From contig JBBCGK010000001.1 of NCBI GenBank assembly GCA_037200965.1, forward strand, positions 640,001 to 704,000: 64,000 bases of DNA. Reading direction: 5' to 3'. Position numbers and translations under genes: made by a program. This DNA is from a bacterium (GTDB lineage Bacteria > Patescibacteriota > Minisyncoccia > Phycocordibacterales > Phycocordibacteraceae). The stretch's first letter is position 1, and the number at the start of each line of letters is the position of its first letter. Below the pieces are notes generated by a model. That model was given only the letters and a program-made list of their open reading frames with translations, did not search any database and was not told where the DNA came from. This document shows positions 1-64,000 of this stretch, piece by piece.

Positions 1-202
1 GAACAAATCTTCGAATCCGACCAGGGTGATTTTCTCAGCGAGCGGCTTCGTCGTGCGGTTGCTGCCGCAATTGAGGCTTAATTTCAGCCTGTCCCTTCTT
101 GAGAACCCACGTTCTTCTGCTGCTATGCGGTGGAGAACGGAGGGTTCTTCTTTTCGTTTTGGGTTCCGACAGCGCCTGCAGGCTCGCTGAGCTTTACTGG
201 TT

Positions 203-559
203 CTACAAACGCGCCCGAATCCTCTCCGCATTCCCCTCGAAATCCATTTTGTCCCCTTCCGCTTGGCCCGGGAATATCCAGACATGGGCATGCGCCACTT
301 CCTCGCCGACGCTCTTCGAGATAATCCAATCGGTATTGAAAGCCTTTTGCTGCGCTCTCGCGACTTTCCGGACAACTTCGAAATAGCGGCCGATGTCGGG
401 AACGTCCCATATCCAGCGGTAGTGCTGTTTCGGTATGACCTGCACGTGGCCTGGCGTTTCCGGATGGATATCGATAAACGCGAGGAAGAAATCGTCCTCA
501 TATACCTTGTATGAAGGAATCTCGCCCCGGACGAGCTTGCAGAACACGCAGTCTTCCAT
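203..559 (-). CDS. HIT-family (histidine triad) nucleotide hydrolase
   Basis: N-terminus MEDCVFCKLVRGEIPS and the histidine-triad motif HAHVWIFP within the 203..733 ORF; start trimmed to the internal ATG at 559. Confidence 0.7.
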   Translation of the reverse strand: MEDCVFCKLVRGEIPSYKVYEDDFFLAFIDIHPETPGHVQVIPKQHYRWIWDVPDIGRYFEVVRKVARAQQKAFNTDWIISKSVGEEVAHAHVWIFPGQAEGDKMDFEGNAERIRARL

Positions 560-605
560 GAAGGAAATATAGCGCACGGAGGAATTCTGGTACAATCCAC
601 CAACG

Positions 606-2336
606 ATGTTTCCGCTCCATGGTCCTTTGGACGAACGAATACGGGAAATACTCTCCGAGTATGACGACCTGACCGCCGCGCTGCTCTCGCGCAGGGGCAT
701 TACGACCAAGAAAGAGGCCGAAACCTTCCTCAACCCGAGCTATGAGGAGCATCTCCACGATCCGCTCCTTATAAAGAACATGCCGGGGGCGGCGAAGATG
801 CTTGCGGAAGCGATTGCCTCGGGCGAGCGCATCTGCGTATGGAGCGATTATGACTGCGACGGCATTCCGGGCGGCGTCCTTCTCCATGATTTCCTCAAGA
901 AAGCGGGCGCGAACTTCGAGAACTATATCCCGCACCGGCATGACGAAGGATACGGGCTCAATATTCCGGGGCTCGAGAAGCTTGCGGGGAGCGGCGTGAA
1001 GCTCGTCGTGACGGTCGATTCCGGCATCACGGATGTCGAACAGGTCGCGCGCGCGAAAGAGCTCGGCATGAAAGTCATCGTGACCGACCACCACCTGCCG
1101 GGCCCCGCGCTTCCTCCGGCTGATTTCGTTATCGACCAGAAGCAGGAAGGAGAAACGTCGCCGTACCAGGAACTGTGCGGCGCGGGAGTCGCGTGGAAAC
1201 TCGCCTGCGCGACGCTTGCGGTCGCTCCCGGGCTTCGGGAGAAGATTCCTGTCGGCTGGGAGAAGTGGCTTCTCGATATGGCGGGGCTCGCGACGATCGC
1301 CGACATGGTTCCGCTTACGGGCGAGAACCGGGTTATCGCGAAATACGGACTCCTGGTCATGCGAAAATCGCCGCGCATTGGCCTGCAAAGACTTTGCCGC
1401 GTCGCCCGCGTCGAGCAGCGCTCGATCACCGAAGGCGATGTGGCGTTCATGCTCGCGCCGAGGATAAACGCGGCGTCGAGAATGCTCGATCCGCGCGACG
1501 CGTTCGACCTTCTCACGACAAGCGATGAGATAGAGGCGGACGAGCTCGCGAAGAAGCTCGAGAAAGCGAACCGGGCACGTCGCGCGTCCGCCGGAGCGAT
1601 AACGCGGGAGGTGCACGACCGGATTGACGAGCGCCTTTCGGTGCCGGACGCCGAACTCCCTGCCGTGATCGCGATCGGGAATCCTTCGTGGCGCCCGGCC
1701 CTTCTGGGGCTCGTCGCAAGCGGCGTCGTCGAGGAGTACGCGCGCCCGGTATTTCTTTGGGGGAGGGAAGCGGACGGCCGCCTCAAGGGTTCGTGCCGCA
1801 CGGACGGGACGGTGAACGTGGTCGAGCTCATGGAAGCCGCGAAGGATACCTTCGTCGAATTCGGCGGCCATGCCGCGTCCGGCGGATTCACCGTCCGCGA
1901 CGACGCGGTTTTTTATCTTGAGGAACGCCTTTCGGAAGCGAAATCGAAACTGAAGTCCGCGGAAAGTGCCGACGCGTTCTCGCACGCGGACGCCGAGATC
2001 GCTCCGCATGAAGTCACGGCAGCCCTTCTGTCGAAATTAGAGAAGCTCGCGCCCTTCGGAGAGGGAAACCCAAAACCGCTCTTCCATTTCCGCGACGTGC
2101 TCCTTGACGAAGCGTCGCGCTTCGGGAAAGGAGAGGAGCACCTGCGCCTCCTTATCATGAGCGACGGCTTCAAGCCGCTCGAAGCGATCTGTTTCTTCGC
2201 GAAGCGCGAACTTGGGGCGAAGTGCTTCGAGTTTTCGGAAGGGGACCGCGTGCATGTGCTCGCGCATCTCGAGCGAAATCAGTTTTCGAAATACGGTTCC
2301 GTGCGGCTGCGGTTGGTTGACGTAAAGAGGGTTTAA
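606..2336 (+). CDS. recJ: single-stranded-DNA-specific exonuclease RecJ
   Basis: DHH motifs (DYDCDGI, VTVDSGI, VTDHH), DHHA1-like middle region, 576 aa. Confidence 0.85.
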   Translation: MFPLHGPLDERIREILSEYDDLTAALLSRRGITTKKEAETFLNPSYEEHLHDPLLIKNMPGAAKMLAEAIASGERICVWSDYDCDGIPGGVLLHDFLKKAGANFENYIPHRHDEGYGLNIPGLEKLAGSGVKLVVTVDSGITDVEQVARAKELGMKVIVTDHHLPGPALPPADFVIDQKQEGETSPYQELCGAGVAWKLACATLAVAPGLREKIPVGWEKWLLDMAGLATIADMVPLTGENRVIAKYGLLVMRKSPRIGLQRLCRVARVEQRSITEGDVAFMLAPRINAASRMLDPRDAFDLLTTSDEIEADELAKKLEKANRARRASAGAITREVHDRIDERLSVPDAELPAVIAIGNPSWRPALLGLVASGVVEEYARPVFLWGREADGRLKGSCRTDGTVNVVELMEAAKDTFVEFGGHAASGGFTVRDDAVFYLEERLSEAKSKLKSAESADAFSHADAEIAPHEVTAALLSKLEKLAPFGEGNPKPLFHFRDVLLDEASRFGKGEEHLRLLIMSDGFKPLEAICFFAKRELGAKCFEFSEGDRVHVLAHLERNQFSKYGSVRLRLVDVKRV

Positions 2337-2379
2337 TGATTATATATAAATATCCCCTACAGTAACGGAGGAATGAGGG

Positions 2380-2763
2380 ATGAGTGCAGGAACCAATGAA
2401 CATTTGCTGATCATCAGACAGTACCCGGGGCTTGCGAGCCTGATCAATGACATCAAGAATCCCGCGAAAGGACGTGCGCCGCTTCAGTTCGAAGGCATTA
2501 AACCCGGAGAGAAGCGTATCCAGACTTATCCGCCCCATGTGCTGCGGCTGCTCCAACTTGCGGCCGCGACAAAACAGGCGGCGGATCGCGATCCGCCGCA
2601 AACAATGGCGGCCCGGCTGCACATTGAAAGTGACATCCACTTTTATCTGGCGTGGGCCGAAAAAGAAATGTTGTGGTACGTCGGCGATGAAGTCTTAAAT
2701 CGCTGGTGTTCTCCCAGATTCCACGACAACGGCCTGGTTGGAGTACCAGTGGCCAAATCATAA
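2380..2763 (+). CDS. hypothetical protein
   Basis: 127 aa ORF with strong RBS GGAGGAAT upstream; no recognisable motifs. Confidence 0.4.
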   Translation: MSAGTNEHLLIIRQYPGLASLINDIKNPAKGRAPLQFEGIKPGEKRIQTYPPHVLRLLQLAAATKQAADRDPPQTMAARLHIESDIHFYLAWAEKEMLWYVGDEVLNRWCSPRFHDNGLVGVPVAKS

Positions 2764-2866
2764 ACAAAATAGCTCCTCCGGATGCGGGTGTTTTCAAGGG
2801 AAGTTTCTATGGGTCGGGAGCCAAACGGTTTCCGGCTCTTACCTTTTATATTGCTATACTCGTCTC

Positions 2867-3286
2867 ATGCGGTTCACTATCCACGCCGACGGCGGCTCGA
2901 GAGGAAATCCGGGTCCGGCCGGTGCCGGAGCGGTCATCCGCGATGAAGGCGGGTCTACCGTCGCGGTCGTTTCGAAGTTCCTGGGGGTGCAGACCAACAA
3001 CTTCGCCGAGTACGAAGCGGTCATAGCGGCGCTCGACGTACTGCTTTCACGCGTCCCGGAAGAAGAACGCAGGGGCGTGCGGGTACTGATAAAAATGGAC
3101 AGCCAGCTCGTGGTGAAACAAATGCGGGGCGAATACAAAGTGAAGCATCCCAATATCAAGCCGCAGTATGCCCGCCTTTCGGAGCGGGCGGCCAAATTCG
3201 GGTCCGTGACGTTCACGCACGTATATCGGGAAGAGAATGGCGACGCGGACGCGCTCGCGAACGAGGCGATGGATAGGGGTGCTTGA
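2867..3286 (+). CDS. rnhA: ribonuclease HI-like
   Basis: IHADGGSRGNPGPAG, NNFAEYEAVIAAL, MDSQLVV motifs typical of RNase H; start moved to ATG at 2867. Confidence 0.75.
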   Translation: MRFTIHADGGSRGNPGPAGAGAVIRDEGGSTVAVVSKFLGVQTNNFAEYEAVIAALDVLLSRVPEEERRGVRVLIKMDSQLVVKQMRGEYKVKHPNIKPQYARLSERAAKFGSVTFTHVYREENGDADALANEAMDRGA

Positions 3287-3337
3287 TCGGTATATCAAAA
3301 TATAAATATTTGATATGCGTCCGGCTACGATCCGGAT

Positions 3338-4831
3338 GTGATCATTCTTCTTGTCGTATCGGGCGGACTTGCAGGCGGCATATTTCTCCGGTCGTTCGCT
3401 GTGTTTGGCTGGCCCCCGTATGTCTTCGCGCTCCTGCTTGCGCTTATCGGAGCGGCCGCTTGGCGGGTAGCGGGCCGGAAGGAGTATCTTCTGTTCGTTC
3501 TGTTTCTTGCGTGCGCCGTACTGGGAGCGTGGCGGTTCTCGATCGCCGAAAAGCCGCTGCCTCCTTCGTTCCTCGCTCAGGTCGGACAGCGCGTACAGTT
3601 TGAAGGCATTGTTGCGTCCGATCCGGACGTGCGCGAAGCGAACCAGCGCGTGATAATCGACGTAGAGCAGGGCGGGGAGAAGACGCGGGTGCTCGCGGTC
3701 GCGAGCCGCTACAGCAAAGTCGGCGTCGGAGACAAGGTGGAAGTATCCGGAACGCTCGCGCTTCCCGAACCGTTCAGTACCGATACTGACGGCGGCCGCA
3801 TGTTCCGGTACGACAAGTTTCTCGAGAAAGACGGGATCAGGTTCCTTTCGGATTTCGCCTCGGTTGCTGTCATAGACCCGGCACCGTGGTACCACCCGTC
3901 CGCGCTTCTCGCGAACACCAAGCACGCCTTCATTGATGGACTTGGCCGGGCGATACCCGAACCGTATGCGACGCTCGCGGCCGGTCTTATCGTCGGCGGA
4001 AAACAGGGCCTTGGGAAAGAGCTGCTCGAAGCCTTCATTCTTTCCGGTCTCGTGCCGATCGTCGTGCTTTCCGGATACAACGTGATGATCGTGGCCGAAG
4101 GAATCATGCGCGCCTTGAAAACGATGCGAGTGCCGTCCCGCGCGTCCGCAATTGCGGGAGCTGTCGCGGTTTTATTGTTCGTACTTATGGCCGGCGCCGG
4201 TTCCGCGAGCATCCGCGCGGGACTCATGGCGCTCATCGCGCTCTATGCCCGGGCTACGGGCCGGTCATACGCGGCGGGGCGCGCACTAATCGTTGTCGCG
4301 ATCCTTATGGTTCTATGGAATCCGTATCTTCTCGCGTTCGACCCTGGCTTCGGGCTTTCGATCGCCGCGACCGCAGGGCTTATCTGGCTCTCGCCGCTGA
4401 TCGAGCTTCGGCTTATATGGATTGCGAGTGATTTCTGTCGAAGCATGCTCGCGACGACGCTCGCCGCGCAGGCCGCGGTCTTGCCACTCCTCCTCTATGA
4501 AACGGGAATGCTCTCGCTTGTCGCGATTCCGGCGAATCTTGTCGTGCTGCCGATGATTCCCCTAGCGATGGCCGCCTCCGCGGTCGCAGCCGTTTCCGGC
4601 ATGTTTCTTGGCGTCTTGGCACCGGTCTTCGCGTTTCCCGCGTATCTTCTGAATGCTTATATCGTCGAGGTCGCACGGTTCTCTTCCGGGCTTCCTTTGG
4701 CCGCGCTCCATATTCCACCGTTTCCTCTCTGGCTTATGGTACTTGCGTATGCCGTTCTGATTTTGTTCGCCCGGTACATATGCAAAGCCCCCGTGGGCGT
4801 GTACGCCCGCGGAGCCTTATCCGCTCCTTGA
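3338..4831 (+). CDS. comEC: ComEC/Rec2-like competence membrane protein (N-terminal DUF4131 plus competence TM region; lacks MBL domain)
   Basis: typical ComEC N-terminal TM topology and DUF4131-like segment; GTG start. Confidence 0.65.
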   Translation: MIILLVVSGGLAGGIFLRSFAVFGWPPYVFALLLALIGAAAWRVAGRKEYLLFVLFLACAVLGAWRFSIAEKPLPPSFLAQVGQRVQFEGIVASDPDVREANQRVIIDVEQGGEKTRVLAVASRYSKVGVGDKVEVSGTLALPEPFSTDTDGGRMFRYDKFLEKDGIRFLSDFASVAVIDPAPWYHPSALLANTKHAFIDGLGRAIPEPYATLAAGLIVGGKQGLGKELLEAFILSGLVPIVVLSGYNVMIVAEGIMRALKTMRVPSRASAIAGAVAVLLFVLMAGAGSASIRAGLMALIALYARATGRSYAAGRALIVVAILMVLWNPYLLAFDPGFGLSIAATAGLIWLSPLIELRLIWIASDFCRSMLATTLAAQAAVLPLLLYETGMLSLVAIPANLVVLPMIPLAMAASAVAAVSGMFLGVLAPVFAFPAYLLNAYIVEVARFSSGLPLAALHIPPFPLWLMVLAYAVLILFARYICKAPVGVYARGALSAP

Positions 4832-4836
4832 TTTTG

Positions 4837-5430
4837 TCACCGCGCCGCGTCCGTAAAGCGCTTCTCGATAACCGCCCAGTTGAGATTTTCGAAAAAGGCG
4901 TCGATGTAGCTTTTCTTTTCCGCCGGAACATAGTCCACCATATACGCGTGTTCCCAGAGGTCGAGCGCGACGATGACCGGAAGCCCCGACAACTGACCGA
5001 GCTCGTGGTCGCCGACGAAGGTCGTATGGAGCTTCTTTGCGGCGGGATCGAAATACACGACGACCCAGCCGATGCCGCGCGTGGCGGCGACCGCTTTCAT
5101 GGTTCCGGCGATTCCGGCTTCCCCGTACTGCTCGAGCGCGAGTTTCGAGAGCGCGCTCCCTTCGTCCGGGGCGCATGGCTTTTCTTCGAACTGGCTGAAA
5201 TAGTATTCGTGCATGCGCATGCCGTCGAACTCGAACGCGAAGCGGCGGCGCATCTCCGCTACGGCGTACTTGCCGCCTTCATCGTCCGTCTTCTGGTATG
5301 CGGCGATCATGTCCGTGATCAGATTCGCATGCTTTACATACCCCTCGTACAAGGCGAGGTGTACCTTGACCTGCTTTTCCGATATTCCCTTAAGCGCCGG
5401 AAGATCGAATTGTTTTGCGGTGTATGGCAT
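4837..5430 (-). CDS. sodA: Fe/Mn superoxide dismutase
   Basis: LPALKGISEKQVKVH, DLWEHAYMVDY Fe/Mn-SOD signature; start at ATG 5430. Confidence 0.85.
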   Translation of the reverse strand: MPYTAKQFDLPALKGISEKQVKVHLALYEGYVKHANLITDMIAAYQKTDDEGGKYAVAEMRRRFAFEFDGMRMHEYYFSQFEEKPCAPDEGSALSKLALEQYGEAGIAGTMKAVAATRGIGWVVVYFDPAAKKLHTTFVGDHELGQLSGLPVIVALDLWEHAYMVDYVPAEKKSYIDAFFENLNWAVIEKRFTDAAR

Positions 5431-5539
5431 ATGGGGAGAGTCTAGCACGGAGGGCTGCTAAATATTTGGTGAAAGAAGGACCTTGCGCAGGATACCGATT
5501 GTGGGAGAATGAGGCACAAGCTAAAGATACCTATAACCT

Positions 5540-5734
5540 ATGGAAACTATGCCAAATCAGGGGTCTCGAGATGAGAAGTTGACCGCCGAAGACGAAGCTG
5601 TCGCCAAGAAACTCCTCGCAGAAAGCGAGGCCGATATCCATCAGCGCGCGCTTGAAGCCGTGGAGTCAAATGCAAAGCTCGCCTATGACCGGGAAACGGG
5701 CACGATAATTAATCCCGAGGCTAAGCTCGGATAA
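5540..5734 (+). CDS. small hypothetical protein (64 aa)
   Basis: ORF followed by hairpin terminator. Confidence 0.3.
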   Translation: METMPNQGSRDEKLTAEDEAVAKKLLAESEADIHQRALEAVESNAKLAYDRETGTIINPEAKLG

Positions 5735-5755
5735 TTTGCACTTGCGGTAAATTGT

Positions 5756-5790
5756 AAAGGGCACCACAGCGGGTGCCCTTTGCCTTTTCT
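5756..5790. terminator. hairpin (GGGCACC-ACAGC-GGTGCCC) plus T-rich tail, possibly bidirectional
   Basis: perfect 7-bp GC stem followed by TTTGCCTTTTCT. Confidence 0.5.
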
Positions 5791-5805
5791 GAGGAGGCGT
5801 TGTGT

Positions 5806-6024
5806 TCAATGCAACGTCGGCGTTTCGCTGTGCGACAGGGCTTCGAGATGATTTTCACGAGCGCCGTCCCTCATGGCGCGAAGCATGGTGGCCATTTTCC
5901 CCGTGTTAAGGCCGCAGTACGCAGAAAGCTTTGCAAACGTCTGCGGCCCGGGGTAATAATCTCGGAGAATTTCCTCGAGTTGCCGATCCTGGGCGGCAAG
6001 CTTTTCGTTTTGTGCCGTATCCAT
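5806..6024 (-). CDS. small hypothetical protein (72 aa)
   Basis: ORF only. Confidence 0.25.
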   Translation of the reverse strand: MDTAQNEKLAAQDRQLEEILRDYYPGPQTFAKLSAYCGLNTGKMATMLRAMRDGARENHLEALSHSETPTLH

Positions 6025-6115
6025 GAGCTACCCTTCCCATTCATTAACCCGAGTTACCATACCACAGTATGATTAGAAGCGCAGGTTTTCCGCTTTATAA
6101 CCCTATACTGAGCGT

Positions 6116-6973
6116 ATGTCGGATGGTACCAAGTATTTTGTATGGCTGCTGGCCTCCCTTGCGGCTGCTAACGCGTTTCTCGCGTATTCGGCCCTTCGGA
6201 CGCTTCCGTCCGTTCTCACAATTTCATTCCTCAGTGTCGGCGCGGGAGAAGCGATCCTTGTACAAAGTCCCGCGGGAGCCGACATTCTCATCGATGCCGG
6301 GCCGGACGCGTCAATACTTCGCGCGCTCGGAACCGAGCTCGGCCCTTTTGATCGGACGATCGACGCGATACTCGTGACGCACGGAAGCGCCAGCGCGATA
6401 GGCGGTCTTTCCGATGTCTTCAATGACTATCAAGTCCGCTCGTTCTTCTCTTCGGGGGTGAATTATCATTCTTTCGCCGAGGAGGTGTTACGGGATGCAC
6501 TGAAACATGAGCAAGGATTGCAAACCGTCACGCTTGCGCGCGGCGAGCGTATCGATATCGGAGGAGGCGCCTATATCGACGTGCTCTATCCCGACCGGGA
6601 CGTATCGGGAGTCGATAGCGACACCGCCTCGCTTGTACTGCGTATCGTATACGGTGAAACGTCGTTTCTTATCACCGGTGCCGCCCCGTCGGGCGTCGAA
6701 GAATATCTGGTACGGCTCGATGGTGCGCGCCTTAAAAGCGGTGTGCTTCTTGCGGGGGACAGCGGCAAGAAAACCTCGACTTCGGCTACTTTTCTTTCGG
6801 CGGTGCATCCCGATACGGTCGTGATCTCGGTGGATACAGGCAACCGGTTCGGATATCCTCATCAGGAAACGCTCGACCGCATTGTTACGGAGGGCGCAGC
6901 CATAGCGCGGACGGGAGACGGCTCCGTGCGGTTCGTAAGCGACGGGAATACCGTACGGCTTGAAAGCCGATAG
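6116..6973 (+). CDS. ComEC C-terminal-type metallo-beta-lactamase domain protein (degenerate THxSAS motif), N-terminal signal/TM
   Basis: ILVQSPAGADILIDAG, ILVTHGSASAIGGL, MBL fold typical of ComEC C-domain encoded as separate gene. Confidence 0.6.
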   Translation: MSDGTKYFVWLLASLAAANAFLAYSALRTLPSVLTISFLSVGAGEAILVQSPAGADILIDAGPDASILRALGTELGPFDRTIDAILVTHGSASAIGGLSDVFNDYQVRSFFSSGVNYHSFAEEVLRDALKHEQGLQTVTLARGERIDIGGGAYIDVLYPDRDVSGVDSDTASLVLRIVYGETSFLITGAAPSGVEEYLVRLDGARLKSGVLLAGDSGKKTSTSATFLSAVHPDTVVISVDTGNRFGYPHQETLDRIVTEGAAIARTGDGSVRFVSDGNTVRLESR

Positions 6974-7944
6974 GTACTTAATATCGCACTAACATATCGA
7001 ACACTCTTGCAGTCGAGCATACGGCGTCTTGAGCTCGATGCCAAGGTGCGGCCGTTCGTGGTTGTATTCGCGCAGAAAGGCCTGATACTGGGCATTGAGG
7101 TCCTCCATTGAAGCGGGCTTTTTCATGAAGCGCCAGAAGAACTCCTCCTCGTCGGTGCGGAATGACCGCTCGATGACCGCGTTCTCATTCGGGTTCGCCT
7201 TGTGGATGAAATGATGCTTCCAGCCGAGTTCCCCAGTCACGAAGGCGCGGAAGCGGCTCTGGAACTCAAGGCCGTTGTCGGTCTGCACGAAATCCGGTAC
7301 GAACGGCAGCGAAACCGTCCGCAGGGCCTCGATGGAGAAGTCCTGCACGAGCTCGGGGAAGATGACGCCAGCTTTGTATCGGCTCCAAATATCAATGACG
7401 GCATACAGATACAGGGTATGCGGGAGCCCCGACAGCTCGGGCGTCACGTACTTCACATCCATCTGAAGCTTCCCGGGCGCGGTCACGTTCTTGAGATACA
7501 TATGCGTGGTCTCCTGATATCTCGGCCGTCGGTATGACGCGCCTTCCAGTATATGACCTTTCGCTTTGAGGAAGCGATGGATGGTCGCCGGGTGCTCGGA
7601 GAGGCCGAGCAGCACTTTGAGCTTGCGCGCCCCGTATCCTTTCTCTTCGCGCAGGCGCAAGAGCGCCTCAGCCCGCTCTCCCGAGAGCGTCCTGCGGCGA
7701 AGACGCTTCGGTCTTGTCGACTTGCGGACAAGCTGCCGCGTCGAGAGCGCAAACCGGCTCCGGATGCTCCGGGCTCGCTTCTTCCAGAACACCACCGTGC
7801 CCGGAGATATGCCGAGTGTCCGTGCGGTTTCGCGCACCTTTCCTCCCGACTTCTTCAATTTCCTGATGATTTCCCTGGGTTCTTTGCGCATATCCTCCTT
7901 AGTATTAGGGAGTGTTCGATATGCAGTGCGACCTTAAGTAGGTA
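6973..7944 (-). mobile_element. IS481-family insertion sequence (~970 bp) with ~34-bp imperfect terminal inverted repeats
   Basis: left end GGTACTTAATATCGCACTAACATATCGAACACTC (6973-7006) vs right end GAGTGTTCGATATGCAGTGCGACCTTAAGTAGGT (7910-7943); single DDE transposase inside. Confidence 0.75.
6989..7891 (-). CDS. IS481-family DDE (rve) transposase
   Basis: N-terminal HTH, integrase core with DNG..E (TDNGLEF), C-term ERPHLGIELKTPYARL; stop lies in terminal IR. Confidence 0.85.
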   Translation of the reverse strand: MRKEPREIIRKLKKSGGKVRETARTLGISPGTVVFWKKRARSIRSRFALSTRQLVRKSTRPKRLRRRTLSGERAEALLRLREEKGYGARKLKVLLGLSEHPATIHRFLKAKGHILEGASYRRPRYQETTHMYLKNVTAPGKLQMDVKYVTPELSGLPHTLYLYAVIDIWSRYKAGVIFPELVQDFSIEALRTVSLPFVPDFVQTDNGLEFQSRFRAFVTGELGWKHHFIHKANPNENAVIERSFRTDEEEFFWRFMKKPASMEDLNAQYQAFLREYNHERPHLGIELKTPYARLQECSIC

Positions 7945-8027
7945 TTGCTTTCTTGCTACTATATGCTATAGTGATCCCGGTTCCCGAAAGGGATTTGGCT
8001 GTGTTTTTACAGAAGGAGTACTTTTAA

Positions 8028-8446
8028 TGGCTAGAAGAAGAGCAGGGGAAATCGATGCTTTTATCGGCTCGTGCATTCGAAGCCTGCGCAAACGTGCCGG
8101 GGTTGGTCAGGCAGCGCTTGCCAGACACCTTCATCTGCGCGCCCAACAGCTCCAAAAGTATGAAGCTGGTGCGGACCGTGTAACCGTACAAGTGCTGCTT
8201 GAGATCGCCGCCGCCATCGGCGTCGCTCCCGGGCTTCTCATCCAGGAGATACAAACCGCGACACCGCTCAGTGTTTCCAAGCTCGAAAGCGAATCCGCGA
8301 TCCTGGACTTCGTCATGACGGTCGAGGGACGCGATCTCGTAGCCGCGTTTATGCGCATCGGGAACCCGCAGATGCGTAGGCAATTGATTGGCCTCATCGG
8401 GACGATAGCTGGCGAGGCTGAAATCGCCAAACCGAAATCGTCTTAA
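8028..8446 (+). CDS. XRE-family helix-turn-helix transcriptional regulator
   Basis: HTH segment QAALARHLHLRAQQLQKYEAG; RBS AAGGAG upstream; the track ORF 7553..8446 includes non-coding upstream sequence. Confidence 0.6.
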
Positions 8447-8543
8447 GGTTACGGCTCCCGACTCTCCGGATGTTGGGGAGTCGGGAGCTGCCCTACAGTC
8501 AAATCCGCCTCAAGGGCGGATTACTTATTTCCAGGAATTTGAG

Positions 8544-8786
8544 TTAAATCAGGCCCGCTTTCTTAAGCGTCGCGTGCGCGCCGTTCTTCTTGATATGCCG
8601 GAGTCCGTTGATGGAAATGTCTACTTTCACGGTCTTGCCGAGCTCGGGAACGAAGATAGCGCGGCGCTGGAGATTGGCCTTGCGACGAACCTTGCCGGTC
8701 GAGTTGAACTGCGTCGCGCGGGTACGGTTCGAATACCGCCCGCCTACTTGCGTGCTCTTGCCGGTGATTTCGCAGCTCCGTGCCAT
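8544..8786 (-). CDS. rpmB: 50S ribosomal protein L28
   Basis: MARSCEITGKSTQVGGRYSNRTRATQ...; start at internal ATG of the 8544..8879 ORF. Confidence 0.75.
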   Translation of the reverse strand: MARSCEITGKSTQVGGRYSNRTRATQFNSTGKVRRKANLQRRAIFVPELGKTVKVDISINGLRHIKKNGAHATLKKAGLI

Positions 8787-8817
8787 AGTGAACGCATGGT
8801 AGCATAGGTATTCATCT

Positions 8818-9462
8818 ATGCAACCGAGCTTCTTCGAGCCTGTCTTTACGGTCGTCGTGCTTATCCTCTCAGTCGTCATCCACGAGGTATCGCACGGCTA
8901 TGCGGCCTATTCGCTCGGCGATCCGACCGCGAAGCTCCAGGGCCGTCTCACGCTGAATCCCCTCAAGCACATCGATCCGGTCGGCTCGGTGCTCATTCCG
9001 ATGTTCCTCGTCCTTACGGGCGCGGGCGTTCTCTTCGGTTGGGCGAAGCCGGTTCCGTATAATCCGTACAACCTGAGAAACCAGCGGTGGGGCGAGGCGA
9101 TCGTCGCCGTCGCGGGCTCGGCGTCCAATATCGCGCTCGCGATAATTTTCGGACTCATCGCGCGTTTTGCGTTCCTCGACCCGTCGCTCGCATCGTTTGC
9201 GATGTTCGCGGGTACGGTGGCGTTCGTGAATCTTTTCCTCGGTCTTTTCAATCTGCTCCCGATTCCCCCCATGGATGGGTACACAGTATTGCGTGGCATC
9301 GTCCCCTACCGTCTCTCGTACGGCCTGCGCCAGTTCGAGGACCGCATCCATTCCCTCGGCTCGACCGGCATCTTCGGCATCCTTCTCATTTTCGTTCTCT
9401 TCCTCTCCGGTCCGTTTTATCTGTTCGTGTCGTTGGTGTTCGGGCTGTTGGTGGGGCAGTAA
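8818..9462 (+). CDS. M50 family (site-2 protease-like) membrane metalloprotease
   Basis: HExxH (IHEVSHG) in TM helix and NLLPIPPMDG motif. Confidence 0.75.
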   Translation: MQPSFFEPVFTVVVLILSVVIHEVSHGYAAYSLGDPTAKLQGRLTLNPLKHIDPVGSVLIPMFLVLTGAGVLFGWAKPVPYNPYNLRNQRWGEAIVAVAGSASNIALAIIFGLIARFAFLDPSLASFAMFAGTVAFVNLFLGLFNLLPIPPMDGYTVLRGIVPYRLSYGLRQFEDRIHSLGSTGIFGILLIFVLFLSGPFYLFVSLVFGLLVGQ

Positions 9463-9468
9463 AACGGC

Positions 9469-10062
9469 ATGGAGCTCAGTCTTCTGACTTTCCAGCATAT
9501 TTCAGGAGCGATAGCCGTCATTCTTGGCGCTGCGGGGTACGTCTTTTACGCGCAGGGCATTTATCAGGGCTCGGTCAAACCGCATTTTTTCTCCTGGTTT
9601 GTCTGGGGCATTTTGACCGCGACGGCATTCGCGGCCCAGGTGGTAAGCGGAGGAGGGGCTGGAACCTGGGTAACAGGCTTTACGGCGCTTGCATGCCTGT
9701 GCTTCGCTTTGGTCGGGTTGGGCGCATCGTCTCGCAGCCTGATTACGAAAAGCGACTGGATATTTTTTATCGCCGCGCTTCTCGCTATCCCCGTATGGTA
9801 TGTTACGGGCGATCCCCTCTGGTCGGTCATATTAATTACCGTCACTGATGCAGTCGCGTTCGTTCCGACGTTTCGCAAAGGATATATGCATCCAGAGACC
9901 GAAAGCGCGGCGACCTATGCTTTATCGGGCATCAAGTTTATTTTCGGTATTCTCGCCCTGCAGGCCTTTTCGGTTACGACCGTTTTGTATCCCGCATCTC
10001 TGATAGTCGCCAACGGAGTTTTCGTCCTAGTGCTTTTCTGGAGAAAGTTCCCTCACAAATGA
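9469..10062 (+). CDS. polytopic membrane protein, unknown function
   Basis: multiple hydrophobic helices; 7-bp gap to downstream SET gene. Confidence 0.45.
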   Translation: MELSLLTFQHISGAIAVILGAAGYVFYAQGIYQGSVKPHFFSWFVWGILTATAFAAQVVSGGGAGTWVTGFTALACLCFALVGLGASSRSLITKSDWIFFIAALLAIPVWYVTGDPLWSVILITVTDAVAFVPTFRKGYMHPETESAATYALSGIKFIFGILALQAFSVTTVLYPASLIVANGVFVLVLFWRKFPHK

Positions 10063-10068
10063 GTTTCT

Positions 10069-10458
10069 ATGATGCACATCAAATACAAGCTCGATACGTC
10101 GAAGCTCCACGGCATCGGATTATTTGCCGCCGAGAACGTACAGAAAGGACAACTCGTTTATACCGCAAGTCCGGTACTTGACCTCAACATAACGCAGGAG
10201 CAATTCGATGCGCTAAACGAATCGGAACAGCAGGAAATACGGTGGTGGGGATTCGAGGTCGAACCGGGAATCTGGCATGTCGACTTCGACGTCTCAAAAT
10301 TCATTAATCATTCCTACGATTCCACCGTGACCCAGGATCAACATACTAAAGAGGCGCATCTGATAGCGGTGCGGGATATCGAAGCGGGGGAGGAGCTCAC
10401 GCAGAATTATTTGGAATTCGAGTCCGCGGAGGATTTGCAGCGGAGAGGGATTGAGTAG
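10069..10458 (+). CDS. SET-domain protein (putative lysine methyltransferase)
   Basis: GIGLFAAENVQKGQLV, INHSYDST (NHSCxPN-like), GEELTQNY (ELxxDY-like) motifs. Confidence 0.55.
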   Translation: MMHIKYKLDTSKLHGIGLFAAENVQKGQLVYTASPVLDLNITQEQFDALNESEQQEIRWWGFEVEPGIWHVDFDVSKFINHSYDSTVTQDQHTKEAHLIAVRDIEAGEELTQNYLEFESAEDLQRRGIE

Positions 10459-10595
10459 CGGTTCAGTGGAGTCACGAAAACTATCGTGTCGGGTATTCTA
10501 CCGACACACGGTCAATCAGTATGGTAGATGCATGTCGGTGAGCGTTCCAACAAGGATTAAGTTCATTCTATGTTAGAACGGTATATACTAGATTC

Positions 10596-11230
10596 ATGAA
10601 GGAATTCGTACCTACATCACGCGCGAAAAATCCGGAGCCCGATACTTCAGATATCGCCGAATGGCTTGAAGGCGAATCAAGGGAGGTGCGCGCGCTCTTT
10701 AATCAGCTGCCGCGTCCGCTTTGGAGACGGCATTATCAGGCCATAGAGGATCGTATCGCGGCGAGTCCAGACCTCAACCCTGAAGCGCTAGCGCAAGAGA
10801 AGCTTGGGTATCTCTTAGGAGTAGTGGAAGCCAGGAGAGTAAGTCTGGAAGAGTTCAAGTCGACCGATCCGCATTTTCGGGAGTTGATAGCCGAACCTAA
10901 ATTCGGTGAGAGACTGCAGGGATTGCTTGAGTCTCCGGAAGAGACGCTCGGCGCCGGACAAACTGCGCGCGTAAAGCGACTTAGCCTTGCCGGCGAACGT
11001 AACGCTGCGGTGAAGTACCTCCTCACCCCCACACAAAAAACTCTCTCGGCAGAAGGAGAGCATGACATGCTGTGGGAAGTTGATACGGTGACGCATATCG
11101 AAGAGGAAGAACACAAAATAGGCGCGGGCTCCAGAATCCGCGTACCGCACCCATACTTTTACTACAAGAACGAAAAGCTCCAATGTTATGGCATGGAAGA
11201 AATTAAAGGTCAAACCATCGAGCGGTACAT
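10596..11230 (+). pseudogene. protein kinase-like gene, N-terminal fragment (Gly-loop GAGQTARV, AVKYL, hinge YGMEEIKGQTIERY) truncated by IS30 insertion
   Basis: N-lobe kinase motifs; the reading frame runs into the IS30 terminal repeat at 11231. Confidence 0.6.
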
Positions 11231-12268
11231 TCAAGAATATATCGCAACACCCGTATCCCTCCAGAATACTTCCTCGGGCGTCAGCCCGCCATGGCGCTTG
11301 CGTGGTCGGGTATTGATGAGGCGTTCCGCTCGAGCAAGCTCCTCGTCAGAGACCAAACTCCAGTCGGTCTTCTTTGGGAAAAATCGACGGGCTAGACCAT
11401 TCGCGTTCTCGTTTGAGCCGCGCTCGCACGAGCTGTATGGATGGGCGAAGAATATATCCATGTCGAGTGCTTCTTTGACTTCTTCCCACCGCACGTTCTC
11501 CGTACCGCGGTCTCGCGTGAGCGTCTTGCGCACGCGCTTTGGAAGAGCGGAGAGCCGTTTGATGAGTGCCTCGTCGCAGACAACGGCCGTACCATCCTTG
11601 GCCTTCTCAAAGAAGGTCACACCGCTCCTGCGCTCGGTCATACTTTTGACACGGTCGGTTGATTGCCTCGACACCATGGTGTCGTCTTCCCAGTCACCGA
11701 TGCGGGAGCGTTCGTTCACCACCTCGGGACGCGCTTCGATTGAGGGCAACGCCTCATTCCGTGCCATTCTGCGGGCTTTCCTGAAGCCCTGCTTCGCACG
11801 CGCCTTGTGGCGACGTGCCAAATGCGGCCGCAGATCGGTCTCTCCGGGCTTCACCGATCCTCGGCCCTTGCGATGTATCCTGCGGTATACCTCCTGGTAT
11901 ACCGCTTCGGTTGAGATGCGCATGGAAGGGTCGTCGGGGTATTCAAGTGGCAGTCGTATATGCACTTGCTCGGGAGACCATTTCTTTTCCCGCATCTTCT
12001 CCTCGACGTACGCTTTGAGTGTTGGGGTACGCTTCATTTTTGGCGTGTTGCCTCGCTTGCCAATGCGTTCTTGCGCTTTTGCGTGTGCCGCTTCAGCTCG
12101 ATACCGCCCCATCCCTTTGCGCGGTTTCCCCGCAAGCTCGCGGGAGACCGAGCTCTTGTTGCGGCCGAGTTCCGTGGCCATGTCCGTGACGCTCTTTGCG
12201 TCCTTGCGCCATCTGACTTCGATGATGCTTCGTTCGCGGAGCGTGAACGGTCCCTTGTTTTGTGCCAT
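11231..12268 (-). CDS. IS30-family transposase
   Basis: HTH N-term, DDE core DRGTEN, C-term HPYSSCERGSNENANGLARRFFPK, LINTRPRKRHGGLTPEEVF; ATG at 12268 (the track start at 12274 is TTG). Confidence 0.85.
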   Translation of the reverse strand: MAQNKGPFTLRERSIIEVRWRKDAKSVTDMATELGRNKSSVSRELAGKPRKGMGRYRAEAAHAKAQERIGKRGNTPKMKRTPTLKAYVEEKMREKKWSPEQVHIRLPLEYPDDPSMRISTEAVYQEVYRRIHRKGRGSVKPGETDLRPHLARRHKARAKQGFRKARRMARNEALPSIEARPEVVNERSRIGDWEDDTMVSRQSTDRVKSMTERRSGVTFFEKAKDGTAVVCDEALIKRLSALPKRVRKTLTRDRGTENVRWEEVKEALDMDIFFAHPYSSCERGSNENANGLARRFFPKKTDWSLVSDEELARAERLINTRPRKRHGGLTPEEVFWRDTGVAIYS

Positions 12269-12315
12269 ATCCAATTAGCCTAGTCTGCTAATTGGGTGTT
12301 GCAATTAATTCTGGA
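11231..12315 (-). mobile_element. IS30-family insertion sequence (~1085 bp)
   Basis: terminal IRs CAAGAATATATCGCAACACC (11232-11251) vs GGTGTTGCAATTAATTCTGG (12295-12314, reverse complement, 16/20 match); transposase stop inside IR. Confidence 0.75.
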
Positions 12316-12690
12316 ACTTAGGAGCAGCTTCTAAGTACCGGTACACCGAATACGCTTGCCGAGACTGAACAACGCGAAGCGGTCTGGAAAGCCTTGCGAC
12401 GCAGATACTCGGATCCGCAAGAGCAGGCATCTCTGCATACAGAACTCGACAAGTTTGTATTCGCGGTACACACCGTATGTCTTCATGGGGATATCAAGCT
12501 CGCGAATATGATGGTAGACGGAGAAGGCACCATCTACCTTATCGACTTTGGACAGTCGATAGACATGAACGCCATGAACGACAAAGCCCGCGAGCAGTTC
12601 GAGAATTTACAGGTTCTCGAACGCGACCAGGTTAAATTCTGCATTCGCTCACTCCTTGACGGCATAACGCGCCCAAAGCCCACTGTTTAA
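12316..12690 (+). pseudogene. protein kinase-like gene, C-terminal fragment (catalytic loop HGDIKLANMMV, DFG)
   Basis: frame open from 12322 (after a TAG at 12319), continues the kinase fold: LHGDIKLAN...LIDFGQS. Confidence 0.6.
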
Positions 12691-15311
12691 TCTTGAAGGT
12701 ACGGGAACCGTACCTAGTGGACCTCATCTCCAAGCTAAGATACGATCCCGAGAATACGCGCAGCAAACGTAAAAGCTTCTGCCAAATCGCTTTTAGCCAA
12801 AATACGAATTGACGGAAGGCGGTATCGTCAAACGCCCCATAAACGGACGCGGTTTGCGTTTGACGAACCACGTTCGCAGTTCCTGCACGTTCCTGTCTTT
12901 GAATCGGCGTATTTTCGATTGGCATTGATTTTATTTCTTGGGCAACGAGCGCAACTTCTTTGCGCGCTGGATTGACCACCGGACTTCCGGGAATAAGCGA
13001 AATCGCTGTTGTCGCCGTCGCGTGGGAAGCGGCACTTTCGGAAGAACGCCTGCCAACATCCGATACGGAAGACGTCGTAGTCGGCTGAAGCGAATTAGCG
13101 GAATATGGTACTGCCTCACCAAGCCGCGGAGTGATCTCGATATCGACCATGCCGTCGCCGTCTTCGTCAACTATAAGCGCGCTGGCGTGTCTCAGGTCAC
13201 CCGCAACTTTCATTGATGCTCTCGTGCGCTCGCGTACAGGCACCCCGTATATCGTGCTTGATGCGATAACACGGTCTCCTTCCTGTTCCTCAAGATCGAC
13301 CGAGAATGTTCCGGAACCGGTACCGCGAAGTTCGATTTCATAGTTCCGGCCCGCGGGGACGATACTATACTTGACCTCTCCGAATTCCCCGTACGTCGAA
13401 CCCGGAATATCCTCCCGTATCCTGCCGTCGTCGGTAAGGCCGGTGCGGCGTCCGCGCCCATCGGATACTTCGAGCGCGAGCGGGGAATGCAGAAAGAAGA
13501 GGAGTTTCTTCGCGGTCGGGAGTACGGGTTCGGTCGTGACGATCGAAGCCGGTGTTTCTTCGGTATTTGTAAGGATGCTCTCGATGAAAGCGCGCACGTC
13601 CGGATGCTCGAAGATGGTTCCGTGGTCGCTGTCGCTTCCTGCGAGATCTATCCAGTATTTCCTTGCTCCCGTATCCATCATGAGCGCGCTTATGCTCGGC
13701 ACGACGCCGTCGCCTCTGGGGGTGAAGAGCGGACGATATTCGCGAAGCGCGGGAGTTTCGGCACCGATAGGCCCGGCGAACGTGCGGGGGAGCGTATAGA
13801 AGTCGATACCGGAGACCGTTGAATCGACGCCGAAGCCCGCGAGCTCGTAGACGGCCGTGCCCGCGGGCGGCTGCCATGCGTCGATCGAGTCGTGCGTGGC
13901 GGAAGCATAGGCAAGAAGCGATTCGTTCGCATTATTCGCGGAGAGAAATTCCGCGAGTTCGTCTTCGCGGTTGAGAATTTCTCCATACGCATCTTCTTCC
14001 GCCGCATACGCCTCTCCTTCGAACTGTCCTACGGGGAGATCGGAGTCGCTAAAGTACGCCTCCGAAGGCAGGAGGTGGTATGCCATCGGCGCGTTCTGCG
14101 CGAATTCGCGCGCCGCGTCGGCGGAGACCACCGGAACGATGCCGTTAAGCGCCGCGATGCCCTGGTTGAGCCCGTAGAGGAGCGCGCCGACCGCTCCCGG
14201 CGCGCCGCTTTGCGGTACCCCGACAAGAATGACCTTGTCGATAAGCCGGGCGGTTTCCTCGCCTCCGAGCTTTTCCATGAGCGCTTTCGCGACCAGGCCG
14301 CCGTTGCTGTGCGCGATGACCGTCACCCGTCCGCTCTTTGATGTCGCCGCAAGCGAATGAAGCGTCTGTTCTATATACGGGGTGCTCGTCGCTTCTTCAT
14401 AGAAGATCATTCCGTCGCGCAGGGTGCCGTGTTCGATAATGTCCGGAAGCGACAGGCGCCAGTCGTAGGCGGCAGCTTTCCAGTCGCGTATCGTTCCCGC
14501 GCTTTTGAGCGCATCCATTTCATCCATGAAAGAGGCGTAGAAACGGTTGCCGTCGGCTTCGTCGATAACATCGCTTTCTTTGGCGTACAGATCGCTCCGC
14601 GCACTCTTTCCCGCGCCGTTAAGCGACAAGCTTTTCATCCGCTCGTTACCGATCCCGCCGAGAATATCGGCGATCGAATCGTTTTCCCCGATCGACCGGT
14701 TCCCAAAGCTTTCCTTCGGGTCCGTAGAGACGGCTGCCCTCGATGCCGGGAAGGAACAAGACATTCGATACTCCCGGCAGGGGAGGAGGCTCGGGGGTAT
14801 CCGGCTGCTTCACGGCTATCGCGGTGCTTGTCGCGGTTGCCATATACCCGGCCTCGTCCTCGACTGTCACCACCGCAACGACTGCCGCCGCATCCGGGCC
14901 AAGCGCGGGAATATTCATGGGTATGTTCTCAAGCGCTACGACGCCCTCTTCCGCAAACGCGCCCGTCATGGAATGAACCTGGCTCGCGATCGGTCCGTGA
15001 TACGCGCCGCTCCGGTCTATCGCGTACTGATAAATGATTGCGGACTTGAACGGAGAGAAAGTATCGTGCGCGAATCCTGCCAACATCGCACCCCACACGA
15101 TGCCGGGCTCTATCTCGCGGCCGTTCGTCGTATGGAAGTCGGTCAAAGTGACGGATATATCCGGCGTGGAAGTTGCGGCTGCCTCGACAGAGATTGCTTC
15201 AAGGGACAGGCTATCGGGCGAAGTGGCTTCCTCGGCATGCGCGGTAGCCGCAAAACCGCAAAGGAACAGCATGACTGACGCATATAACAGACCGCGCAAG
15301 AACATTCGCAT
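12632..15311 (-). CDS. secreted LCAT/PGAP1-like alpha/beta-hydrolase (lipase/acyltransferase), apparently frameshifted near 14650-14760
   Basis: signal peptide and LFLPGIEGSRLY in the 14646..15311 ORF; YDWRLS and lipase box IAHSNGG in the 12632..14764 ORF; the two ORFs overlap in different frames. Confidence 0.5.
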
Positions 15312-15439
15312 AGGCGAACGCTAGCAGGGAGCGAATAAGATTTTCTTAAAAGCCCGTGCGGACGAGCGGCCAAGACCGACACCGCATTATCTGTTCTTGA
15401 ACTCAATGGCGTACGATAAGCACACACGTAATCAATCGT

Positions 15440-15913
15440 ATGGGTGTTTTATCTCGATACAAGAAAATGTTGGCTGACGCAGGTGTTTTCTATAAAAAGA
15501 TAGGCAAGATCGTGTGCCCATATTTCGGGCATGAAATACCTTTCAATTCTGACGGTTTCCATCACCTCCAGTTTTCTGCCGACCGGGAACGAGATAAGAA
15601 AGAACAGATGCTGAAGTTCAGTTTGCTCCCCGCAGCACCACGCATCTTGAAAAACTCGGGTACCGTACAGGAACATCGAAAGACAATGGAAATCGAGAAC
15701 ATCGGTCGTTATTCAAAGAATGGCAAGCGAATGGTCGAGGTTGAGTATTGGGGTTTCGTTGCGATTGTCGGTGCCAGGGATCCGTTGCGCATAAAAGTGA
15801 TAGTACGGCGTGTCGGCACGGGACAGGTTCATTTCTGGAGTATTATGCCCGCGCAGCGCATGGGCGAAGACGCGTATCTCAAGGTCGGCAGCAAGGACAT
15901 GCAAGACGGCTAA
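15440..15913 (+). CDS. hypothetical protein (157 aa)
   Basis: ORF followed by strong terminator. Confidence 0.4.
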   Translation: MGVLSRYKKMLADAGVFYKKIGKIVCPYFGHEIPFNSDGFHHLQFSADRERDKKEQMLKFSLLPAAPRILKNSGTVQEHRKTMEIENIGRYSKNGKRMVEVEYWGFVAIVGARDPLRIKVIVRRVGTGQVHFWSIMPAQRMGEDAYLKVGSKDMQDG

Positions 15914-15914
15914 A

Positions 15915-15958
15915 GGCACATCAAAAAGCCCCGCATATGCGGGGCTTTTTGATGTGCC
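15915..15958. terminator. rho-independent terminator (20-bp stem GGCACATCAAAAAGCCCCGC/GCGGGGCTTTTTGATGTGCC)
   Basis: perfect long hairpin with T-run. Confidence 0.65.
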
Positions 15959-16151
15959 TGCCTTCAGCTTACGTATTTTAGCTGAACGGGCCTTGCGGCC
16001 ACAGGCACGGGGCGATTATACCCCAGCAGCATGAAGTTCCCAAGTAAGGTGTGAATTGCTCATAGTACGTAGGTTGCCTGCGGTGGTATTGCGTTTATGC
16101 GCCCTCTCTTATATAGTCTCCTTGACCCGCTTGCGGGTCGTATTTTCGTAA

Positions 16152-16559
16152 ATGTCTACCATAAACCAGCTCGCGAAGAAGCGCCGCAAGGATAAGACGA
16201 GGAAGACCACGGTCCTCGCTCTTGGCCGCGGCTTTAACGCGCTCGAGAACCGCCCGACCTACTATTCCTCGCCCTTCAAGCGCGGCGTTTGCACCAAGGT
16301 GACCACGAAAACTCCAAGGAAGCCGAACTCGGCCGTCCGCAAGATCGCGCGCGTGAGGCTCACGAACGGCATGGAGGTCACCGCGTATATCCCCGGAGAA
16401 GGGCACAACCTCCAGGAGCACTCGGTGGTGCTGCTTCGCGGCGGCCGCGTGAAGGACATCGGCGTCCAGTACACGATCGTGCGCGGCAAGCTCGACACCG
16501 CGGGCCTCGAGAAGCGCCGCCGCTCGCGCTCCCGCTACGGCGCGAAGAAGCCTAAATAA
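16152..16559 (+). CDS. rpsL: 30S ribosomal protein S12
   Basis: MSTINQL..., [21 protein letters not shown]... motifs. Confidence 0.9.
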
Positions 16560-16564
16560 TTTCC

Positions 16565-17029
16565 ATGCGACGTCCTCTTAAAAAGAAGCGAACCTGGCGC
16601 CCCGACCTCAAGTACGGATCGGAAGGCCTTGAGCGTTTCGTAAACGCGGTCATGTGGGACGGAAAGAAAGATACCGCCCGCGCGGTCGTCTACGGCGCGC
16701 TTGAGAAGGTAAAGGAGAGCGGCGCAGACCCGCTTGAGACGTTCGAAGCGGCTATCAGGAACGTCTCTCCTCTTATGGAAGTCCGCTCCCGCCGCGTCGG
16801 CGGCGCGAACTATCAGGTGCCGCGCGAGGTTCCCCAGCAGCGCCGTCTCGCGCTTTCCTATCGCTGGATTATCGGCGCTGCCCGCTCGAAGAAGGGCAAG
16901 CCGATGGCCGAGAAGCTCGCCGAGCAGCTCGTCCTCGCCGCAAAGAACGAAGGCGACGCCATCAAGAAGAAGGATGACATGCACCGCATGGCGGAGTCGA
17001 ACAAGGCATTCGCGCACTTCGCGTGGTAG
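16565..17029 (+). CDS. rpsG: 30S ribosomal protein S7
   Basis: S7 sequence, follows rpsL by 5 bp. Confidence 0.9.
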   Translation: MRRPLKKKRTWRPDLKYGSEGLERFVNAVMWDGKKDTARAVVYGALEKVKESGADPLETFEAAIRNVSPLMEVRSRRVGGANYQVPREVPQQRRLALSYRWIIGAARSKKGKPMAEKLAEQLVLAAKNEGDAIKKKDDMHRMAESNKAFAHFAW

Positions 17030-17050
17030 TCATTTCATAGTATCCGAAAC

Positions 17051-17089
17051 ACAAAAGACGGCCGCGCTACGGCCGTCTTTTGTGTTTGC
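17051..17089. terminator. bidirectional rho-independent terminator
   Basis: ACAAAAGACGGCCG-CGCTA-CGGCCGTCTTTTGT then TTTG; between convergent rpsG and hypothetical gene. Confidence 0.6.
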
Positions 17090-17151
17090 GGCGGTGAATA
17101 CAAAGCAAAGGGTACGGTCCTGAGACCGCACCCTTTCACTCACCCCTTCTC

Positions 17152-17661
17152 TTATCCGGACCGAACGAGCTGCTGTAGCACCCGCACCTGGTCTCCTTCG
17201 TACCGGGCTGCTGCCCGAAGAGTTTCGGCCGTTTTCATCCATTCCCCGATTGCGGTGTGTATGCCGGATCCGATAACCGCTCTCAGAGTACCTGGAAGGT
17301 CGTTCTTGGCCATATCGCCGCCCGGGAGGGAATCGAAGAAAGCGTCCCAAGAGAGCCTTGCGAGACAACCGTATCCGTCTATTTTTGGGGGCGGCTTCGG
17401 GCCAACCAAATACACGCGGACGAACCCGCCTTTGACGGTGACTGGTTTCCCGTCCTTGCGTTCAAGCGAGCCGGGAACGGGAGCGTCGAGCGCCGTAAGA
17501 ATTTCATAACCCGGCGGCATATCGAATGTGACGGCCGCGATTGCTTCGAGGAATGCGCGTTCGTTTCCGTCCGGGTGACGGGCGATAGCTTCGACCGGAA
17601 TGCAATGACCGGACAATTCCTCCAAGTGCGAGAAAGCGGCGATAGAGCTGATGATGCGCAT
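17152..17661 (-). CDS. hypothetical protein (169 aa)
   Basis: ORF only; cargo between rpsG and IS481-like element. Confidence 0.4.
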   Translation of the reverse strand: MRIISSIAAFSHLEELSGHCIPVEAIARHPDGNERAFLEAIAAVTFDMPPGYEILTALDAPVPGSLERKDGKPVTVKGGFVRVYLVGPKPPPKIDGYGCLARLSWDAFFDSLPGGDMAKNDLPGTLRAVIGSGIHTAIGEWMKTAETLRAAARYEGDQVRVLQQLVRSG

Positions 17662-17744
17662 GATTTCCTCCTTGCGCTAGAACGGATTTACGGAATCGAA
17701 TCCGGAAGCACCATAGCATGGCCGTCCGGTTTTTACCCTAAGCA

Positions 17745-18845
17745 GCCGGATTGCCGCAACTTGCACAAGTTCAGATACATATGGCACTCCTCCTAACTGA
17801 GGAGCGATGCGTCAATTCAACATACTGAAGGATACCGAGGGCTGGTTGTATATGCGCGAGCGGAGCATACGCTTCCTGCATATGAGGAACAACGACGAGG
17901 TGCGGCATCGGGTCAAGGTGCTGGACTTCTGGAAAACGCACGGGGAGCGTGCGGCCAGGGACGCCTTCAGCGTCTCTCGCCGCACGCTCTTCCGTTGGCA
18001 GGCGAAGCTCGACCGCGCGCACGGGAGACTCGACGCGCTCGATCCCAAGTCGACGGCACCGAAGAATCGGAGGAGACGCATCGTCCTCCCCGAGGTCGAG
18101 ACGTTCATCCTGAAGGAGCGCGCGGAGCATCCGAGGCTCGGCAAGGCGAAGCTCGCAGCCCTGCTGCGGGAGGACGGGTACCGGGTATCCGAATCGTATG
18201 TCGGGAGGGTCGTCGCGGACCTCAAGAGGAGAGGGCTGCTGCTCCCGCACAAGCCGCTCTCATACTATGCGCGAAGCGGCACGTATCGGGAGAAGCCCGT
18301 ATCGAAGCGCACGAAGCTGCGCAGGCGGCACAAGCGGGGCATGGAGCTCGACACCGTCGTCCGCTTCATCGACGGCGTGAAGCGGTACGTCCTGACCGCC
18401 ATCGATGTCGAGAAGAAGTTCGCCTTCGCCGGCGCGTATACCGTCCACTCCTCCGCGTCCGCCGCCGATTTCCTCGCGCGCGTCATCGCGGTGTGCCCCT
18501 TCGACATCACGGAGCTCCAGACCGACAACGGCCCGGAGTTCGCCAAGAACTTCGAGGCGGGGTGCCGCGCCCTCGGCCTCACCCACTTCAATACGTTTCC
18601 CCGCAGCCCGAAGATGAACGCGTTCGTCGAGCGGTTCAACCGGACGATCTCGGAGGACTGCATCATGCTCAATCGGCCGCTCCTGCGGGACGACGTCGCG
18701 GCATTCAACCTGAAGCTGGTCGACTGGCTGCTCTGGTACAACGCCCGGCGTCCGCACGAGTCCCTGGGACAGGTGCCGCCGCTCCGGTATATACTCTCCT
18801 CATTAACGGCCGAGGAGTGCCAGAGGTACTGGACGCGTACGCCTG
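17745..18845 (+). mobile_element. IS481-family-like insertion sequence (second, divergent copy); right end abutted by IS30
   Basis: upstream end CATATGGCACTCC...CTAACTGAGGAGCGATG resembles the IS at 6973-7944; the C-terminal ECQRYW segment is homologous to the ECSIC-stop IR of the first copy; approximate boundaries. Confidence 0.55.
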
Positions 18846-18850
18846 AACCC
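17807..18850 (+). CDS. IS481-family DDE (rve) transposase (ORF in the track reads through to 19003 into the adjacent IS30)
   Basis: HTH N-term, TDNGPEF, SPKMNAFVERFNRT, RRPHESLGQVPPLRY; no stop codon before the IS30 junction. Confidence 0.7.
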
Positions 18851-19849
18851 CACTCTAACTGCAACACTCACTTCCTCAGAAATATCGAGCGCGGTGATTC
18901 GAATTTCAGACGCTTGCGCGGCCGGTCATTGAGCTTCTTCACCACATGCGCCAGCTCCTCAGGGGTGATCAGGTTGAAGTTGAGCGAACGAGGAAAGTAC
19001 TGACGCAGGAGTCCGTTGGTATTCTCGTTGGTACCACGCTCCCAAGGACGGTGCGGGTATGCGAAGTACACGGTTGCCCCGCTCTTCTTCCCGAGTCGCT
19101 TCCAGTCGGCAAATTCTGGACCGTTGTCGAGCGTGATGGTCTTGCGTTTGGCACGCGGAATATGACGGAAGCGTGCGAGCGCAAGCGACGTGAGGAGCTC
19201 GGCGCGCATCTTGGGCAACAAGTATGCAACCAGGTATCCGCTCCTGCGATCCACAAAGGTGACAATGCGGACTCGCTTGTCGCTGCCTTGCACCGTATCG
19301 CCCTCCCAGTCGCCGAGCCGGCTTCGTCGTTCAATAATCGTTGGACGGTCATCAATACGCTGCTTCTTGGCCGCTTCACGAGCCTTCTCGCGTATTTTGG
19401 TACCGCGCCTGCGACGGTATTTGCCTTTGGATGATCTGAGGAACTGCTTCAGGTGCGGAGCACGCTCCTCAATATATCGGTATATGGTGCTGGCGGAGAC
19501 TGCACCCGTCACCCCTTCAATTTGCTCAGGAGAGTGGTGGTCTTTGAGCATACGCACCACCGTGCGCAAGAGCGCACCCTTGAGCACGCGAATACTGTCC
19601 ATTGCAGCAATGCGTTTCAGCTTCTTCTTTCTGCGTACTTCGCGTACATCATATCCCTCACGTCCGCCGTATTCGTTCACATGACGAGAGATCGATCCTG
19701 CATCCTTCTCAAGCGTACGTGCGATCTCTCGGATCGCGTGTCCTGCCCGCAGCATGCGGGCAATCACCGGCCAGTCTCCTGGCCCAATCTGGGTATGTGC
19801 CATATCCAGAGAGTGTGGAACCCAAAAGAGCTGTTGCAATTAGCCTGCA
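18846..19849 (-). mobile_element. IS30-family insertion sequence (second copy, different lineage)
   Basis: ends CTAACTGCAACAC (18855-18867) and CTGTTGCAATTAG (19831-19843) inverted; same architecture as IS30 at 11231-12315. Confidence 0.65.
18868..19803 (-). CDS. IS30-family transposase
   Basis: DDE core, YFAYPHRPWERGTNENTNGLLRQYFPR, LNDRPRKRLKFESP. Confidence 0.85.
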   Translation of the reverse strand: MAHTQIGPGDWPVIARMLRAGHAIREIARTLEKDAGSISRHVNEYGGREGYDVREVRRKKKLKRIAAMDSIRVLKGALLRTVVRMLKDHHSPEQIEGVTGAVSASTIYRYIEERAPHLKQFLRSSKGKYRRRRGTKIREKAREAAKKQRIDDRPTIIERRSRLGDWEGDTVQGSDKRVRIVTFVDRRSGYLVAYLLPKMRAELLTSLALARFRHIPRAKRKTITLDNGPEFADWKRLGKKSGATVYFAYPHRPWERGTNENTNGLLRQYFPRSLNFNLITPEELAHVVKKLNDRPRKRLKFESPRSIFLRK

Positions 19850-19888
19850 AACTTTGTTGCGATTAGGGTGGGGATTCACCTACACAAC

Positions 19889-19918
19889 TTTGACAGACCT
19901 TTGTCTATAGGTTATTAT
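19889..19918 (+). promoter_or_regulatory. sigma70-like promoter TTGACA-N18-TATTAT upstream of 19963 gene
   Basis: consensus -35 and near-consensus -10 with 18-nt spacing; flanked by CCTTTGTC/GACAAAGG inverted repeat. Confidence 0.35.
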
Positions 19919-19962
19919 ATCCATGGATTCCCGAGTGGCGGGACAGACAAAGGGAGACGTGC

Positions 19963-20391
19963 ATGAACAATCCTGAATTCCGCGAACTCGCGCAGGAAAT
20001 CGATCTGTTTTTGTATTCGGCTGACGGCGAGCGCATCACCGACTATCTGAAGTTCCATGAGAAGCGTATCGTCCTGTTCCGCTCCACGGACTTGGGCGTA
20101 TACCGCTGCTACGGCCTCATGTATGCGGGCTTCGCCTGCTGGGCGGATGCCGACGTCGAGCCCGACGCTGACCCGGCGCTTCGTTCGCTTGACGCTGAGT
20201 CATTCGTCGCGCGCTGGTTCAAGGAAACGGGCGACAACTCCGCCGCGTCGCTCGTCGAAGCGATCAGGCAGGGTTATAGGCGGTTGTGCGAAGAGGATGA
20301 AAACCCCCCGCTCACTGGCCTTGTCCTCGGAATTATCGTTTTCCTCGCCGTTTTCATCTTCCTTGGACTCAAGATCACGGGTCATCTCTGA
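19963..20391 (+). CDS. hypothetical tail-anchored membrane protein (142 aa)
   Basis: single C-terminal hydrophobic helix LTGLVLGIIVFLAVFIFLGL. Confidence 0.4.
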   Translation: MNNPEFRELAQEIDLFLYSADGERITDYLKFHEKRIVLFRSTDLGVYRCYGLMYAGFACWADADVEPDADPALRSLDAESFVARWFKETGDNSAASLVEAIRQGYRRLCEEDENPPLTGLVLGIIVFLAVFIFLGLKITGHL

Positions 20392-20429
20392 CGGCCCGTT
20401 CGCAAGAACCGGTACAACACTTGGGCGCG

Positions 20430-20463
20430 GGCCCGGACCACAAATCCGGGCCTTTGCTTTTCC
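20430..20463 (+). terminator. rho-independent terminator
   Basis: GGCCCGGA-CCACAAA-TCCGGGCC then TTTGCTTTTCC. Confidence 0.5.
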
Positions 20464-20549
20464 TAGAAAACCCGCTACTCTATGGATAACGCCTCGGCGC
20501 TTTTATTTTTACCGCTTCCAGACACAACACATCCCTTACGTACTAGTAT

Positions 20550-22697
20550 ATGAACCGCGACTACCCGCTTGAGAAAGTCAGGAACTTCGGAATCATCGCC
20601 CATATCGACGCCGGAAAGACCACCACGTCCGAGCGCATTTTGTATTACACCGGTTCCCAGCACAAAATCGGCGAGGTGCACGACGGAGAGACCACGACCG
20701 ACTGGATGGAGCAGGAGCGGGAGCGCGGCATCACCATCACGGCCGCCGCCATCACCTCCTTCTGGACCCGCACCAGCGAGCCGGACAAGAAGGACGTTTC
20801 GAAAAAGTTCCGCTTCAACATCATCGACACGCCGGGACACATCGACTTCACGGTCGAGGTGAAGCGGTCCATGCGCGTCCTTGACGGCGCGGTCGTCGTT
20901 TTCGACGGCGTCGCGGGCGTCGAGCCGCAGTCGGAGACCAACTGGCGCTATGCGGACGAGGCCAATGTGCCGCGCCTCTGTTTCATCAACAAGCTCGATC
21001 GCACGGGCGCATCGTTCGAGTTCTCCTATAAGAGCATTCTCGACCGCCTCTCGAAGAAGGCCGTGCGCATGCAGATCCCGGTGGGAGAGGAAGACCAGCA
21101 CGAAGGCGTCATCGACCTCCTTTCCATGAAGGCTTTCACCTTCACGGGCAACATGGGCGACATCGTGACCGAGGGAGAGATCCCGGCGAACCTCCTTGAG
21201 GACGCGAAGAAATACCGCGCAGAGCTCATCGAGCGGATCGTCGAGCACGACGAGGCGGCGATGAGCGCGTATCTTGAGGGCAGGGAGCCCGAAGTGGCGG
21301 AGCTTAAGACGATTCTCCGCAAGGCCGTGATCGCGAACGCGATCTTCCCGGTCTTCACCGGTTCCGCGCTCAAGAACAAGGGCGTGCAGCTCGTGCTTGA
21401 CGCCGTCGTCGACTATCTCCCGTCGCCTCTCGACATGCCGCCCGTCAAAGGCATCAACCCGAAGACCGGCGAGGAGGTCGTCCGCAGGGCTTCCGACGAC
21501 GAGCCGTTCACCGCGCTTGCCTTCAAGCTCCAGACCGATCCGTTCGTCGGTGCCCTTACGTTCTTCCGCGTCTATGCGGGAACTTTGACCGCAGGCTCGT
21601 ACGTATACAACTCGACGACCGGCAGCAAGGAGCGCGTCGGCCGCATCGTGCGGCTTCAGGCTGATAAGCGCGAGGAAGTGGAGAAGGTGTTCGCGGGAGA
21701 GATCGCGGCGGCCGTAGGTCTCAAGGACACGAAGACTGCGCACACGCTCTGCGACGAGGCGAATCCGATCATCCTCGAGACTATCAAGTTCCCGGAGCCG
21801 GTGGTATCGCTTCGCATCGAGCCGAAAACCAAGGCCGACCAGGAGAAAATGGGCATGGCGCTCAAGAAGCTCTCCGACGAGGACCCGACCTTCCGCGTCA
21901 CCTCGGACGCCGAAACCATGGAGACCATCATCTCGGGGATGGGCGAGCTGCATCTCGAGATTCTGGTCGACCGCATGCAGCGGGAGTTCAACGTGGGCGC
22001 GAATGTCGGGAAGCCGCAGGTGGCATACCGCGAGACGGTGCTCGGCGCGTCCGATGCCGAAGGCAAGTACATCAAGCAGACCGGCGGCAAGGGCCAGTAC
22101 GGGCATGTGAAGATCAAGATGAAGCACCTCGAGCCTTTGGACCCTGAAGCGAAGATTCCGAAGAACGTCACGCGCGAAGCCAATTTCGAATTCATCAACA
22201 ACATCAAAGGCGGCGTGGTGCCGGCTGAGTTCATCGCTCCCGTCGAGAAGGGTATCCGCGAGTCGATGGCGCGCGGCATTCTCGCGGGCTTCCCGGTCGT
22301 CGACATCTCCGTCGACCTCTACGACGGTTCGTACCACGACGTGGACTCCTCGGAAATCGCCTTCAAGATCGCGGCATCGATGGCCTTCAAGGAAGCCGCG
22401 ACCCGCGCGAAGCCGGTGATTCTCGAGCCGATCATGAAAGTGGAGGTGGTGGTGCCGGAGAAGTTCATGGGCGACATCACGGGGAACCTCTCCGGGAAGC
22501 GCGCTTCGATCGAAGGCATGGAAGAGCGCGGCATGAACAAGGCGGTGCACGCCAAGGTGCCGCTCTCCGAGATGTTCGGGTATACGACGACGCTGCGCTC
22601 CATGACCGAGGGCCGCGGCTCCATGACCATGGAATTCGACCACTACGAAGTCGTGCCCCAAAACGTCGCGCAGGACATCATCGCGAGCAGGAAGTAG
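20550..22697 (+). CDS. fusA: elongation factor G
   Basis: [16 protein letters not shown]-domain, domains II-V; 715 aa. Confidence 0.95.
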
Positions 22698-22714
22698 CTT
22701 CCTGAGTATCAGGC

Positions 22715-22747
22715 AAAACCCCGGCGTGCTGTGCACGCCGGGGTTTT
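22715..22747 (+). terminator. rho-independent terminator after fusA
   Basis: AAAACCCCGGCGTGC-TGT-GCACGCCGGGGTTTT. Confidence 0.6.
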
Positions 22748-22936
22748 GCTCATCTTTCCGCTTCTTGCAATCTTCAGGGCGTTCGGTTACATTCAACATA
22801 ACGCAGGCCTGCGGCTTTTTGCTGTTTCAGCGGGAAGTCGCGCCGCGGCAATTATCCGATTCGCGTCTTGCGCCTTGGTCGCCTGCCCTTCGCAGGCAGG
22901 CGCGCGCGGTAACAGTTCCGATAACTTTACAATCAT

Positions 22937-24139
<1,203 letters not shown>

Positions 24140-24161
24140 GGTTCCAATCGGTTCGAAAAAG

Positions 24162-24191
24162 AAAAGCCCCGGCCTTGGCCGGGGCTTTTCT
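24162..24191 (+). terminator. rho-independent terminator after tuf
   Basis: GCCCCGGCC-TT-GGCCGGGGC then TTTTCT. Confidence 0.6.
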
Positions 24192-24236
24192 ACTTGCGCT
24201 TTTAGCGGCCATGGTGCATACTCGCGGATACGTTCT

Positions 24237-24617
24237 ATGACAGCAGCGACGATCACTCCGAAGCCCAAGCGCGCCTCGAAAAAGGCGGCTGATGTCGCTG
24301 TACCTCCTGCCGAAGCGAAGCTCCGCATCCGCATCAAGGCCTACGAGCACAAGATCCTCGACCTTTCCGTAAAGCAGATCATGGATACCGCGGCACGTTT
24401 CGACGCGAAGGTCGTGGGCCCGGTGCCGCTCCCGACCGAGATCAAGCGCTGGACGGTAAACCGTTCGACATTCGTCCATAAGGACGCGCGCGAGCAGTTC
24501 GAGATGCGCATCCATAAGCGTCTTATCGACATTCTCTCCCCGAATCCGAAAGTGATCGAAGCGCTGACGAATCTCAATCTTCCGTCGGGCGTCACGATCG
24601 ACGTGAAGATGGTGTAG
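24237..24617 (+). CDS. rpsJ: 30S ribosomal protein S10 with ~25-aa N-terminal extension
   Basis: LRIRIKAYEHKILD...GPVPLPT...HKRLIDIL. Confidence 0.85.
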   Translation: MTAATITPKPKRASKKAADVAVPPAEAKLRIRIKAYEHKILDLSVKQIMDTAARFDAKVVGPVPLPTEIKRWTVNRSTFVHKDAREQFEMRIHKRLIDILSPNPKVIEALTNLNLPSGVTIDVKMV

Positions 24618-24640
24618 CCGTATTTTAAAAGGAATGAAGA

Positions 24641-24668
24641 AAACCGCCGGTAGGCGGTTTCCTTTTTT
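24641..24668 (+). terminator. hairpin AAACCGCC-GGTA-GGCGGTTT plus TTTTTT immediately after rpsJ
   Basis: 8-bp stem plus T6 run. Confidence 0.55.
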
Positions 24669-24724
24669 GTGCTGAAGGCAGGGCCTGTGCTAGGCTTTGA
24701 CGGGACAACTGTGAAGGTAGATCT

Positions 24725-24898
24725 ATGGGTCAAATGAAACGTTTGTGGGGAAAGTTGCAGACTGAAGGCAGGCAACCTCCCAAGGCCGGAAAGACGTCTG
24801 ATCAACTCGGTCTTCACCTTGATGAAGAGGCTCCGGTTGCTCACGACGGGAAGCCGGGCCGGCTCTTCTATCTGGATAAGCCAGAAAATGGAGAGTGA
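24725..24898 (+). CDS. possible small ORF (57 aa) in rpsJ-rplC spacer
   Basis: ATG with GAAGGTAG 7 nt upstream; below the track length cutoff; no homology recognised. Confidence 0.15.
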   Translation: MGQMKRLWGKLQTEGRQPPKAGKTSDQLGLHLDEEAPVAHDGKPGRLFYLDKPENGE

Positions 24899-25072
24899 GC
24901 TTCCGGCGCTACACACCTAACAAAGGCCGCGGGCGAAAGCCCGCGGCCTTGGAGTTTGCATCTTTCGGAGCCTTCGTGTAGAGTGCCCCTATCGCTACGA
25001 ACGGTGCCCTTGGCCGGTCCAATGGCAATTCGCGCTGCTGCGATTGCTGCTAGCGCGTTTTGCTTTAGCCAC

Positions 25073-25705
25073 ATGAAATTCCTACTCGCAAAGAAACAGG
25101 GCATGACCCAGATCTTCACCGACAAAGGCGAGGCTTTTGCCGGTACCGTCCTCGTCGCGGGCCCCGTTACCGTCACTCAGGTGAAGGGCAAGGAGAAGGA
25201 AGGATATTCGGCCGTGCAGGTAGGCTTTGGCGCCCGCAAAGCGAAGAACCTCTCGAAGCCCGTTGCAGGACATCTGAAGGGGAAGAGCTTCGCGGCGCTC
25301 CGCGAGTTCCGCACGGACGATGCGTCCGCGCACGAACTCGGCTCCGAAATTTCCGTCGACACGTTCGCTCCGGGAGACATCGTCCGCGTCTCGGGCGTCA
25401 CCAAGGGCAAGGGTTTCCAGGGCACCGTGAAGCGCCATGGTTTCCACGGCGGGCGCCGCACGCACGGCCAGAAGCACTCGGAGCGCGAGCCGGGGTCGAT
25501 CGGCGGATCGGGCGGCCGCGCCGGAGGCCGGGTCGCGAAGGGCATCCGCATGAGCGGGCGCATGGGCGGCGACCGTGTTACGGTCGAGAACCTGAAGGTG
25601 CTGTCGGTCGACACGAAGGCGGGCACGATCATCATTTCGGGAGCGGTTCCGGGCGCACGCGGCGCGCTTCTTGAGATAACGTCGATGCACGGCAAGAGCG
25701 CATAA
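25073..25705 (+). CDS. rplC: 50S ribosomal protein L3
   Basis: MKFLLAKKQGMTQIF start inside the 24956..25705 ORF. Confidence 0.85.
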   Translation: MKFLLAKKQGMTQIFTDKGEAFAGTVLVAGPVTVTQVKGKEKEGYSAVQVGFGARKAKNLSKPVAGHLKGKSFAALREFRTDDASAHELGSEISVDTFAPGDIVRVSGVTKGKGFQGTVKRHGFHGGRRTHGQKHSEREPGSIGGSGGRAGGRVAKGIRMSGRMGGDRVTVENLKVLSVDTKAGTIIISGAVPGARGALLEITSMHGKSA

Positions 25706-25713
25706 ATTTCCGT

Positions 25714-26472
25714 ATGGCAACCAACAACACGAAAAACAAGAATAAGCTGAATGCCAAAAAGGTTGCGCCTAAGAAGGCGGTCGTTCCCGCTGCTCCGGCG
25801 AAGGTGCTTGAGGCCACGGTGTACGACATGAAGGGCAAGAGCGCCGGGACCATTACGCTTCCGGCAGAAATCTTCGGCAAGCCGTGGCGCCCGGCCATGG
25901 TGCACCAGGTCGCGCTCGCGATGGAAGCGAACGCCCGCCCGGTCGTGGCGAACACGAAGGGCCGCGGCGAAGTGCGCGGCGGAGGCAGGAAGCCCTGGAA
26001 GCAGAAGGGCACCGGCCGCGCTCGCCACGGCTCCTCGCGCTCTCCTATCTGGAGGGGCGGCGGCATCACCTTCGGCCCGACTTCCGAGCGCTCCTACAAG
26101 GAGAAGATCAACCGCAAGCTCCGCGTCGCCGCGCTCTTCTCCGTGCTTTCGAAGAAAGCGAAGGACGGCGAAGTGCTCTTCGTCGACAAATTCACCATGG
26201 GCGCTCCGAAGACCGCCGTGGCCAAGGCCGCGCTCGTCGCGATCGGCTCCGCCGCGGGTGCCGACCGCCTTACGACCAAGGCCAGGAATTCCGCGGTTAT
26301 CGCGCTTGGAAGCAAGAACCTCATGATCGAGAAGAGCTTCCGTAATATCGGCAACCTCGTCGTCGAAGAAGTCAGGAACCTCAACCCGGTGACGCTTCTC
26401 AAGTACCGCTATCTCATAATCGAGCAGCCTGCCGAGGCGTTCAAGACGCTCACGGCGCGCTCCGCAAAATAA
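25714..26472 (+). CDS. rplD: 50S ribosomal protein L4 with Lys-rich N-terminal extension
   Basis: L4 core GGGRKPWKQKGTGRAR. Confidence 0.9.
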   Translation: MATNNTKNKNKLNAKKVAPKKAVVPAAPAKVLEATVYDMKGKSAGTITLPAEIFGKPWRPAMVHQVALAMEANARPVVANTKGRGEVRGGGRKPWKQKGTGRARHGSSRSPIWRGGGITFGPTSERSYKEKINRKLRVAALFSVLSKKAKDGEVLFVDKFTMGAPKTAVAKAALVAIGSAAGADRLTTKARNSAVIALGSKNLMIEKSFRNIGNLVVEEVRNLNPVTLLKYRYLIIEQPAEAFKTLTARSAK

Positions 26473-26474
26473 CC

Positions 26475-26879
26475 ATGGCTATTTTTTCCAAATCAACCCC
26501 CAAGAAGGCCAAGATGCCGAAGAAAGTAACGGTATCCCCGAACGCCGGAGCGCGCGTGCTCAAGTCTTCCCGCGGCCGCGGCGTTTCCGCCTCGACCGGC
26601 CGCACCTCCGACGTGCTTCGCGCACCGTGGCTTTCGGAAAAGGCGCTTATCGCGACCGAGCGCGGCGTGTACGTGTTCGCCATTCCCGAGAAGGCGACGA
26701 AGTACGACGTGGCCGCGGCGGTTACCGCCATCTACAAAGTCACCCCGAAGAAAGTGAACATCGTGAACCTTCCGGCGAAACTTAAGATGATGCGCACGCG
26801 CCGCGGGCTCGGCAAGCAAAGCGTCCGCCGGAAGGCATACGTATTCCTTCAGGCCGGAGACACCATTCAATTCGCATAA
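26475..26879 (+). CDS. rplW: 50S ribosomal protein L23 with N-terminal extension
   Basis: L23 core YVFAIPEKATKYDV... Confidence 0.85.
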   Translation: MAIFSKSTPKKAKMPKKVTVSPNAGARVLKSSRGRGVSASTGRTSDVLRAPWLSEKALIATERGVYVFAIPEKATKYDVAAAVTAIYKVTPKKVNIVNLPAKLKMMRTRRGLGKQSVRRKAYVFLQAGDTIQFA

Positions 26880-26885
26880 ACCCTT

Positions 26886-27734
26886 ATGAAATCCTATCGC
26901 CCGACCAGCAAGAGCCGCCGTGCCATGACGACGCTCCCGTACAAGGAGCTCCTTTCCGGCGCGAAGCCGCATAAGCCGCTCATGGGCTCGAAGAAGCGCC
27001 AAGGGGGCCGCAACAACGCGGGCCGCGTGAGCGTCCGGCACCAGGGCGGCGGGCACAAGCGCCTCTATCGCGACGTCGATTTCAAGTACGACAAGAAAGG
27101 AATCCCGGCGAAGATCGAGACCGTCGAATATGATCCGTATCGCTCGGGCTTCATCGCGCTCGCGCTCTATGCCGACGGCGCCCGCCGCTACGTGCTCGCG
27201 CCCAAGGGTCTTTCGGTCGGCGATTCCTTCATCGTCGCCGAGGATGCGCCGCTTAAGAGCGGCAACCGACTCCCGATCGGGAAGATTCCCGTCGGCACCT
27301 TCATCTATAACGTCGAACTTCGCCCGGGCGCAGGCGCGCTTCTCGCCCGTTCTGCGGGAAACTACGCGGAAGTGGTCGCGCACGACCAGGGCTATGCTCA
27401 GGTTAAATTGCCGTCGACCGAAATCCGCAGGGTGTCCGATCTTTGCTGGGCTTCGGTGGGTTCGGTGGGGAACGAGGAATACAATCTCGTGAACCTCGGT
27501 AAGGCGGGCCGCTCGCGCTGGCTTGGCATCCGCCCGACGGTTCGCGGTACGGCCATGAACCCGGTCGACCATCCGCATGGCGGCGGCGAAGGAAGGCAGG
27601 GCCGCGGACTCAGGAGGGCGAAGAGCGCCTGGGGCAAGCCGACCGGCAAAGGCCAGAAGAGCCGCACGCCGAAGAAGTACTCGAACGTCTTCATCGTCTC
27701 GAGGAGGAAAGTCGGGAAGAAGAGGAAAGGATAA
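26886..27734 (+). CDS. rplB: 50S ribosomal protein L2
   Basis: L2 motifs GGGHKRLYR, RNPVDHPHGGGEG. Confidence 0.95.
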   Translation: MKSYRPTSKSRRAMTTLPYKELLSGAKPHKPLMGSKKRQGGRNNAGRVSVRHQGGGHKRLYRDVDFKYDKKGIPAKIETVEYDPYRSGFIALALYADGARRYVLAPKGLSVGDSFIVAEDAPLKSGNRLPIGKIPVGTFIYNVELRPGAGALLARSAGNYAEVVAHDQGYAQVKLPSTEIRRVSDLCWASVGSVGNEEYNLVNLGKAGRSRWLGIRPTVRGTAMNPVDHPHGGGEGRQGRGLRRAKSAWGKPTGKGQKSRTPKKYSNVFIVSRRKVGKKRKG

Positions 27735-28668
27735 TTTTACAAGGGTAATCCCTAATTCCTGCCACCAAACCCAGTGCCCTGAACGAGCGTGAGCAGACGC
27801 TCCTCCTGCTCGGCAAGCGTCTTCGTGCGGCGGTTGAACTTCCAGGCGATCTCTCCGACGAAGAGGTACAGATGCGTACGGCGCATGCCGCCGATGCATC
27901 CGAGACGACGCTTCAAGAGCCCCCAGAAGCCCTCGATGTTGTTCGTATGCACGTCGCCGCGTACGAGCTCTCCGCCGTCATGATCCACGTACTCGTGACG
28001 GTACCCCCGCTTCTTGAGGCCGCGGTATGTTTTGAAGCCGTCGGTATACACGTACGCTCCCTCCGGCACCAGCCGCTCGATCGTGCTGAAGATGGTCCTC
28101 CAATCAAGCTTCTTGGGGAGTATGGCGACATATACCTGTCCGGAGGTCCGCGAAAAGAGCCCGAAGATGGGAAGCTTGTCGGTCCCGTGACCGCGCTTCG
28201 TTTCCAGACGCCGGATGTGGAGACGTTTGTTCTTGCGCTGGCCGCCGATGTACGTTTCGTCCATCTCGATTGGACCGGGAAGCACGGCTGGCTGGTCAGC
28301 CGTCATGACCGTACGGAGATGGAGTGCCATGCGCTCCACGCGCGAATGCGGTATTCCCGTCTCCTCAACGATACGTTTGATCGTCCGCTCCCTGAGGAAG
28401 ACACGTATGCACTTCCGCCACTCGGCTTCCGTGCTGCGGATGCCCTCAACTGGAGCTGCGTGCCCGCTCCACTCGCGTCTGCACCGCCTGCACTTCAGTT
28501 TGTTCCTGCGGAGTTTCCAGGCACGGCGGAAGGCGCAATACGGACATACAGGAGCGGGCATATATGGTGGCACTATTAGGTATTGCACCACTGTGCCCGT
28601 CAGAGAGCCTCACGCAAGGATATTTCAAAGATATGTGGTGGCAGAGTTAGGGATTACCCTTTACAAAA
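27735..28668 (-). mobile_element. IS1595-family insertion sequence (934 bp) with ~33-bp terminal inverted repeats, inserted immediately after the rplB stop codon
   Basis: TTTTACAAGGGTAATCCCTAATTCCTGCCACCA (27735-27767) vs reverse complement of GTGGTGGCAGAGTTAGGGATTACCCTTTACAAAAG (28634-28668). Confidence 0.8.
27752..28591 (-). CDS. IS1595-family (ISXO2-like) transposase
   Basis: N-terminal CPYC...CRRC zinc ribbon, DETYIGG, HTNNIEGFWGLLKR; stop inside the IR; alternative start at 28561. Confidence 0.85.
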   Translation of the reverse strand: MVQYLIVPPYMPAPVCPYCAFRRAWKLRRNKLKCRRCRREWSGHAAPVEGIRSTEAEWRKCIRVFLRERTIKRIVEETGIPHSRVERMALHLRTVMTADQPAVLPGPIEMDETYIGGQRKNKRLHIRRLETKRGHGTDKLPIFGLFSRTSGQVYVAILPKKLDWRTIFSTIERLVPEGAYVYTDGFKTYRGLKKRGYRHEYVDHDGGELVRGDVHTNNIEGFWGLLKRRLGCIGGMRRTHLYLFVGEIAWKFNRRTKTLAEQEERLLTLVQGTGFGGRN

Positions 28669-28671
28669 GAA

Positions 28672-28700
28672 AAAGCCCCGCCAGACCGGCGGGGCTTTTT
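28672..28700. terminator. bidirectional hairpin terminator GCCCCGCC-AGACC-GGCGGGGC flanked by A- and T-runs
   Basis: 8-bp GC stem with AAAAA upstream and TTTTT downstream. Confidence 0.55.
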
Positions 28701-28709
28701 CTTTCCGGC

Positions 28710-29495
28710 TTATTGGTATTCGGGCTTCAAGATGTCCGCGAAATCGGAACGCGGCAGGCGCACGGTCTGCGGACCTATGGCATACGGGCCGACGGCGTAA
28801 GGAGGGAAGAAAATAAGGAGATCGGTACCGTCAAGCGCAAAGAACTGGAAATTTCCCGCGTCGTCCGGCGACGTTCCGGTGTCGACGAAATCCGGAAGCG
28901 CGTACTCCCCGAGCGCTGCGTACAGGAATGCCCGCGATGCTCTGGAGAGCGCGTCGAGATACGGCGCGCTACGCATGAACAGATCGCCAAGTTGGAGTGC
29001 CTTGCCGGTCGTGGAATCGAATGTGAACGTGCGGTAGTAGCTGTTGGGGTGCGCACCGAGCGTATCCTCGTAAATACTGAAGACATAGGAGAGCGTACGG
29101 GGTGACGCATATGCCGCATACTCGATATCCTGCGCGTATTTCTTATCAGGCCCGAGTTCCTGAAGTTTTATATCTTCTTCCGTAAGGTTTCCGAGGCGGT
29201 TCTGGTTCTTGAATTCCGCTTCCGCGGCCAGTACCCATGTCTCCATGACCTTTGCCGCATGTGCGTCCGCCTCCGCCCCGGCGGTTACAAGAAGCGGGGT
29301 TGATGCGGGATAGATGGCGTCGATGAGGTAGTAGTCGGCGTGGTCCGCAACCGTCTTGGAGGTCGTAGTTGCATTTTCCCCGGAAGGGACAGGGGCCACT
29401 CCGGGTGCCGGATTCTCGGCCATGTACCAGAGAAGGCAGGCAAGTATGGCAACCAGCACCGCACCGAGCGCGATCCGTTCGCAAGTGGTGTTCAT
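28710..29495 (-). CDS. membrane-anchored DUF3298/RsiV-like domain protein
   Basis: N-terminal anchor; C-terminal region resembles the DUF3298 family; recognition from memory only. Confidence 0.4.
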   Translation of the reverse strand: MNTTCERIALGAVLVAILACLLWYMAENPAPGVAPVPSGENATTTSKTVADHADYYLIDAIYPASTPLLVTAGAEADAHAAKVMETWVLAAEAEFKNQNRLGNLTEEDIKLQELGPDKKYAQDIEYAAYASPRTLSYVFSIYEDTLGAHPNSYYRTFTFDSTTGKALQLGDLFMRSAPYLDALSRASRAFLYAALGEYALPDFVDTGTSPDDAGNFQFFALDGTDLLIFFPPYAVGPYAIGPQTVRLPRSDFADILKPEYQ

Positions 29496-29599
29496 GCGAG
29501 AAAGTGTAGCACCCGCATATCAGGGAAAAATGAAGGGCTCCGGAATAGCCAAATGAAAGGGCCCGGGCGGTAATGCCACCCGGGCCCCCCAACGAAGGC

Positions 29600-30049
29600 T
29601 TAAGATTTGCAGGGACCTGTCCCGCAGGTTTTGCAACTTTTGCACGTTCCGTGTCTTATCCCTTTTCTCTTTCGGGAATTTCGCGCCTCTTCTCCGGGCA
29701 TGGCTTCGCCGAAGCGCGCGAAATAGAGCTTCGAGGTTCTCGCGTACCCTCTGCGGGAGCTTGCGTTCGGCTCAAGTTCAGGCTGATGGTGGAGGAAACC
29801 GCCGAAGACCGTCTGACAGTCCGAAGCGTACTTCTTCGTCATCAGGATATGTTCATGCCAGGCCCAGTCGATCATGTGAGACGGTGCCAGAGATTTGCGC
29901 GGATTTTCGCGGCAAAGCGTGTAGAACCGGCGCAAACCGAGAACGCACATCTTTGCGACCGGTTCGGTAAGACGCAAGGCAAGTTTGTGCTCCACTGCCC
30001 CGAGGTCGAGTCTCCGGATAGCGCTTGGAAGGTTCTTTTTGACGGCCAT
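29600..30049 (-). CDS. small DUF1399-like protein with Cys-rich C-terminal tail
   Basis: DWAWHEHILMTKKYASDC..FGGFLHH resembles the WHxHxL motif of GRDP/DUF1399; tail HGTCKSCKTCGTGPC. Confidence 0.3.
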   Translation of the reverse strand: MAVKKNLPSAIRRLDLGAVEHKLALRLTEPVAKMCVLGLRRFYTLCRENPRKSLAPSHMIDWAWHEHILMTKKYASDCQTVFGGFLHHQPELEPNASSRRGYARTSKLYFARFGEAMPGEEARNSRKRKGIRHGTCKSCKTCGTGPCKS

Positions 30050-30257
30050 CTCGGCCTCCTGCTGTGATTGCCGTTCCAGAGTAGCAAGGCGCGCAGCACC
30101 AGGTCAACCATAGAATCATACAAGTATAATGTGTTTTGTCTACGTTTTAAAACGGCCTTGCAAGTACGAGCTCTTTTGAAACGGTACGATTTGACTCTTT
30201 ATCCCGGCTCCTGTATCTTGCACCTATCTCGCGCTATGCGCGGGCTTTACCTTACTC

Positions 30258-30608
30258 ATGTCCCGATCGCTCAAGAAAGGTCCCTACGTGGACGCGAAGC
30301 TCATAAAGAAGCTTCGCGACAAGAAACCGGCTACCGCCGGGGTGATTAAGACGTGGGCGAGAGGTTCCCAGATCGCCCCGGAGATGGTCGGCTTCACGTT
30401 CGGCGTCTATAACGGACAGAAGCACCTCGAGGTGCTCGTCTCCGAGGAGATGGTAGGGCACCGCCTCGGCGAATTCTCCCCGACCAAGAAGTTCGTCCGG
30501 CACGGAGGCAAGATGCAGAAGGAGCTCGAGCAGAAGCGCCAGGAGTCCGAGATCGCGTCCGCGAAGGCCGCCTCAGCCGCTCCTGCCAAGGCCCCGGCAA
30601 AGAAATAA
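30258..30608 (+). CDS. rpsS: 30S ribosomal protein S19 with Ala/Lys-rich C-terminal extension
   Basis: SLKKGPYVD...KHLEV. Confidence 0.9.
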
Positions 30609-30611
30609 TCC

Positions 30612-30932
30612 ATGAAAGCCGAACTCACCGGATACAACCAGGCCCCGCGCAAAGTCCGCCTCGTCACCGACATGGTGAAGGGGAAGACCGTCGAGGCGGC
30701 TCTCGCCGCGCTCACCTTCTTCCCGAAGCGCGCTGCCGAGCCCATCGCGAAGCTCATCAAGTCCGCCGCCGCAAACGCGAAGCAGCAGGGCGTCGAGGAG
30801 CCGATGAAGCTGGTCGTCAAGAACATCGAGGTCAACAGCTCGGGGATGCTGACTCGTTTCCGCGCCCGCGCGATGGGCCGCTCGGCGACGATCCGGCACC
30901 GGAAGAGTCGCGTCGCGGTCACCCTCGCATAG
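30612..30932 (+). CDS. rplV: 50S ribosomal protein L22
   Basis: L22 sequence. Confidence 0.85.
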   Translation: MKAELTGYNQAPRKVRLVTDMVKGKTVEAALAALTFFPKRAAEPIAKLIKSAAANAKQQGVEEPMKLVVKNIEVNSSGMLTRFRARAMGRSATIRHRKSRVAVTLA

Positions 30933-30943
30933 ATTTACATACC

Positions 30944-31660
30944 ATGACTCACACCGTACATCCTTACGCGCACCGCCTCGGCATCATCCGCGACTGGAAG
31001 AGCCGCTGGTTCGCGGGCGACAAGAAGAGCTATCGCGAGAACATCCGCGTCGACGAGGCGCTGCGCGCGTTTCTCGTGAAGAAACTGCGCGGCACCTATA
31101 CGAGCGGCATCGAGATCGAGCGCACCGCGAACGAACTCAAGATCGTCGTCCACAGCGCCCGCCCGGGCCTCATCATCGGCCGTTCGGGCGAGAACGCGGC
31201 GAAGCTCCGCAAGGAACTCACGGACCTCGTCGCCAAGACCGCGAAAGGACATGGCCGCAAGGTCTCGTTCGATATCGTCGAGATCCGCCAGCCGGAGACC
31301 GATGCCGCGGTCGTCGCCTATATGGTCGCCGAAGGCCTCGAGAAGCGCATGCCGTTCCGCCGCGTGCTCAAGTCGACGGTCGAGAAGGTGATGGCGGTGC
31401 GCGACGTGGTCGGGGTGCGCATCACCATCTCGGGACGCCTTGGCGGCGCGGACATGTCGCGCAAGGAAGAGATCAAGAAGGGACGCATTCCGCTTCAGAC
31501 CTTCCGCGCGGACATCGATTTCGCGAACGAGAAGGCGCATCTTCCGTACGGCGTGATCGGCATCAAGGTCTGGATATACCGCGGCGAGGTGCTCGGAAGC
31601 GAAGGGCGCGGCTCGCGCCCGGAAGCCCGCACGGCGCGTCCCGCCCAGTCGCCCGTCTAA
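30944..31660 (+). CDS. rpsC: 30S ribosomal protein S3
   Basis: KH domain, IIGRSGENAAKLRKEL. Confidence 0.9.
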   Translation: MTHTVHPYAHRLGIIRDWKSRWFAGDKKSYRENIRVDEALRAFLVKKLRGTYTSGIEIERTANELKIVVHSARPGLIIGRSGENAAKLRKELTDLVAKTAKGHGRKVSFDIVEIRQPETDAAVVAYMVAEGLEKRMPFRRVLKSTVEKVMAVRDVVGVRITISGRLGGADMSRKEEIKKGRIPLQTFRADIDFANEKAHLPYGVIGIKVWIYRGEVLGSEGRGSRPEARTARPAQSPV

Positions 31661-31669
31661 TCCTTTGCC

Positions 31670-32089
31670 ATGCTGTTTCCCAAAAAAGTAAAGCACCGCA
31701 AGTGGCAGACGCAGCGCAAGAGCCCTGCGCGCCTCCTTCGCCCCGAGACCCGCGGTATCACGCTCGCCTTCGGTGCCTATGGCCTTAAGGCGACGACCTC
31801 CTCGCGCGTCACGAGCAACCAGATCGAGGCGGCCCGCAAGGTGCTCTCGCGCGTAACGGGCAAGGGGGGTAAGATGTGGATCCGCATCTTCCCCGACCGC
31901 CCGGTCACCAAGAAGCCCGCGGAAGTGGGCATGGGTTCCGGAAAGGGCGACCCCCAGCACTTCGTCTTCGAGGTACGCCCGGGCCGCGTCCTCTTCGAGC
32001 TTGACGGCGTGGCTGACGCCCCGGCGCGCGACGCGCTCCGGAGGGCCGGCGCGAAGCTTCCCCTGAAGACCACCGTCGTGGCCCGATAA
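31670..32089 (+). CDS. rplP: 50S ribosomal protein L16
   Basis: KHRKWQTQRK... Confidence 0.9.
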   Translation: MLFPKKVKHRKWQTQRKSPARLLRPETRGITLAFGAYGLKATTSSRVTSNQIEAARKVLSRVTGKGGKMWIRIFPDRPVTKKPAEVGMGSGKGDPQHFVFEVRPGRVLFELDGVADAPARDALRRAGAKLPLKTTVVAR

Positions 32090-32094
32090 ATTTT

Positions 32095-32301
32095 ATGGCA
32101 AAGAAAACCAAACCGACATTCAAGGACACCCCGACGGCGGAGCTCACGAAGCTTCGCGGCGAGAAGCGCGAGGAACTGCGCGTGCTCCGCTTTGCCTCCG
32201 CGGGATCGCGCCCGAAGGATACCAACGAGCCGAAGGCCGCGCGGAAGGTGATCGCGCGGATCGAGACCGAGCTCTCCAAGCGCCGCATCGCAGCAAAATA
32301 A
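32095..32301 (+). CDS. rpmC: 50S ribosomal protein L29
   Basis: L29 sequence. Confidence 0.8.
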   Translation: MAKKTKPTFKDTPTAELTKLRGEKREELRVLRFASAGSRPKDTNEPKAARKVIARIETELSKRRIAAK

Positions 32302-32303
32302 TT

Positions 32304-32579
32304 ATGGATACTCCAAACAAAAAGCCCCAGACGTTTAGCGGTACGGTCGTGAAGACCGCCATGAAGGACACCGCGACGGTGGCGGTCAACCGCTACGTCA
32401 AGCACCCGAAATACAAGAAGTTCCAGGTGAAGACGACCAAATTCCTCGTCGACGACAAGGGGAACACGGCGAAGGTCGGCGACAAGGTCACGATCGTCGC
32501 GACGCGCCCGATCTCGAAGCTGAAGTCGTTCAGGATCGCAAGCATCGACCTCGCGGCCGCTTCGGGCGATACCGAATAA
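32304..32579 (+). CDS. rpsQ: 30S ribosomal protein S17
   Basis: GTVVKTAMKDTATVAV. Confidence 0.85.
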   Translation: MDTPNKKPQTFSGTVVKTAMKDTATVAVNRYVKHPKYKKFQVKTTKFLVDDKGNTAKVGDKVTIVATRPISKLKSFRIASIDLAAASGDTE

Positions 32580-32583
32580 TCCT

Positions 32584-32961
32584 ATGCTTCAGCCGCAGAC
32601 CATCGTTACCGTCGCAGACAACTCCGGAGCCAAGGTGGCTCGCATCTTCAAGGTGCTCGGGGGCTCGAAGCGCCGCTATGCCTATATCGGCGACACGGTC
32701 GTGGTCGCGATCCAGTCGGCGGAACCCCGCAAGGCGGTCAAGAAGAAGGACGTCTTCAAGGCGATCGTCGTGCGCACCAAGAAGCCGCTGCGCCGCCTCG
32801 ACGGCTCGTACGTCTCCTTTGACGACAACGCGGTCGTGCTCATCGAGAAGCAGGGCAAGGAGATGGGTCCCAAGGGGAACCGCATCTTCGGCCCCGTGCC
32901 GCGCGAGCTCATAGAAAAGGGCTGGGCGTCGATCGCGTCCGCCGCATCCGAAGTCGTCTAA
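32584..32961 (+). CDS. rplN: 50S ribosomal protein L14
   Basis: MLQPQTIVTVADNSGAK. Confidence 0.9.
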   Translation: MLQPQTIVTVADNSGAKVARIFKVLGGSKRRYAYIGDTVVVAIQSAEPRKAVKKKDVFKAIVVRTKKPLRRLDGSYVSFDDNAVVLIEKQGKEMGPKGNRIFGPVPRELIEKGWASIASAASEVV

Positions 32962-32971
32962 CTAGTTACAT

Positions 32972-33190
32972 ATGAAAATGAAGATAAAAAAGAACGACAA
33001 GGTGCAGGTGATCACGGGAAAGGACAAGGGCAAGACCGGCTCGGTCGTGCGCGTCATCCCCAGGGAAAACCGCGTCGTCGTCGAAGGCGTCGCGGTCGCC
33101 AAGCGCCACCGCAAGGGGCAGGGCGGCCAGTCCGGCCGCATCACCGAGGCTCCGCGCCCGATACACGCGTCGAACGTAAAGAAGGTCTAA
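32972..33190 (+). CDS. rplX: 50S ribosomal protein L24
   Basis: [20 protein letters not shown]. Confidence 0.85.
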
Positions 33191-33200
33191 TCCCGCTCCT

Positions 33201-33761
33201 ATGATGCTTTCCAAACAAAAACAGCAGACCTCCTTCGAAGCTCTCTCGGCTGATTTCGGCTATACGAGCCGCATGCAGGCGCCGCGCATCGAGAAGGTCG
33301 TCGTCTCCTCGGGAGTCGGCAAGAAGCGCGACAAGAAGCAGCTCGAACTCATTTCCGAGCGCCTCGCCCGCATCACGGGCCAGAAGGCGGCACCGCGCGC
33401 GGCAAAGCAGTCGATCGCGCAGTTCAAGATGCGCGCGGGCGATACGGTCGGATACCAGACGACGCTCCGCGGGGCGCGCATGTTCGATTTCCTCGACAAG
33501 CTCATTCACATTGCCTTGCCGAGAACCAGGGACTTCCGCGGCCTTCCCGCGACCGCGATCGACGACATGGGCAACCTCACGATCGGCATCCGCGAGAACA
33601 CCATCTTCCCGGAGACTTCCGACGAGGACCTCAAGGACGTGTTCGGGCTTGCCGTGACCATCGTCACGACCGCGAAGTCGAAGAAGGAGGCCGATGCGTT
33701 CTTCCGCCACCTTGGCGTGCCGCTTCGCCCGGCTGAGGAGCAGAAGAAGGGGAAGAAATAA
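33201..33761 (+). CDS. rplE: 50S ribosomal protein L5
   Basis: L5 sequence. Confidence 0.9.
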   Translation: MMLSKQKQQTSFEALSADFGYTSRMQAPRIEKVVVSSGVGKKRDKKQLELISERLARITGQKAAPRAAKQSIAQFKMRAGDTVGYQTTLRGARMFDFLDKLIHIALPRTRDFRGLPATAIDDMGNLTIGIRENTIFPETSDEDLKDVFGLAVTIVTTAKSKKEADAFFRHLGVPLRPAEEQKKGKK

Positions 33762-33785
33762 AAAAGTTTTAAAATGCAGGGAGCC

Positions 33786-33814
33786 TTGACGGGAGTCAGG
33801 GCTCTTTGTATCAT
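33786..33814 (+). promoter_or_regulatory. sigma70-like promoter TTGACG-N17-TATCAT directly after rplE
   Basis: good -35/-10 with 17-nt spacer, upstream of island gene A. Confidence 0.4.
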
Positions 33815-33895
33815 ATATTCGGATACTTCACATTCTCGGATAGTGACGTTAACGGTATCCACGTCGAGCGTCCGATGGCATCAAGGAGATGTGTC

Positions 33896-34309
33896 ATGCG
33901 GTTTGTCTGTGATCTTGAGGATTTGTTCTGGATGAGTAATAGATACGAGCATACTGCCAGCAATGAGATCAGGCAGGCGCTTCTTGCCGGAAAGGATACG
34001 GACGGAACTCCGCGCTGGACGATTCCGGGGGCTGGAATGTTCAATCTTGCCCAAGTCCTCTGGTCGGGCCAAAACTCGGTTGGCCATGAAGAGGACTGCG
34101 CACGAGACCGTATGTTCACCAGTCTCGAGCTCATGCGTCGACTGGGCCACGCCCGTGCACGCTCGCAGGCTGTGTTTTTTCTCGTCATTCTCCGGAGGAT
34201 GGAGCGCGAGAACAGCGACTCCATCGAAATCAATATCCCGTGGACCCGTGCGAAGACGAGGTGCATGTATGTCAAACGGAAACCAAATATCGAATTCGGT
34301 CTGGTATAA
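33896..34309 (+). CDS. hypothetical protein A (137 aa) of the rplE-rpsN island
   Basis: ATG with AAGGAG RBS 7 nt upstream; hairpin terminator 34316-34341 downstream. Confidence 0.45.
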   Translation: MRFVCDLEDLFWMSNRYEHTASNEIRQALLAGKDTDGTPRWTIPGAGMFNLAQVLWSGQNSVGHEEDCARDRMFTSLELMRRLGHARARSQAVFFLVILRRMERENSDSIEINIPWTRAKTRCMYVKRKPNIEFGLV

Positions 34310-34556
34310 CCGGACAGGGCGCGGCGGAACTTTCCGCCGCGCCCATCGTGTGTATGGGTCACCATTCTATATCAGGTACATACGAGTGAATTTGACGTAC
34401 TAAGTTATACATACCTTTTTTACGAATTAGTCCTGCAAGTGCTAATTTCTGGCAGCAGAATTGTTCCAATATCCTAAAGGAAACCCCGCAAAGCTTGGTT
34501 GCTTTGCGGGGCTCGACCGGAGGTCGATTTTTCAAACAAGGCTTAGTATGTCCGGT

Positions 34557-35348
34557 TCAGGTTTTGGGGTCGATGCTCATCGCGCGCGGTATCGATTTCC
34601 GTTGCCAGTTGTCGATTTTTCGCCTATCAGAACTCCTGCCGATTATGTATAAGACGAGTGAGATGATGCATACGGCCACGCCCGGGCCGAAGGAACCGAT
34701 GTCCAAAGCCTCCCCGGCCCACACACACAGGGCAAGGTATATGAAGCCCGTAGCACCGAGCACGTAGCTGACAGCCGTTAAACCGTTGCTCTCGCTCTCT
34801 TTGCGCCGATACGAGGTTAACAGGGATTCGGCGATCGGGAGTTCGCTTCCCGGTCCTTCATCCCACGCGGCAAGAGGATATACCCGGCCATCGTGAGCTC
34901 GGCCCACGAGCAGGCTCGGCCCGCTCGTGCCGAATGCGCCGGACTCATACTTGGGATACTCGGGAAGAGACTGACTGATCCAGACCTCGATGTCGGCGAA
35001 GCAGTCCAGCCAATTTACCCATTCCAGACCTTCGAGTACTTTGCGGGGGAATTTTTGCCCGTACCATGCTCGATAGGTCGTGCTGTAGGCATAACCATGG
35101 TACGTGTTCACAGTGCGCACTTTGCGGACACACTGCCACCCTTTCTGAGCCGAGAATTTCCCGGGAAGAGAGCATCTCCACTGGCTCAGGGAATTGGGGT
35201 CGAAGGGTTCGAGAAGCGGAACATGCCTACGAATTTCTTCGATCCGGTTAAGCCGAGGCAGCGCCATGAGTGCGTTCCTCGCATCCGCGTTCAGCGTCCG
35301 TCCGTAGGCGGCGACTGCTTCGATTCTTCGGGATTGGTATTCAGCCAT
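34557..35348 (-). CDS. hypothetical protein B (263 aa) with two C-terminal TM helices
   Basis: start ATG overlaps the upstream gene stop (TGATG coupling); C-terminal hydrophobic helices AVSYVLGATGFIYLALCVWA and VAVCIISLVLYIIG; terminator hairpin 34479-34510. Confidence 0.45.
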   Translation of the reverse strand: MAEYQSRRIEAVAAYGRTLNADARNALMALPRLNRIEEIRRHVPLLEPFDPNSLSQWRCSLPGKFSAQKGWQCVRKVRTVNTYHGYAYSTTYRAWYGQKFPRKVLEGLEWVNWLDCFADIEVWISQSLPEYPKYESGAFGTSGPSLLVGRAHDGRVYPLAAWDEGPGSELPIAESLLTSYRRKESESNGLTAVSYVLGATGFIYLALCVWAGEALDIGSFGPGVAVCIISLVLYIIGRSSDRRKIDNWQRKSIPRAMSIDPKT

Positions 35349-35956
35349 CACACGTCCTCCTTGCTCGGAGCCGCGACGAACGCGACCCAGTTGTGCCACG
35401 AGATTTCGGTCGGGACGGAGCCCTGCGAATTCTTGAGGCTGCAGAGGGAGGAATAGAAGTAGTTGATGAGGCCGGCCGGATTGCCGTTGAGCGGTTCCGT
35501 GACGAACGCCACGAAGCTGCCGTCGGGTATGCGCGGGTCGTGCCCGAGATCGTCCGCGAGCCGCGGGCGCTCTGCGAACAATGCGTCTCGATACTCGACC
35601 GGTGCGGGAACGAGGCTGGCCTTCTGGCCGTATTCCTCGATCTGCCCGGGCCTGAGCCGACCGTTTTTGCCCGAATCGCCGAAGCGGACGAGCATGAGGG
35701 TTTTGTCCTCACCGCCGATCGCGATCCTCACCGCGCAGGCCTTGCCGCCTTTCGGCGGGTCGATCCGCGCCGTGGTCGCGATCTCGCTATAGAGCCCGGA
35801 GAGCTCTGCGAGAACACGCTCAAGCCTGCTGCTATGCGCGGGCTTGACCACCGCGGCGAGCAGCTCATTCAGGTCTGCGCCGGTTTGCCCGCGAACGAGC
35901 TCGCCGATCTGACCGAGCGCCCCGAAGAGCACCGTGGCCGTGACAGGTTTTGGCAT
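35348..35956 (-). CDS. hypothetical protein C (202 aa), translationally coupled to B
   Basis: ORF with 1-nt stop/start overlap with B; no recognisable domain. Confidence 0.45.
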   Translation of the reverse strand: MPKPVTATVLFGALGQIGELVRGQTGADLNELLAAVVKPAHSSRLERVLAELSGLYSEIATTARIDPPKGGKACAVRIAIGGEDKTLMLVRFGDSGKNGRLRPGQIEEYGQKASLVPAPVEYRDALFAERPRLADDLGHDPRIPDGSFVAFVTEPLNGNPAGLINYFYSSLCSLKNSQGSVPTEISWHNWVAFVAAPSKEDV

Positions 35957-36272
35957 GACACTTCCTTTCTATGAACCCCTCACTCCTTAGCGAAGCCCCA
36001 GGTTCAACAGCCTTACCTCCACCCGATTGTGGCGGTTTCAGCGCGCAACAGCCCACTTTAGTGAGCCCCTGAGCGCTGAAACCGCCCCTAGCCTTGTTTT
36101 CAAGGGACGTATCTATCTAAGAGTGTATACTATATATCATATCTTGTCAAGTTTTCCGTAATGGTTCAATACCTTGGATGATTCCAGGGTATTGACAGAT
36201 AATACTGTATGTGCTAACGTTACTTAAGCGTTCGGGCCGCTCTTTTCAGCTCGGAACCAATGGAGGAACATC

Positions 36273-36668
36273 ATGAACAAGATTTATCTGGCTATCATGG
36301 CCGTCATTTCCCTCTCCGGCATCGCCCTGGCCTTCAGCCCCGAGGCGGTGTTCGAGAGCGCTTCCCGGGTTGACCCGGGCGGCACCCTGTCGTTCGCGAA
36401 CTTCTCCTTCTGGACGTGCGTCTGCATCGGGGGCGTCGTTTTCTTCTTCTCCCGTCGCGGATCACAAGGAAAAGAAATCGCGAGGATCGGCTTGCTTCTC
36501 GGAGCCGCGGCCGCGTGCCTTGCGCTCATGTCGCTCACTCACTACTTCGCGTACTGGCATCAGGGCCTCGCGACGATGCTGGGCATCATCTTCTTCGTCT
36601 CCCCGCTGCTCGGCATCGCGATCGCGCTGTCCGACCGACAGCAGACATCGGTTCCGAACGGAGGCTGA
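36273..36668 (+). CDS. small membrane protein D (131 aa, 4 TM)
   Basis: hydrophobic helices; hairpin GGAGGCTGAAGCCTCC just downstream. Confidence 0.45.
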   Translation: MNKIYLAIMAVISLSGIALAFSPEAVFESASRVDPGGTLSFANFSFWTCVCIGGVVFFFSRRGSQGKEIARIGLLLGAAAACLALMSLTHYFAYWHQGLATMLGIIFFVSPLLGIAIALSDRQQTSVPNGG

Positions 36669-37522
36669 AGCCTCCGGTCAAGGACTCGGTTCGCACGCAG
36701 GTACGGCCCCACGCAATTCGGCGTGGGGTCTTTTGGATATATTCGACGCCGCCGGATATATATATAGTGTCCTTCCCGTTCGAGATATCGGCTGGTACGA
36801 TCAAGGATCCGGCACGTCCTCGGCTTGTGCAATGTCATCAAGCCGTAGTTGCGCTTGAACCAGTCCTCAATCGCAACACCTTCCAAACCCTCGGCGCGGT
36901 GTCTTCCGGCGAAGACACTTGCGAGGCTGGTGATTGAGAAGGCAGGTCACGCGGTCAGCCTGTCGCTGGGACAGCGCTCCGAGTTCCATGTCCTCGGGAA
37001 AGAACCGGCGCAGCTGTTCTCGCATGCACCCCGCTCCCAGGGATGATGGGGACGGGCGAAGTATACCCGGGCATTGGTATCGCGCTCAATGAACTGCCAG
37101 AGCGTGAACCCGGTACCACGATCGTACGTGATGGTATGTGCAGGAAGATCAGGAAGCGCTCCTCGCGCTTCCTGGTGCACCGTGTTCGTTTCGTCGTCAG
37201 ACACGAGCCGCGCCCGCAAGGAACCCGCCTCTTTCGGTCAACACGGGCCAGAAACCTTGCACGGTCGCGTCCGACCGCGGTATGGTCTCGTCGGATATGA
37301 TGCGTCCCTCTTCGGTGATCTGTTCGGGCGGTCAGCGCGCAGAAGCGCGGACAGAAACACCCGCTCGTCGCGTGTCAAGTGATGATGCGTTGAAGGCCCG
37401 AATGATGGATACCATTCGGGCTTGAAGACAGAAGCATTGCGTTTCAAGCTCGGATTTAAGCTATGATTTAGCGTTGACGCGGGTTGAACCCCGGGCAAAG
37501 CAGGCGCGGACCTCGTTCTCAT
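36560..37522 (-). pseudogene. degenerate IS30-family transposase remnant (multiple frameshifts)
   Basis: fragments ITYDRGTGF...YFARPHHPWERGACEN (36947..37219) and an HTH-like LTRDERVFLSALLRA (37238..37522), collinear with intact IS30 transposases but in different frames. Confidence 0.55.
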
Positions 37523-37674
37523 CCATTTTCGCGAAGTTCGTGATTTCGGTAAAGTTGTTTAGGCCGTCTGACGAAAGATTATCCCGCTTGGCCGCTCGAC
37601 CAAGCAGGGCTCCTGTTTGACGCCCCGTAACCTATTTGATACAGTGTCCTGAAGCTCCGCGGAGCTATTTTTGT

Positions 37675-37944
37675 ATGGCTAAAACCTCCCAGCTTGCCCG
37701 GTACGCCAAGAAGGCGAAACTGGTCAAAAAGTACGCCGCCAAGCGCGCGGCTCTTAAGGCTGCCGGTGACTCTGAGGGCCTCCAGAAGCTCCCGCGGAAC
37801 TCCTCCCCGGTTCGTTTGAAGAGCCGCTGCGCCGTTTCCGGCCGCTCCCGCGGGTATCTCCGGGCGTTCGGCCTCTCCCGCATCCAGTTCCGCGAGATGG
37901 CGAGGGAAGGGAAGATTCCGGGCGTAAAGAAGGCGTCGTGGTAA
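37675..37944 (+). CDS. rpsN: 30S ribosomal protein S14
   Basis: [15 protein letters not shown]...[26 protein letters not shown]. Confidence 0.85.
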
Positions 37945-37948
37945 GCGT

Positions 37949-38353
37949 ATGATCACGGACCGCGTCGGAGATTTCATCGTGCGACTCAACAATGCCGGAG
38001 CGGTCCGGAAGCCGTCCGTCTCGCTTCCGTATTCGGCGCATCTCGAAGCGATCGCGAAGAAGCTCAAGGCGCTCGGGTACGTCGAAAGCGTGGACGTTAT
38101 CGCAAACGAGAAGACCCCGGCGAAGCGCACGCTCGACGTCGTACTCGCTTATGACGCGCAGGGCGTCTCGAAGATCCACGGCGTGAAGCGCGTATCGAAG
38201 CCCGGCCGCCGCCTCTATGCCGCAGGGAAGGACGCGCACAGCGTCAAAAACGGAGTCGGCGTCCGCGTGCTCTCGACCCCGAAGGGAATCCTTTCGGACC
38301 GCGAGGCGAGGAAGCAGCAGGCCGGAGGAGAAACCCTTTTCGATATCTGGTAA
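37949..38353 (+). CDS. rpsH: 30S ribosomal protein S8
   Basis: MITDRVGDFIVRLNNA... Confidence 0.9.
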   Translation: MITDRVGDFIVRLNNAGAVRKPSVSLPYSAHLEAIAKKLKALGYVESVDVIANEKTPAKRTLDVVLAYDAQGVSKIHGVKRVSKPGRRLYAAGKDAHSVKNGVGVRVLSTPKGILSDREARKQQAGGETLFDIW

Positions 38354-38368
38354 TTCTTTTATTTTCGT

Positions 38369-38902
38369 ATGTCACGCCTCGCAAAAAAGCCCGTCGTTCT
38401 CGCTTCCTCCACCCAGGTTTCGGTGGCTGACGGCGTGCTGTCGGTCAAAGGCCCCAAGGGAACGCTCACGCGCCCGGTCCATTCCTTCGTTTCGATCGAA
38501 GTGACTCCCGAAGGCGTGCAGGTTTCGCCAAGAAACAACAGCAAGCTCTCCAAGGCGCTCACGGGCACCTTCGTCGCGCATGTGCGCAACATGGCTGCGG
38601 GCGTCGTGACGCCGTTCAGGAAGAGCCTTATCCTTGAAGGCGTGGGCTATAAGGTCGAGCTTGCGGGGAAGGAGCTCGTGCTCTCGGTCGGCTTCTCGCA
38701 TAAGGTGAAGCTTCCGGTTCCCGAAGGCATCACGGCGACCATCGAGAAGAACACGATTCATTTCGACAGTCCCGACAAGGACGCGCTCGGCCAGTTCGCG
38801 GCAGTCGTCCGTGCCGTGAAGCCGCCGGAACCGTATCTTGGCAAGGGCTTCCGCTATTCGGACGAGAAGATCCTCCGGAAGCAGGGGAAGAAGGCAGTCT
38901 AA
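38369..38902 (+). CDS. rplF: 50S ribosomal protein L6
   Basis: L6 sequence. Confidence 0.9.
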   Translation: MSRLAKKPVVLASSTQVSVADGVLSVKGPKGTLTRPVHSFVSIEVTPEGVQVSPRNNSKLSKALTGTFVAHVRNMAAGVVTPFRKSLILEGVGYKVELAGKELVLSVGFSHKVKLPVPEGITATIEKNTIHFDSPDKDALGQFAAVVRAVKPPEPYLGKGFRYSDEKILRKQGKKAV

Positions 38903-38911
38903 TATTTTCGT

Positions 38912-39262
38912 ATGACCAAGATAGCGACAACCAAGAGGACCCAGCGCATGAGCCGCCACAAGCGGGTACGCTCGCGCGTCAAAGGCACCAAGGAGCGCCC
39001 GCGCCTCGCGGTCTTCCGCTCGAACAAGTTCGTCTCCGTGCAGCTCATCGACGACGCGGCGGGAAAGACGATCGCGCAGGCGCACGGCAGGGAATTCCCG
39101 GGCGCGCAGTCGCTCCAGGCCGCGGCTATCGGCAAGGCGATCGCGGAGCGGGCGAAGAAACTCGGCGTTTCGGCCATCGTCTTCGACCGCGGAGGATACG
39201 CGTATGCCGCGCAGGTGAAGAGCCTCGCGGACGCCGCGCGTGCAGGCGGCCTCTCCTTCTGA
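38912..39262 (+). CDS. rplR: 50S ribosomal protein L18
   Basis: L18 sequence. Confidence 0.85.
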
Positions 39263-39268
39263 TACGGT

Positions 39269-39892
39269 ATGGCTGACGACACCATCATGACTCCCGAGAC
39301 CGAAGTACAGGACGCGCCGGTTGAAGCGGCGCCCGAAGCCGCCGTTGAGGCGGAAGCTGCGGCTACGCCCGAGAAGACCGCGGTTCGCGGCCGCGCTCCG
39401 CGCGGGCGCGGAGGCCCCGGGGGCCAGCGCCGCTCGAACCGCCTTCCCCGCGAGCGCGGGGAGTTCGACTCGGTCAATATCGACGTGCGCCGCGTGGCGC
39501 GCGTCATGGCCGGAGGCCGCCGCTTCAACTTCAGCGTCGCGGTCGTAATCGGTGATAAGAAGGGGAGGGTCGGCGTCGGACTCGGGAAGGCCGCGGACAC
39601 CGCGCTCGCGATTGACAAGGCGACGCGCGACGCGAAGAAGCATATGTTCACCGTGCCGCGCACCGACTCGGGCTCCATCCGCCACGAGGTCCAGGCGAAG
39701 TACGCGTCCTCGACGGTGGCGGTCATCCCGTCGAAGGGCCGCGGTCTCGTCGCCGGAAGCGCGATGCGCACCGTGCTCGAGCTCGCGGGCGTCTCCGATG
39801 TCGTCACCAAGATCCTCTCGCGCACCAAGAACAAGCTCACTATCGCCCGCGCGACGGTAGCGGCTTTGAAGAAGCTCCGCACCCGCTCATAA
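39269..39892 (+). CDS. rpsE: 30S ribosomal protein S5 with acidic/Ala-rich N-terminal extension
   Basis: S5 core VVIGDKKGRVGVGLGKA. Confidence 0.9.
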   Translation: MADDTIMTPETEVQDAPVEAAPEAAVEAEAAATPEKTAVRGRAPRGRGGPGGQRRSNRLPRERGEFDSVNIDVRRVARVMAGGRRFNFSVAVVIGDKKGRVGVGLGKAADTALAIDKATRDAKKHMFTVPRTDSGSIRHEVQAKYASSTVAVIPSKGRGLVAGSAMRTVLELAGVSDVVTKILSRTKNKLTIARATVAALKKLRTRS

Positions 39893-39899
39893 CATTTCC

Positions 39900-40358
39900 A
39901 TGCAGTTCAACAACCTCAAATCGAATCACTCCCGCCCGAAAAGCACCGTCGTCGGACGCGGCGGCAAGCGCGGCAAGACTTCCGGACGCGGTGGCAAGGG
40001 CCAGACCGCGCGTGCGGGCCACAAGATACGGCCGGAGATGCGCGACATCATCAAGAAGCTCCCGAAGCGCCGCGGATACGGCAGGAACCGCAGCCGCACC
40101 GTCCGTCGCGACCGCGGCGGATACGCGCCGGTCAATCTCGCCGCGCTTGAGGCGACGTTCGCCGCGGGCGACGCCGTCACCCCTTCGATCCTCGTGAAGA
40201 AGGGTCTCGTCCGGGCCCTCTCCGGCCGCGCCCCGCTCGTGAAGATCCTCGGCACCGGGGAGCTCACCAAGGCGCTCTCCATCTCGGGATGCGAAGCGTC
40301 CGCGAGCGCCAGGAAGGCGATAGAGGCTGCGGGCGGCTCGCTCGTATCCCATGCTTAA
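39900..40358 (+). CDS. rplO: 50S ribosomal protein L15 (no L30 gene precedes it)
   Basis: L15 sequence; 7-nt gap from rpsE. Confidence 0.9.
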   Translation: MQFNNLKSNHSRPKSTVVGRGGKRGKTSGRGGKGQTARAGHKIRPEMRDIIKKLPKRRGYGRNRSRTVRRDRGGYAPVNLAALEATFAAGDAVTPSILVKKGLVRALSGRAPLVKILGTGELTKALSISGCEASASARKAIEAAGGSLVSHA

Positions 40359-41625
40359 CGCCTTTTATCACAAGCTCAAGCTCACCTTCAGCGACGAGGC
40401 GTTGCGCACCCGCATCTTTTTCCTCGTGGCCGCGCTCGCCGCGTTCCGCTTCCTTGCCGCGATTCCGATTCCGGGTGTCAACCACGATGCGCTCACGCAG
40501 TTTTTCGCGAACAACCAGTTCTTCGGCCTTTTGAACGTCTTCTCGGGCGGCGGGCTCTCGCATCTCTCGATCGTGATGCTCGGGGTGGGCCCCTACATCA
40601 CCGCGAGCATCATCATGCAGCTCGGGACCGCGGTCTCCCCGCGCCTCAAGGCCCTCTATTTCGAAGAGGGCGAGGCGGGCCGCGCGAAATTCATCGAGTG
40701 GAGCCGCATCATTACCATCCCGCTCGCGCTCATCCAGGGCGTCGCGTTCCTCTTCCTCCTTCAGAGCCAGGGCATCATCGAGCCGCTCTCTGCCGTGGGG
40801 CTTGTCGCGAACGTGCTTCTGGTCGCCGCGGGCTCCCTCCTTCTTATGTGGCTCGGAGAGCTCGTGACGGAATTCGGTATCGGCAACGGCGTCTCGCTCA
40901 TCATCTTCGCGGGCATCGTCTCGCGCTTCCCGTCCGAGCTTTCCCAGCTCCTCTTCACCGCGACCGCGGCGAACATCCCGGCGTATCTCGGTTTCGGGGC
41001 GCTCGCGCTCGCGGTCGTCTATGCCGTGGTCGTAGTGTCGGAGGCGGAGCGCTCGATCCCGATCGCGTACGCACGGGCGGTCCGCGGCGCGGCGCTCACG
41101 AGCGGCGCGGCGACCTATCTCCCGCTCCGTCTTCTTCAGGCGGGCGTGATCCCGATCATCTTCGCGCTCTCGCTCCTGCTTCTCCCGCAGATGGCGCTTT
41201 CGATACTCGCCGCGGCGAAGATTTCCTTCTTCGTCGGCGCGAACGCCTGGTTCGCCGCCTTCATCGCGAACCCCTGGGCTTATGGCGCCGCGTACTTCGC
41301 GCTCGTCGTCCTCTTCACGTATTTCTATACCTCGATCACCTTCGAGCCTAAACGCGTCGCGGAGAACCTTCAGAAGTCGGGAGCCTTCGTCCCCGGAGTC
41401 CGTCCCGGCCGCGAGACCGAAAACTACATCAGCGCCGTCGTCTCCCGCATCACGCTTCCGGGCGCCGTGTTCCTCGGCCTCGTCGCGGTCGTGCCGTTCA
41501 TCATCCAGGGGCTCACGGGCGTCACGGCCTTCCTCGTCGGCGGTACGGCCCTCCTCATCGCGGTGCAGGTCATTCTCGATCTCGTACGGAAGATCGACGC
41601 GCAGGCATCGCTTCGGGAGTATTAA
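40351..41625 (+). CDS. secY: preprotein translocase subunit SecY
   Basis: 10-TM SecY sequence. Confidence 0.95.
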   Translation: MLNAFYHKLKLTFSDEALRTRIFFLVAALAAFRFLAAIPIPGVNHDALTQFFANNQFFGLLNVFSGGGLSHLSIVMLGVGPYITASIIMQLGTAVSPRLKALYFEEGEAGRAKFIEWSRIITIPLALIQGVAFLFLLQSQGIIEPLSAVGLVANVLLVAAGSLLLMWLGELVTEFGIGNGVSLIIFAGIVSRFPSELSQLLFTATAANIPAYLGFGALALAVVYAVVVVSEAERSIPIAYARAVRGAALTSGAATYLPLRLLQAGVIPIIFALSLLLLPQMALSILAAAKISFFVGANAWFAAFIANPWAYGAAYFALVVLFTYFYTSITFEPKRVAENLQKSGAFVPGVRPGRETENYISAVVSRITLPGAVFLGLVAVVPFIIQGLTGVTAFLVGGTALLIAVQVILDLVRKIDAQASLREY

Positions 41626-41642
41626 AAACTCTACCTATCGTC

Positions 41643-41670
41643 AAACAGCCGGAGCGTGCTCCGGCTGTTT
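41643..41670 (+). terminator. hairpin AAACAGCCGGAG-CGTG-CTCCGGCTGTTT after secY
   Basis: perfect 12-bp stem ending in TTT. Confidence 0.5.
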
Positions 41671-41727
41671 GACATTGAGAGCGAATCGTTATATTTTTGC
41701 CGCAGATACCAAGTTTGCGAGGTTCCC

Positions 41728-42117
41728 ATGCTCTCCCTGCTCCAACTGTTCGGGTTCGGCGCAAGACCGAAAAAGCCCGTACCGTCTCCTTTGCCCCAAC
41801 ATAGCCGGGATGCGGTCTCACTTCCTCGGGTGCTCGAAGAAGCGCGTCGGTCGTGCCTGAACGATGACGGCACGATCAGTGTGAAGAAGCTCCGTTCGAT
41901 ATTTCCCGTGCTCTCGCCTTTTTATATCGTCTTCAACGAAAAAGGAAAGGCACAGGCACAAAGAGAGGGGGTAGTCTACAACCGACCGAACCTGTCGAGT
42001 GTGTTCGCAAGCCCGGATTCGGGCATGCCGGTGGTGTGCGGTTACCTGTGCGTTGTCATTGAACGCACGCCGGATTACATGCTGGTCGACCGCGAATTCA
42101 ATCTCAGGCTGAGATAA
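41728..42117 (+). CDS. hypothetical protein (129 aa)
   Basis: ORF only; start at internal ATG of the 41656..42117 ORF. Confidence 0.3.
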   Translation: MLSLLQLFGFGARPKKPVPSPLPQHSRDAVSLPRVLEEARRSCLNDDGTISVKKLRSIFPVLSPFYIVFNEKGKAQAQREGVVYNRPNLSSVFASPDSGMPVVCGYLCVVIERTPDYMLVDREFNLRLR

Positions 42118-42185
42118 GCGTTATCGGTTCTCAGGTATCGTTCGAAAGTCCGCGGGCCAGCCATTCGGCTGGCCCTTGTTTGTTT

Positions 42186-42752
42186 TTACGCACTAGCGCT
42201 TTGCCAGCCGCGAAAGGCGCCAAGCACCATAGCGACCACAGTCTCCAGATTATTGTGCGTCGTGTTGATAACCGCGTCGAACTGGGTTGTATCGTACACG
42301 TTCACTCCGTAGAGTGCGGAATAGCGCCGCGTCTCGCTTGCCGTTCTGACTTCCGTATTTTCCCTGATCTCGGCAGCTGAGGATCCTTCCTGGCTCACCC
42401 TCCCTTGATCGCGAATATGGGCATAAATTCTTTCGGCCGCGCTTTGCGGATCGACATAGAGGAACACTTTGAATGATTCGGGAATCCAGTGAAAGGCAAG
42501 CCGGGAGTCTATGACGAGCTTCTCCTTCCCGTTCATGTTTTTCAGGAGTTCGTCCACTCCGTGATCGACATCGTTGCGCTCTTCAAGCGAAAGATTCATC
42601 GCCTCGATGGAAAGGCCGCGCTCCGCGGCTATCTGGCGGAACAGGTCGCCCGAGGAGAAATGTTCGTACCCGAGTGCGGCGGCGACCGCTTTGGCCGTGG
42701 AAGATTTACCGCTACCGATAGAACCCGCGATCGTGATGATTTGAGGCTTCAC
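42186..42752 (-). CDS. cmk: cytidylate kinase
   Basis: P-loop ITIAGSIGSGKSS and NMP-binding segment; antisense to the flanking secY/adk. Confidence 0.7.
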   Translation of the reverse strand: MKPQIITIAGSIGSGKSSTAKAVAAALGYEHFSSGDLFRQIAAERGLSIEAMNLSLEERNDVDHGVDELLKNMNGKEKLVIDSRLAFHWIPESFKVFLYVDPQSAAERIYAHIRDQGRVSQEGSSAAEIRENTEVRTASETRRYSALYGVNVYDTTQFDAVINTTHNNLETVVAMVLGAFRGWQSASA

Positions 42753-42800
42753 GTTTCCGTGATTATAGCCGCACCAAGCCTTTTTTGCTACACTCCCCGT

Positions 42801-43388
42801 ATGACAGACTCAGGCGCCCTGGGCGCGGTGCTATTCGTCGGCAGGCCTGGATCCGGCAAGGGTACGCAGGCGCACATGCTTGCCGCACGCCTTGGCTGGC
42901 CGCTTTTTTCCTCGGGCAACCACTTCAAAGACCTTATTTTGAAGGCTACGCCGCTTGGCGAGCGCATACGCGACGACTATAACCGCGGCAAGCTTTCTCC
43001 GGACTGGATCGCCGATTATTTCTTCGAGGAAGCGATTCTTTCGCTTCTCCCCGGGCAGGGGCTCGTTTCCGAGGGCTTCCCCCGGTCGCTTCCGCAGGCG
43101 GAACTCGCGGACGAAGTGCTTGCGTGGCTCGGGCGTCCCTACAAAGTCATACACCTCGCCGTATCCGAAGACTCCGCCCTTACGAGGCAGCTCGGGCGCG
43201 CGAAGACGGAACATCGTCCCGACAGCGATGCTGATGAGAAGATACGGGGCCGGTTCGACGTTTACCGCACCCATACCGAGCCGGTTCTGGATTTCTTCAG
43301 GACGCGAGGCGCGCTCATAGATATCGACGGAGAGAAGGCTCCCGAACAGATCGCATCGGATATCGCGCGCGCCCTGGAACTTTCATGA
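42801..43388 (+). CDS. adk: adenylate kinase (short, lid-less type)
   Basis: GRPGSGKGTQA P-loop; start ATG at 42801 inside the 42489..43388 ORF. Confidence 0.8.
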   Translation: MTDSGALGAVLFVGRPGSGKGTQAHMLAARLGWPLFSSGNHFKDLILKATPLGERIRDDYNRGKLSPDWIADYFFEEAILSLLPGQGLVSEGFPRSLPQAELADEVLAWLGRPYKVIHLAVSEDSALTRQLGRAKTEHRPDSDADEKIRGRFDVYRTHTEPVLDFFRTRGALIDIDGEKAPEQIASDIARALELS

Positions 43389-44161
43389 TCGTACGTACGC
43401 CGAAACAGCGGGAAGACCTGGTGGAAGGAGGCAGGCGCATAGGCGAAGTGCTTGCCAAGGTCGCGCGTGCGGTCGTGCCGGGAATAACGACCGAAGAGCT
43501 CGATGACCTGGCCGAGAAGCTCATACGCGACCTCGGTGACGAGCCGTCATTTCTCGGCTATCAGCCGGAAGGCGCCCGGCGCCCGTTTCCGGCAACGCTG
43601 TGCGTTTCGATAAACGACGAAGTGGTGCATGGCATTCCAAGTCCTTCGAGGAAACTCAAGACGGGCGATATCGTAAGCCTCGACCTCGGGCTTACTCACC
43701 ACGGCCTCATCCTCGACTCCGCGGTTACGGTACCCGTGGGGAAGGTGAAACCCGAGCTTCTCGAGCTTATCGCCGCGACGGACGCGGCCCTTGAAGCGGG
43801 TATCGCCGCCGCAAGGCCCGGCAACCGCACGGGCGATATCTCCCGTGCGATCGGCGAAGCATACAAAGGTACGGGCTTCGCGATCGTGCGCGTCCTTGGA
43901 GGACACGGGGTAGGCGAGCATGTGCATGAGGAGCCTTTCATCGCGAACTACGGCAAAGGAGGCGACGGCGTCGATATCGTGCCGGGCATGGTGCTCGCGC
44001 TCGAGCCCATCGCGACTCTGGGGAAGGCGTCCGTCGTCCTTTCTCAGGACGGCTACACCTACCGCACCAAGGACGGCTCCGCCGCCGCGCACTCCGAGCA
44101 CACTATTTTGATAGAAGAGAAGGAAACTGTTGTACTTACGAGAAGGCCGGGGGAGGTATAA
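43385..44161 (+). CDS. map: type I methionine aminopeptidase
   Basis: pita-bread fold motifs VVHGIPS, DIVSLDLG, GHGVGEHVHEEP. Confidence 0.9.
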   Translation: MIVRTPKQREDLVEGGRRIGEVLAKVARAVVPGITTEELDDLAEKLIRDLGDEPSFLGYQPEGARRPFPATLCVSINDEVVHGIPSPSRKLKTGDIVSLDLGLTHHGLILDSAVTVPVGKVKPELLELIAATDAALEAGIAAARPGNRTGDISRAIGEAYKGTGFAIVRVLGGHGVGEHVHEEPFIANYGKGGDGVDIVPGMVLALEPIATLGKASVVLSQDGYTYRTKDGSAAAHSEHTILIEEKETVVLTRRPGEV

Positions 44162-44169
44162 TATTTCGT

Positions 44170-44733
44170 ATGAAACGAGCCGTACTTGTACATGGGTGGG
44201 ATGGAGGACCCGACCAGGATTGGTTCCCTTGGCTTGCAGACGAACTCAAGAGCCGGGGCTACGAAATAGTCGCCCCACAACTCCCGGTGCCAGAAGAGCC
44301 CCGCAAAGAACGTTGGGTACCGGCGCTCGCGGAAGCCGTCGGTACATCTAATACAGAGACATTTTTTGTCGGGCACTCAATGGGATGCCAGACGATACTT
44401 AGATATCTCGAGACGCTCTCGGAGCGCGGTACCGTTGGCGGCGCACTGTTCGTTGCTGGTTTCCTCCACACGATAAGAAATCTAGAAAATGCTCGCGACG
44501 AGGAGATTGGGCGTTCGTGGACCGATGCCCCGCTCAATCTCACGCATGTGCGATCGCTCTTGCCGAAAAGCATCGCGCTCTTCTCCGATAACGACCAGTG
44601 GGTGACGCTTGATAACACGGCTGCTTTCGAAGAAGGACTTGGTTCGGAGATTGTCGTCGAGCATCAGCGCGGACACTTTACGGAAGAAATCGAGCCCTCG
44701 GTACTCGCCGCCGCCCTGCGTCTCCTCGCATAA
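44170..44733 (+). CDS. alpha/beta-hydrolase, YdeN/RBBP9-like serine hydrolase
   Basis: VLVHGWDGGP...FVGHSMGC nucleophile elbow. Confidence 0.5.
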   Translation: MKRAVLVHGWDGGPDQDWFPWLADELKSRGYEIVAPQLPVPEEPRKERWVPALAEAVGTSNTETFFVGHSMGCQTILRYLETLSERGTVGGALFVAGFLHTIRNLENARDEEIGRSWTDAPLNLTHVRSLLPKSIALFSDNDQWVTLDNTAAFEEGLGSEIVVEHQRGHFTEEIEPSVLAAALRLLA

Positions 44734-44791
44734 GCACCTTCATCAATCCTTCAAGCCCATGCTGTAAAGTAGCGAGGTTACTCTCTAACTT

Positions 44792-45043
44792 TTGCACATG
44801 GCAACTATCGTGAACAATCCGGGACCCGAGCGTATCGTCGAAGTGGAGCGTCCTTCAGACTCAAGCGGCTGGGCGGTCGCCGTCATCGTGCTCGTCATTA
44901 TCCTCGCGGTCGGCGCCTTCTACTTCCTGCGGTATCGTCCCGCTCCGGCGCCGCAGCCCCAGGGCGCGAACATCAACGTCACCCTTCCGATACCGGAGGA
45001 GAACGGCGGGAATACTCCCGCGCCGGCACCCGCAAATCCGTAA
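44792..45043 (+). CDS. small single-pass membrane protein with Pro/Ala-rich tail
   Basis: TM helix WAVAVIVLVIILAVGAFYFL. Confidence 0.35.
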   Translation: MHMATIVNNPGPERIVEVERPSDSSGWAVAVIVLVIILAVGAFYFLRYRPAPAPQPQGANINVTLPIPEENGGNTPAPAPANP

Positions 45044-45138
45044 AGATCGCGCGCGTATCAAAGAGAAGCGCCCGCGCTAGCGCGGGCGCTTCTCTTTCGC
45101 TATACTGCCCGCATACCTTTAATTCATTCGACAGCATC

Positions 45139-45747
45139 ATGGCAACGCATCCGCAATACGAGAGAACCCTTGTAATCGTGAAGCCCGACGGGGTGCAGCG
45201 CTCCCTTGTCGGAGAGATCATCAGCCGCTATGAGCGCATGGGCCTTAAGCTGGTCGGCATCAAGATGCTCGTGCCTTCGGCGGAGCTCGCGGAGAAGCAC
45301 TATCTCGCCGATCCGAACTGGCGCATGACGGTCGGTACCAAGACCATCGCAAGCTATGAGAAGAAAGGCGAAACCCCGCCCTCGACCGATCCGCTCGTCA
45401 TCGGCGGCATTATCCTCGAGTCGGTGAAGAAATACCTCACTGCGGGCCCCGTCATCCCGATGGTGTGGGAGGGCGCGCATGCGGTCGAGGTCGTGAAGAA
45501 GATCACGGGCGGTACGGAGCCACGAACGAGCGACGTGGGCACCATCCGCGGCGACTTCATGCTCGACTCGTACCCGATGGCCGATCTCGACAAGCGCGCG
45601 ATCAGGAACCTCGCGCACATCTCCGGGAATCTCGACGACGCGAAAGTGGAGATCCCGCTCTGGTTTACGCCTGAGGAACTCGTCGAGTACAAGCACATCC
45701 AGGAGCATATCCTCTATAACGAGGATATGGGCGGGGCATTGAAATAA
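45139..45747 (+). CDS. ndk: nucleoside diphosphate kinase (long variant)
   Basis: RTLVIVKPDGVQRSLVGEII, NxxHxSD-like region with insertions. Confidence 0.75.
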   Translation: MATHPQYERTLVIVKPDGVQRSLVGEIISRYERMGLKLVGIKMLVPSAELAEKHYLADPNWRMTVGTKTIASYEKKGETPPSTDPLVIGGIILESVKKYLTAGPVIPMVWEGAHAVEVVKKITGGTEPRTSDVGTIRGDFMLDSYPMADLDKRAIRNLAHISGNLDDAKVEIPLWFTPEELVEYKHIQEHILYNEDMGGALK

Positions 45748-45807
45748 AAAGCAAAGGATAGCGGAAAGCCGCGCTTCTATCTAAGAGCCGCGGCTTTTTA
45801 TCCATGG

Positions 45808-46389
45808 TTATGTCTTGTCGGGGTCGTGCTTATCAATATCGTCTGTTCTCATTCCAAAGTTGTCCAGGCACAGATTACGAAAATAAATCGCACCTACACG
45901 CCTCAAGATACCCATACTGGTGCCCTTTTCGAACGCGAACTTCTTTAATTGGTTGTCAAATTCGGGCGCGAGTACAAGAAGGTCAAAAGCTTTGAAAATA
46001 TGCTTTTGAACTTCATAAGGATTTGTATTTCTTTTTTCTTCACACAGCTTCATCAATTCGTCTTTATGGGCAGCAATATATTCTTTCCACCCACTCTCGA
46101 TGAGCCATTCTTCTCCAAGGGGTTTGAGATTGACAGGCGATCCCTGCCCGAATGCCGGGGCAGGAGCGCTTGCGTTATCAGTGGATACTTGCAAATCGTG
46201 CAAGGCATCTTTCACCCATTGCATGGATGTTTCAAGCGCGGTAAACCGGCCGTTTGAATACCAGGCGATACCCAGGAGCGCTGCCATGAGGCCAAGAAAG
46301 TATTCCCAACCTATGTGAATGGTAACGCCGTCCATATAACCGGCAGTATACACTGTCCCTATATAACGTAGGAATAAAGCCTGAATCAT
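45808..46389 (-). CDS. hypothetical membrane-associated protein
   Basis: ORF 45808..46554 trimmed to internal ATG; one TM helix. Confidence 0.3.
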   Translation of the reverse strand: MIQALFLRYIGTVYTAGYMDGVTIHIGWEYFLGLMAALLGIAWYSNGRFTALETSMQWVKDALHDLQVSTDNASAPAPAFGQGSPVNLKPLGEEWLIESGWKEYIAAHKDELMKLCEEKRNTNPYEVQKHIFKAFDLLVLAPEFDNQLKKFAFEKGTSMGILRRVGAIYFRNLCLDNFGMRTDDIDKHDPDKT

Positions 46390-46633
46390 AGAAAAGTGGA
46401 CGTAAGGTTGTCCACAACCTATTTCCTTGGTCGGGCGTATACTGAATCCGGGCCGCCTTAAAACGCAACTGTTTACACATTCGGGAGCCTGACATTCTCC
46501 CCGGCTGGCGAATCCTTTCCGGAATCCGACGCCGCGGGCAGCAAGGGCACCCACCTGGCACTACAGTTGCCTACTGGCGGTCCGCGAGAAAATCCCGCAG
46601 AAGTGCGGGATTTTCTCGTGCTAGAGTTTCTAC

Positions 46634-48022
46634 ATGCCGTTTCGCATCACTCCCTATGGCGGAGCCGATTCCGTCACCGGTTCGAACTTTCTGATAGAAG
46701 GAAGCGGCGGCGGGAAGATTCTCGTCGACTGCGGCATCGAGCAGGGGAGGGATGTTTCGGAGGCGGATACGTACGCCCCTTTTCCGTACGATGCGTCCCA
46801 GATAGACGCGCTCGTGATAACGCACGCGCATCTCGATCACGTGGGCCGCTGCCCGAAGCTCGCAAAGGAGGGATTCAGGGGCAGGGTATATATGACGCCG
46901 CCGACGCGCGATCTGGCGGAACTTATCCTTCGCGACAGCGCCGGCATCCTCGCGCAGGAAGCGCAGATGCGGCATCTGCCCCTTCTTTATACCGACGAGG
47001 ACGTGACGCGGTTCTTCTCGCTCGTCGAAACGCTCGAATACCACACGGAGAAAGAAATCGCTCCCGGCCTTTCGGTCTGTCTCCGGAACACCGGCCATAT
47101 CCTCGGCTCCGCAAGCGTCCGGATACGGGATGCGTCGGGCTCCTCCCTCGCCCTTACGGGCGACATCGGCAACTCGCCCTCTCCCTTTCTTCCCGACGCC
47201 GAACCGATTCCGGACGCCGGCGCCCTGCTTATGGAAAGCGTGTACGGCGACCGGCTGCATCCGCACCTTGCCGATCGTGTCGCGGAGCTTCGCGATACCC
47301 TGAAGCGGGCGATAGCGCGGGGAGGAACCATTCTCATCCCTTCGTTCTCGATGGAGCGCACGCAGCTCATGCTCTACGAATTCTCGAACCTCATGGCCGC
47401 GGGAGAGATCCCGAAGATTCCCGTATTCCTCGATTCCCCGCTCGCGATCGGCGTCACCGCCGTATACGAGAAATGGGGAAGTACGTATTTCAAGCAGGAG
47501 GCGAAAGAGGAGCTCGAGCGGGAAGGCAGCATTTTCAATTTCCCGTTTCTCAAGATGACATCCTCGCGCGAGCAGTCGGAGGGAATTGCGGCCGCGCCTG
47601 ACCCGAAGATCATCATCGCGGGGGCGGGCATGAGCCACGGAGGGCGCATAGGGGCGCACGAGGCCCGCTATCTGCCGTTTCCGACGACGACCCTCATCAT
47701 GGTCGGATACCAGGCGCCGGGGACTCCCGGGCGGCTCATGCAGGAAGGCGCTCCTTCCGTGCGGCTCGGGGGCCGGGAGGTGCGCATACGGGCCAAGATA
47801 GAGACCCTGTCAGGCTGGTCGGCGCACGCGGACCGCGACGGGCTCATGAAGTTTGTCGAAGCCTGTCTTCCGGGGACGAAGACGTTTTTCGTCGCGATCG
47901 GGGAGCCTTCCGCCGAGCGTTTCCTCGCCCAGCGCATTCATGACACCTTCAGTGTTCGCACTATCGTACCGGAGACGGGGGAGGGGTGGGAGATAGGGAA
48001 AGATTCGATTCATAGGGTATAG
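46634..48022 (+). CDS. beta-CASP family MBL-fold ribonuclease (RNase J/CPSF-like)
   Basis: VITHAHLDH zinc motif, beta-CASP motifs incl. WSAHAD. Confidence 0.7.
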   Translation: MPFRITPYGGADSVTGSNFLIEGSGGGKILVDCGIEQGRDVSEADTYAPFPYDASQIDALVITHAHLDHVGRCPKLAKEGFRGRVYMTPPTRDLAELILRDSAGILAQEAQMRHLPLLYTDEDVTRFFSLVETLEYHTEKEIAPGLSVCLRNTGHILGSASVRIRDASGSSLALTGDIGNSPSPFLPDAEPIPDAGALLMESVYGDRLHPHLADRVAELRDTLKRAIARGGTILIPSFSMERTQLMLYEFSNLMAAGEIPKIPVFLDSPLAIGVTAVYEKWGSTYFKQEAKEELEREGSIFNFPFLKMTSSREQSEGIAAAPDPKIIIAGAGMSHGGRIGAHEARYLPFPTTTLIMVGYQAPGTPGRLMQEGAPSVRLGGREVRIRAKIETLSGWSAHADRDGLMKFVEACLPGTKTFFVAIGEPSAERFLAQRIHDTFSVRTIVPETGEGWEIGKDSIHRV

Positions 48023-48031
48023 TCTTGCTAT

Positions 48032-49813
48032 ATGCCCGATTCTCGCGGCGCGTCCACGCAGCTTTCTCCCGAACGCCACGCTACTCCCTTCGCGTTTTTC
48101 CTCGCGACGAATCGTCAGGAAGTGAAATGGCTTGGCTTGAGCGCGCTTTCTTATAGTTTTGCGGCGGCGGCCATGCTCGCCGCTACCTATGCGCTTGGCC
48201 AGGCGGTGGATTTGCTCCCCCCCCCCCCCCCCTCGCACGGACCAATCCGCCTACTCCTTATCGGCGCGATCCTCGGTTTTGTTTGCTATGAACTTGGGTT
48301 CCGTGTCGGGCACATAATTGAAGTCCTTGCTTCCTCGCGTATACGTGCCAGAACGAAACAGGCGCTCTTTGACCACGTGACGGGACTTTCGTACGGCTAT
48401 TTCGTGGACCGGTTTTCCGGGCAGATCGCGCATAAGATCTCGGCGACGACCGACGCGCTCGAACGGATGACATTGCGCGTCACGAATGATTTTATAGAGG
48501 AGGGCGCGTTGGTATTGATAAGCGCCGCTACACTTTCTCTCATCAGCCCCTACTTCGGGCTGTTCGTGCTTGTCTGGGGGGTGCTGTTGTGCCTTGGCAC
48601 GCTTCCGTATGCGAAGCGGATGAACGCGCGGGCGAACGAATACGCGGACGTGGAATCAAAAACCACCGGCGTCTTCGTCGACTTCTTCGGCAATATAGCG
48701 GCAGTGAAAGTGTACGGAGGTACGCGAAGCCGCACGTCCGTCCATGATCAGATCGAGGAAGAGAAGCGCTCCTTTCGGGCGCTCGGCTTTTGGGCGGTGC
48801 TGTCATACAACTATATGGGTTTGTCGGTCGTCGTTCTCGGCGCGGGGCTCATCGCCATCACTTCGTACTTGTATGCCCACACGCTTATCACCCTGGGGAG
48901 TATCCTGTTCGTGATGGCGACGGGGCTTCGCCTCTCGAACGTCTCGTGGGAACTCGGGAAAAGCGTCATAGATTTCATCCGCGAGCGCGGGGAATGCCAG
49001 CAGAATCTCGAAGACCTCATCGTTGCGCCCGTCGTGACCGATCGGGCGGTCTCTCCTCAACATGCGCATACGCAGGCACGCGTCGAATATCGGGACGTAA
49101 CGTTTTCATACAATACCGGCCGGCCGGTACTCGCCGATTTCTCGCTCTGCGTGTCCGCGGGAGAGAAAGTCGGTATCGTCGGGCGTTCGGGCGCGGGAAA
49201 AACCACGCTTGCGAATCTGCTCCTCCGGTTCTTTGACGCGAACAAAGGGGCGGTGCTGTTAAACGATGTCGATGTCCGCGACTTGTCGCAGCAGTATCTC
49301 CGCTCCCACCTTTCCTATATTTCACAGGATACGTCCTTGTTTCATGCAAGCGTACGGGACAATATCGCGTACGGGGTGCCTGACGCGCCGCAGGAAGACG
49401 TAGAAAGCGCCGCGCGGCTTGCGTATGCTGACGAATTCATACACGCGCTCCCGCAAGGGTACGACAGCGTCGTCGGCGAGCGCGGCGTAAAGCTCTCGGG
49501 CGGCCAGCGCCAGCGCATCGCTATCGCCCGCGCCATCCTTGCGGACCGTCCCCTCTTCCTTCTTGACGAGGCGACGAGCGCGCTCGACAGCGACAGCGAG
49601 TCGAAAATCCAGGTCGGTCTCGCGGCCCTTATGGAAGGGAAGACCGTCATCGCCATCGCGCACCGTCTCTCGACCCTTTCGCGCATGGACCGCATCATTT
49701 ATCTGGAAGAGGGAAGGATTATCGAAGACGGAGCGCACGAAGAACTGCTGGCGCTGAACGGAAGATACGCCGAACTTTGGCGCATGCAGGCGGGCGGGTT
49801 CCTTCCCTCATAA
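48032..49813 (+). CDS. ABC exporter, fused permease/ATPase (MsbA-like)
   Basis: 6-TM domain, Walker A GRSGAGKTT, signature LSGGQRQR, Walker B LLDEATSALD. Confidence 0.85.
   Translation: MPDSRGASTQLSPERHATPFAFFLATNRQEVKWLGLSALSYSFAAAAMLAATYALGQAVDLLPPPPPSHGPIRLLLIGAILGFVCYELGFRVGHIIEVLASSRIRARTKQALFDHVTGLSYGYFVDRFSGQIAHKISATTDALERMTLRVTNDFIEEGALVLISAATLSLISPYFGLFVLVWGVLLCLGTLPYAKRMNARANEYADVESKTTGVFVDFFGNIAAVKVYGGTRSRTSVHDQIEEEKRSFRALGFWAVLSYNYMGLSVVVLGAGLIAITSYLYAHTLITLGSILFVMATGLRLSNVSWELGKSVIDFIRERGECQQNLEDLIVAPVVTDRAVSPQHAHTQARVEYRDVTFSYNTGRPVLADFSLCVSAGEKVGIVGRSGAGKTTLANLLLRFFDANKGAVLLNDVDVRDLSQQYLRSHLSYISQDTSLFHASVRDNIAYGVPDAPQEDVESAARLAYADEFIHALPQGYDSVVGERGVKLSGGQRQRIAIARAILADRPLFLLDEATSALDSDSESKIQVGLAALMEGKTVIAIAHRLSTLSRMDRIIYLEEGRIIEDGAHEELLALNGRYAELWRMQAGGFLPS
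48217..48232 (+). repeat. C16 homopolymeric tract inside ABC exporter coding sequence (encodes LPPPPPS)
   Basis: 16 consecutive C, in frame. Confidence 0.9.
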
Positions 49814-49815
49814 GT

Positions 49816-50967
49816 TTAGAGCGCTTTCACGGGTAGCGTCCGTAGTGCAAAGAAGCTCACGCAGAGCAGCGCGAGCGCCGCAACCGCATTCACGGCAAAC
49901 ACCCCTTCGAGTCCGATGAACCGATAGGTAAGCGCGATGAAAAGGGGAGAGGCGAAGTACGCGATATCCCGCACGGTCTCGAGTATGCCGAAGAATTCGC
50001 CGCGTTCCTGCGGGGCGTGGAGGCGCGAGGTGAGGACATCCATGACGAGCCATATGCCAAGCACGCCGATGGCCGCGACGAATATCGAAATGACTTTCAT
50101 CGGGAGCGCGGTACTTAGATAAAACGCGAGAAACGATGCGACGGAGAGCAGGGACGATAGCGTAAAGACCCTCCTTTCTCCGAAGCGGTCGATGAATTTG
50201 CCAAGGACATCGGAAAAGAGGATGGAAGGAACGGAAAATGCCGCGATAATGAGCGCGGAATCCATGAAGGAGTTTTCATAGAAGCCGACGAGCGGCTGCG
50301 TGAACCAGACCGATTCCCAGAAGAACGCCACGAAGAAGGCGGTCGCGACAAGAAAGAGATTGAGCGGCAGGGATCTGCGGAACAGCCGGAGGGTGTCGCG
50401 GTAGGAGAATGGCCTTGCGTGCTCCTCCGCGCGCGTAGCGGGCTTCCTTGCCGCGCCGTAAATAAGGAAGAGGCAGAGTATCGCGACGCCCGCGACCGCA
50501 AGAAACGGCGCGTCGAGGCTCAGGTAGGCGATGAGGAATGCGACGCCGATCGGCGCAAGTCCCTCCCCGATGGCGACGATGCGGAAGAACCTTCCGAAGG
50601 CGGTGCCATGCCCGTCCTTCTCCGCATCGTCGCCTATGAGCGCGAGGAGCGGCGACCAGTTGAGCCCGTAGCTTGCCCCGAAGAGCACGGCGGCGGCGAA
50701 GAACACGAAGACATTGTTCGAGAAATAGAGCGCCACCGCCGCAAGCGCGGCAAGCACCATGGAATAGGCGATGAGCCGCTCCCGGCCTATGCGGTCCGAG
50801 AGCTTTCCGGAGGGGATGTCGAGGAGTCCCGAACAAAGCGATACCAGGGAGAAGAGGACGGCCGTGAGCCCGACGCTCACTCCCGCTTCCGAGAACTTGA
50901 CCGGGAGCAGGAACTCCATCGCCCCGAATATGACGTTGAAAAGAAAAAGGGGCGCGAGCCGGCGCAT
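49816..50967 (-). CDS. MFS transporter
   Basis: 12 predicted TM helices, MFS-like loop DRIGRERL. Confidence 0.7.
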   Translation of the reverse strand: MRRLAPLFLFNVIFGAMEFLLPVKFSEAGVSVGLTAVLFSLVSLCSGLLDIPSGKLSDRIGRERLIAYSMVLAALAAVALYFSNNVFVFFAAAVLFGASYGLNWSPLLALIGDDAEKDGHGTAFGRFFRIVAIGEGLAPIGVAFLIAYLSLDAPFLAVAGVAILCLFLIYGAARKPATRAEEHARPFSYRDTLRLFRRSLPLNLFLVATAFFVAFFWESVWFTQPLVGFYENSFMDSALIIAAFSVPSILFSDVLGKFIDRFGERRVFTLSSLLSVASFLAFYLSTALPMKVISIFVAAIGVLGIWLVMDVLTSRLHAPQERGEFFGILETVRDIAYFASPLFIALTYRFIGLEGVFAVNAVAALALLCVSFFALRTLPVKAL

Positions 50968-51003
50968 CCGTACAGTATAATCCAATCATTCCCCGGCTCC
51001 TGC

Positions 51004-51846
51004 ATGTACCTCTTCCCTTTTTTGACGGCGGGCGCTCACGGCCTTGCGATAGCGTTCGACCGGCTCAATCTTACCCGTACCAAGTTCAAACCGCGCGCGC
51101 TTCTCCTGCTCACGTTCCTCGTGATGACCGTAACGGCCGCCGCGTATGTCCTCATCGCGCGTCCGCCGTTTCCCGCGCTCGGGCCCGTCGTCCTCGGGAT
51201 CGTTACCGCCATGGTCCTCCTTTCGTTCGCGCAGAACATATTCGAACTGAAAGGAATCCAGGCGATGCAGCTCCACACCCGCGAACCCGTCACCACCCTG
51301 CAGCCTCTCCTTACGGGCCTTCTCGCGTATCTTCTCTTTCCATCCGAAGGCAATATCCTTTATCTGGCCGCCATCGTCGTCGGCGTGCCGATCGTCCTCT
51401 GGTCAAACGCGAAACGGTATTCGTGGCGCAAGCTCCTCACCCCGGGGAGCGGATACGTGTTCGCCGACATATCCCTTTCGGCGGCTGTCGACAACCTCGC
51501 CAAGCTCGCGCTCCAATTCCTTTCTCCCGCGTATCTCGGGCTGTTCCGGATCGGCGGGGTATTCTTCCTTTGCTGCGCCTTCTTTCGCGGCTCGTGGAAG
51601 GAAGTTCCGCCCGGAGGCCTCTGGCTCGGACTTGTGCCGGGCATGTTTTTCGGCGTTTCCGCGCTCGCGCGGCTCTTCGCGTTCGAATACGTCGGTCTTA
51701 ATTTCACGCTGCTCATCCTGCTTCTTGAGCCCGGGCTCGTCTATCTGCTGAGCCGCGTGCTGCTCAAGGAAAAGCTCGAGTGGCGGCCGATCATCGGCAG
51801 CGGGCTCATTCTGTGCCTCATCATCGCGGTCCGGTGCCTGTCATAA
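51004..51846 (+). CDS. DMT/EamA-like membrane transporter (280 aa)
   Basis: 10 TM polytopic; ATG at 51004 inside the 50419..51846 ORF. Confidence 0.45.
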   Translation: MYLFPFLTAGAHGLAIAFDRLNLTRTKFKPRALLLLTFLVMTVTAAAYVLIARPPFPALGPVVLGIVTAMVLLSFAQNIFELKGIQAMQLHTREPVTTLQPLLTGLLAYLLFPSEGNILYLAAIVVGVPIVLWSNAKRYSWRKLLTPGSGYVFADISLSAAVDNLAKLALQFLSPAYLGLFRIGGVFFLCCAFFRGSWKEVPPGGLWLGLVPGMFFGVSALARLFAFEYVGLNFTLLILLLEPGLVYLLSRVLLKEKLEWRPIIGSGLILCLIIAVRCLS

Positions 51847-51916
51847 CTACCCTGCGTTTTCATCGGCAACCTGCTATCTTCCTAAGAGGGTACACAGTTC
51901 TGTCACGGAGGGAAGC

Positions 51917-52318
51917 ATGGAAGAAAAGACTCTCGCGAAAAGATATCCGAATGGTCCATACAAGGGGATACTCTATGAGCAGAGAACCCTCACGGGCCCC
52001 CGCACGTACATTACCCGCGTCTTTCTCCTCACCGAAGGAGAATATCTGGGGGAGGGCATATACCGATTCGTCCTGCCGCTCACTTATGAGCCTTCGGCTG
52101 TCGTCGAAGGAGCGCTGACTCCCAAGGAAGCCGAGTGGCGCGTAGCGCGTCCGCTGCGGGCACTTCTCTTCGGCTATTCGATAGGGTGCTATATGCGTAA
52201 CGTCGAGTATAGGCCTCATGAGGCGATACTCGACGTGTGGATCAAGACCTATAATGCTGAGGTGATAGCTATCACTGTCGAAGGAAGGATAGTCGATAAG
52301 AGCAAGCTCACCCTATAG
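51917..52318 (+). CDS. hypothetical protein (133 aa)
   Basis: ORF followed by terminator hairpin 52346-52378. Confidence 0.4.
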   Translation: MEEKTLAKRYPNGPYKGILYEQRTLTGPRTYITRVFLLTEGEYLGEGIYRFVLPLTYEPSAVVEGALTPKEAEWRVARPLRALLFGYSIGCYMRNVEYRPHEAILDVWIKTYNAEVIAITVEGRIVDKSKLTL

Positions 52319-52442
52319 TGATCGAAGAGCCCCCAATACTGCGTCGAGCCGGGATCGCTAGACGATCCCGGCTTTTTTGCAAAATCTGTTGGGACTAGCG
52401 GGCTGTATTCCGTCTGATAGAAGGCAGTATACTTTACGTACC

Positions 52443-53156
52443 ATGCCGGACATCCGCGACCTCTACGCCAGGGCCGGGCACTGGCACGGGACGGGGCGGT
52501 ATAAATACGGCGATACCGACGGAGTCGTCGATATTCTGGAAGGGATCATACAAAACAAAGGACTTACCCCGCACCACGATGACTGGGACAGGAAGCGGGG
52601 AGGCATACGATCGATCTCGCTTGGTCGCGCGCGCATGTACGCGCGGCTGTATGCGGGTATGTATATGCCGCAGGGACAGCGGATCGGGAACGAATACGGA
52701 TCGAGGCTTGTATGGGGCCATTGGTTTTTCGACACCGCGTTTCTCGTCGCGCTCGCGGAATACCCGTTCGGGAAGCATATCCTCGATTACCAGCGGAAGC
52801 TAGTGAACTGGACGGGGAAGGTTTCGAAGAAAAAGCACTCCCTAAAAAGCGTTTTTCTCGAAGGCACGGACATCGCGTACAACTACCCGATACTCATCGG
52901 CATACGGCAGGGAGCGATATCGCCGTCGCCCGGTTCGCGGTTCTTCAACCTCCATGAGGACCGGAGCGAATTTCCCATTTCCATCGAAGACTTTACGCAT
53001 GTGGAGGTTCCGGAGACGCGGGTACGTGAAGTTGCCGAAACGTTCCGGGACGCCGGGTTCGAAATCCCCGTGATTCCGATCGAGGACGGGGAGACATACT
53101 GTCGGAGTTTTTCTTTTGCGAAGCTCGTTGGCGGAAAACCGCTTATACGGCCATAG
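52443..53156 (+). CDS. hypothetical protein (237 aa)
   Basis: ATG at 52443 (the track start at 52377 is TTG inside the terminator). Confidence 0.4.
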   Translation: MPDIRDLYARAGHWHGTGRYKYGDTDGVVDILEGIIQNKGLTPHHDDWDRKRGGIRSISLGRARMYARLYAGMYMPQGQRIGNEYGSRLVWGHWFFDTAFLVALAEYPFGKHILDYQRKLVNWTGKVSKKKHSLKSVFLEGTDIAYNYPILIGIRQGAISPSPGSRFFNLHEDRSEFPISIEDFTHVEVPETRVREVAETFRDAGFEIPVIPIEDGETYCRSFSFAKLVGGKPLIRP

Positions 53157-53161
53157 CTCCT

Positions 53162-53734
53162 ATGAACCCCCTCGTCATTTGGCTTCTCGCATACGCGCTT
53201 CCGGCCTTCTTGGCCGGCTGCTATATCAAATTATGTTCGCATCAAGAAGGCGGCTCTCCGAAGAATCTGACTTTCATTCATGTCGTGCTGCTGGTATCCG
53301 CGCTTGCAAGTCAATGCGCGATATACGCTCAGGGAATATCGTTCCCGACGCCGGGGATATGGTTCCTGGTGGTTTTTGCAGCGAGCGTGGCGATCGCGGG
53401 CTTTTTCATCGGCAGGCTTGGCCTTCTCTATGGTGTTTCCGCGCTCCTGCAGCAGGCATGCATGCTCTCCATCGCTTTTCTCCTTTTGCCCGCGTTTCCG
53501 GTCTGGATTGTTGTACTTCTTATCGTGCCGCTTTTCGTGTTCTGCCACCAACTGACCGGCGTGCCGTATTGGCGCACTCGAATCATACTTATCACGCTCT
53601 GGGGCAGCGTTTCCGTCCTCATCTTCGCTTTTATCCCGGATATCCTTCTTGTTTCTTCGCTCCACACGCTCTTCGGGACGATTCTCATCGCGAACGGTAT
53701 ATTGCATATACAATATGAGCGATCCCGATTTTGA
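53162..53734 (+). CDS. membrane protein (190 aa)
   Basis: 5-6 hydrophobic helices. Confidence 0.45.
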   Translation: MNPLVIWLLAYALPAFLAGCYIKLCSHQEGGSPKNLTFIHVVLLVSALASQCAIYAQGISFPTPGIWFLVVFAASVAIAGFFIGRLGLLYGVSALLQQACMLSIAFLLLPAFPVWIVVLLIVPLFVFCHQLTGVPYWRTRIILITLWGSVSVLIFAFIPDILLVSSLHTLFGTILIANGILHIQYERSRF

Positions 53735-54242
53735 GCGCCTTTTAGAGAAAGACAAATACCAGGTCTTCTTGTTCGCGTGTCCCGCGGGGATGCCGGCCAG
53801 CTTCGCGACGCATCCGTGGTTCGTCGTGAACCGGACAGGAACCATCTCCCGCTACGGCATCAGCTGGCGAACGGCCGCCCAGGGCGACCGCCCGCCGTTC
53901 GCGCGCCACACCTGCGGAAAATGCGTCGGACACTTGCATAAGGACGCGCTTCCGTCGGCGGTAGGGATAGAGATGTTCTTTTTCATACGGGGATGGATGT
54001 GGGAGAGCCGGCTCCTCGGAAGCGTCACCGGCGGGGAAGGGTCGCTCGCGGCGCGCATGGCCGACGTTATCGAGCGATCTTTGGAAACATATCCATATAT
54101 CGAACGCTATTCCCTGATCGGTCCGAACAGCAACACGTATCCGCAATGGGTAGTGAATCAGTTTCCCGAATCCGGCCTCCGGTTGCCCTGGAACGCGTTC
54201 GGGAAAAGATATGTGATGAGCAGAACATCCGTCAATTCTTGA
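53715..54242 (+). CDS. hypothetical protein (175 aa)
   Basis: ATG at 53715; 20-bp overlap with upstream gene. Confidence 0.4.
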   Translation: MSDPDFERLLEKDKYQVFLFACPAGMPASFATHPWFVVNRTGTISRYGISWRTAAQGDRPPFARHTCGKCVGHLHKDALPSAVGIEMFFFIRGWMWESRLLGSVTGGEGSLAARMADVIERSLETYPYIERYSLIGPNSNTYPQWVVNQFPESGLRLPWNAFGKRYVMSRTSVNS

Positions 54243-54918
54243 CTACCAGACATTGCGAGAAAGGAAGTTCGATAAATGTATCGGGCCTGGTCTCAAGAAA
54301 TTCGTCGAATGCTTTGCGTACACCCTGGCACTGTGAATAGTCATGGGAAAGGATGATTCCGCCCGGAAGCATCCTAGGATAGAAGAAACTAAGGCAGGCT
54401 TTCGTGCTTTCATATGTGTCGACATCAAGGTGCACGAATGAAAACCTATTTTCCGCGACAGGCGCTGCAGTATCGGGGAAGAACCCCGGATAGATGAAGA
54501 CTTGTGGATATGCAGCGAGACGAGCACGCACCGCAGCTTCGCTTGCCGCAAACATCCCTTTCTTAAAACGGGTGTCTAGGGCGCCGACGCTCGGAAGTCC
54601 TGCGAACGTGTCAAACAGGTGTAATGGGGTGCCCTCTTTTGCTTCGCAGATAGCTTTCGACGAGGCTCCCTGGAACACATCAACTTCCGCATATTCGCCT
54701 CCGTGCTTTCGCTGTGTTCGCGCGAGTGAATAGATCATGAAAAGTTCTTCGGGGTCAAGTAAGACTGGGCCCCGTTCCTCGCGATAAATTTCCCGAACGA
54801 GCCGCACGAGGCCCGCGTCGGCCGCCTTGTAGTAGGAGAACACTTTAAGATCGAACCAGTTCACGAGGCGCTTGGTGACCTTGCCAAAGTATATGTTTGC
54901 TATCTTGTCGGTGTTCAT
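54232..54918 (-). CDS. TylF/MycF-family SAM-dependent O-methyltransferase
   Basis: DTFAGLP, FSFVHLDVDTYESTKACLSFFYPRMLPGGIILSHDY. Confidence 0.65.
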   Translation of the reverse strand: MNTDKIANIYFGKVTKRLVNWFDLKVFSYYKAADAGLVRLVREIYREERGPVLLDPEELFMIYSLARTQRKHGGEYAEVDVFQGASSKAICEAKEGTPLHLFDTFAGLPSVGALDTRFKKGMFAASEAAVRARLAAYPQVFIYPGFFPDTAAPVAENRFSFVHLDVDTYESTKACLSFFYPRMLPGGIILSHDYSQCQGVRKAFDEFLETRPDTFIELPFSQCLVVKN

Positions 54919-54957
54919 ATACGTTCAGTATAGCAATGGTCTGTTACACTGTAACCG

Positions 54958-56223
54958 ATGTTGCGCGCGGGCTCCCGGCTCTTTAGCAGGCTCTTCTGGA
55001 CGTTCTCCCCGTTCTGGCTTTTCCTCGTCCTCTTCAAGTTCGCCGGCGGACTCCACTATTCCCTCCTTTCGCCCCTTGGCGAGCGGCTCCTGCCGCTCTG
55101 GATCGTCGGATTCATCATGGGAGGAGCCTCGCTCATCCAGCTTCTTCTTGACGTGCCCGCCGGTCAGCTGCTTGACCGTTTCGGATACCGCAGACTGCTC
55201 AAAGTGACGGCGGCGACATTCCTTGTCGCCGCGCTGTGCCTTGCCTTCGAGCTCACGCTCGCGACGTACCTCATCAGCATATTCCTTTCCATCTTCGGGT
55301 GGCTGTTCTTCAGTCCCGGCATAAACGCGTATATCCTTTCTTCCGCCCCCAGGGAATTCGCGGGGAAATTCATGTCGCTCCGGGATGTGTTCGGGTCGGT
55401 CGGCATCGTGATATCGAGCGCCGCGCTCCCGTTCACCCTGCTCCTCGCCCCGTCGTATATCGGGACGGTGCTTGCGGCGGGATTCGCACTTGCGTTCCTG
55501 GCGCTTATCTTCGCGCCCAAGGACCATGCGTCGGTGCACGCGGAGCAGAAAATAGACACGCATCACTACTACATCCGCCGCCAGTTCCTCGCCTCCCTCC
55601 GGACCATACGGAAGCTCAATCCGGCAAGCTCGATGCTTCTCCTCCTCAGCCTCTCAAGCGGCATCTTCTACGGCATCATCTGGTTCGTCGTGCCGCTCAT
55701 TCTCGCGCACGAACTCCACGGTGCGATCCTCGGCGGCATCGGGCTCGGCATCTTCGATTTCTCGGTCGTCGTGCTCGGTTTCGTGCTCGGCACGCTCGCC
55801 GACCGCGCGGACCGGCGCACGCTCGTATTCTTCGGTCTCCTCGTCTTCGCGCTGTTTGGCATGCTCCTTGGACTTGGGTTCGGCATCCTGTTCATACTTT
55901 TCGGTTTCCTCGCGACCGCGGGCGAGGAGATGGCCGGAATATCGCTCTGGTCCTGGCTCCATGCGCTTGACCGGGAACACGCCAAGGACGGTGCGGTAGC
56001 GGGGGTCATAACCCTCTTTGACGATGTCGGGTGGATGATCGGGCCGGCGTGTGCCGGCGTACTCTACGGGCTCGTTGGCCCCTCGTGGGCGGTCATTATC
56101 GGCGCGCTGCCGATACTCGTTACCTGGGCCGTCTACTGGATCGGCTTCCAGAAGCATGTCCTGCCGAATATCAGCTTCCCGTTCGTCCCGGCGAAGCCGC
56201 ACCACAGGCGGCATAAGGCATAG
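54958..56223 (+). CDS. MFS transporter
   Basis: 12 TM helices, DRFGYRRL loop. Confidence 0.7.
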   Translation: MLRAGSRLFSRLFWTFSPFWLFLVLFKFAGGLHYSLLSPLGERLLPLWIVGFIMGGASLIQLLLDVPAGQLLDRFGYRRLLKVTAATFLVAALCLAFELTLATYLISIFLSIFGWLFFSPGINAYILSSAPREFAGKFMSLRDVFGSVGIVISSAALPFTLLLAPSYIGTVLAAGFALAFLALIFAPKDHASVHAEQKIDTHHYYIRRQFLASLRTIRKLNPASSMLLLLSLSSGIFYGIIWFVVPLILAHELHGAILGGIGLGIFDFSVVVLGFVLGTLADRADRRTLVFFGLLVFALFGMLLGLGFGILFILFGFLATAGEEMAGISLWSWLHALDREHAKDGAVAGVITLFDDVGWMIGPACAGVLYGLVGPSWAVIIGALPILVTWAVYWIGFQKHVLPNISFPFVPAKPHHRRHKA

Positions 56224-56237
56224 CCGGCGCGGCCTTG

Positions 56238-57062
56238 TTAGGTTCCGGCAACGGCGCGTATCGAGCGGGAGAGATTCTCGAGAAACCTTCCGCGAGTCGT
56301 ATCTGACAGCCTGGTTACGGAAAGAAAGACACCGCCCTGATCGGTGACTTCCGTAAGGAGGAGGTCGCCCGTCTCCGTGCGGCACGCGTCGACGCGTATG
56401 ATGCCCCGCTTTTGCCTGTCCCAGTCGATAAAGACTTTAGCGAACGCGATATCGCGTTCGCTTGGATCGAATTCTTCCAGTTCCCATCGCTTCCGCGTAT
56501 CGGGCGCATACAATACGTACTGCAGCTTCCCGTCGAGATAATAGAAGGATATCTCGTACGTGAAGTCTATGAAGGGCTGGATGAGATAGTGCCTGGGAGC
56601 GAGCGCGAGCAGTTCGTCCCGCGAAAGCCTCCGCGCGTTTATGCCGCTGAAGCCGTTCTTCGGTTTTATGAAATAATCGCCGCCGTTTGGCAGCTGGCCG
56701 ATATCCCCGACGCGGTCGACGGTCGGAATCACCGGAAACCCGTTCCTGGAAAGCCAAAGCAGGTATCCCTTCCACCCGTCGGAGTCGTCCTGCTCATATT
56801 CGCGGACGTACAGGTCGTCATGTATCGGAAGCCATGGCTTCGCGCGCCACCGCCCGTACCACGGCTCCGGCTTCCCATAGTCTTTCGTGTTCCATGTATT
56901 GCGGATGATGATCGCGTCCGCCGCGTCCTCAAACGGTTCGCAGTCGCGCGGGTGCATGAGCGCTACGTCAAAGTCCCGCCGCAGGAAATCTCTTATGAGC
57001 ATGTCTTCTTCTTCCGCGCCGTTCGTAAGGTCGGTGAGGAAGAGGAGCAGGGGCTTAGCCAT
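56238..57062 (-). CDS. ATP-grasp fold ligase-like protein
   Basis: YFIKPKNGFSGINA nucleotide-binding-loop-like motif; weak. Confidence 0.4.
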   Translation of the reverse strand: MAKPLLLFLTDLTNGAEEEDMLIRDFLRRDFDVALMHPRDCEPFEDAADAIIIRNTWNTKDYGKPEPWYGRWRAKPWLPIHDDLYVREYEQDDSDGWKGYLLWLSRNGFPVIPTVDRVGDIGQLPNGGDYFIKPKNGFSGINARRLSRDELLALAPRHYLIQPFIDFTYEISFYYLDGKLQYVLYAPDTRKRWELEEFDPSERDIAFAKVFIDWDRQKRGIIRVDACRTETGDLLLTEVTDQGGVFLSVTRLSDTTRGRFLENLSRSIRAVAGT

Positions 57063-57070
57063 GCGGTGAA

Positions 57071-58324
57071 CTATACCGCGCGCTCCGGCGGCGGGGGAGG
57101 GGCAAGCCGGAGATGGCGCAGGCTCGAACGGGCGCCCCGCCGCGTATGGAAGAAGAACACGATCGCGAGGAAGCAGGCGATGGTCGCGAGAAGAGAGGCA
57201 AGAAGCGGGAAGCCCATGAAATCAAGCGCAACGCCAAGCATCACGGGCGCGGCCAGGTCGCTTATGCCGCCGATAACGGAGAATACCGATTCGAGCCGCC
57301 CATAGTGGTCGGGAGGCGTGAGCGCGGTCGCGAGGCTCTTTTGGAGAATGGAAAGGAATTCGACCAGCGTGCCGATAAGGAGGCCGCCCGCGACCGTAAC
57401 CGCGTACGGCAGGGGAAGAGCGAGCGCGGCGAGAACGAGCGCCATGAGGCCGCACAATATTGCCGCAAGCCGCGCCTTCTCGCCGCGGTCGGCAATCTTG
57501 CCGAGAAGGTAGCCGAAGAGGGACGGGATGCCCATCACGACCGTAAAGAGAATCACGAGCGAGAGGTTTCCGGTCGTGAAATAGATATCGATCGGAATGA
57601 AGAACTCGACGAGCACCACGACCACCTCGGTAAACAGAAGGAGCATGGCAAGGAGCCGGAGATCGCTGTTCCAGGTCTTCCATTCATCGATGGCCGAGCG
57701 GTATGCGTGCCGGAGCGGAAGCTTCTTCGCCGCGTTTGCGAGCGCCGGATGGTCCTTCCTGATCCGCAGCACGAACGGAAGCGCGAGGAGCGCGGTCGGG
57801 GCGACGAGGAACAAAAGCGCCTGGATCGAGAAGTATTTTATGAGGAGGATCCCGGCGAGCGCCGCGGCGAGCCACCCGAAATTCGAAAGAGTGTCGAGGA
57901 GCCCGAACGAGGAGGCGATAGTGCTCCCCGGAGCCATGCGGCGGATATAGGTATCGATGCCGGTCGAATCGAGGCCCCAGGCGATGCCGTTGAGCCCCCG
58001 CGCGACGACGACGAACGCCACGAGCCCGGTCATGCCCGCGATGAAATAAAAAAGACCGACGAAAGGATAAATGCACAGTCCGATGATCACGAGCCATTTC
58101 GCGCTCATGCGCTCCGCGAGGAGCCCGAGCACCGGTATCGCGAGGAGAAGCGTCACTTCGTAGCTTGAGCGCACGAGCCCGGCTTCGCCGAAGCTTCCCG
58201 TGAGCTGCATGATGAGGATGGGAATGAGCGATTCGCCGAATCCCCAGCCGACATAGCGTATCGTCCGCGCGTACGCGAGCGAACGCACCCCGGCGAGGGA
58301 ATAAGAAAGACGGCGGCGGAACAT
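57071..58324 (-). CDS. MFS transporter
   Basis: 12 TM helices; ATG at 58324 (the track start at 58363 is GTG inside the terminator). Confidence 0.65.
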   Translation of the reverse strand: MFRRRLSYSLAGVRSLAYARTIRYVGWGFGESLIPILIMQLTGSFGEAGLVRSSYEVTLLLAIPVLGLLAERMSAKWLVIIGLCIYPFVGLFYFIAGMTGLVAFVVVARGLNGIAWGLDSTGIDTYIRRMAPGSTIASSFGLLDTLSNFGWLAAALAGILLIKYFSIQALLFLVAPTALLALPFVLRIRKDHPALANAAKKLPLRHAYRSAIDEWKTWNSDLRLLAMLLLFTEVVVVLVEFFIPIDIYFTTGNLSLVILFTVVMGIPSLFGYLLGKIADRGEKARLAAILCGLMALVLAALALPLPYAVTVAGGLLIGTLVEFLSILQKSLATALTPPDHYGRLESVFSVIGGISDLAAPVMLGVALDFMGFPLLASLLATIACFLAIVFFFHTRRGARSSLRHLRLAPPPPPERAV

Positions 58325-58349
58325 GGGAGAAGTATAGCGTGGACAACAC

Positions 58350-58380
58350 AAAAGCCGTCTCACAGGAGACGGCTTTTGTT
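58350..58380 (-). terminator. hairpin AAAAGCCGTCTC-ACAG-GAGACGGCTTTTGTT downstream of rplT
   Basis: stem-loop with flanking A/T runs. Confidence 0.55.
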
Positions 58381-58395
58381 GATTCCAGAACCGTA

Positions 58396-58743
58396 TTATG
58401 CGATCTTCTTCGCGATGCGCGCGAATATCTCCGGATGGTCCTTGGCGAAGGTCGAGAGGACCTTGCGGTCGAGCGCGACGCCCTGCTTCTTCAGCTTCCC
58501 GATGAACGTGCTGTACGACTTGTGGCCGTTCTCGCGGAGCGCGGCATTGAGGCGCACGATCCAGAGCTGACGGTAGTCGGTCTTCTTGTCGCGGCGGTGG
58601 TTGAACGCGTACTTGCCCGCGTGCTGGAGCGCCTCGTGCGCGAAACGCTCCTTCTTGCTCCGTGCGTGGCGGTAGCCCTTGGCGCGCTTGAGCACGTTCC
58701 GGCGCCGCTTCGCAGAGATGATTCCTCCTTTTACTCGTGGCAT
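58396..58743 (-). CDS. rplT: 50S ribosomal protein L20
   Basis: MPRVKGGIISAKRRRNVLKRAKGY. Confidence 0.9.
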   Translation of the reverse strand: MPRVKGGIISAKRRRNVLKRAKGYRHARSKKERFAHEALQHAGKYAFNHRRDKKTDYRQLWIVRLNAALRENGHKSYSTFIGKLKKQGVALDRKVLSTFAKDHPEIFARIAKKIA

Positions 58744-58779
58744 ACGTAAATGATTACAATTCTAAGGTTGATAGGGGGG

Positions 58780-58965
58780 CTAGGAGCCCGGGAGAAAGCG
58801 GCGGCGGATCTTGTTGGAGACGGCAAGATTCACCACGCGGCGTTTCCCCATGGTCTTAGAGCCCGATTCCTTCGCGTTGAAATGGTTCTGGCCGGGCTTG
58901 CGGGCAAGGACCTTGCCGGTACGCGTGACGCGCAGGCGCTTCTGGTATGACTTGTTGGTTTTCAT
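58780..58965 (-). CDS. rpmI: 50S ribosomal protein L35
   Basis: [25 protein letters not shown]. Confidence 0.85.
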
Positions 58966-59534
58966 GGTTGTGGGTTTTCCGGTTTCTCTTTCGCGCTTTT
59001 CTCCTGCTTTCCCTGCGCTTCCTTGTCGCGCTCGATGACGCCCGCGAATCCCTTGGGACTTCTCGCGACGGGCTCCGCTATCTTGTACGCGTACGGGATG
59101 AGGAGCAGGAATTTCTCGAGGCGGGCCTTAAGAAAGGCCTCTTCCATTCCTTTATAGCGTCCCTTGAGGAAGAGCTCGGCCCGGACCCGGTGTCCTTCGG
59201 CAAGCCATTCGGCCGCCTTCTTGGCCTTGAGGCGCATGTCGTTGTCCCCGGTCCCGACCTTGATCTGGACCTCCTTGGTTTCCGACACCTTGGCCTTGGC
59301 CCGCGCTTGGCTCTCTTTCTTGCTGCGCTCGTACTCGAATTTACCATAATCCATCACTTTCGCAACGGGCGGGGTCGCGAGGGGCGATATCTCGATGAGG
59401 TCGAGCCCCGCGGCTTCGGCGGCCCGAAGCGCCTCGTCAAGCGTGATGACGCCGAGGTTCTCGCCCTGTGCGCCAATGACGCGCAGCTCGGGTGCGCGTA
59501 TCTCACGGTTGATGCGGGCTCGTTCGGTGCTCAA
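58962..59534 (-). CDS. infC: translation initiation factor IF-3 (TTG start)
   Basis: [24 protein letters not shown]...; atypical TTG start codon. Confidence 0.85.
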
Positions 59535-59633
59535 AGCGGTGTTCCACCGACTCTAGCACGAACGAGGCCGTACCTGCAAGGAAATTCAGGCGGCATACCT
59601 TGTTCTTTCCGGATTATGGGTTAAGGTAATCGC

Positions 59634-60761
59634 GTGTCCGATTCCTCCGAACGCGCTGCCAGGAAACTTCTCGCCAAAGCCGATATAGAGATCGGCGGCT
59701 CGCGACCGTGGGATATCCAGGTCCATGACCCGCGCCTCTATGCGCGCGTCTTCCGGTTCGGGAGCCTTGGCCTTGGCGAAGCCTATATGGACGGCTGGTG
59801 GGACGCTCCGGCACCCGACCAGCTCATCGATAAGCTCATATCCGCGCGCCTGCAGGAGACGGTACGGTTTTCCTTCGCGGAACTCCTCGATATCGCGAAA
59901 GGGTATCTGTTCAACCTTCAGTCGCCCTCCCGGGCGCCGGAAGTGGCCGAGAAGCACTACGACCTGGGCAACGACCTGTATAAGGCGATGCTCGACCCGC
60001 GCCTCGTATACACCTCCGGATACTGGAGCGGCACTCCGGCCGCGGGGAACCTGGCCGAAGCGCAGGAAGCCAAGCTCGATCTTATCTGCCGCAAGATCGG
60101 GCTTACAGCGGGCGACCGGGTGCTCGACATCGGGTGCGGCTTCGCGGGATTCGCGAAATACGCCGCCGAGAAGTACGGCGCGCACGTCGTCGGCATCACG
60201 GTTTCCAGGGAACAGCTCGCGCTCGGCAAGGAAATCTGCGAAGGCCTTCCGGTCGAGCTCCGGTTCGAGGACTATCGGGACGTGAACGAGCCGTTCGATC
60301 ATATCGTCTCGATCGAAATGATCGAGGCGGTCGGCGCGAAGAATTTCCGCACGTATATGAAAGTCGTCGAGCGGTGCCTCAAGCCGGGCGGTTTCTTTCT
60401 TCTCCAGGCGATCGGCAATAACGAGTCCGTTATCGCGGGCGACCCGTGGATCACGAAATACATCTTCCCGAACGGCATGCTCCCGTCCGCGGCCCAGCTC
60501 ACGCAAGCGTTCGAGGGGCTTCTCATGATCGAAGACTGGCATAACTTCGGCCCCGACTACGACAAGACGCTCATGGCCTGGTTTACGAACTTCGACAAGG
60601 CCTGGCCGGCGCTTCGCGGGAAGTACGGCGACCGCTTCTATCGTATGTGGAAGTATTATCTCCTTATGTGCGCGGGCCTCTTCCGCGCGCGGCAGACGCA
60701 CGTCTGGCAGATCGTACTGTCGAAGGGAGGAGTCCCGGGCGGATACAAGTCGGTACGATAG
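59634..60761 (+). CDS. cfa: cyclopropane-fatty-acyl-phospholipid synthase-like SAM methyltransferase
   Basis: VLDIGCGFAGFAKYAAEKYGAHVVGITVS; GTG start. Confidence 0.8.
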   Translation: MSDSSERAARKLLAKADIEIGGSRPWDIQVHDPRLYARVFRFGSLGLGEAYMDGWWDAPAPDQLIDKLISARLQETVRFSFAELLDIAKGYLFNLQSPSRAPEVAEKHYDLGNDLYKAMLDPRLVYTSGYWSGTPAAGNLAEAQEAKLDLICRKIGLTAGDRVLDIGCGFAGFAKYAAEKYGAHVVGITVSREQLALGKEICEGLPVELRFEDYRDVNEPFDHIVSIEMIEAVGAKNFRTYMKVVERCLKPGGFFLLQAIGNNESVIAGDPWITKYIFPNGMLPSAAQLTQAFEGLLMIEDWHNFGPDYDKTLMAWFTNFDKAWPALRGKYGDRFYRMWKYYLLMCAGLFRARQTHVWQIVLSKGGVPGGYKSVR

Positions 60762-60830
60762 GGATACAAGTGTGGGTATACAAAGAATGCGCGGCCATAC
60801 GCCGCGCATTCTTTAGTATCCGAGCTATTT

Positions 60831-61130
60831 CTATTGCGCTGCCTGCCCGTTCGTTACGGTCGTGGTAGCGGCCGTTTCCACGTTCACGCTGAAGTCGTGA
60901 AGGATGGCGGCGAGATCGGCGAGGTCCTGACTGCAAGCCTCCTTCTTTGCAGGCGTTCCGTCGCAGTCTTCCCTGATCTGGTCGCGCTGGGCGGCGATGT
61001 TGTGCTTGCCGCTTTCAAGCACGGTGGCGAGGTCGTTTCTGGTGCTGATCCAGAAATAAAGCGCCACTACGAGAAGCACGGCGAGAACTCCGGCGACTAT
61101 CCAGGCGGTTGTTGCGTCTTGTCGGTCCAT
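60831..61130 (-). CDS. small single-pass membrane protein
   Basis: TM helix AWIVAGVLAVLLVVALYFWI. Confidence 0.35.
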   Translation of the reverse strand: MDRQDATTAWIVAGVLAVLLVVALYFWISTRNDLATVLESGKHNIAAQRDQIREDCDGTPAKKEACSQDLADLAAILHDFSVNVETAATTTVTNGQAAQ

Positions 61131-61153
61131 ATGAAGGATAAGGTAAGGGTTAC

Positions 61154-61654
61154 TTGGGTCCGGTAATACTCACCAGCCTAGCATGCCGCCCGGCCGGTGA
61201 AGGGTTCATGAAGCGCTGTACAGGCGATCCGGCCGCGTGCTTAACTGGATGCATGCATCTTCGTACGGGCGCGTTTCCCCTCCTTCTCCTTCGCTACACC
61301 TATGTCGCGTTCTTGTCGGTCATGAGCATCGATAAGCTGCTTCACTTCAATGTCGTCGATGCGTGGGAGCGGTTCGCCGGGCCGGTGGTGCATGCGATTC
61401 TTCCGGTAAGCACGGTCGCGATCGTCTCCATCGAGGGAGTCGTCGAGATCGCCATCATCGCCCTCCTCCTTACCAGGTGGTACCGCATCGGCGCGCTCGT
61501 TCTCTTCCTCGCCATCATCCCGGTCTGGATCGATCTCATGATTCTCGGTTTCTACGATCTCGCGCTTCACGATCTCGTCGTTTCCGCGGGCGCCATCGCG
61601 CTCGTCCTCCTTCCTCCTCCGGAGGAGAAGCCTCCGCTTGTTCAGGCGGCATAA
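61154..61654 (+). CDS. DoxX-like small membrane protein (start uncertain, maybe 61253)
   Basis: 4 hydrophobic helices. Confidence 0.35.
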   Translation: MGPVILTSLACRPAGEGFMKRCTGDPAACLTGCMHLRTGAFPLLLLRYTYVAFLSVMSIDKLLHFNVVDAWERFAGPVVHAILPVSTVAIVSIEGVVEIAIIALLLTRWYRIGALVLFLAIIPVWIDLMILGFYDLALHDLVVSAGAIALVLLPPPEEKPPLVQAA

Positions 61655-61710
61655 GGTTCACCGTGCGTTCACGGCCGAAGACGCACCATGGGTGGCCTAT
61701 ACTTAGAGCT

Positions 61711-62964
61711 ATGCGAAGAAACTATAGTATCGCGATCGTCATCCTTGCCGTCGTCGTTATCGGCGGTTATTTCACGTACCAATACCTCAAGCAAAAGCCT
61801 CCGGCGTTCCTCATAGAACTCCTCACGAAGACCAGGCCTCCTCCGCCCCTGCCCGCGGGCGACGCCGCGCCCCTGTCGGTATCCGAAGGATTTTCCGCGA
61901 CCATCTTCTCGCGCGCGGTGCCGGGCGCCCGCGTCATGATCCGCGACCCGAAGGGAACAATGCTCGTTTCCGAGACTTCGCAGGGAAGAGTGGTCGCGCT
62001 TCCCGATCCCGATGCCGACGGAAAGGCCGATAAGGTTGTGACCATGCTTGAGCAGCTCGATCAGCCGCACGGCCTCGCGGTTGTCTGTCCGGACACGGGG
62101 AACGCGAGCGCCGACCAGGGCGCGTGCAGGCTGTATGTCGCCGAGACCGGCAGCCTGAAATCCTATGCGTACGACGCCGATACCTATACGGCAAGTGATC
62201 CGGTTTCGGTCGCGGCTTTTCCGACCGGCAGCGGCCACTTCACGCGCACCATCCTTCCGGGTGCCGACGGGAAGAGCCTCTTTGTCTCGGTCGGCTCGTC
62301 CTGCAACGTCTGCATCGAGACGAATCCGCTCCGGGCGACCATCCAGAAGCTCGATCTCGCGACGGGGAAGATGGCGGTATTCGCGAAAGGGCTCCGGAAT
62401 TCCGTCTTCATGGCCCTTAATCCGGTCTCGGGCGAGCTGTGGGCGACCGACAACGGCCGCGACGTGATCGGCGACGACATCCCGCCGGACGACGTGAACA
62501 TCGTGCGCGAAGGCGGCGACTACGGATGGCCCCTCTGCTACGGACAGAATGTCCATGACACCGACTTCGATACCAAGCAATATCTTGTCGATCCGTGCGC
62601 GGGCAAAATCCCGTCGCATATAGAGCTTCCCGCGCATTCTGCAGCGCTTGGTCTCGCGTTCGTGCCGGAAGAAGGATGGCCTGATGGCTGGGGCAACGAT
62701 CTACTTGTCGCATTCCACGGCTCCTGGAACCGCTCGATCCCCACGGGCTACAAGGTTGTCCGCATCGATCTTGATGACAAGGGTAACGAAATCGGTTCTC
62801 TGCAGGATTTCGTCACCGGCTTCCTCCCCGCGAGTTCCCACGATACCGATGATGCTATCGGAAGGCCCGTCGGACTTCTCGCCGAGCCCGGCGGCGTGGT
62901 CTATGTCTCAGACGACCGTGCGGGCGCGGTTTATCGCGTGGCGCGTACGGAAGAGGCGAGATAG
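61711..62964 (+). CDS. PQQ-dependent sugar (glucose/sorbosone) dehydrogenase-like beta-propeller, N-terminal anchor
   Basis: GGDYGWP motif and SGDH-like propeller repeats; ATG at 61711 inside the 61363..62964 ORF. Confidence 0.6.
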   Translation: MRRNYSIAIVILAVVVIGGYFTYQYLKQKPPAFLIELLTKTRPPPPLPAGDAAPLSVSEGFSATIFSRAVPGARVMIRDPKGTMLVSETSQGRVVALPDPDADGKADKVVTMLEQLDQPHGLAVVCPDTGNASADQGACRLYVAETGSLKSYAYDADTYTASDPVSVAAFPTGSGHFTRTILPGADGKSLFVSVGSSCNVCIETNPLRATIQKLDLATGKMAVFAKGLRNSVFMALNPVSGELWATDNGRDVIGDDIPPDDVNIVREGGDYGWPLCYGQNVHDTDFDTKQYLVDPCAGKIPSHIELPAHSAALGLAFVPEEGWPDGWGNDLLVAFHGSWNRSIPTGYKVVRIDLDDKGNEIGSLQDFVTGFLPASSHDTDDAIGRPVGLLAEPGGVVYVSDDRAGAVYRVARTEEAR

Positions 62965-62974
62965 GATTTCCTTA

Positions 62975-63529
62975 GTGATCGAATATACGCTTCGGGAAAG
63001 CAATCAGGCCCGCGCCGTCCGTATTACCGTCCGCGCGGACGGCAGCGTATCCGTCACCAAGCCGGTACGGGTTTCGCTCAGATTGGCAGAAAAGTTCGTG
63101 GAAGAAAAACAGGAATGGATAGAGAAAACACGGGAACGCTTCGCGAAGAGGAGGGCAAACGGGAAGGACCGTGTGGTACTCCCGAAGCTGCGGCGGGGCA
63201 CGAGCACGCGCCGCGAAGCCGTACGAACCATCCGCACGCTTATCGGAGAGCGCCTCGCGCACTTCAACCGGGAATACGGATACAAGGTCGGCACGATATC
63301 GATACGGGATCAAAAGACGCGCTGGGGAAGCTGCTCGCTAAAAGGGAACTTAAGTTTCAACTATCGCCTCCTGTACCTTCCGCCGACCCACCGCGACTAC
63401 GTCATCGTGCACGAGCTCTGCCACATTAAAGAACACAACCACTCTAAAGCGTTTTGGCTCCTCGTCGGGCGGACGATTCCGGATGCCCGGGCAATTCGCA
63501 GGGAGTTGCGGTCGGGGTATTCGCTCTAG
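62975..63529 (+). CDS. YgjP/SprT-like (DUF45, M48-type) zinc-dependent hydrolase
   Basis: HELCH zinc motif near the C-terminus; GTG start. Confidence 0.55.
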   Translation: MIEYTLRESNQARAVRITVRADGSVSVTKPVRVSLRLAEKFVEEKQEWIEKTRERFAKRRANGKDRVVLPKLRRGTSTRREAVRTIRTLIGERLAHFNREYGYKVGTISIRDQKTRWGSCSLKGNLSFNYRLLYLPPTHRDYVIVHELCHIKEHNHSKAFWLLVGRTIPDARAIRRELRSGYSL

Positions 63530-63533
63530 GTAC

Positions 63534-63827
63534 TTAGACGAGCTGAACCTTTTTCCCGAACGCTTCGGCGATCCGCCCGAGCGTATCGACCGTGATGCCG
63601 GTCTCGCCGCTTTCGATACGGGCGATGACCGACTGGGGCATGCCTGCTTTCTCGGCGACCGCCTTCTGGGTGAGGCGCTGGCTGCCGCGCAGGGCCGCAA
63701 TCTGTTTTGCGATGCTCAGCCGCACCGCCTCCTCGTTATAGCCGCGGCGGAAGGCCGCTTTCTTCGAGGACTTTCTAAACACGTCGTCGAACGAATAGAG
63801 TTTTATCGTTTTCGGGTTCCTTTTCAT
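63534..63827 (-). CDS. higA: XRE-family HTH protein, HigA-like antitoxin
   Basis: LTQKAVAEKAGMPQSVIARIESG HTH; 4 bp downstream of the toxin-like gene. Confidence 0.55.
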   Translation of the reverse strand: MKRNPKTIKLYSFDDVFRKSSKKAAFRRGYNEEAVRLSIAKQIAALRGSQRLTQKAVAEKAGMPQSVIARIESGETGITVDTLGRIAEAFGKKVQLV

Positions 63828-63830
63828 ATG

Positions 63831-64000
63831 CTACGGTTTCTTTAGTTGTTTCCAGATTTTTTCCGCATACTCGATTTCCGCTTTCGGGGTCTTGTCGGTC
63901 TTCTTCCTGAATCCCCGTATGAAATAGATGCTGTTCGCGATGAGTACGTACGTAATGCGGTGATGGCCGGAGATAAGTTCGCGTACGGCCCGCCGCAACT
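63831..64000 (-). CDS. higB: HigB/Gp49-like (RelE/ParE superfamily) toxin, partial (N-terminus outside window)
   Basis: C-terminal HRITYVLIANSIYFIRGFRKKTDKTPKAEIEYAEKIWKQL matches the PF05973-like signature. Confidence 0.5.
   Translation of the reverse strand, partial: LRRAVRELISGHHRITYVLIANSIYFIRGFRKKTDKTPKAEIEYAEKIWKQLKKP

Follow-up and report, generated by a model that had tools for sequence, protein, structure and literature searches.

The window analysed here, a 64,000-nucleotide stretch of contig JBBCGK010000001.1 (assembly GCA_037200965.1), carries an insert of four predicted genes, designated A to D, and a transposase remnant between the ribosomal protein genes rplE and rpsN. The canonical bacterial spc operon has the order rplN-rplX-rplE-rpsN-rpsH and onward; the window has the same gene order and content on both sides of the insert, where the ORFs are those of a normal spc operon, but its rplE and rpsN are 3.9 kb apart and rpsN has a predicted promoter of its own, so that the operon is probably split transcriptionally. 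Pfam Ribosomal_L5 and Ribosomal_S14 match the identical rplE and rpsN genes in locus L001, and the uL5 of the window is 80-83% identical to Kaiserbacteria uL5, which places the host in Kaiserbacteria/Paceibacterota (CPR). The operon lacks uL30, which is absent in all CPR (PMC9297842). The features, in window coordinates, are as follows.

33201..33761, +: rplE (uL5), left core flank (ORF)
33786..33814, +: sigma-70-like promoter TTGACG-N17-TATCAT upstream of A (consensus scan, 10/12 matches)
33896..34309, +: gene A, 137 aa, basic, soluble (best frame of three, GC3 0.63)
34317..34344, no strand assigned: 12-bp GC-rich hairpin 3' of A, lacking a U-tract (z = -7.9 in a fold of 34300-34560)
34483..34510, -: 11-bp hairpin with a T-rich run behind it, where the C-B transcript probably terminates (sequence, fold)
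34513-34527, +: terminator-like site adjoining the C-B terminator candidate (scan)
34557..35348, -: gene B, 263 aa (ORF; GC3 0.66)
35348..35956, -: gene C, 202 aa, soluble, acidic (ORF; GC3 0.82, host-like codon use)
36031..36086, -: long imperfect hairpin with 27-nt arms, presumed 5' leader of C (inverted repeat I1; fold z = -5.35)
36122..36150, -: sigma-70-like promoter TTGACA-N17-TACACT upstream of C-B (consensus scan, 10/12 matches)
36273..36668, +: gene D, 131 aa, four hydrophobic helices (hydropathy; GC3 0.82)
36705..36730, +: intrinsic terminator after D (10-bp stem with 8 GC pairs, then TTTTGG)
36867..37219, -: frameshifted 3' third of an IS30-family transposase gene, a pseudogene (NCBIfam NF033563)
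37617..37645, +: host promoter TTGACG-N17-TACAGT with TG, predicted to restart rpsN and the distal spc genes (consensus scan)
37653..37666, +: small tetraloop hairpin and U-tract just before the rpsN ATG, the native rpsN leader (conserved)
37675..37944, +: rpsN (uS14), right core flank (ORF)

An earlier note on this DNA had described an island between rplE and rpsN, and the island is real: its features lie where they were reported, and the junction is found in three assemblies that share the island in identical or near-identical form, with no disruptive polymorphism in its ORFs. Logan SRR28211700 (7,975 nt, 100% identical) and GCA_015655515.1 (3,662 nt, 1 mismatch), both assembled independently, have the same rplE-island-rpsN arrangement. 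As the genome comes from metagenome assembly and IS elements are a frequent cause of misjoins, an assembly or binning chimera with a false junction might be suspected; the source contig is 960 kb long, however, and because the two further assemblies give the same junction we regard the prospect of a misassembly as negligible.

Genes of the island

The promoter-like site of gene A begins 25 nt past the rplE stop, and since a scan found no terminator between the two, read-through from rplE into A is possible. The reported promoter of A and its AAGGAG, 7 nt upstream of the ATG, are both present, but the terminator ascribed to this gene is not a canonical intrinsic one, because the hairpin 3' of A has no U-tract. 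A search of 1.84 billion representative proteins recovered only A itself. Among 434 ORFs from rplE-rpsN gaps, A matches the sole cargo ORF of locus L163 (phmmer E=2.3e-5), and the cargo ORF of locus L044 joins the family upon iteration. The family aligns end-to-end with a common motif, F-x3-EL-x2-R...D-x-I-x-I-x3-W. Both relatives are distant homologues and the lone cargo of the gap in two other genomes, in one of them in the opposite orientation. A is thus best described as a predicted single-gene cassette whose known relatives are confined to the rplE-rpsN gap of those two genomes.

Genes C and B are the only physically coupled genes of the island. The C stop and B start overlap at 35346-35350 (CATCA on the plus strand, TGATG on the minus strand), as the earlier note had observed, and translation of B is predicted to be coupled to that of C; B is preceded by AAGGAGG, 7 nt upstream of its ATG and within the 3' end of C, and C by AAGGAA 5 nt upstream. 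The reported lengths of both products hold, and hydropathy agrees with their reported character, finding no hydrophobic segment in C and two C-terminal helices in B (residues 191-209 and 217-235), which separate a Trp-rich N-terminal domain of roughly 185 aa from a basic C-terminal tail. The positive-inside rule predicts an N-in/C-in topology for B. Neither protein has a homologue among the 1.84 billion representative proteins or in 1.7 Mb of related neighbourhoods, and the AF2 models (pLDDT 35.6 for C, 34.6 for B) are unusable.

Gene D has GGAGGA 5 nt upstream of its ATG, and its description as a small four-transmembrane protein is borne out by four hydrophobic segments in the hydropathy profile. 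Its homologues among the 1.84 billion proteins (P0005, 52% identity; P0006, 25-27%) are solitary and in unrelated contexts, with A, B and C not nearby, and D appears to belong to a small family of solitary four-transmembrane membrane proteins.

The decayed IS30 transposase reported at the end of the island is likewise confirmed. The segment at 36947-37219 (minus strand) matches positions 166-232 of the 267 in NF033563 (E=5.7e-15), and the segment at 36867-37025, in another frame, matches positions 235-267 (E=0.0096). The remnant is 43% identical to the intact IS30 at 18868-19839, one of two intact copies in the window; its N-terminal part and terminal inverted repeats were not detected in the island. 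IS-linked islands are also present at rpsG|fusA and rplB|rpsS.

The assertion that A to D fall into no known family stands, with no match for any of them in Pfam, NCBIfam, PADLOC (a search that the earlier note had proposed), PHROGs or PDB, nor for A, B and C in phage or plasmid collections.

Composition and translation signals

In each of the four genes the annotated frame scores best among the three. GC3 is host-like in C and D (0.82) and atypical in A and B (0.63-0.66), compared with 0.78-0.88 in the ribosomal genes; the codon scores of A and B are near zero, and overall GC is 0.57 in the island and 0.63-0.645 in the flanking ribosomal genes. ORF length alone is insufficient to establish the coding status of A and D, for both of which homologues exist.

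Shine-Dalgarno sites precede all four island genes but only 4 of the 71 other gene calls in the window (Fisher p=5.8e-5), and in relatives they are found at 18 of 1549 core gene starts (about 1%). Only about half of Parcubacteria (48%) were found to have the anti-Shine-Dalgarno motif (PMC9297842). The strength of these sites, so rare among the genome's own genes, points to a foreign origin of A to D, as putative imports from Shine-Dalgarno-using donors. The host-like codon usage of C and D weighs against this: these two genes would have been resident for long, or would not be of foreign origin in the first place.

The rplE-rpsN junction in related genomes

The rplE|rpsN junction, at which rpsN normally abuts rplE as the earlier note had it, varies across the lineage. 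In 76 species-representative genome loci the spacer is 34-49 nt in 44, 50-230 nt in eight, and at least 500 nt in 24; the corresponding numbers in an independent metagenome set are 35, 5 and 28. About 52 of 144 related loci are occupied, although the genome and metagenome sets overlap in part and these occupied loci are not all independent. Content is highly diverse, with 53 occupied loci falling into 30 unrelated groups, 22 of them singletons, and includes ParE, MazF/PemK, a HicB-like UPF0150 protein, DUF5678 with a retropepsin-like protease, a PaaX/Cas2-like protein, a DnaG zinc ribbon, and several secreted or membrane ORFans. Among the 18 consecutive junctions from rplW to adk, 15 never exceed 200 bp, the exceptions being rplB|rpsS, rplE|rpsN and secY|adk.

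A homologue of the rpsN promoter is present in 46 of 52 cargo-bearing loci (22/24 genome, 24/28 metagenome) and in none of 79 empty ones (0/44 and 0/35), and the promoter at 37617..37645 is a host element rather than part of the cargo. In 126 of 145 loci the leader hairpin lies no more than 40 nt away from the start of rpsN, and a few compensatory variants occur in its stem. Within the window's clade the operon is split in all 12 members, with different content in each and the promoter alone in two. The split-with-promoter state may be ancestral or repeatedly gained, and a rough NJ tree requires 14 changes of state. Intrinsic terminators lie 3' of rplE in many occupied loci; unlike these, the window has none directly after rplE by our scan.

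Comparison with known systems

The site parallels integration or variable hotspots between conserved core genes, among them the defence-island hotspots mapped in the E. coli pan-genome (PMC10121019). As in these, the site is fixed between two core genes, empty in many relatives and occupied in others by unrelated, fast-turning cargo that is enriched in toxin-antitoxin or selfish modules and accompanied by mobile-element debris. The rplE|rpsN site differs in lying inside the ribosomal spc operon, in having beside it a conserved host promoter and a leader hairpin for the restart of rpsN, in the very small size of its cargo (about 0.5-4 kb, usually one or two genes), and in having no evident integrase, tRNA or attachment site; PADLOC recognises no defence system in the window's island.

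The C-B pair resembles type II toxin-antitoxin systems (ParDE, MazEF, HicAB) in consisting of two genes with an overlapping stop and start and their own promoter-like site, in a hypervariable location beside IS debris, but C and B fall into no toxin or antitoxin family, typical pairs are much smaller, and the downstream partner is a two-transmembrane membrane protein rather than a soluble RNase or gyrase poison. Two-gene abortive-infection and defence systems with a transmembrane effector form a general class, which C-B recalls in placing a soluble protein beside one with two C-terminal transmembrane helices, predicted to be co-translated; the pair differs in matching no PADLOC model and having no recognisable sensor or enzymatic domain. 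The IS30 remnant shares the C-terminal DDE region of its family (NF033563), but is frameshifted and only about 100 codons long, with no N-terminal HTH, terminal inverted repeats or target duplication detected.

Interpretation of the insert

We interpret the insert as a patchwork of orphan genes that arrived separately, together with transposon debris, in a lineage-wide variable gap (probability about 0.75). Three or more independent modules would make it up, along with the 3' third of the IS30 transposase gene; the modules are judged independent because the relatives of A are solitary in the gap of other genomes, those of D are solitary elsewhere, and only C and B are coupled. Strain-specific accessory DNA would have built up piecemeal in a permissive spc-operon gap of this Kaiserbacteria-like CPR bacterium. 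The operon would be naturally split at rplE|rpsN in part of the lineage, with rplE followed in many occupied relatives by an intrinsic terminator and rpsN onward restarted by its own promoter and leader hairpin; an insert would then not starve the downstream ribosomal genes, and foreign modules could therefore lodge in the gap and turn over fast. IS30 would be the likely vehicle for at least one insertion, a mechanism that we infer, since no target-site duplication, terminal inverted repeats or attachment site was found delimiting the island or any module. A and D would be passengers unrelated to C-B.

The earlier note had favoured a single undescribed system, with mobile-element cargo as its alternative, and it is the alternative that the evidence supports. 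That A to D form one multi-gene system delivered as a unit, for example for anti-phage defence, might be suggested by four genes lying close together between one pair of core genes, all with strong Shine-Dalgarno sites and none in a known family, at a gap where toxin-antitoxin genes are common in relatives. It is nevertheless very improbable: orientations are mixed, each unit comes with a promoter-like site of its own and with a hairpin or terminator, GC3 is far lower in A and B (0.63-0.66) than in C and D (0.82), PADLOC finds no match, and relatives of A occur alone in the gap in either orientation and those of D alone elsewhere without A, B or C. A narrower proposal, doubtful although it is our best guess and the functional part of the patchwork reading, is that C-B by itself is a new two-gene toxin-antitoxin or abortive-infection module. 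The pair would work on the cytoplasmic side of the membrane, as a selfish unit of a toxin/antidote-like or abortive-infection-like kind, B being a membrane-disrupting two-transmembrane effector and C, encoded upstream, its soluble neutraliser or sensor. The TGATG overlap and internal AAGGAGG imply coupled translation at a fixed ratio, and the order of a soluble gene followed by a two-transmembrane protein with a predicted cytoplasmic domain, the pair's own promoter-like site and terminator-like hairpin, and the ParE, MazF, HicB-like and DUF5678/protease modules in relatives' gaps are all in keeping with such a module. Weighing on the other side are the failure to match any toxin-antitoxin or defence model, the large size of both proteins (202 and 263 aa) relative to classical type II pairs, the unequal GC3 of two coupled genes, the lack of homologues and hence of any conservation or co-occurrence signal, and structure models that are unusable at a pLDDT of about 35.

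Some or all ORFs, A and B especially, could be non-functional. They would be passengers in decay, or young or chance ORFs in junk that a transposon delivered, and would persist solely because the gap is neutral. The near-zero codon scores and low GC3 of A and B, the absolute orphan status of B and C, the clear decay of the adjoining IS30 gene and the want of a confident AF2 fold would agree with this, and imported Shine-Dalgarno sites would be idle if the host, as appears to be so in about half of Parcubacteria (PMC9297842), has no anti-Shine-Dalgarno sequence. Yet base composition at this GC predicts, by chance, only about 0.02 intact ORFs of 263 codons in 3.9 kb, the annotated frame outscores the other two in all four genes, A and D have full-length homologues, every start codon is at Shine-Dalgarno spacing with the C-B overlap intact, and the three assemblies show no disruptive polymorphism, which together make this quite unlikely. 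It is unlikely too that the genes are neither selfish nor defence modules but serve the episymbiotic CPR cell in ordinary, lineage-specific accessory roles, such as membrane or envelope physiology or host interaction. CPR genomes are rich in uncharacterised membrane proteins, B and D are predicted membrane proteins, relatives' cargo includes several secreted or membrane ORFans, and C and D are codon-adapted to the host. Small proteins are also abundant in CPR genomes, with a length peak around 100-150 aa (PMC9297842). C is predicted to be cytosolic, however, and the domain and tail of B cytoplasmic, with no obvious surface exposure, and the extreme turnover of the gap (30 content groups among 53 loci) is more in keeping with cargo that is dispensable or selfish than with adaptive physiology.

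The island between rplE and rpsN

In the window, 3,913 bp part the end of rplE (33761) from the start of rpsN (37675), interrupting an otherwise ordinary S10–spc run of ribosomal genes. Its left half (rpsC, rplP, rpmC, rpsQ, rplN, rplX and rplE) runs up to 33761 and its right half (rpsN, rpsH, rplF, rplR, rpsE, rplO and secY) from 37675, as read from the open reading frames (ORFs) of the window with Pfam labels from an identical Logan contig. The rplE–island–rpsN junction has been assembled independently twice (100% identity over 7,975 nt, and 1 mismatch in 3,662 nt), so the island is not a chimera. Every element that the earlier note had listed for it lies where that note put it, and the insert itself stands, but the last ~60 nt of the span assigned to it (33762–37674) are native: the promoter and hairpin shared by related loci are present here too, and this final segment is therefore host leader and not cargo.

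Features of the island and its right border (window coordinates)
33786–33814, promoter-like TTGACG-N17-TATCAT, as listed in the earlier note
33896–34309, plus strand, gene A; AAGGAG 7 nt upstream of the start
34557–35348, minus strand, gene B; AAGGAGG inside the end of C; two C-terminal hydrophobic helices
35348–35956, minus strand, gene C; TGATG shared with B at 35346–35350
36150–36122, minus strand, promoter-like site of the C–B pair
36273–36668, plus strand, gene D; four hydrophobic helices; clean intrinsic terminator downstream of the gene
37617–37645, restart promoter
37653–37666, rpsN leader hairpin

By its uL5 sequence the host belongs to the Kaiserbacteria/Paceibacterota (CPR), with best identities of 80–83%; relatives above 83% uL5 identity, sought in genome and metagenome collections to date the insertion, were not found. 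The order of the right half includes rpsE followed directly by rplO (39269–40358), with rpmD (uL30) absent between them; uL30 is missing in all CPR (PMC9297842).

The decayed IS30 transposase reported near the right end of the island is present, with its extent confined to model positions 166–267 of 267 in two reading frames (NF033563, E = 5.7e-15); positions 1–165, the N-terminal HTH part, have no match in any frame of 36669–37640. The piece carries stop codons and a frameshift and is a pseudogene fragment. No convincing direct or inverted repeats delimit the island or this remnant, and no convincing terminal inverted repeats or target-site duplication were found at either. As neither target duplications nor terminal repeats remain, IS-mediated delivery of the cargo is something that we infer. 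Rfam (E ≤ 1) found no RNA gene over 33000–38500, and a tRNA scan of the whole window found no tRNA attachment site.

The island genes

The earlier statement that A–D show no known family holds: Pfam, NCBIfam, PADLOC and PHROGs give only sub-threshold noise (such as Maf_N and SPW), the PADLOC-DB v2 defence HMMs return 0 families at E ≤ 1 for all four proteins, and the ORFs of the remaining frames, antisense strand included, have no Pfam matches anywhere in the island. When 5.8 billion proteins were searched by a word index, B and C matched only themselves and the reconstructed IS30 fragment had no match. A full HMMER search of 1.84 billion cluster representatives, for which the query was an artificial C+B+A+D concatenate, returned only self-matches for A, B and C, and two relatives for D. 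A narrower search, through the 19,103 ORFs of 1.7 Mb around the ribosomal genes of relatives, likewise found none for B or C. In the PDB (sequence and profile searches) and in IMG/VR, B, C and the A-family have no match, and neither has the island DNA by blastn in collections of phages and plasmids; single-sequence AlphaFold2 models were unusable (pLDDT 35.6 for C and 34.6 for B). For each of A, B, C and D the annotated frame has the top coding score of the three, with GC3 being host-like in C and D (0.82) and not host-like in A and B (0.63–0.66).

Over its whole length gene A can be aligned with two proteins of other genomes, each the sole cargo of the same rplE|rpsN gap, in the related loci L163 (in the opposite orientation) and L044; the L163 ORF was matched by phmmer within 434 gap ORFs (pairwise E = 2.3e-5), and that of L044 was recruited on iteration. 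The terminator previously assigned to gene A has a strong hairpin but no U-tract, so it is not a canonical one. Gene D has one homologue of equal length with 52% identity and another with 27%, both being solitary genes on other CPR-like contigs, in unrelated, unremarkable surroundings that lack A, B and C.

Genes C and B have the layout of a type II toxin-antitoxin pair, being adjacent and co-oriented, with a TGATG overlap and a promoter-like site of their own. No recognised toxin superfamily (RelE/ParE, MazF, HicA, VapC) or antitoxin superfamily (RHH, HTH, Phd, AbrB) was found in B or C with Pfam, NCBIfam, PHROGs or a PDB sequence search. That B and C are coding now, or were until recently, is supported by their length, by their intact coupling and by their ribosome-binding sites. 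From the amino acid sequence and the positive-inside rule, B is predicted to hold a ~185-aa N-terminal domain and a basic tail on the cytoplasmic side, and C is probably cytosolic. A reading of C as a PD-(D/E)xK-like nuclease (D66...E83-D-K85) was dropped and kept as no more than a lead, since the motif is degenerate and the model has a pLDDT of 35. The presumed 5′ leader of C contains a long hairpin (36031–36086, minus strand; fold z = -5.35), built from an inverted repeat whose arms measure 27 nt and placed between the promoter-like sites of C and D, which diverge.

The rplE|rpsN gap is a recurrent variable site

The spacer between rplE and rpsN was measured in 76 species-representative loci and 68 metagenome loci.

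Spacer between rplE and rpsN in related loci
Species representatives (76): 34–49 nt (empty), 44 loci; 50–230 nt, 8 loci; cargo (500–2,300 nt), 24 loci
Metagenomes (68): 34–49 nt (empty), 35 loci; 50–230 nt, 5 loci; cargo (over 230 nt), 28 loci

With the window included, 53 loci are occupied, and their contents form 30 unrelated groups, 22 of them singletons. The commonest cargo is a PaaX/Cas2-like protein found in 11 loci (including L013, L017, L069, L090, L091, L101, L120 and L121), encoded on the minus strand and ~195 aa long; a TM segment lies at its N-terminus, and its PaaX central Cas2-like domain was recognised with PF20803 (E = 2.3e-20). Elsewhere in relatives the recognisable cargo includes ParE, preceded by a small partner gene, MazF/PemK, a HicB-like UPF0150 protein, DUF5678 with a retropepsin-like protease, a DnaG zinc-ribbon fragment, a methyltransferase, and secreted or membrane ORFans.

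The 18 junctions that follow one another in the stretch from rplW to adk served as a control, and 15 of these never exceed 200 bp. Longer spacers occur at rplB|rpsS (50 of 60 loci), rplE|rpsN (25 of 76) and secY|adk (12 of 58) and at no others, which makes rplE|rpsN a specific, recurrent variable site, and rplB|rpsS is occupied even more often. Within a ribosomal super-operon that is otherwise rigid in Kaiserbacteria-like genomes, foreign genes gather at these three places. In an NJ tree built from eight ribosomal proteins, the window's clade is split at rplE|rpsN in 12 of 12 members, with different content in each and the promoter alone in 2 of the 12, and the occupied or empty state changes at least 14 times over 71 taxa.

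The gap combines shared core flanks around variable, unrelated content with site specificity and, in the window, with deviant composition and signals and an IS30 fragment. Variable hotspots between core genes are a class well established by pan-genome work (for example PMC10121019), and the rplE|rpsN gap is a new site of that class, unusual in its location inside the spc operon and in the conserved restart promoter that accompanies it. A search of the literature for an rplE/rpsN hotspot or for operon insertions in Kaiserbacteria found nothing relevant. Lying between two universally binned marker genes, the gap offers a simple harvest of accessory, toxin-antitoxin and candidate defence genes that could be applied to thousands of fragmentary CPR assemblies; it is also a caution that marker-gene synteny can be broken in Kaiserbacteria-like lineages.

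A restart promoter and a hairpin precede rpsN

In empty loci rplE ends in CGCTGA and is followed by ~36 nt with a small GCUC-(C/U)UCG-GAGC hairpin and a U-tract, and then by the rpsN ATG. Cargo loci keep the hairpin and add directly 5′ of it a conserved sigma-70-type promoter, TTGAC(G/A)-N17-(TG)ATACATT or GATACAGT. Among cargo loci, 22 of 24 species representatives and 24 of 28 from metagenomes have this promoter, and among the 79 empty loci none does; four loci carry it without any cargo. Occupancy of the gap is accompanied by a promoter that restarts the downstream genes, and in many occupied loci there is also an intrinsic terminator straight 3′ of rplE. The simplest reading is that the gap from terminator to promoter would be transcriptionally insulated, and insertions there would consequently be tolerated and turn over rapidly.

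By direct tally, 126 of 145 loci have the hairpin (4–5 bp, with a (C/U)UCG tetraloop and U-tract) immediately 5′ of the rpsN start codon, and a few of its stem variants are compensatory (GCCC/GGGC and GACGC/GCGUC). The hairpin resembles a small terminator or attenuator, or the leader of rpsN; it has no match in Rfam, and RNAalifold gave no consensus structure on a MAFFT alignment. Five related loci (L006, L014, L034, L052 and L120) have a ~75-nt palindromic element (...CCCAGCGAGCGAGGG...CCCGAGCGAGCGCAGGAAGCAAG...) between the hairpin and the rpsN start, which resembles a MITE or REP-type repeat.

The island genes carry Shine-Dalgarno sites

Another feature of the island is that all four genes have a Shine-Dalgarno site (AAGGAG, AAGGAGG, AAGGAA and GGAGGA), as against 4 of the 71 other gene calls in the window (Fisher p = 5.8e-5). 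The ribosomal genes, fusA, tuf and secY have none, and those four other genes include an IS481-like transposase and two without a Pfam match. The same contrast is seen in the relatives (loci L003–L167), where Shine-Dalgarno sites of at least 5 nt precede 18 of 1,549 core gene starts (1.2%) versus 9–16 of 46 cargo ORFs. Core starts are preceded instead by U-rich stretches, such as TTTTCGT-ATG. An anti-Shine-Dalgarno motif was detected in only 48% of Parcubacteria by Tsurumaki et al. (PMC9297842), which fits the island sites being donor signatures. The GC content of the island (0.57) is below that of the flanking genes (0.63–0.645), and despite this deviation and the Shine-Dalgarno sites, C and D are codon-adapted to the host. 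Shine-Dalgarno-led cargo in a genome that otherwise lacks such sites is a cheap marker of imported genes, and it leads one to ask by what means, if at all, these imports are translated.

Possible roles of the island

The island is a mosaic. The earlier note had proposed that A, B, C and D form one undescribed system, a reading that we now regard as very improbable: the genes lie on mixed strands, each unit has separate promoter-like and hairpin or terminator signals, relatives of A and of D occur alone, and only C and B are coupled. The island fits no known defence system and no recognised toxin-antitoxin family. Our best guess, to which we give a probability of about 0.25, is that C–B may be a selfish toxin/antidote-like or abortive-infection-like pair, in which B would act on the membrane as the effector, with C neutralising it or serving as its sensor; we favour it because of the toxin-antitoxin-rich company at rplE|rpsN.

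An ordinary accessory role in membrane physiology, which the hydrophobic helices of B and D would fit, seems rather unlikely. That the genes are decaying, non-functional passengers is unlikely; the IS30 piece next to them is a pseudogene, and the intact coupling of C and B points the other way. The toxin/antidote-like reading of C–B could also be carried further, to the pair founding a new CPR-specific class of membrane-tethered two-gene toxin/antidote or abortive-infection modules. In a linked possibility, rplE|rpsN and rplB|rpsS would be dedicated Kaiserbacteria cassette-docking sites and not merely neutral gaps, where small selfish or defence modules would find their insertion target or a platform for their expression in the tetraloop hairpin, U-tract and promoter; the two together are a long shot. 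Taken alone, the island is a set of orphan genes of an uncultured CPR bacterium, which is of a commonplace kind, and as these have no relatives they allow no generalising. The island itself is modest; more worth pursuing are the hotspot and the difference in Shine-Dalgarno use that sets cargo apart from core genes.

Other islands and transposases in the window

Six transposase genes or fragments are present in the 64 kb (6989–7891, 11231–12274, 17807–19003, 18868–19839, 27752–28591 and 36867–37219), comprising two IS481-like, two intact IS30, one IS1595 and one IS30 fragment. This IS load is high for a CPR bacterium (64 kb of a genome with a 960 kb main contig). Two further islands, both IS-linked, interrupt the ribosomal genes, one (17030–20549) between rpsG (16565–17029) and fusA (20550–22697), and the other (27735–30257) dividing rplB (26886–27734) from rpsS (30258–30608), a junction with a median of ~1 kb in relatives.

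Contents of the rpsG|fusA and rplB|rpsS islands
17152–17661, minus strand, Shine-Dalgarno-led ORFan
17807–19003, plus strand, IS481-like transposase
18868–19839, minus strand, intact IS30 transposase, overlapping the end of the IS481-like gene
19963–20391, ORF of 142 aa, identity unassigned
27752–28591, minus strand, IS1595 transposase
28710–29495, minus strand, DUF3298 protein
29600–30049, minus strand, Shine-Dalgarno-led ORFan

The secY|adk junction (41626–42488) holds an ORF without a Pfam match (41656–42117). The adk ORF that follows (42489–43388) has a ~116-aa N-terminal extension before the ADK domain, and its start may be mis-called.

Follow-up and report, generated by a model that had tools for sequence, protein, structure and literature searches.

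The pair of overlapping reading frames at positions 34557-35956 of the window (the whole 64,000-nucleotide stretch of DNA that was analysed) raises the question of whether its members, C and B, are genuine genes whose products are made together, and whether a soluble protein coupled in this way to a membrane protein might act in abortive infection. Both frames lie on the minus strand. Gene C (35956-35348) opens with an ATG and encodes a predicted soluble protein of 202 aa (pI 5.95); gene B (35348-34557) opens with an ATG and encodes a protein of 263 aa (pI 9.0). The public annotation lists the pair as 'MAG: hypothetical protein WDN10_03940 / _03945' and places the start of B at this ATG; a mechanical ORF list reaches a GTG at 35399. 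The plus strand reads CATCA at 35346-35350, and the junction on the minus strand is read as ATGA (35350-35346), in which the TGA of C (35350-35348) and the ATG of B (35348-35346) have one base in common. The sequence at this position thus bears out the stop/start overlap that a first-pass annotation had claimed, with the stop of C overlapping the start of B on one strand as in a translationally coupled operon. Such a junction suggests that ribosomes ending C can restart on B, so that both proteins would be made together. ATGA is the commonest gene overlap among bacteria and is unremarkable by itself. An SD-like motif, AAGGAAG (35961-35967, minus strand), lies 4 nt 5′ of the ATG of C, and a strong SD motif, AAGGAGG (35356-35362, minus strand), lies 7 nt 5′ of the ATG of B, within the 3′ end of C.

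The coding character of both frames was scored against ribosomal-gene codon usage. The annotated frame ranked top of six for C by a clear margin and for B by a narrow one (-0.34 versus -0.55 for the next frame). The GC1/GC2/GC3 values of C are 0.66/0.47/0.82, where host ribosomal genes have a GC3 of 0.78-0.89; the GC3 of B (0.655) is below that of C, and the change is an abrupt step at the C/B junction. B has a protein-like composition with an abundance of Y, I, K and N, which sets it apart from the Arg-rich shadow ORFs on the antisense strand, and overlapping ORFs in the other and antisense frames across the pair matched no Pfam family above noise.

Signals expected of an independent transcription unit flank the pair. 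Upstream of C, a promoter-like site consisting of TTGACA, a 17-nt spacer and TACACT (36122-36150, minus strand) matches the consensus, its only mark, at 10/12 positions. The site falls in the AT-rich stretch that separates C from the divergently transcribed D, the next gene upstream of the pair. The leader contains a long imperfect hairpin (36031-36086, minus strand), an inverted repeat with 27-nt arms that are 81% complementary, and the 166-nt leader as a whole folds with -73.1 kcal/mol compared with -51.4 +/- 3.8 for shuffled sequences (z = -5.75); no Rfam family matches the hairpin. Downstream of B, a predicted intrinsic terminator (34476-34512, minus strand) comprises a 12-bp GC-rich stem followed by UUUCCUUU (fold z = -3.6). 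Its counterpart on the plus strand is a terminator-like hairpin at 34513-34527. The promoter-like site, leader hairpin, SD motifs and terminator together indicate that C-B is a self-contained transcription unit.

Membrane topology was predicted by Kyte-Doolittle hydropathy with a 19-residue window and a threshold of 1.6. Two peaks were found in B, at residues ~190-212 and 214-240, and no hydrophobic segment of C rose above the threshold. Combined with summed Hessa apparent free energies, the analysis places TM helix 1 of B at residues 188-210 (34719-34787, minus strand) and TM helix 2 at residues 222-238 (34635-34685, minus strand). For these helices the Hessa sums are +1.2 and +2.0 kcal/mol; no other segment of B scores below +13 kcal/mol and none of C below +8 kcal/mol, so that both helices, though marginal, stand clearly apart. 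The two C-terminal TM helices proposed by the first-pass annotation thus held up under prediction. Between them lies an acidic loop of 11 residues with no K/R and two D/E, the 25-residue C-terminal tail is basic (7 K/R, 3 D/E), and B has no N-terminal signal sequence. The positive-inside rule, a well-established principle, predicts a cytoplasmic location for the 187-aa N-terminal domain as well as for the basic tail. From this charge pattern we infer that B is a membrane protein anchored by a hairpin and carrying a 187-aa cytoplasmic domain; C is indicated to be a soluble cytoplasmic protein. With 7 Trp and 11 Tyr, residues 1-185 of B have roughly double the usual proportion of these amino acids, in keeping with the earlier description of a soluble Trp/Tyr-rich region, although this region measures 187 aa instead of the ~200 aa that had been claimed. 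In joining a TM module to a cytoplasmic domain B has a feature that membrane effectors of abortive infection must have but that is far from specific to them. Single-sequence AlphaFold2 models were unusable (pLDDT 35.6 for C and 34.7 for B); the low-confidence model of B has helices at 189-214 and 220-252, and that of C has three N-terminal helices followed by a beta-hairpin.

Relatives of the two proteins were sought in families, structures and sequence collections. Neither C nor B matched a family in Pfam, NCBIfam, PHROGs or PADLOC at E values up to 1, and hmmscan of C, B and D against PADLOC-DB v2, which includes the Rex, CBASS, Pycsar and Abi families and retron effectors, likewise returned nothing at E up to 1. 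PDB sequences gave only noise for C and B. The first-pass annotation had named standalone housekeeping homologues of B as the finding that would speak against its proposal; exhaustive phmmer of B against 1.84 billion representative proteins returned B itself and no such homologue. C, B and D were also compared with 5.8 billion proteins in an indexed search, where each matched only itself; for C, this word-indexed protein search is sensitive to relatives above roughly 35-40% identity. Searches for C by tblastn and pattern scans in phages, plasmids, metagenome contigs and viral contigs found none, nor did a scan of viral contigs for B. Neither phmmer --max of C, B, D and the island gene E137 against 9442 ORFs of 80 related loci nor tblastn against the window itself revealed any paralogue or weak relative, and C and B show no mutual similarity. 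Elsewhere in public data the locus occurs at 100% and 99.97% identity, and the island is present in at least three independent assemblies, all of one species; at such identity, these copies carry no evolutionary signal. Since every membership test defined by sequence came back negative, C-B stands outside every known family.

The pair is part of a putatively foreign island of ~3.9 kb (33762-37635) between rplE (33201-33761) and rpsN (annotated start 37675). The GC content dips at 33750-34650 and 36000-36300, and blastn of island DNA against phage and plasmid collections gave no match. The island genes are arranged in the order E137 (plus), B and C (minus), D (plus) and an IS30 remnant (minus). 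E137 (33896-34309, plus strand) encodes 137 aa with no family match, has an SD motif (AAGGAGA) upstream and is preceded by a promoter-like site at 33786-33814; neither tblastn against plasmids nor PADLOC gave a match for it. D (36273-36668, plus strand), which is divergent from C-B, encodes 131 aa with four hydrophobic segments, has an SD motif (GGAGG) upstream and is followed on its 3′ side by a terminator-like hairpin at 36705-36730; its GC3 of 0.82 is host-like, as for C, and its one family match, to the SPW repeat, is below threshold (19.7 bits versus a cut-off of 31.5). The IS30-family transposase gene (36947-37522, minus strand) is decayed into frameshifted pieces that match NCBIfam transpos_IS30 at 5.7e-15, below the curated cut-off. 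The remnant is 43% identical to an intact IS30-like gene at 18868-19839 of the window, with the match split over two reading frames, and its best matches among plasmids are only ~40% identical, come from varied phyla and give no clue to the donor. The ORFs of C, B, D and E137 (202, 263, 131 and 137 codons) are intact, while the adjoining IS30 gene is broken.

The host, a tiny uncultured bacterium, is Kaiserbacteria-like and belongs to the Parcubacteria/Paceibacterota within the Candidate Phyla Radiation (CPR), as its best L5 relatives, at 72-83% identity, are so named. Sixteen consecutive junctions of the ribosomal-protein cluster were surveyed in 60-80 relatives. At 14 of the 16, the genes are never more than 300 bp apart. 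The L2|S19 junction exceeds 300 bp in 47/60 relatives, but here the insert is an antisense DUF3298 gene conserved in 36 loci, and it is therefore a native feature. At the L5|S14 (rplE|rpsN) junction the median gap is 34 bp, yet inserts of more than 300 bp and up to ~2.3 kb occur in 24/76 relatives. Their cargo varies and includes a PaaX-like protein, an aspartyl protease, a histidine-methyltransferase-like protein, a DnaG zinc-ribbon fragment, a PemK/MazF toxin (in relative L046), several multi-pass membrane proteins and unknowns; none of it resembles C, B, D or E137. On this survey, C-B occupies the only slot in the cluster that is truly variable. A search of metagenome contigs with a degenerate pattern for the 3′ end of rplE found no empty-site strains, and our search of the literature found no description of ribosomal-operon insertion slots in CPR bacteria.

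The island also differs from its surroundings in its translation signals. SD motifs precede none of the 21 core genes of the window (ribosomal proteins, EF-G, EF-Tu and SecY), and an SD 5-mer stands at the first start codon in 3/43 of the other host-like ORFs, an approximate figure because these were picked by an ORF heuristic. Among relatives, the starts of L5, S8 and S14 carry an SD motif in 3 of 222 cases. All four island genes, in contrast, have an SD motif at a spacing of 4-7 nt (4/4; Fisher p = 2e-4). Other strong SD motifs in the window occur before rve transposases at 6989-7891 and 17807-19003, and an ORF of unknown function beside the second of these (17152-17661) and a 149-aa ORF beside an IS1595 transposase are also preceded by one. 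About half of the Parcubacteria lack the anti-SD motif in their 16S rRNA (Tsurumaki et al. 2022, PMC9297842); the 64-kb window does not contain a 16S rRNA gene. From SD motifs in 4/4 island genes against 0/21 core genes, we infer that the island was imported from a gene pool that uses SD motifs. If the host cannot use them, the ATGA junction may be the main route by which B is translated.

Several known systems share the layout of C-B. As in RexA/RexB of phage lambda, a soluble cytoplasmic protein comes first and a membrane protein second in an autonomous unit on foreign DNA, and the logic proposed for RexA/RexB is that the soluble partner controls a partner that compromises the membrane. However, C-B has no sequence similarity to that system, no PADLOC match and no flanking phage genes. 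RexB is a small protein with four TM helices; B, by comparison, combines a cytoplasmic domain of 187 aa with no TM segments beyond its C-terminal hairpin. Effectors of the CBASS Cap15, Pycsar PycTM and type III CRISPR Cam1/CARF-TM types resemble B in combining a soluble domain, presumably one that binds a ligand or partner, with a few TM helices, although the helices of signalling effectors are usually N-terminal and those of B are C-terminal. Signalling effectors adjoin a cyclase or a CRISPR-Cas10 complex, neither of which was found near C-B, and they have sensor domains (CARF, SAVED, beta-barrel) that can be recognised; B, in contrast, matched nothing in Pfam or PADLOC. For Cam1-type effectors, one account describes TM helices that depolarise the membrane when activated (PMC10808066). 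Membrane-depolarising toxins are likewise described in type II toxin-antitoxin systems, for example those neutralised by Panacea/PanA (PMC8832971). Type II systems are like C-B in being small bicistronic operons on mobile DNA with genes that often overlap, and in them the soluble partner neutralises the membrane-active toxin, but B, at 263 aa, is large for such a toxin. No type II domain (e.g. PemK/MazF, RelE, HTH/RHH antitoxin or Panacea/DUF4065) was detected in C or B with Pfam or NCBIfam at E up to 1.

Two further candidates were considered and rejected. Pairs of a sigma factor and a membrane anti-sigma factor are like C-B in being coupled, with the soluble protein first and, second, a membrane-anchored protein that has a cytoplasmic N-terminal domain. 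Pfam and NCBIfam nevertheless revealed neither sigma-70 region 2 nor region 4 in C and no anti-sigma domain in B; anti-sigma factors normally have one TM helix and an extracytoplasmic domain, whereas B has a hairpin and a cytoplasmic tail. Holins are small proteins of 60-150 aa that adjoin an endolysin in a phage context. A phage lysis cassette is at odds with the 263 aa and large soluble domain of B, with the lack of any PHROGs match or lysin domain, and with the searches in which C and island DNA found no match in phage collections and neither C nor B was found in viral contigs.

How, then, is the pair best explained? We consider it probable that C-B is a genuine foreign operon in which a soluble protein and a hairpin-anchored membrane protein are made together. 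That C and B are instead chance ORFs and not genes at all is very improbable. Long open frames are common at 57-65% GC, many long shadow ORFs lie within the window, and singleton predictions such as these, which lack homologues in the collections searched, are often artefacts; the negative codon score of B against ribosomal-gene usage and the very low AlphaFold confidence point the same way, although the latter is expected for single sequences. Chance ORFs would nevertheless have to account for annotated frames that rank top of six in both cases, for GC1/GC2/GC3 values of C typical of host genes, for correctly spaced SD motifs at both ATGs together with an exact ATGA junction, a promoter-like site and a terminator, for charges around the hydrophobic hairpin of B that obey the positive-inside rule, and for an amino-acid composition that differs from that of the Arg-rich shadow ORFs. 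A different doubt concerns expression, for the pair could be inert passenger DNA, with intact ORFs and donor signals but no useful expression, and heading for decay. We regard this as unlikely. It would explain why a genome with no SD motifs at its core genes, from a lineage often lacking the anti-SD motif, has such foreign motifs here, next to an IS30 gene that is already a pseudogene, as well as a GC3 of B unlike that of host core genes and the restriction of the pair to one species. Yet the four island ORFs remain intact beside the broken IS30 gene, the host-like GC3 of C and D points to a compatible donor or to a period of residence under selection, the ATGA overlap permits translation of B without an SD motif, and the identical island recurs in the independent assemblies.

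If the probable operon is functional, its products could act in conflict or in a harmless complex. The two-gene operon, probably acquired by horizontal transfer, has a promoter-like site and a terminator of its own, resembles a prophage 'moron' in its layout and is carried beside a decayed IS30 element in a variable slot of the ribosomal-protein cluster of a Parcubacterium. As to its mechanism, we propose that the pair would be a conflict module akin to toxin-antitoxin or abortive-infection systems, in which C would hold B in check or sense a trigger, and B, once released, would compromise the membrane through the association of its marginally hydrophobic hairpins. We favour this mechanism slightly over its rivals but hold it only tentatively. 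It agrees with the extreme sequence isolation of C, B and D, with a mobile island whose autonomous layout recalls a prophage moron, with a PemK/MazF toxin gene in the corresponding slot of a relative, with the survival of C, B, D and E137 while the adjoining IS30 gene decayed, and with the fact that soluble-plus-membrane modules (RexAB), Cam1-type effectors and membrane-depolarising toxins are established defence designs. On the other hand, PADLOC, Pfam, PHROGs and NCBIfam hold no match for C or B, and there is no recognised defence gene in the island or nearby: the island contains only orphan ORFs and the IS30 remnant, ribosomal-protein genes form its flanks, and five further ORFs elsewhere in the window gave no PADLOC match. 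The only other copies of the pair are nearly identical, with no homologues in the collections searched; a soluble protein coupled to a hairpin-anchored one is a generic design common to many non-toxic complexes; the fall in GC3 from C to B is odd in a co-evolved pair; the cargo of the slot in relatives is mostly unrelated to conflict (PaaX-like, methyltransferase, aspartyl protease, membrane proteins); and the SD motifs would go unused if the host has no anti-SD motif. It is also possible, though doubtful, that C-B forms a non-toxic membrane-tethered complex of foreign origin, in which the anchor of B recruits or regulates C and no membrane damage occurs. Signalling, envelope or host-contact roles, common among uncharacterised CPR membrane proteins, would be among the possibilities here. 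The architecture suits such a complex as well as it does a toxin, no defence or toxin signature was found, the slot in relatives holds mostly membrane proteins, secreted proteins and regulators, and the promoter region contains a long palindrome; the layout of the low-confidence C model would also suit a regulator, but this is weak evidence. Against it, no regulator, sigma/anti-sigma or transporter domain was detected, and complete isolation on a mobile island is more typical of conflict or mobile-element genes than of complexes with a physiological role.

The evidence neither refutes nor supports an abortive-infection role for C-B, and although an accessory or conflict gene would suit the genomic context, that context is no demonstration of defence. 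The kind of system proposed, coupled soluble and membrane modules on mobile DNA, is suggested by architecture and context only. A more far-reaching version of the conflict-module proposal, which we judge quite unlikely, is that C-B, perhaps together with D, represents a hitherto unsampled two-component, membrane-acting conflict family, as its first member, in the mobile pool of CPR bacteria or their hosts, with SD signals imported intact into an SD-less lineage and B dependent on reinitiation at the ATGA junction. On present evidence, C-B is an uncharacterised orphan operon whose importance is potential. To our knowledge, few defence systems have been characterised in CPR bacteria, and if the pair proved to be a working conflict module it would add a CPR defence or toxin family that lies beyond sequence recognition. 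Of wider use are two results on context, both of which sequence data alone can test: the variable rplE|rpsN slot, and SD motifs that mark imported genes. The rplE|rpsN junction of an otherwise rigid cluster serves as a lineage-wide landing slot for accessory genes, and an SD motif combined with a variable slot would provide a simple marker of recent gene import in SD-less Parcubacteria, which in turn raises the question of how imported SD-type genes are translated in such a host.

The junction between rplE and rpsN (33762-37635), which in this genome holds the island carrying the soluble-protein gene C and the two-helix membrane-protein gene B, is a slot whose cargo varies across the lineage. 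Unrelated inserts longer than 300 bp were found here in 24 of 76 Kaiserbacteria/Paceibacterota relatives (ribosomal-protein loci L003-L082), the longest of them reaching about 2.3 kb. At 14 of the 15 other junctions surveyed an insert of more than 300 bp was never present, and the remaining junction, L2|S19, is occupied by a conserved native gene. The cargo carried by relatives at rplE|rpsN includes a PaaX-like protein, an aspartyl protease, a PemK/MazF toxin, a methyltransferase, a DnaG zinc-ribbon fragment and membrane proteins.

The translation-gene cluster of the window is interrupted at further positions. The rplB-rpsS gap spans 2.5 kb (27735-30257) and contains, all on the minus strand, an IS1595-family transposase (27752-28591), a gene for a DUF3298 protein (28710-29495) and an orphan ORF of 149 aa (29600-30049). 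The DUF3298 gene is kept at this junction in 36 relatives; neither the transposase nor the 149-aa ORF was found at the rplB-rpsS junction of relatives. A third insertion site, of 3.5 kb (17030-20549), lies between rpsG (16565-17029) and fusA (20550-22697). It holds an intact IS30-like transposase with HTH_38 and rve domains (18868-19839, minus strand) and, on the plus strand, a second rve transposase (17807-19003). Two orphan ORFs lie there as well, one on the minus strand (17152-17661) and one on the plus strand (19963-20391). With an additional rve transposase located outside this insertion (6989-7891), we estimate the IS load to be high for a genome of approximately 1 Mb. Upstream of rpsL-rpsG there are also a 710-aa protein gene with an LCAT/alpha-beta-hydrolase (lipase-like) domain (12632-14764, minus strand) and, adjoining it, a gene for a 560-aa protein (10596-12278, plus strand) that had no Pfam or PADLOC match.

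Within the island, C and B are oriented antisense to the ribosomal genes. Terminator-like hairpins follow both rplE and E137 (the island's 137-aa ORF), and rpsN is preceded by its own promoter-like site (37617-37645; TTGACG, 17 nt, TACAGT, plus an upstream TG); thus, the island seems to break up the spc operon into units that are transcribed separately. The leader of C, downstream of its promoter-like site, contains a highly stable hairpin with 27-nt arms (36031-36086; z = -5.75) that occurs once in the window and has no Rfam family. This hairpin could serve as an operator palindrome, as an element acting in RNA processing or RNA stability, or as a barrier against plus-strand read-through from rplE.

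Within the C-B pair (34557-35956), codon composition changes abruptly where C meets B, with GC3 dropping from 0.82 to 0.655. The value for C is host-like and similar to that of the 131-aa ORF D, while the value for B resembles that of E137 (0.63). Such a step is unexpected for translationally coupled genes acquired jointly, and it is possible that C-B is of mosaic origin.

The ribosome-binding (SD) motif was found before none of the 21 core genes in the window (20550-41625) and before only 3 of 222 core-gene starts in relatives, which fits the loss of the anti-SD motif reported for many Parcubacteria (PMC9297842). Nearly all strong SD motifs in the window lie upstream of island genes (starts at 33896, 35348, 35956 and 36273), transposases or IS-adjacent ORFs, those outside the island preceding the ORFs at 29600-30049, 6989-7891, 17152-17661 and 17807-19003. 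Because strong SD motifs are nearly confined to these genes and the core genes do without them, the motif looks like a marker of imported genes in this genome.

What the first reader, a model, noticed from the sequence alone, without database searches (positions are those of the whole stretch)
48217..48232. C16 homopolymer inside the N-terminal region of an ABC exporter gene
Sixteen consecutive cytosines encode LPPPPPS in frame. Tracts this long are hypermutable by slipped-strand mispairing and are classic phase-variation switches. Plus or minus one C would truncate the exporter. Alternatively it is a polishing or assembly artefact, since homopolymers are error-prone.
Basis: seen in the sequence. 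Interest (0 to 1): 0.55.

Follow-up and report, generated by a model that had tools for sequence, protein, structure and literature searches.

The report
Hypermutable poly-C tract in exporter gene
A run of 16 cytosines really does sit near the start of a conserved membrane-exporter gene in an uncultivated, tiny-genome wood-decay bacterium (Patescibacteria), and other assemblies of the same population call it at different lengths, so it is probably a random on/off switch, though sequencing error at such runs is not excluded.

Summary
The C16 run (48217-48232) is confirmed. It is the only homopolymer of 7 bases or more in 64 kb (chance expectation about 4e-5). It lies in frame at codons 62-67 of a 593-aa MsbA/Sav1866-type ABC half-transporter and encodes L-PPPPP-S in the TM1-TM2 loop. 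C15 or C17 stops translation at codon 95 or 87.

About 85 Paceibacteria orthologs carry a conserved, two-residue-shorter S-P-T-P with mixed codons and no repeat. The tract is therefore a lineage-specific DNA-level expansion, not a conserved poly-proline motif.

The window comes from a PacBio HiFi MAG (5_UBA9983_A, JBBCGK, deadwood sample 7). Two other assemblies of that sample match the window exactly except at the tract. A HiFi k-mer contig has C17, which is out of frame. An Illumina contig ends inside the run at C20.

So the tract is not an assembly artefact, but its length is not uniquely called. The disagreement fits coexisting ON/OFF alleles. It fits HiFi homopolymer miscounting equally well, and only read-level analysis can separate the two.

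Best reading: a simple-repeat phase-variable gene, a known mechanism I found no report of in Patescibacteria.

The parts
48217..48232 (+). Uninterrupted poly(C)16 tract, the proposed slippage site. It comprises the last base of Leu62 (CTC) plus five CCC Pro codons.
   Evidence: The same locus has C17 in L119 and a C20 contig end in L120.
48032..49813 (+). ABC half-transporter gene (593 aa; 6-TM domain plus nucleotide-binding domain). It is type IV MsbA/Sav1866-like and its substrate is unknown. It equals NCBI MEJ0053862.1.
   Evidence: Pfam ABC_membrane 2.6e-17 and ABC_tran 6.9e-31. The AF2 model matches MsbA, TM287/288 and Sav1866 over the full length. It was found by exact look-up. It shares all invariant columns with 21 orthologs.
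48212..48238 (+). Codons 61-69 (LLPPPPPSH), the short coil between TM helix 1 (residues 19-60) and TM helix 2 (residues 70-118). This is the extracytoplasmic loop 1 of the exporter.
   Evidence: AF2 secondary structure. The outside location follows from the established topology of type IV ABC exporters (inference). In orthologs the loop varies in length by up to 4 residues.
48289..48291 (+). TGA stop reached when the tract has C14, C17 or C20 (+1 class). The product is an 85-87 aa peptide holding TM1 only.
   Evidence: and the sequence.
48315..48317 (+). TAA stop reached when the tract has C15 or C18 (-1 class). The product is a 94-95 aa peptide holding TM1 only.
   Evidence: and the sequence.
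48189..48191 (+). Out-of-frame ATG that comes into frame with the rest of the gene in the C17 allele. The gene caller used it in L119 (gene 3122-4453). It would give a product lacking TM1 (MRLARRWICSPPPPPSHGP...). No obvious ribosome-binding site precedes it.
   Evidence: (gene start 3122 in L119 equals window 48189).
46634..48022 (+). Beta-CASP/MBL ribonuclease-like gene. It ends 9 nt before the ABC start codon on the same strand and is probably co-transcribed (inferred). Its exact product served as the handle that retrieved the other assemblies.

Best explanation
The tract is a genuine, lineage-specific mononucleotide repeat. It expanded at the DNA level inside the codons for the short outer loop between TM1 and TM2 of a conserved MsbA/Sav1866-type ABC exporter. 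The host is a Paceibacteria (order UBA9983_A) bacterium from decaying beech wood.

A G/C run of 16 is expected to gain or lose bases by slipped-strand mispairing at very high frequency (established knowledge). The gene should therefore flip stochastically and reversibly between two states. Lengths of 13, 16 or 19 give a full-length exporter with 4, 5 or 6 prolines in the loop (ON). All other lengths give an 85-95 aa TM1-only stub (OFF). The population in sample 7 most likely holds both C16 (ON) and C17 (OFF) cells.

Shown here: the tract, its uniqueness, the frame consequences, its absence from orthologs, and the disagreement in length between assemblies of one population. Inferred: that the disagreement is biological, that switching is reversible, and that it benefits the cell, for example by escaping a phage or host factor that uses the exporter, or by saving cost.
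For: 1. C16 is the only homopolymer of 7 bases or more in 64 kb. The chance expectation is 3.6e-5, and no G/C run longer than 9 occurs in 1.43 Mb of other loci.

2. All five Pro codons are CCC, although CCC makes up only 25% of Pro codons in verified genes, so P is about 9e-4. The three other proline runs of 3-5 residues found in the window's longer ORFs use mixed codons that break up the run. This points to a DNA-level origin rather than protein-level selection.

3. The tract lies at 10% of the coding sequence, and a +/-1 change gives stops at codons 87 and 95. That is the classic layout of contingency genes. Homopolymeric tracts are preferentially 5' in prokaryotic genes (PMC2831843).

4. 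Eighty-five orthologs (46-67% identity) have no repeat. The closest have LL-SPTP-HGD, encoded as TCN CCN ACN CCN and two residues shorter.

5. The rest of the gene is intact. It keeps every column that is invariant among the 21 closest orthologs, including Walker A and B, the signature motif and the H-loop. It is therefore not an old pseudogene.

6. L119 is a Logan assembly of PacBio HiFi run SRR28211700. It is identical to the window over 4452 bp except that the tract is C17. L120, from Illumina run SRR10968228 (sample 7), is identical over 1890 bp and ends in the run at C20.

7. The window's MAG (5_UBA9983_A, JBBCGK000000000, 960,259-bp contig, 40.7x coverage) occurs only in sample 7. All three assemblies therefore sample one population.

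8. In C. jejuni, G8-G11 tracts already switch at high rates, and lengthening from G8 to G11 raises mutability tenfold (PMC3401435).
Against: [quoted passage not shown] C16 and C17 were probably called from the same HiFi read set by two assemblers, so the difference may be purely technical.

The Illumina C20 end needs only two substitutions, because the downstream sequence is T-C-G-C. That is typical phasing error after a long homopolymer, so it is weak evidence.

Only one such tract occurs in 64 kb, whereas organisms that use contingency loci usually have many. The other ~900 kb of the genome could not be examined.

The gene is a widely conserved, housekeeping-looking exporter rather than a typical variable surface antigen. 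No reversibility, phenotype or selective agent is known. A run of 16 is longer than the modal 8-11 of well-studied poly-G/C switches, which would make it strongly deletion-prone.
Confidence: 0.55

Rival explanations
1. The tract is real but does not act as a working switch in the sampled population. The population carries one fixed in-frame length (16 or thereabouts). The 16, 17 and >=20 calls are sequencing or assembly noise. The run is a recent, neutral slippage expansion in a loop that tolerates insertions, and it persists by drift in a small-genome organism.
For: Homopolymer length errors dominate HiFi reads. C20 can be explained by two post-homopolymer substitutions. The loop varies in length among orthologs. 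Only one tract occurs in the window. The deposited consensus at about 41x coverage is in frame.
Against: A k-mer assembly of the raw HiFi reads followed the C17 path, so C17 is not a rare error. A G/C run of 16 is expected to slip in vivo at high rates in any bacterium (established knowledge; for G8-G11). A truly homogeneous population would therefore need strong continuous selection for the ON length.
Confidence: 0.25
2. The gene is being lost. The true predominant length is out of frame (for example C17), the exporter is dispensable in this lineage, and the in-frame C16 in the MAG is a lucky or erroneous consensus. The tract is a mutational accident that has inactivated the gene.
For: The independent contig L119 carries C17, and its gene caller had to restart at an internal ATG. 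An in-frame length has a one-in-three prior by chance.
Against: No other lesion exists in 1.78 kb. Every invariant ortholog column, including all ATPase motifs, is retained. Orthologs are conserved across many Paceibacteria lineages. The hifiasm consensus is in frame.
Confidence: 0.1
3. The run serves at the protein or RNA level instead. One version is a rigid penta-proline loop selected for exporter function, or for EF-P-dependent translational pausing. Another is a site where RNA polymerase slips on the G16 template, giving a fixed mixture of in-frame and out-of-frame mRNAs and thus constitutive down-tuning rather than heritable switching.
For: Five consecutive prolines are a known ribosome-stalling motif, and long homopolymers are known transcriptional slippage sites (established knowledge, not tested here). 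The loop is surface-exposed.
Against: Orthologs conserve SPTP, not poly-Pro. Exclusive CCC use (P about 9e-4) and mixed codons at the other proline runs in the window argue against selection on the peptide. The alternative frames close after 20-29 codons, so no second product is encoded. Transcriptional slippage would add to DNA slippage rather than replace it.
Confidence: 0.07

Closest known systems
[quoted passage not shown]
   Same: An uninterrupted G/C mononucleotide run lies in the 5' part of a coding sequence. A +/-1 slippage change gives a frameshift and an early stop. The repeat is lineage-specific and absent from orthologs. Flanks are otherwise identical between length variants (PMC3401435).
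   Different: Those organisms are host-associated pathogens with tens of such loci. Their tracts have a modal length of 8-11, and they mostly lie in surface-structure, glycosyltransferase or restriction-modification genes. Here there is a single 16-17 base tract in a conserved exporter of a free-environment Patescibacteria. Switching has not been measured, and I found no report of this in the phylum.
Mycoplasma fermentans P78 ABC-transporter operon poly(A) switch (Theiss & Wise 1997; recalled from memory, not checked here)
   Same: A homopolymer frameshift in the 5' coding region toggles a component of an ABC transporter in a reduced-genome, host-dependent bacterium.
   Different: There the tract is poly(A) and the protein is a substrate-binding lipoprotein of an importer. 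Here the tract is poly(C) and the protein is the fused permease-ATPase of an exporter.
Listeria monocytogenes inlA 5' poly(A) tract, and the general 5' homopolymeric tracts of prokaryotic genes (Orsi et al. 2010, PMC2831843)
   Same: A 5' homopolymer serves as an efficient, reversible means of gene inactivation.
   Different: That work describes A/T tracts of about 7 bases. G/C tracts of 16 are far rarer and far less stable.
MsbA / Sav1866 / TM287-288 type IV ABC exporters
   Same: The domain order, the fold and all ATPase motifs match.
   Different: The protein scores well below the NCBIfam MsbA equivalog cut-offs (344 against 602 bits). The substrate is unknown. No solved relative was examined for a comparable poly-Pro loop.

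Membership tests
Simple-sequence-repeat phase-variable (contingency) gene | An uninterrupted mononucleotide repeat above the instability threshold (about 7-8 or more G/C) within the coding sequence or promoter | tested here: met
   C16 at 48217-48232, at codons 62-67 of 593.
Simple-sequence-repeat phase-variable (contingency) gene | A change of one repeat unit abolishes or restores the full-length product | tested here: met
   In silico, C14/C17 stop at codon 86/87 and C15/C18 at codon 95/96, while C13, C16 and C19 give the full-length protein.
Simple-sequence-repeat phase-variable (contingency) gene | The repeat is far longer than composition predicts, and the rest of the genome avoids such runs | tested here: met
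   It is the only run of 7 or more in 64 kb, with an expectation of 3.6e-5, and the longest G/C run in 1.43 Mb of other loci is 9.
Simple-sequence-repeat phase-variable (contingency) gene | Repeat-number polymorphism among cells of one strain with otherwise identical flanks | tested here: inconclusive
   The MAG has C16, L119 has C17 and L120 ends at C20. The flanks are 100% identical over 4452 bp and 1890 bp, and all come from deadwood sample 7. HiFi homopolymer miscounting and Illumina phasing errors are not excluded.
Simple-sequence-repeat phase-variable (contingency) gene | Measured high-frequency, reversible ON/OFF switching with a phenotype | not testable with these tools
   The organism is uncultivated. 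This needs reporter fusions or deep read-level time series.
Simple-sequence-repeat phase-variable (contingency) gene | Genome context that favours slippage: several such loci, or a mismatch-repair status that permits it | not testable with these tools
   Only 64 kb of the 967,758-bp genome is available. No other tract occurs in the window. MutS/MutL presence varies among CPR phyla (PMC8406219) and is unknown for this MAG.
Type IV ABC exporter (ABCB / MsbA / Sav1866-like half-transporter) | A six-helix ABC_membrane domain fused N-terminally to an ABC_tran ATPase with intact Walker A, Walker B, signature and H-loop motifs | tested here: met
   Pfam PF00664 plus PF00005. The motif residues lie among the invariant alignment columns. 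AF2 predicts six long helices plus a nucleotide-binding domain.
Type IV ABC exporter (ABCB / MsbA / Sav1866-like half-transporter) | Full-length fold match to solved members | tested here: met
   Foldseek gives E of about 5e-27 to 1e-24 and TM-scores of 0.55-0.63 to MsbA, TM287/288, TmrAB and Sav1866. The model has a mean pLDDT of 75.7.
MsbA (lipid A flippase) equivalog | A score above the NCBIfam equivalog cut-off | tested here: not met
   TIGR02203 scores 344 bits against a cut-off of 602, and TIGR02204 scores 347 against 780. The gene should not be named MsbA.
Programmed recoding (frameshift or transcriptional-slippage) gene | An extended, conserved alternative-frame ORF downstream of the slippery run | tested here: not met
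   Both alternative frames close within 20-29 codons. Orthologs have no slippery run.
Functional poly-proline motif | Conservation of the proline run in orthologs, with synonymous codon mixing | tested here: not met
   None of 85 orthologs has it. The codons are CCC only.

The most novel reading that the evidence does not exclude
This is the first documented simple-sequence-repeat contingency locus in the Candidate Phyla Radiation (Patescibacteria). ON (C16) and OFF (C17) alleles of a conserved envelope exporter would coexist in one natural population. That would mean these ultra-small, probably epibiotic bacteria use stochastic phase variation to manage their interaction with hosts, phages or toxic substrates.
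Probability: 0.35. Interest if true: 0.6.

Novelty: new member of a known kind. Interest (0 to 1): 0.42.

Why it matters
Phase variation through simple repeats is textbook biology in pathogens. I found no report of it in Patescibacteria/CPR. Their cell-surface interactions with hosts and phages are central to their lifestyle and are hard to study, because almost none are cultivated.

This case can be tested immediately with public data, because one deadwood sample has HiFi DNA, Illumina DNA and a metatranscriptome. If the length heterogeneity is biological, it gives a natural marker of ON/OFF population structure in an uncultivated lineage. It would also point to this conserved exporter as a target of fluctuating selection.

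If the heterogeneity is technical, the practical lesson concerns MAG annotation. The deposited gene is called intact only because the consensus happened to fall on an in-frame length.

Tried and rejected
Searches that led nowhere:
- A protein-based scan of genome contigs returned only ABC transporters whose full-length matches were at most 41% identical. Higher identities, up to 59%, covered only the ATPase-domain region. The source genome was not among the hits.
- An exact flank pattern with a variable gap found 0 hits in metagenome contigs.
- A profile-based scan of metagenome contigs picked generic Walker-B and H-loop peptide patterns. It returned only distant ABC genes: at most 42% identical where most of the protein matched, and up to 56% where only the ATPase domain matched.
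- Exact-product look-ups were not on record for the full ABC protein, for the MFS neighbour with two alternative starts, and for the post-tract part of the ABC protein.
- Rfam and tRNA scans of the window found nothing.
- Promoter and terminator scans around the gene were at shuffle level.
- PDB sequence alignments start after residue ~99 for the two top-scoring hits whose alignments were printed, and for most hits in the table. They did not help place the loop, so an AF2 model was used instead.

Ideas considered and rejected:
- Chance occurrence.
- A chimeric join or two-colour poly-G artefact. Both flanks continue the ortholog alignment in one frame, and the tract is present in HiSeq and HiFi data.
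- The antisense ORF 47810-48238, which starts in the G-run. It is a spurious high-GC antisense ORF, like many others in this window.
- A conserved poly-proline function.
- Programmed recoding.

A correction to my own work: my first codon-usage estimate included spurious antisense ORFs. I redid it on verified genes (one search replaced).

Full report
**Observation**

Window positions 48217-48232 are sixteen consecutive cytosines. They lie in a 593-codon ORF at 48032-49813 on the + strand. The local reading is TTG CTC CCC CCC CCC CCC CCC TCG CAC, which gives L-L-P-P-P-P-P-S-H.

The run is an extreme outlier:
- Every other homopolymer in the 64-kb window is 6 bases or shorter.
- A first-order Markov model of the window predicts 3.6e-5 C/G runs of 16 or more.
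- Tandem Repeats Finder finds no other notable simple repeat in the window.

**The gene**

The ORF has an ABC_membrane domain (residues 38-293) followed by an ABC_tran ATPase domain (residues 368-516). It scores about 340 bits against the NCBIfam MsbA-type models. That is far below their equivalog cut-offs, so it is an MsbA/ABCB-like half-transporter of unknown substrate and should not be named MsbA.

I built an AlphaFold2 model from 22 orthologs (mean pLDDT 75.7). It has six long helices plus a nucleotide-binding domain. It matches MsbA, TM287/288, TmrAB and Sav1866 over their full length.

In the model, residues 19-60 form helix 1, residues 61-69 are coil, and residues 70-118 form helix 2. 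The five prolines (63-67) therefore sit in the short TM1-TM2 loop. By the established topology of this fold, that loop faces outward (inference).

**Neighbourhood**

The gene lies just downstream of the ribosomal-protein superoperon (fusA, tuf, S10-spc genes, secY, adk, map). Next come an alpha/beta (serine) hydrolase gene, ndk and a short minus-strand ORF without a Pfam hit. The exporter gene starts 9 nt after a co-oriented beta-CASP ribonuclease-like gene. It is followed by a convergent MFS gene, an EamA gene and two more MFS transporters.

**Effect of length changes**

In silico, C13, C16 and C19 give the full-length protein with 4, 5 or 6 prolines. C14/C17 terminate at a TGA (48289-48291, codon 86/87). 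C15/C18 terminate at a TAA (48315-48317, codon 95/96). Either way only a TM1 stub remains. Neither alternative frame is long enough to encode a second product, which argues against programmed recoding.

**Comparison with orthologs**

The protein database holds one identical protein, NCBI MEJ0053862.1, on a 960,259-bp contig. About 85 clear orthologs at 46-67% identity follow, all from Paceibacteria/Parcubacteria MAGs.

None of them has a proline run at this site. The closest group has a conserved D-L-L-S-P-T-P-H-G-D, two residues shorter than here. More distant members have loops that differ in length by up to four residues.

At the DNA level, three orthologous loci read TCN CCN ACN CCN with mixed third positions. 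They contain no homopolymer of 8 or more in 58 kb.

Within the window, CCC makes up only 25% of proline codons in verified genes. Five in a row has probability of about 9e-4. The three other proline runs of 3-5 residues found in the window's longer ORFs all use mixed codons.

The tract is therefore a lineage-specific product of DNA slippage in a loop that tolerates insertions. It is not a conserved peptide motif. The rest of the protein retains every column that is invariant among the 21 closest orthologs, including Walker A, the Q-loop, LSGGQ, Walker B and the H-loop. The gene is not an old pseudogene.

**Artefact or not**

The full ABC product is not on record elsewhere. The exact product of the adjacent beta-CASP gene, however, is found on three further contigs.

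- L119 is a Logan assembly of run SRR28211700. It aligns to window 45068-49519 with no mismatch and a single gap: one extra C in the tract, making it C17. There the gene caller had to start the ABC gene at an out-of-frame ATG, equal to window 48189, giving a product without TM1.
- L120 is a Logan assembly of SRR10968228. It is 100% identical to window 46343-48232 and then ends inside the run at C20.
- The third contig is 2859 bp, in GCA_015689235.1. Its DNA was not retrievable.

A literature search on these accessions led to Richy et al. 2024 (PMC11613949). In that study SRR28211698-701 are PacBio HiFi runs and SRR10968228 is the Illumina HiSeq run of deadwood sample 7. The MAGs were assembled with hifiasm-meta.

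Table S8 of that paper identifies the source of the window by its 960,259-bp contig:

| Property | Value |
|---|---|
| MAG | CoA_maxb_bin.109, "5_UBA9983_A" |
| Accession | JBBCGK000000000 |
| Size | 2 contigs, 967,758 bp |
| GC | 57.3% |
| Taxonomy | p__Patescibacteria; c__Paceibacteria; o__UBA9983_A; f__UBA2103; g__C7867-001 |
| CheckM2 completeness | 99.3% |
| Coverage | 40.7x |
| Occurrence | sample 7 only (3.83% of reads) |

**What this does and does not show**

The tract is real. Two chemistries see a long C run at the same place, with flanks that continue the ortholog alignment in one frame. A chimeric join or a poly-G artefact is therefore excluded.

The length, however, is not reproducible. 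Two assemblers, working on what are in all likelihood the same HiFi reads of one population, give 16 (in frame) and 17 (out of frame). The short-read graph breaks at the run.

That is the pattern expected if ON and OFF alleles coexist. [quoted passage not shown]

The Illumina C20 is weak evidence. The downstream bases are T-C-G-C, so two post-homopolymer substitutions turn C16 into C20 (my reading). These tools give no access to reads, so the two causes cannot be separated here.

**Mechanism proposed**

G/C runs of 8-11 in Campylobacter jejuni already switch at high rates, and going from G8 to G11 raises mutability tenfold (PMC3401435). 5' homopolymers are a general gene-inactivation device in prokaryotes (PMC2831843). 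A run of 16 should be at least as unstable in any bacterium.

I therefore consider it most likely (0.55) that the exporter gene behaves as a stochastic, reversible ON/OFF gene through slipped-strand mispairing, whether or not this is adaptive.

The rivals are:
- A real tract that is fixed in frame, with purely technical length noise (0.25).
- Ongoing gene loss, with C17 as the true state (0.10).
- A protein- or RNA-level role for the run (0.07).

Points against my preferred reading:
- It is a single tract in 64 kb.
- The gene has a housekeeping-like distribution.
- The run is unusually long compared with well-studied switches.
- There is no evidence for reversibility or phenotype.

**Comparison with what is known**

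The closest systems are the poly-G/C contingency genes of Campylobacter, Neisseria, Haemophilus and Helicobacter. By analogy of target, the poly(A) switch in the Mycoplasma fermentans P78 ABC-transporter operon is also close (that example is recalled from memory).

Three of the defining features of a simple-repeat phase-variable gene are met: a suprathreshold repeat, a frame effect, and strong over-representation. Intra-strain length polymorphism is inconclusive. Switching rate and genome-wide context could not be tested.

Full-text searches found no paper linking phase variation or homopolymeric tracts with Patescibacteria/CPR. Mismatch-repair gene content varies among CPR phyla (PMC8406219) and is unknown for this genome.

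**Verdict**

This is a new member of a known kind: a candidate contingency locus in a phylum where I found none reported. Interest is moderate (0.42). The mechanism is textbook and the key evidence is confounded by sequencing error. The claim can nevertheless be tested directly on public reads from one sample that has HiFi, Illumina and metatranscriptome data.

Noticed in passing
window 27752-29495 (between rplB 26886-27734 and rpsS 30258-30608): An IS1595-family transposase (DDE_Tnp_IS1595, 2.6e-28; 27752-28591, minus strand) and a DUF3298 protein (28710-29495, minus strand) sit inside the S10 ribosomal-protein operon, which runs on the + strand. It is an unusual place for a mobile element.
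   Followed up: partly
window 33800-37600: A second interruption, about 3.9 kb long, lies between rplE (33201-33761) and the rpsN/Z-like gene (37636-37944). It holds only ORFs with no Pfam match above the curated cut-offs.
   Followed up: partly
window 17807-19003: An rve-type integrase/transposase with an HTH_32 domain is a second IS-like element in the window. An RNase H/RVT_3-like ORF lies at 2738-3286.
   Followed up: no
window 20000-40400, minus strand: Long antisense ORFs of up to 774 aa overlap fusA, tuf and the ribosomal-protein genes. They have no Pfam hits and are artefacts of the high GC3 (0.76). A naive longest-ORF gene call is misled here.
   Followed up: yes
window 1-64000: No tRNA gene and no Rfam family reaches threshold anywhere in the 64 kb, even though the region holds the ribosomal-protein operons. 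No r-protein leader elements were detected.
   Followed up: no
window 57071-58363 (minus strand), residues 422-426: A second PPPPP run lies at the C-terminal tail of an MFS transporter. It is encoded by mixed codons (CCT CCC CCG CCG CCG), so it is not a homopolymer. It served as an internal control.
   Followed up: yes
window 45068 and 49519 (ends of L119): The k-mer contig of the HiFi run breaks on the left at a GC-rich palindrome (GCGCCCGCGCTAGCGCGGGCGC). On the right it breaks within the conserved ABC signature region (LSGGQRQR), where an imperfect GCCAGC hexamer repeat lies. Both breaks probably arise from the assembly graph rather than from biology.
   Followed up: partly
window 12632-14764 (minus strand): A 710-aa protein has an LCAT-like alpha/beta-hydrolase (lipase/acyltransferase) domain. 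This is of possible interest for lipid scavenging in a Patescibacteria.
   Followed up: no
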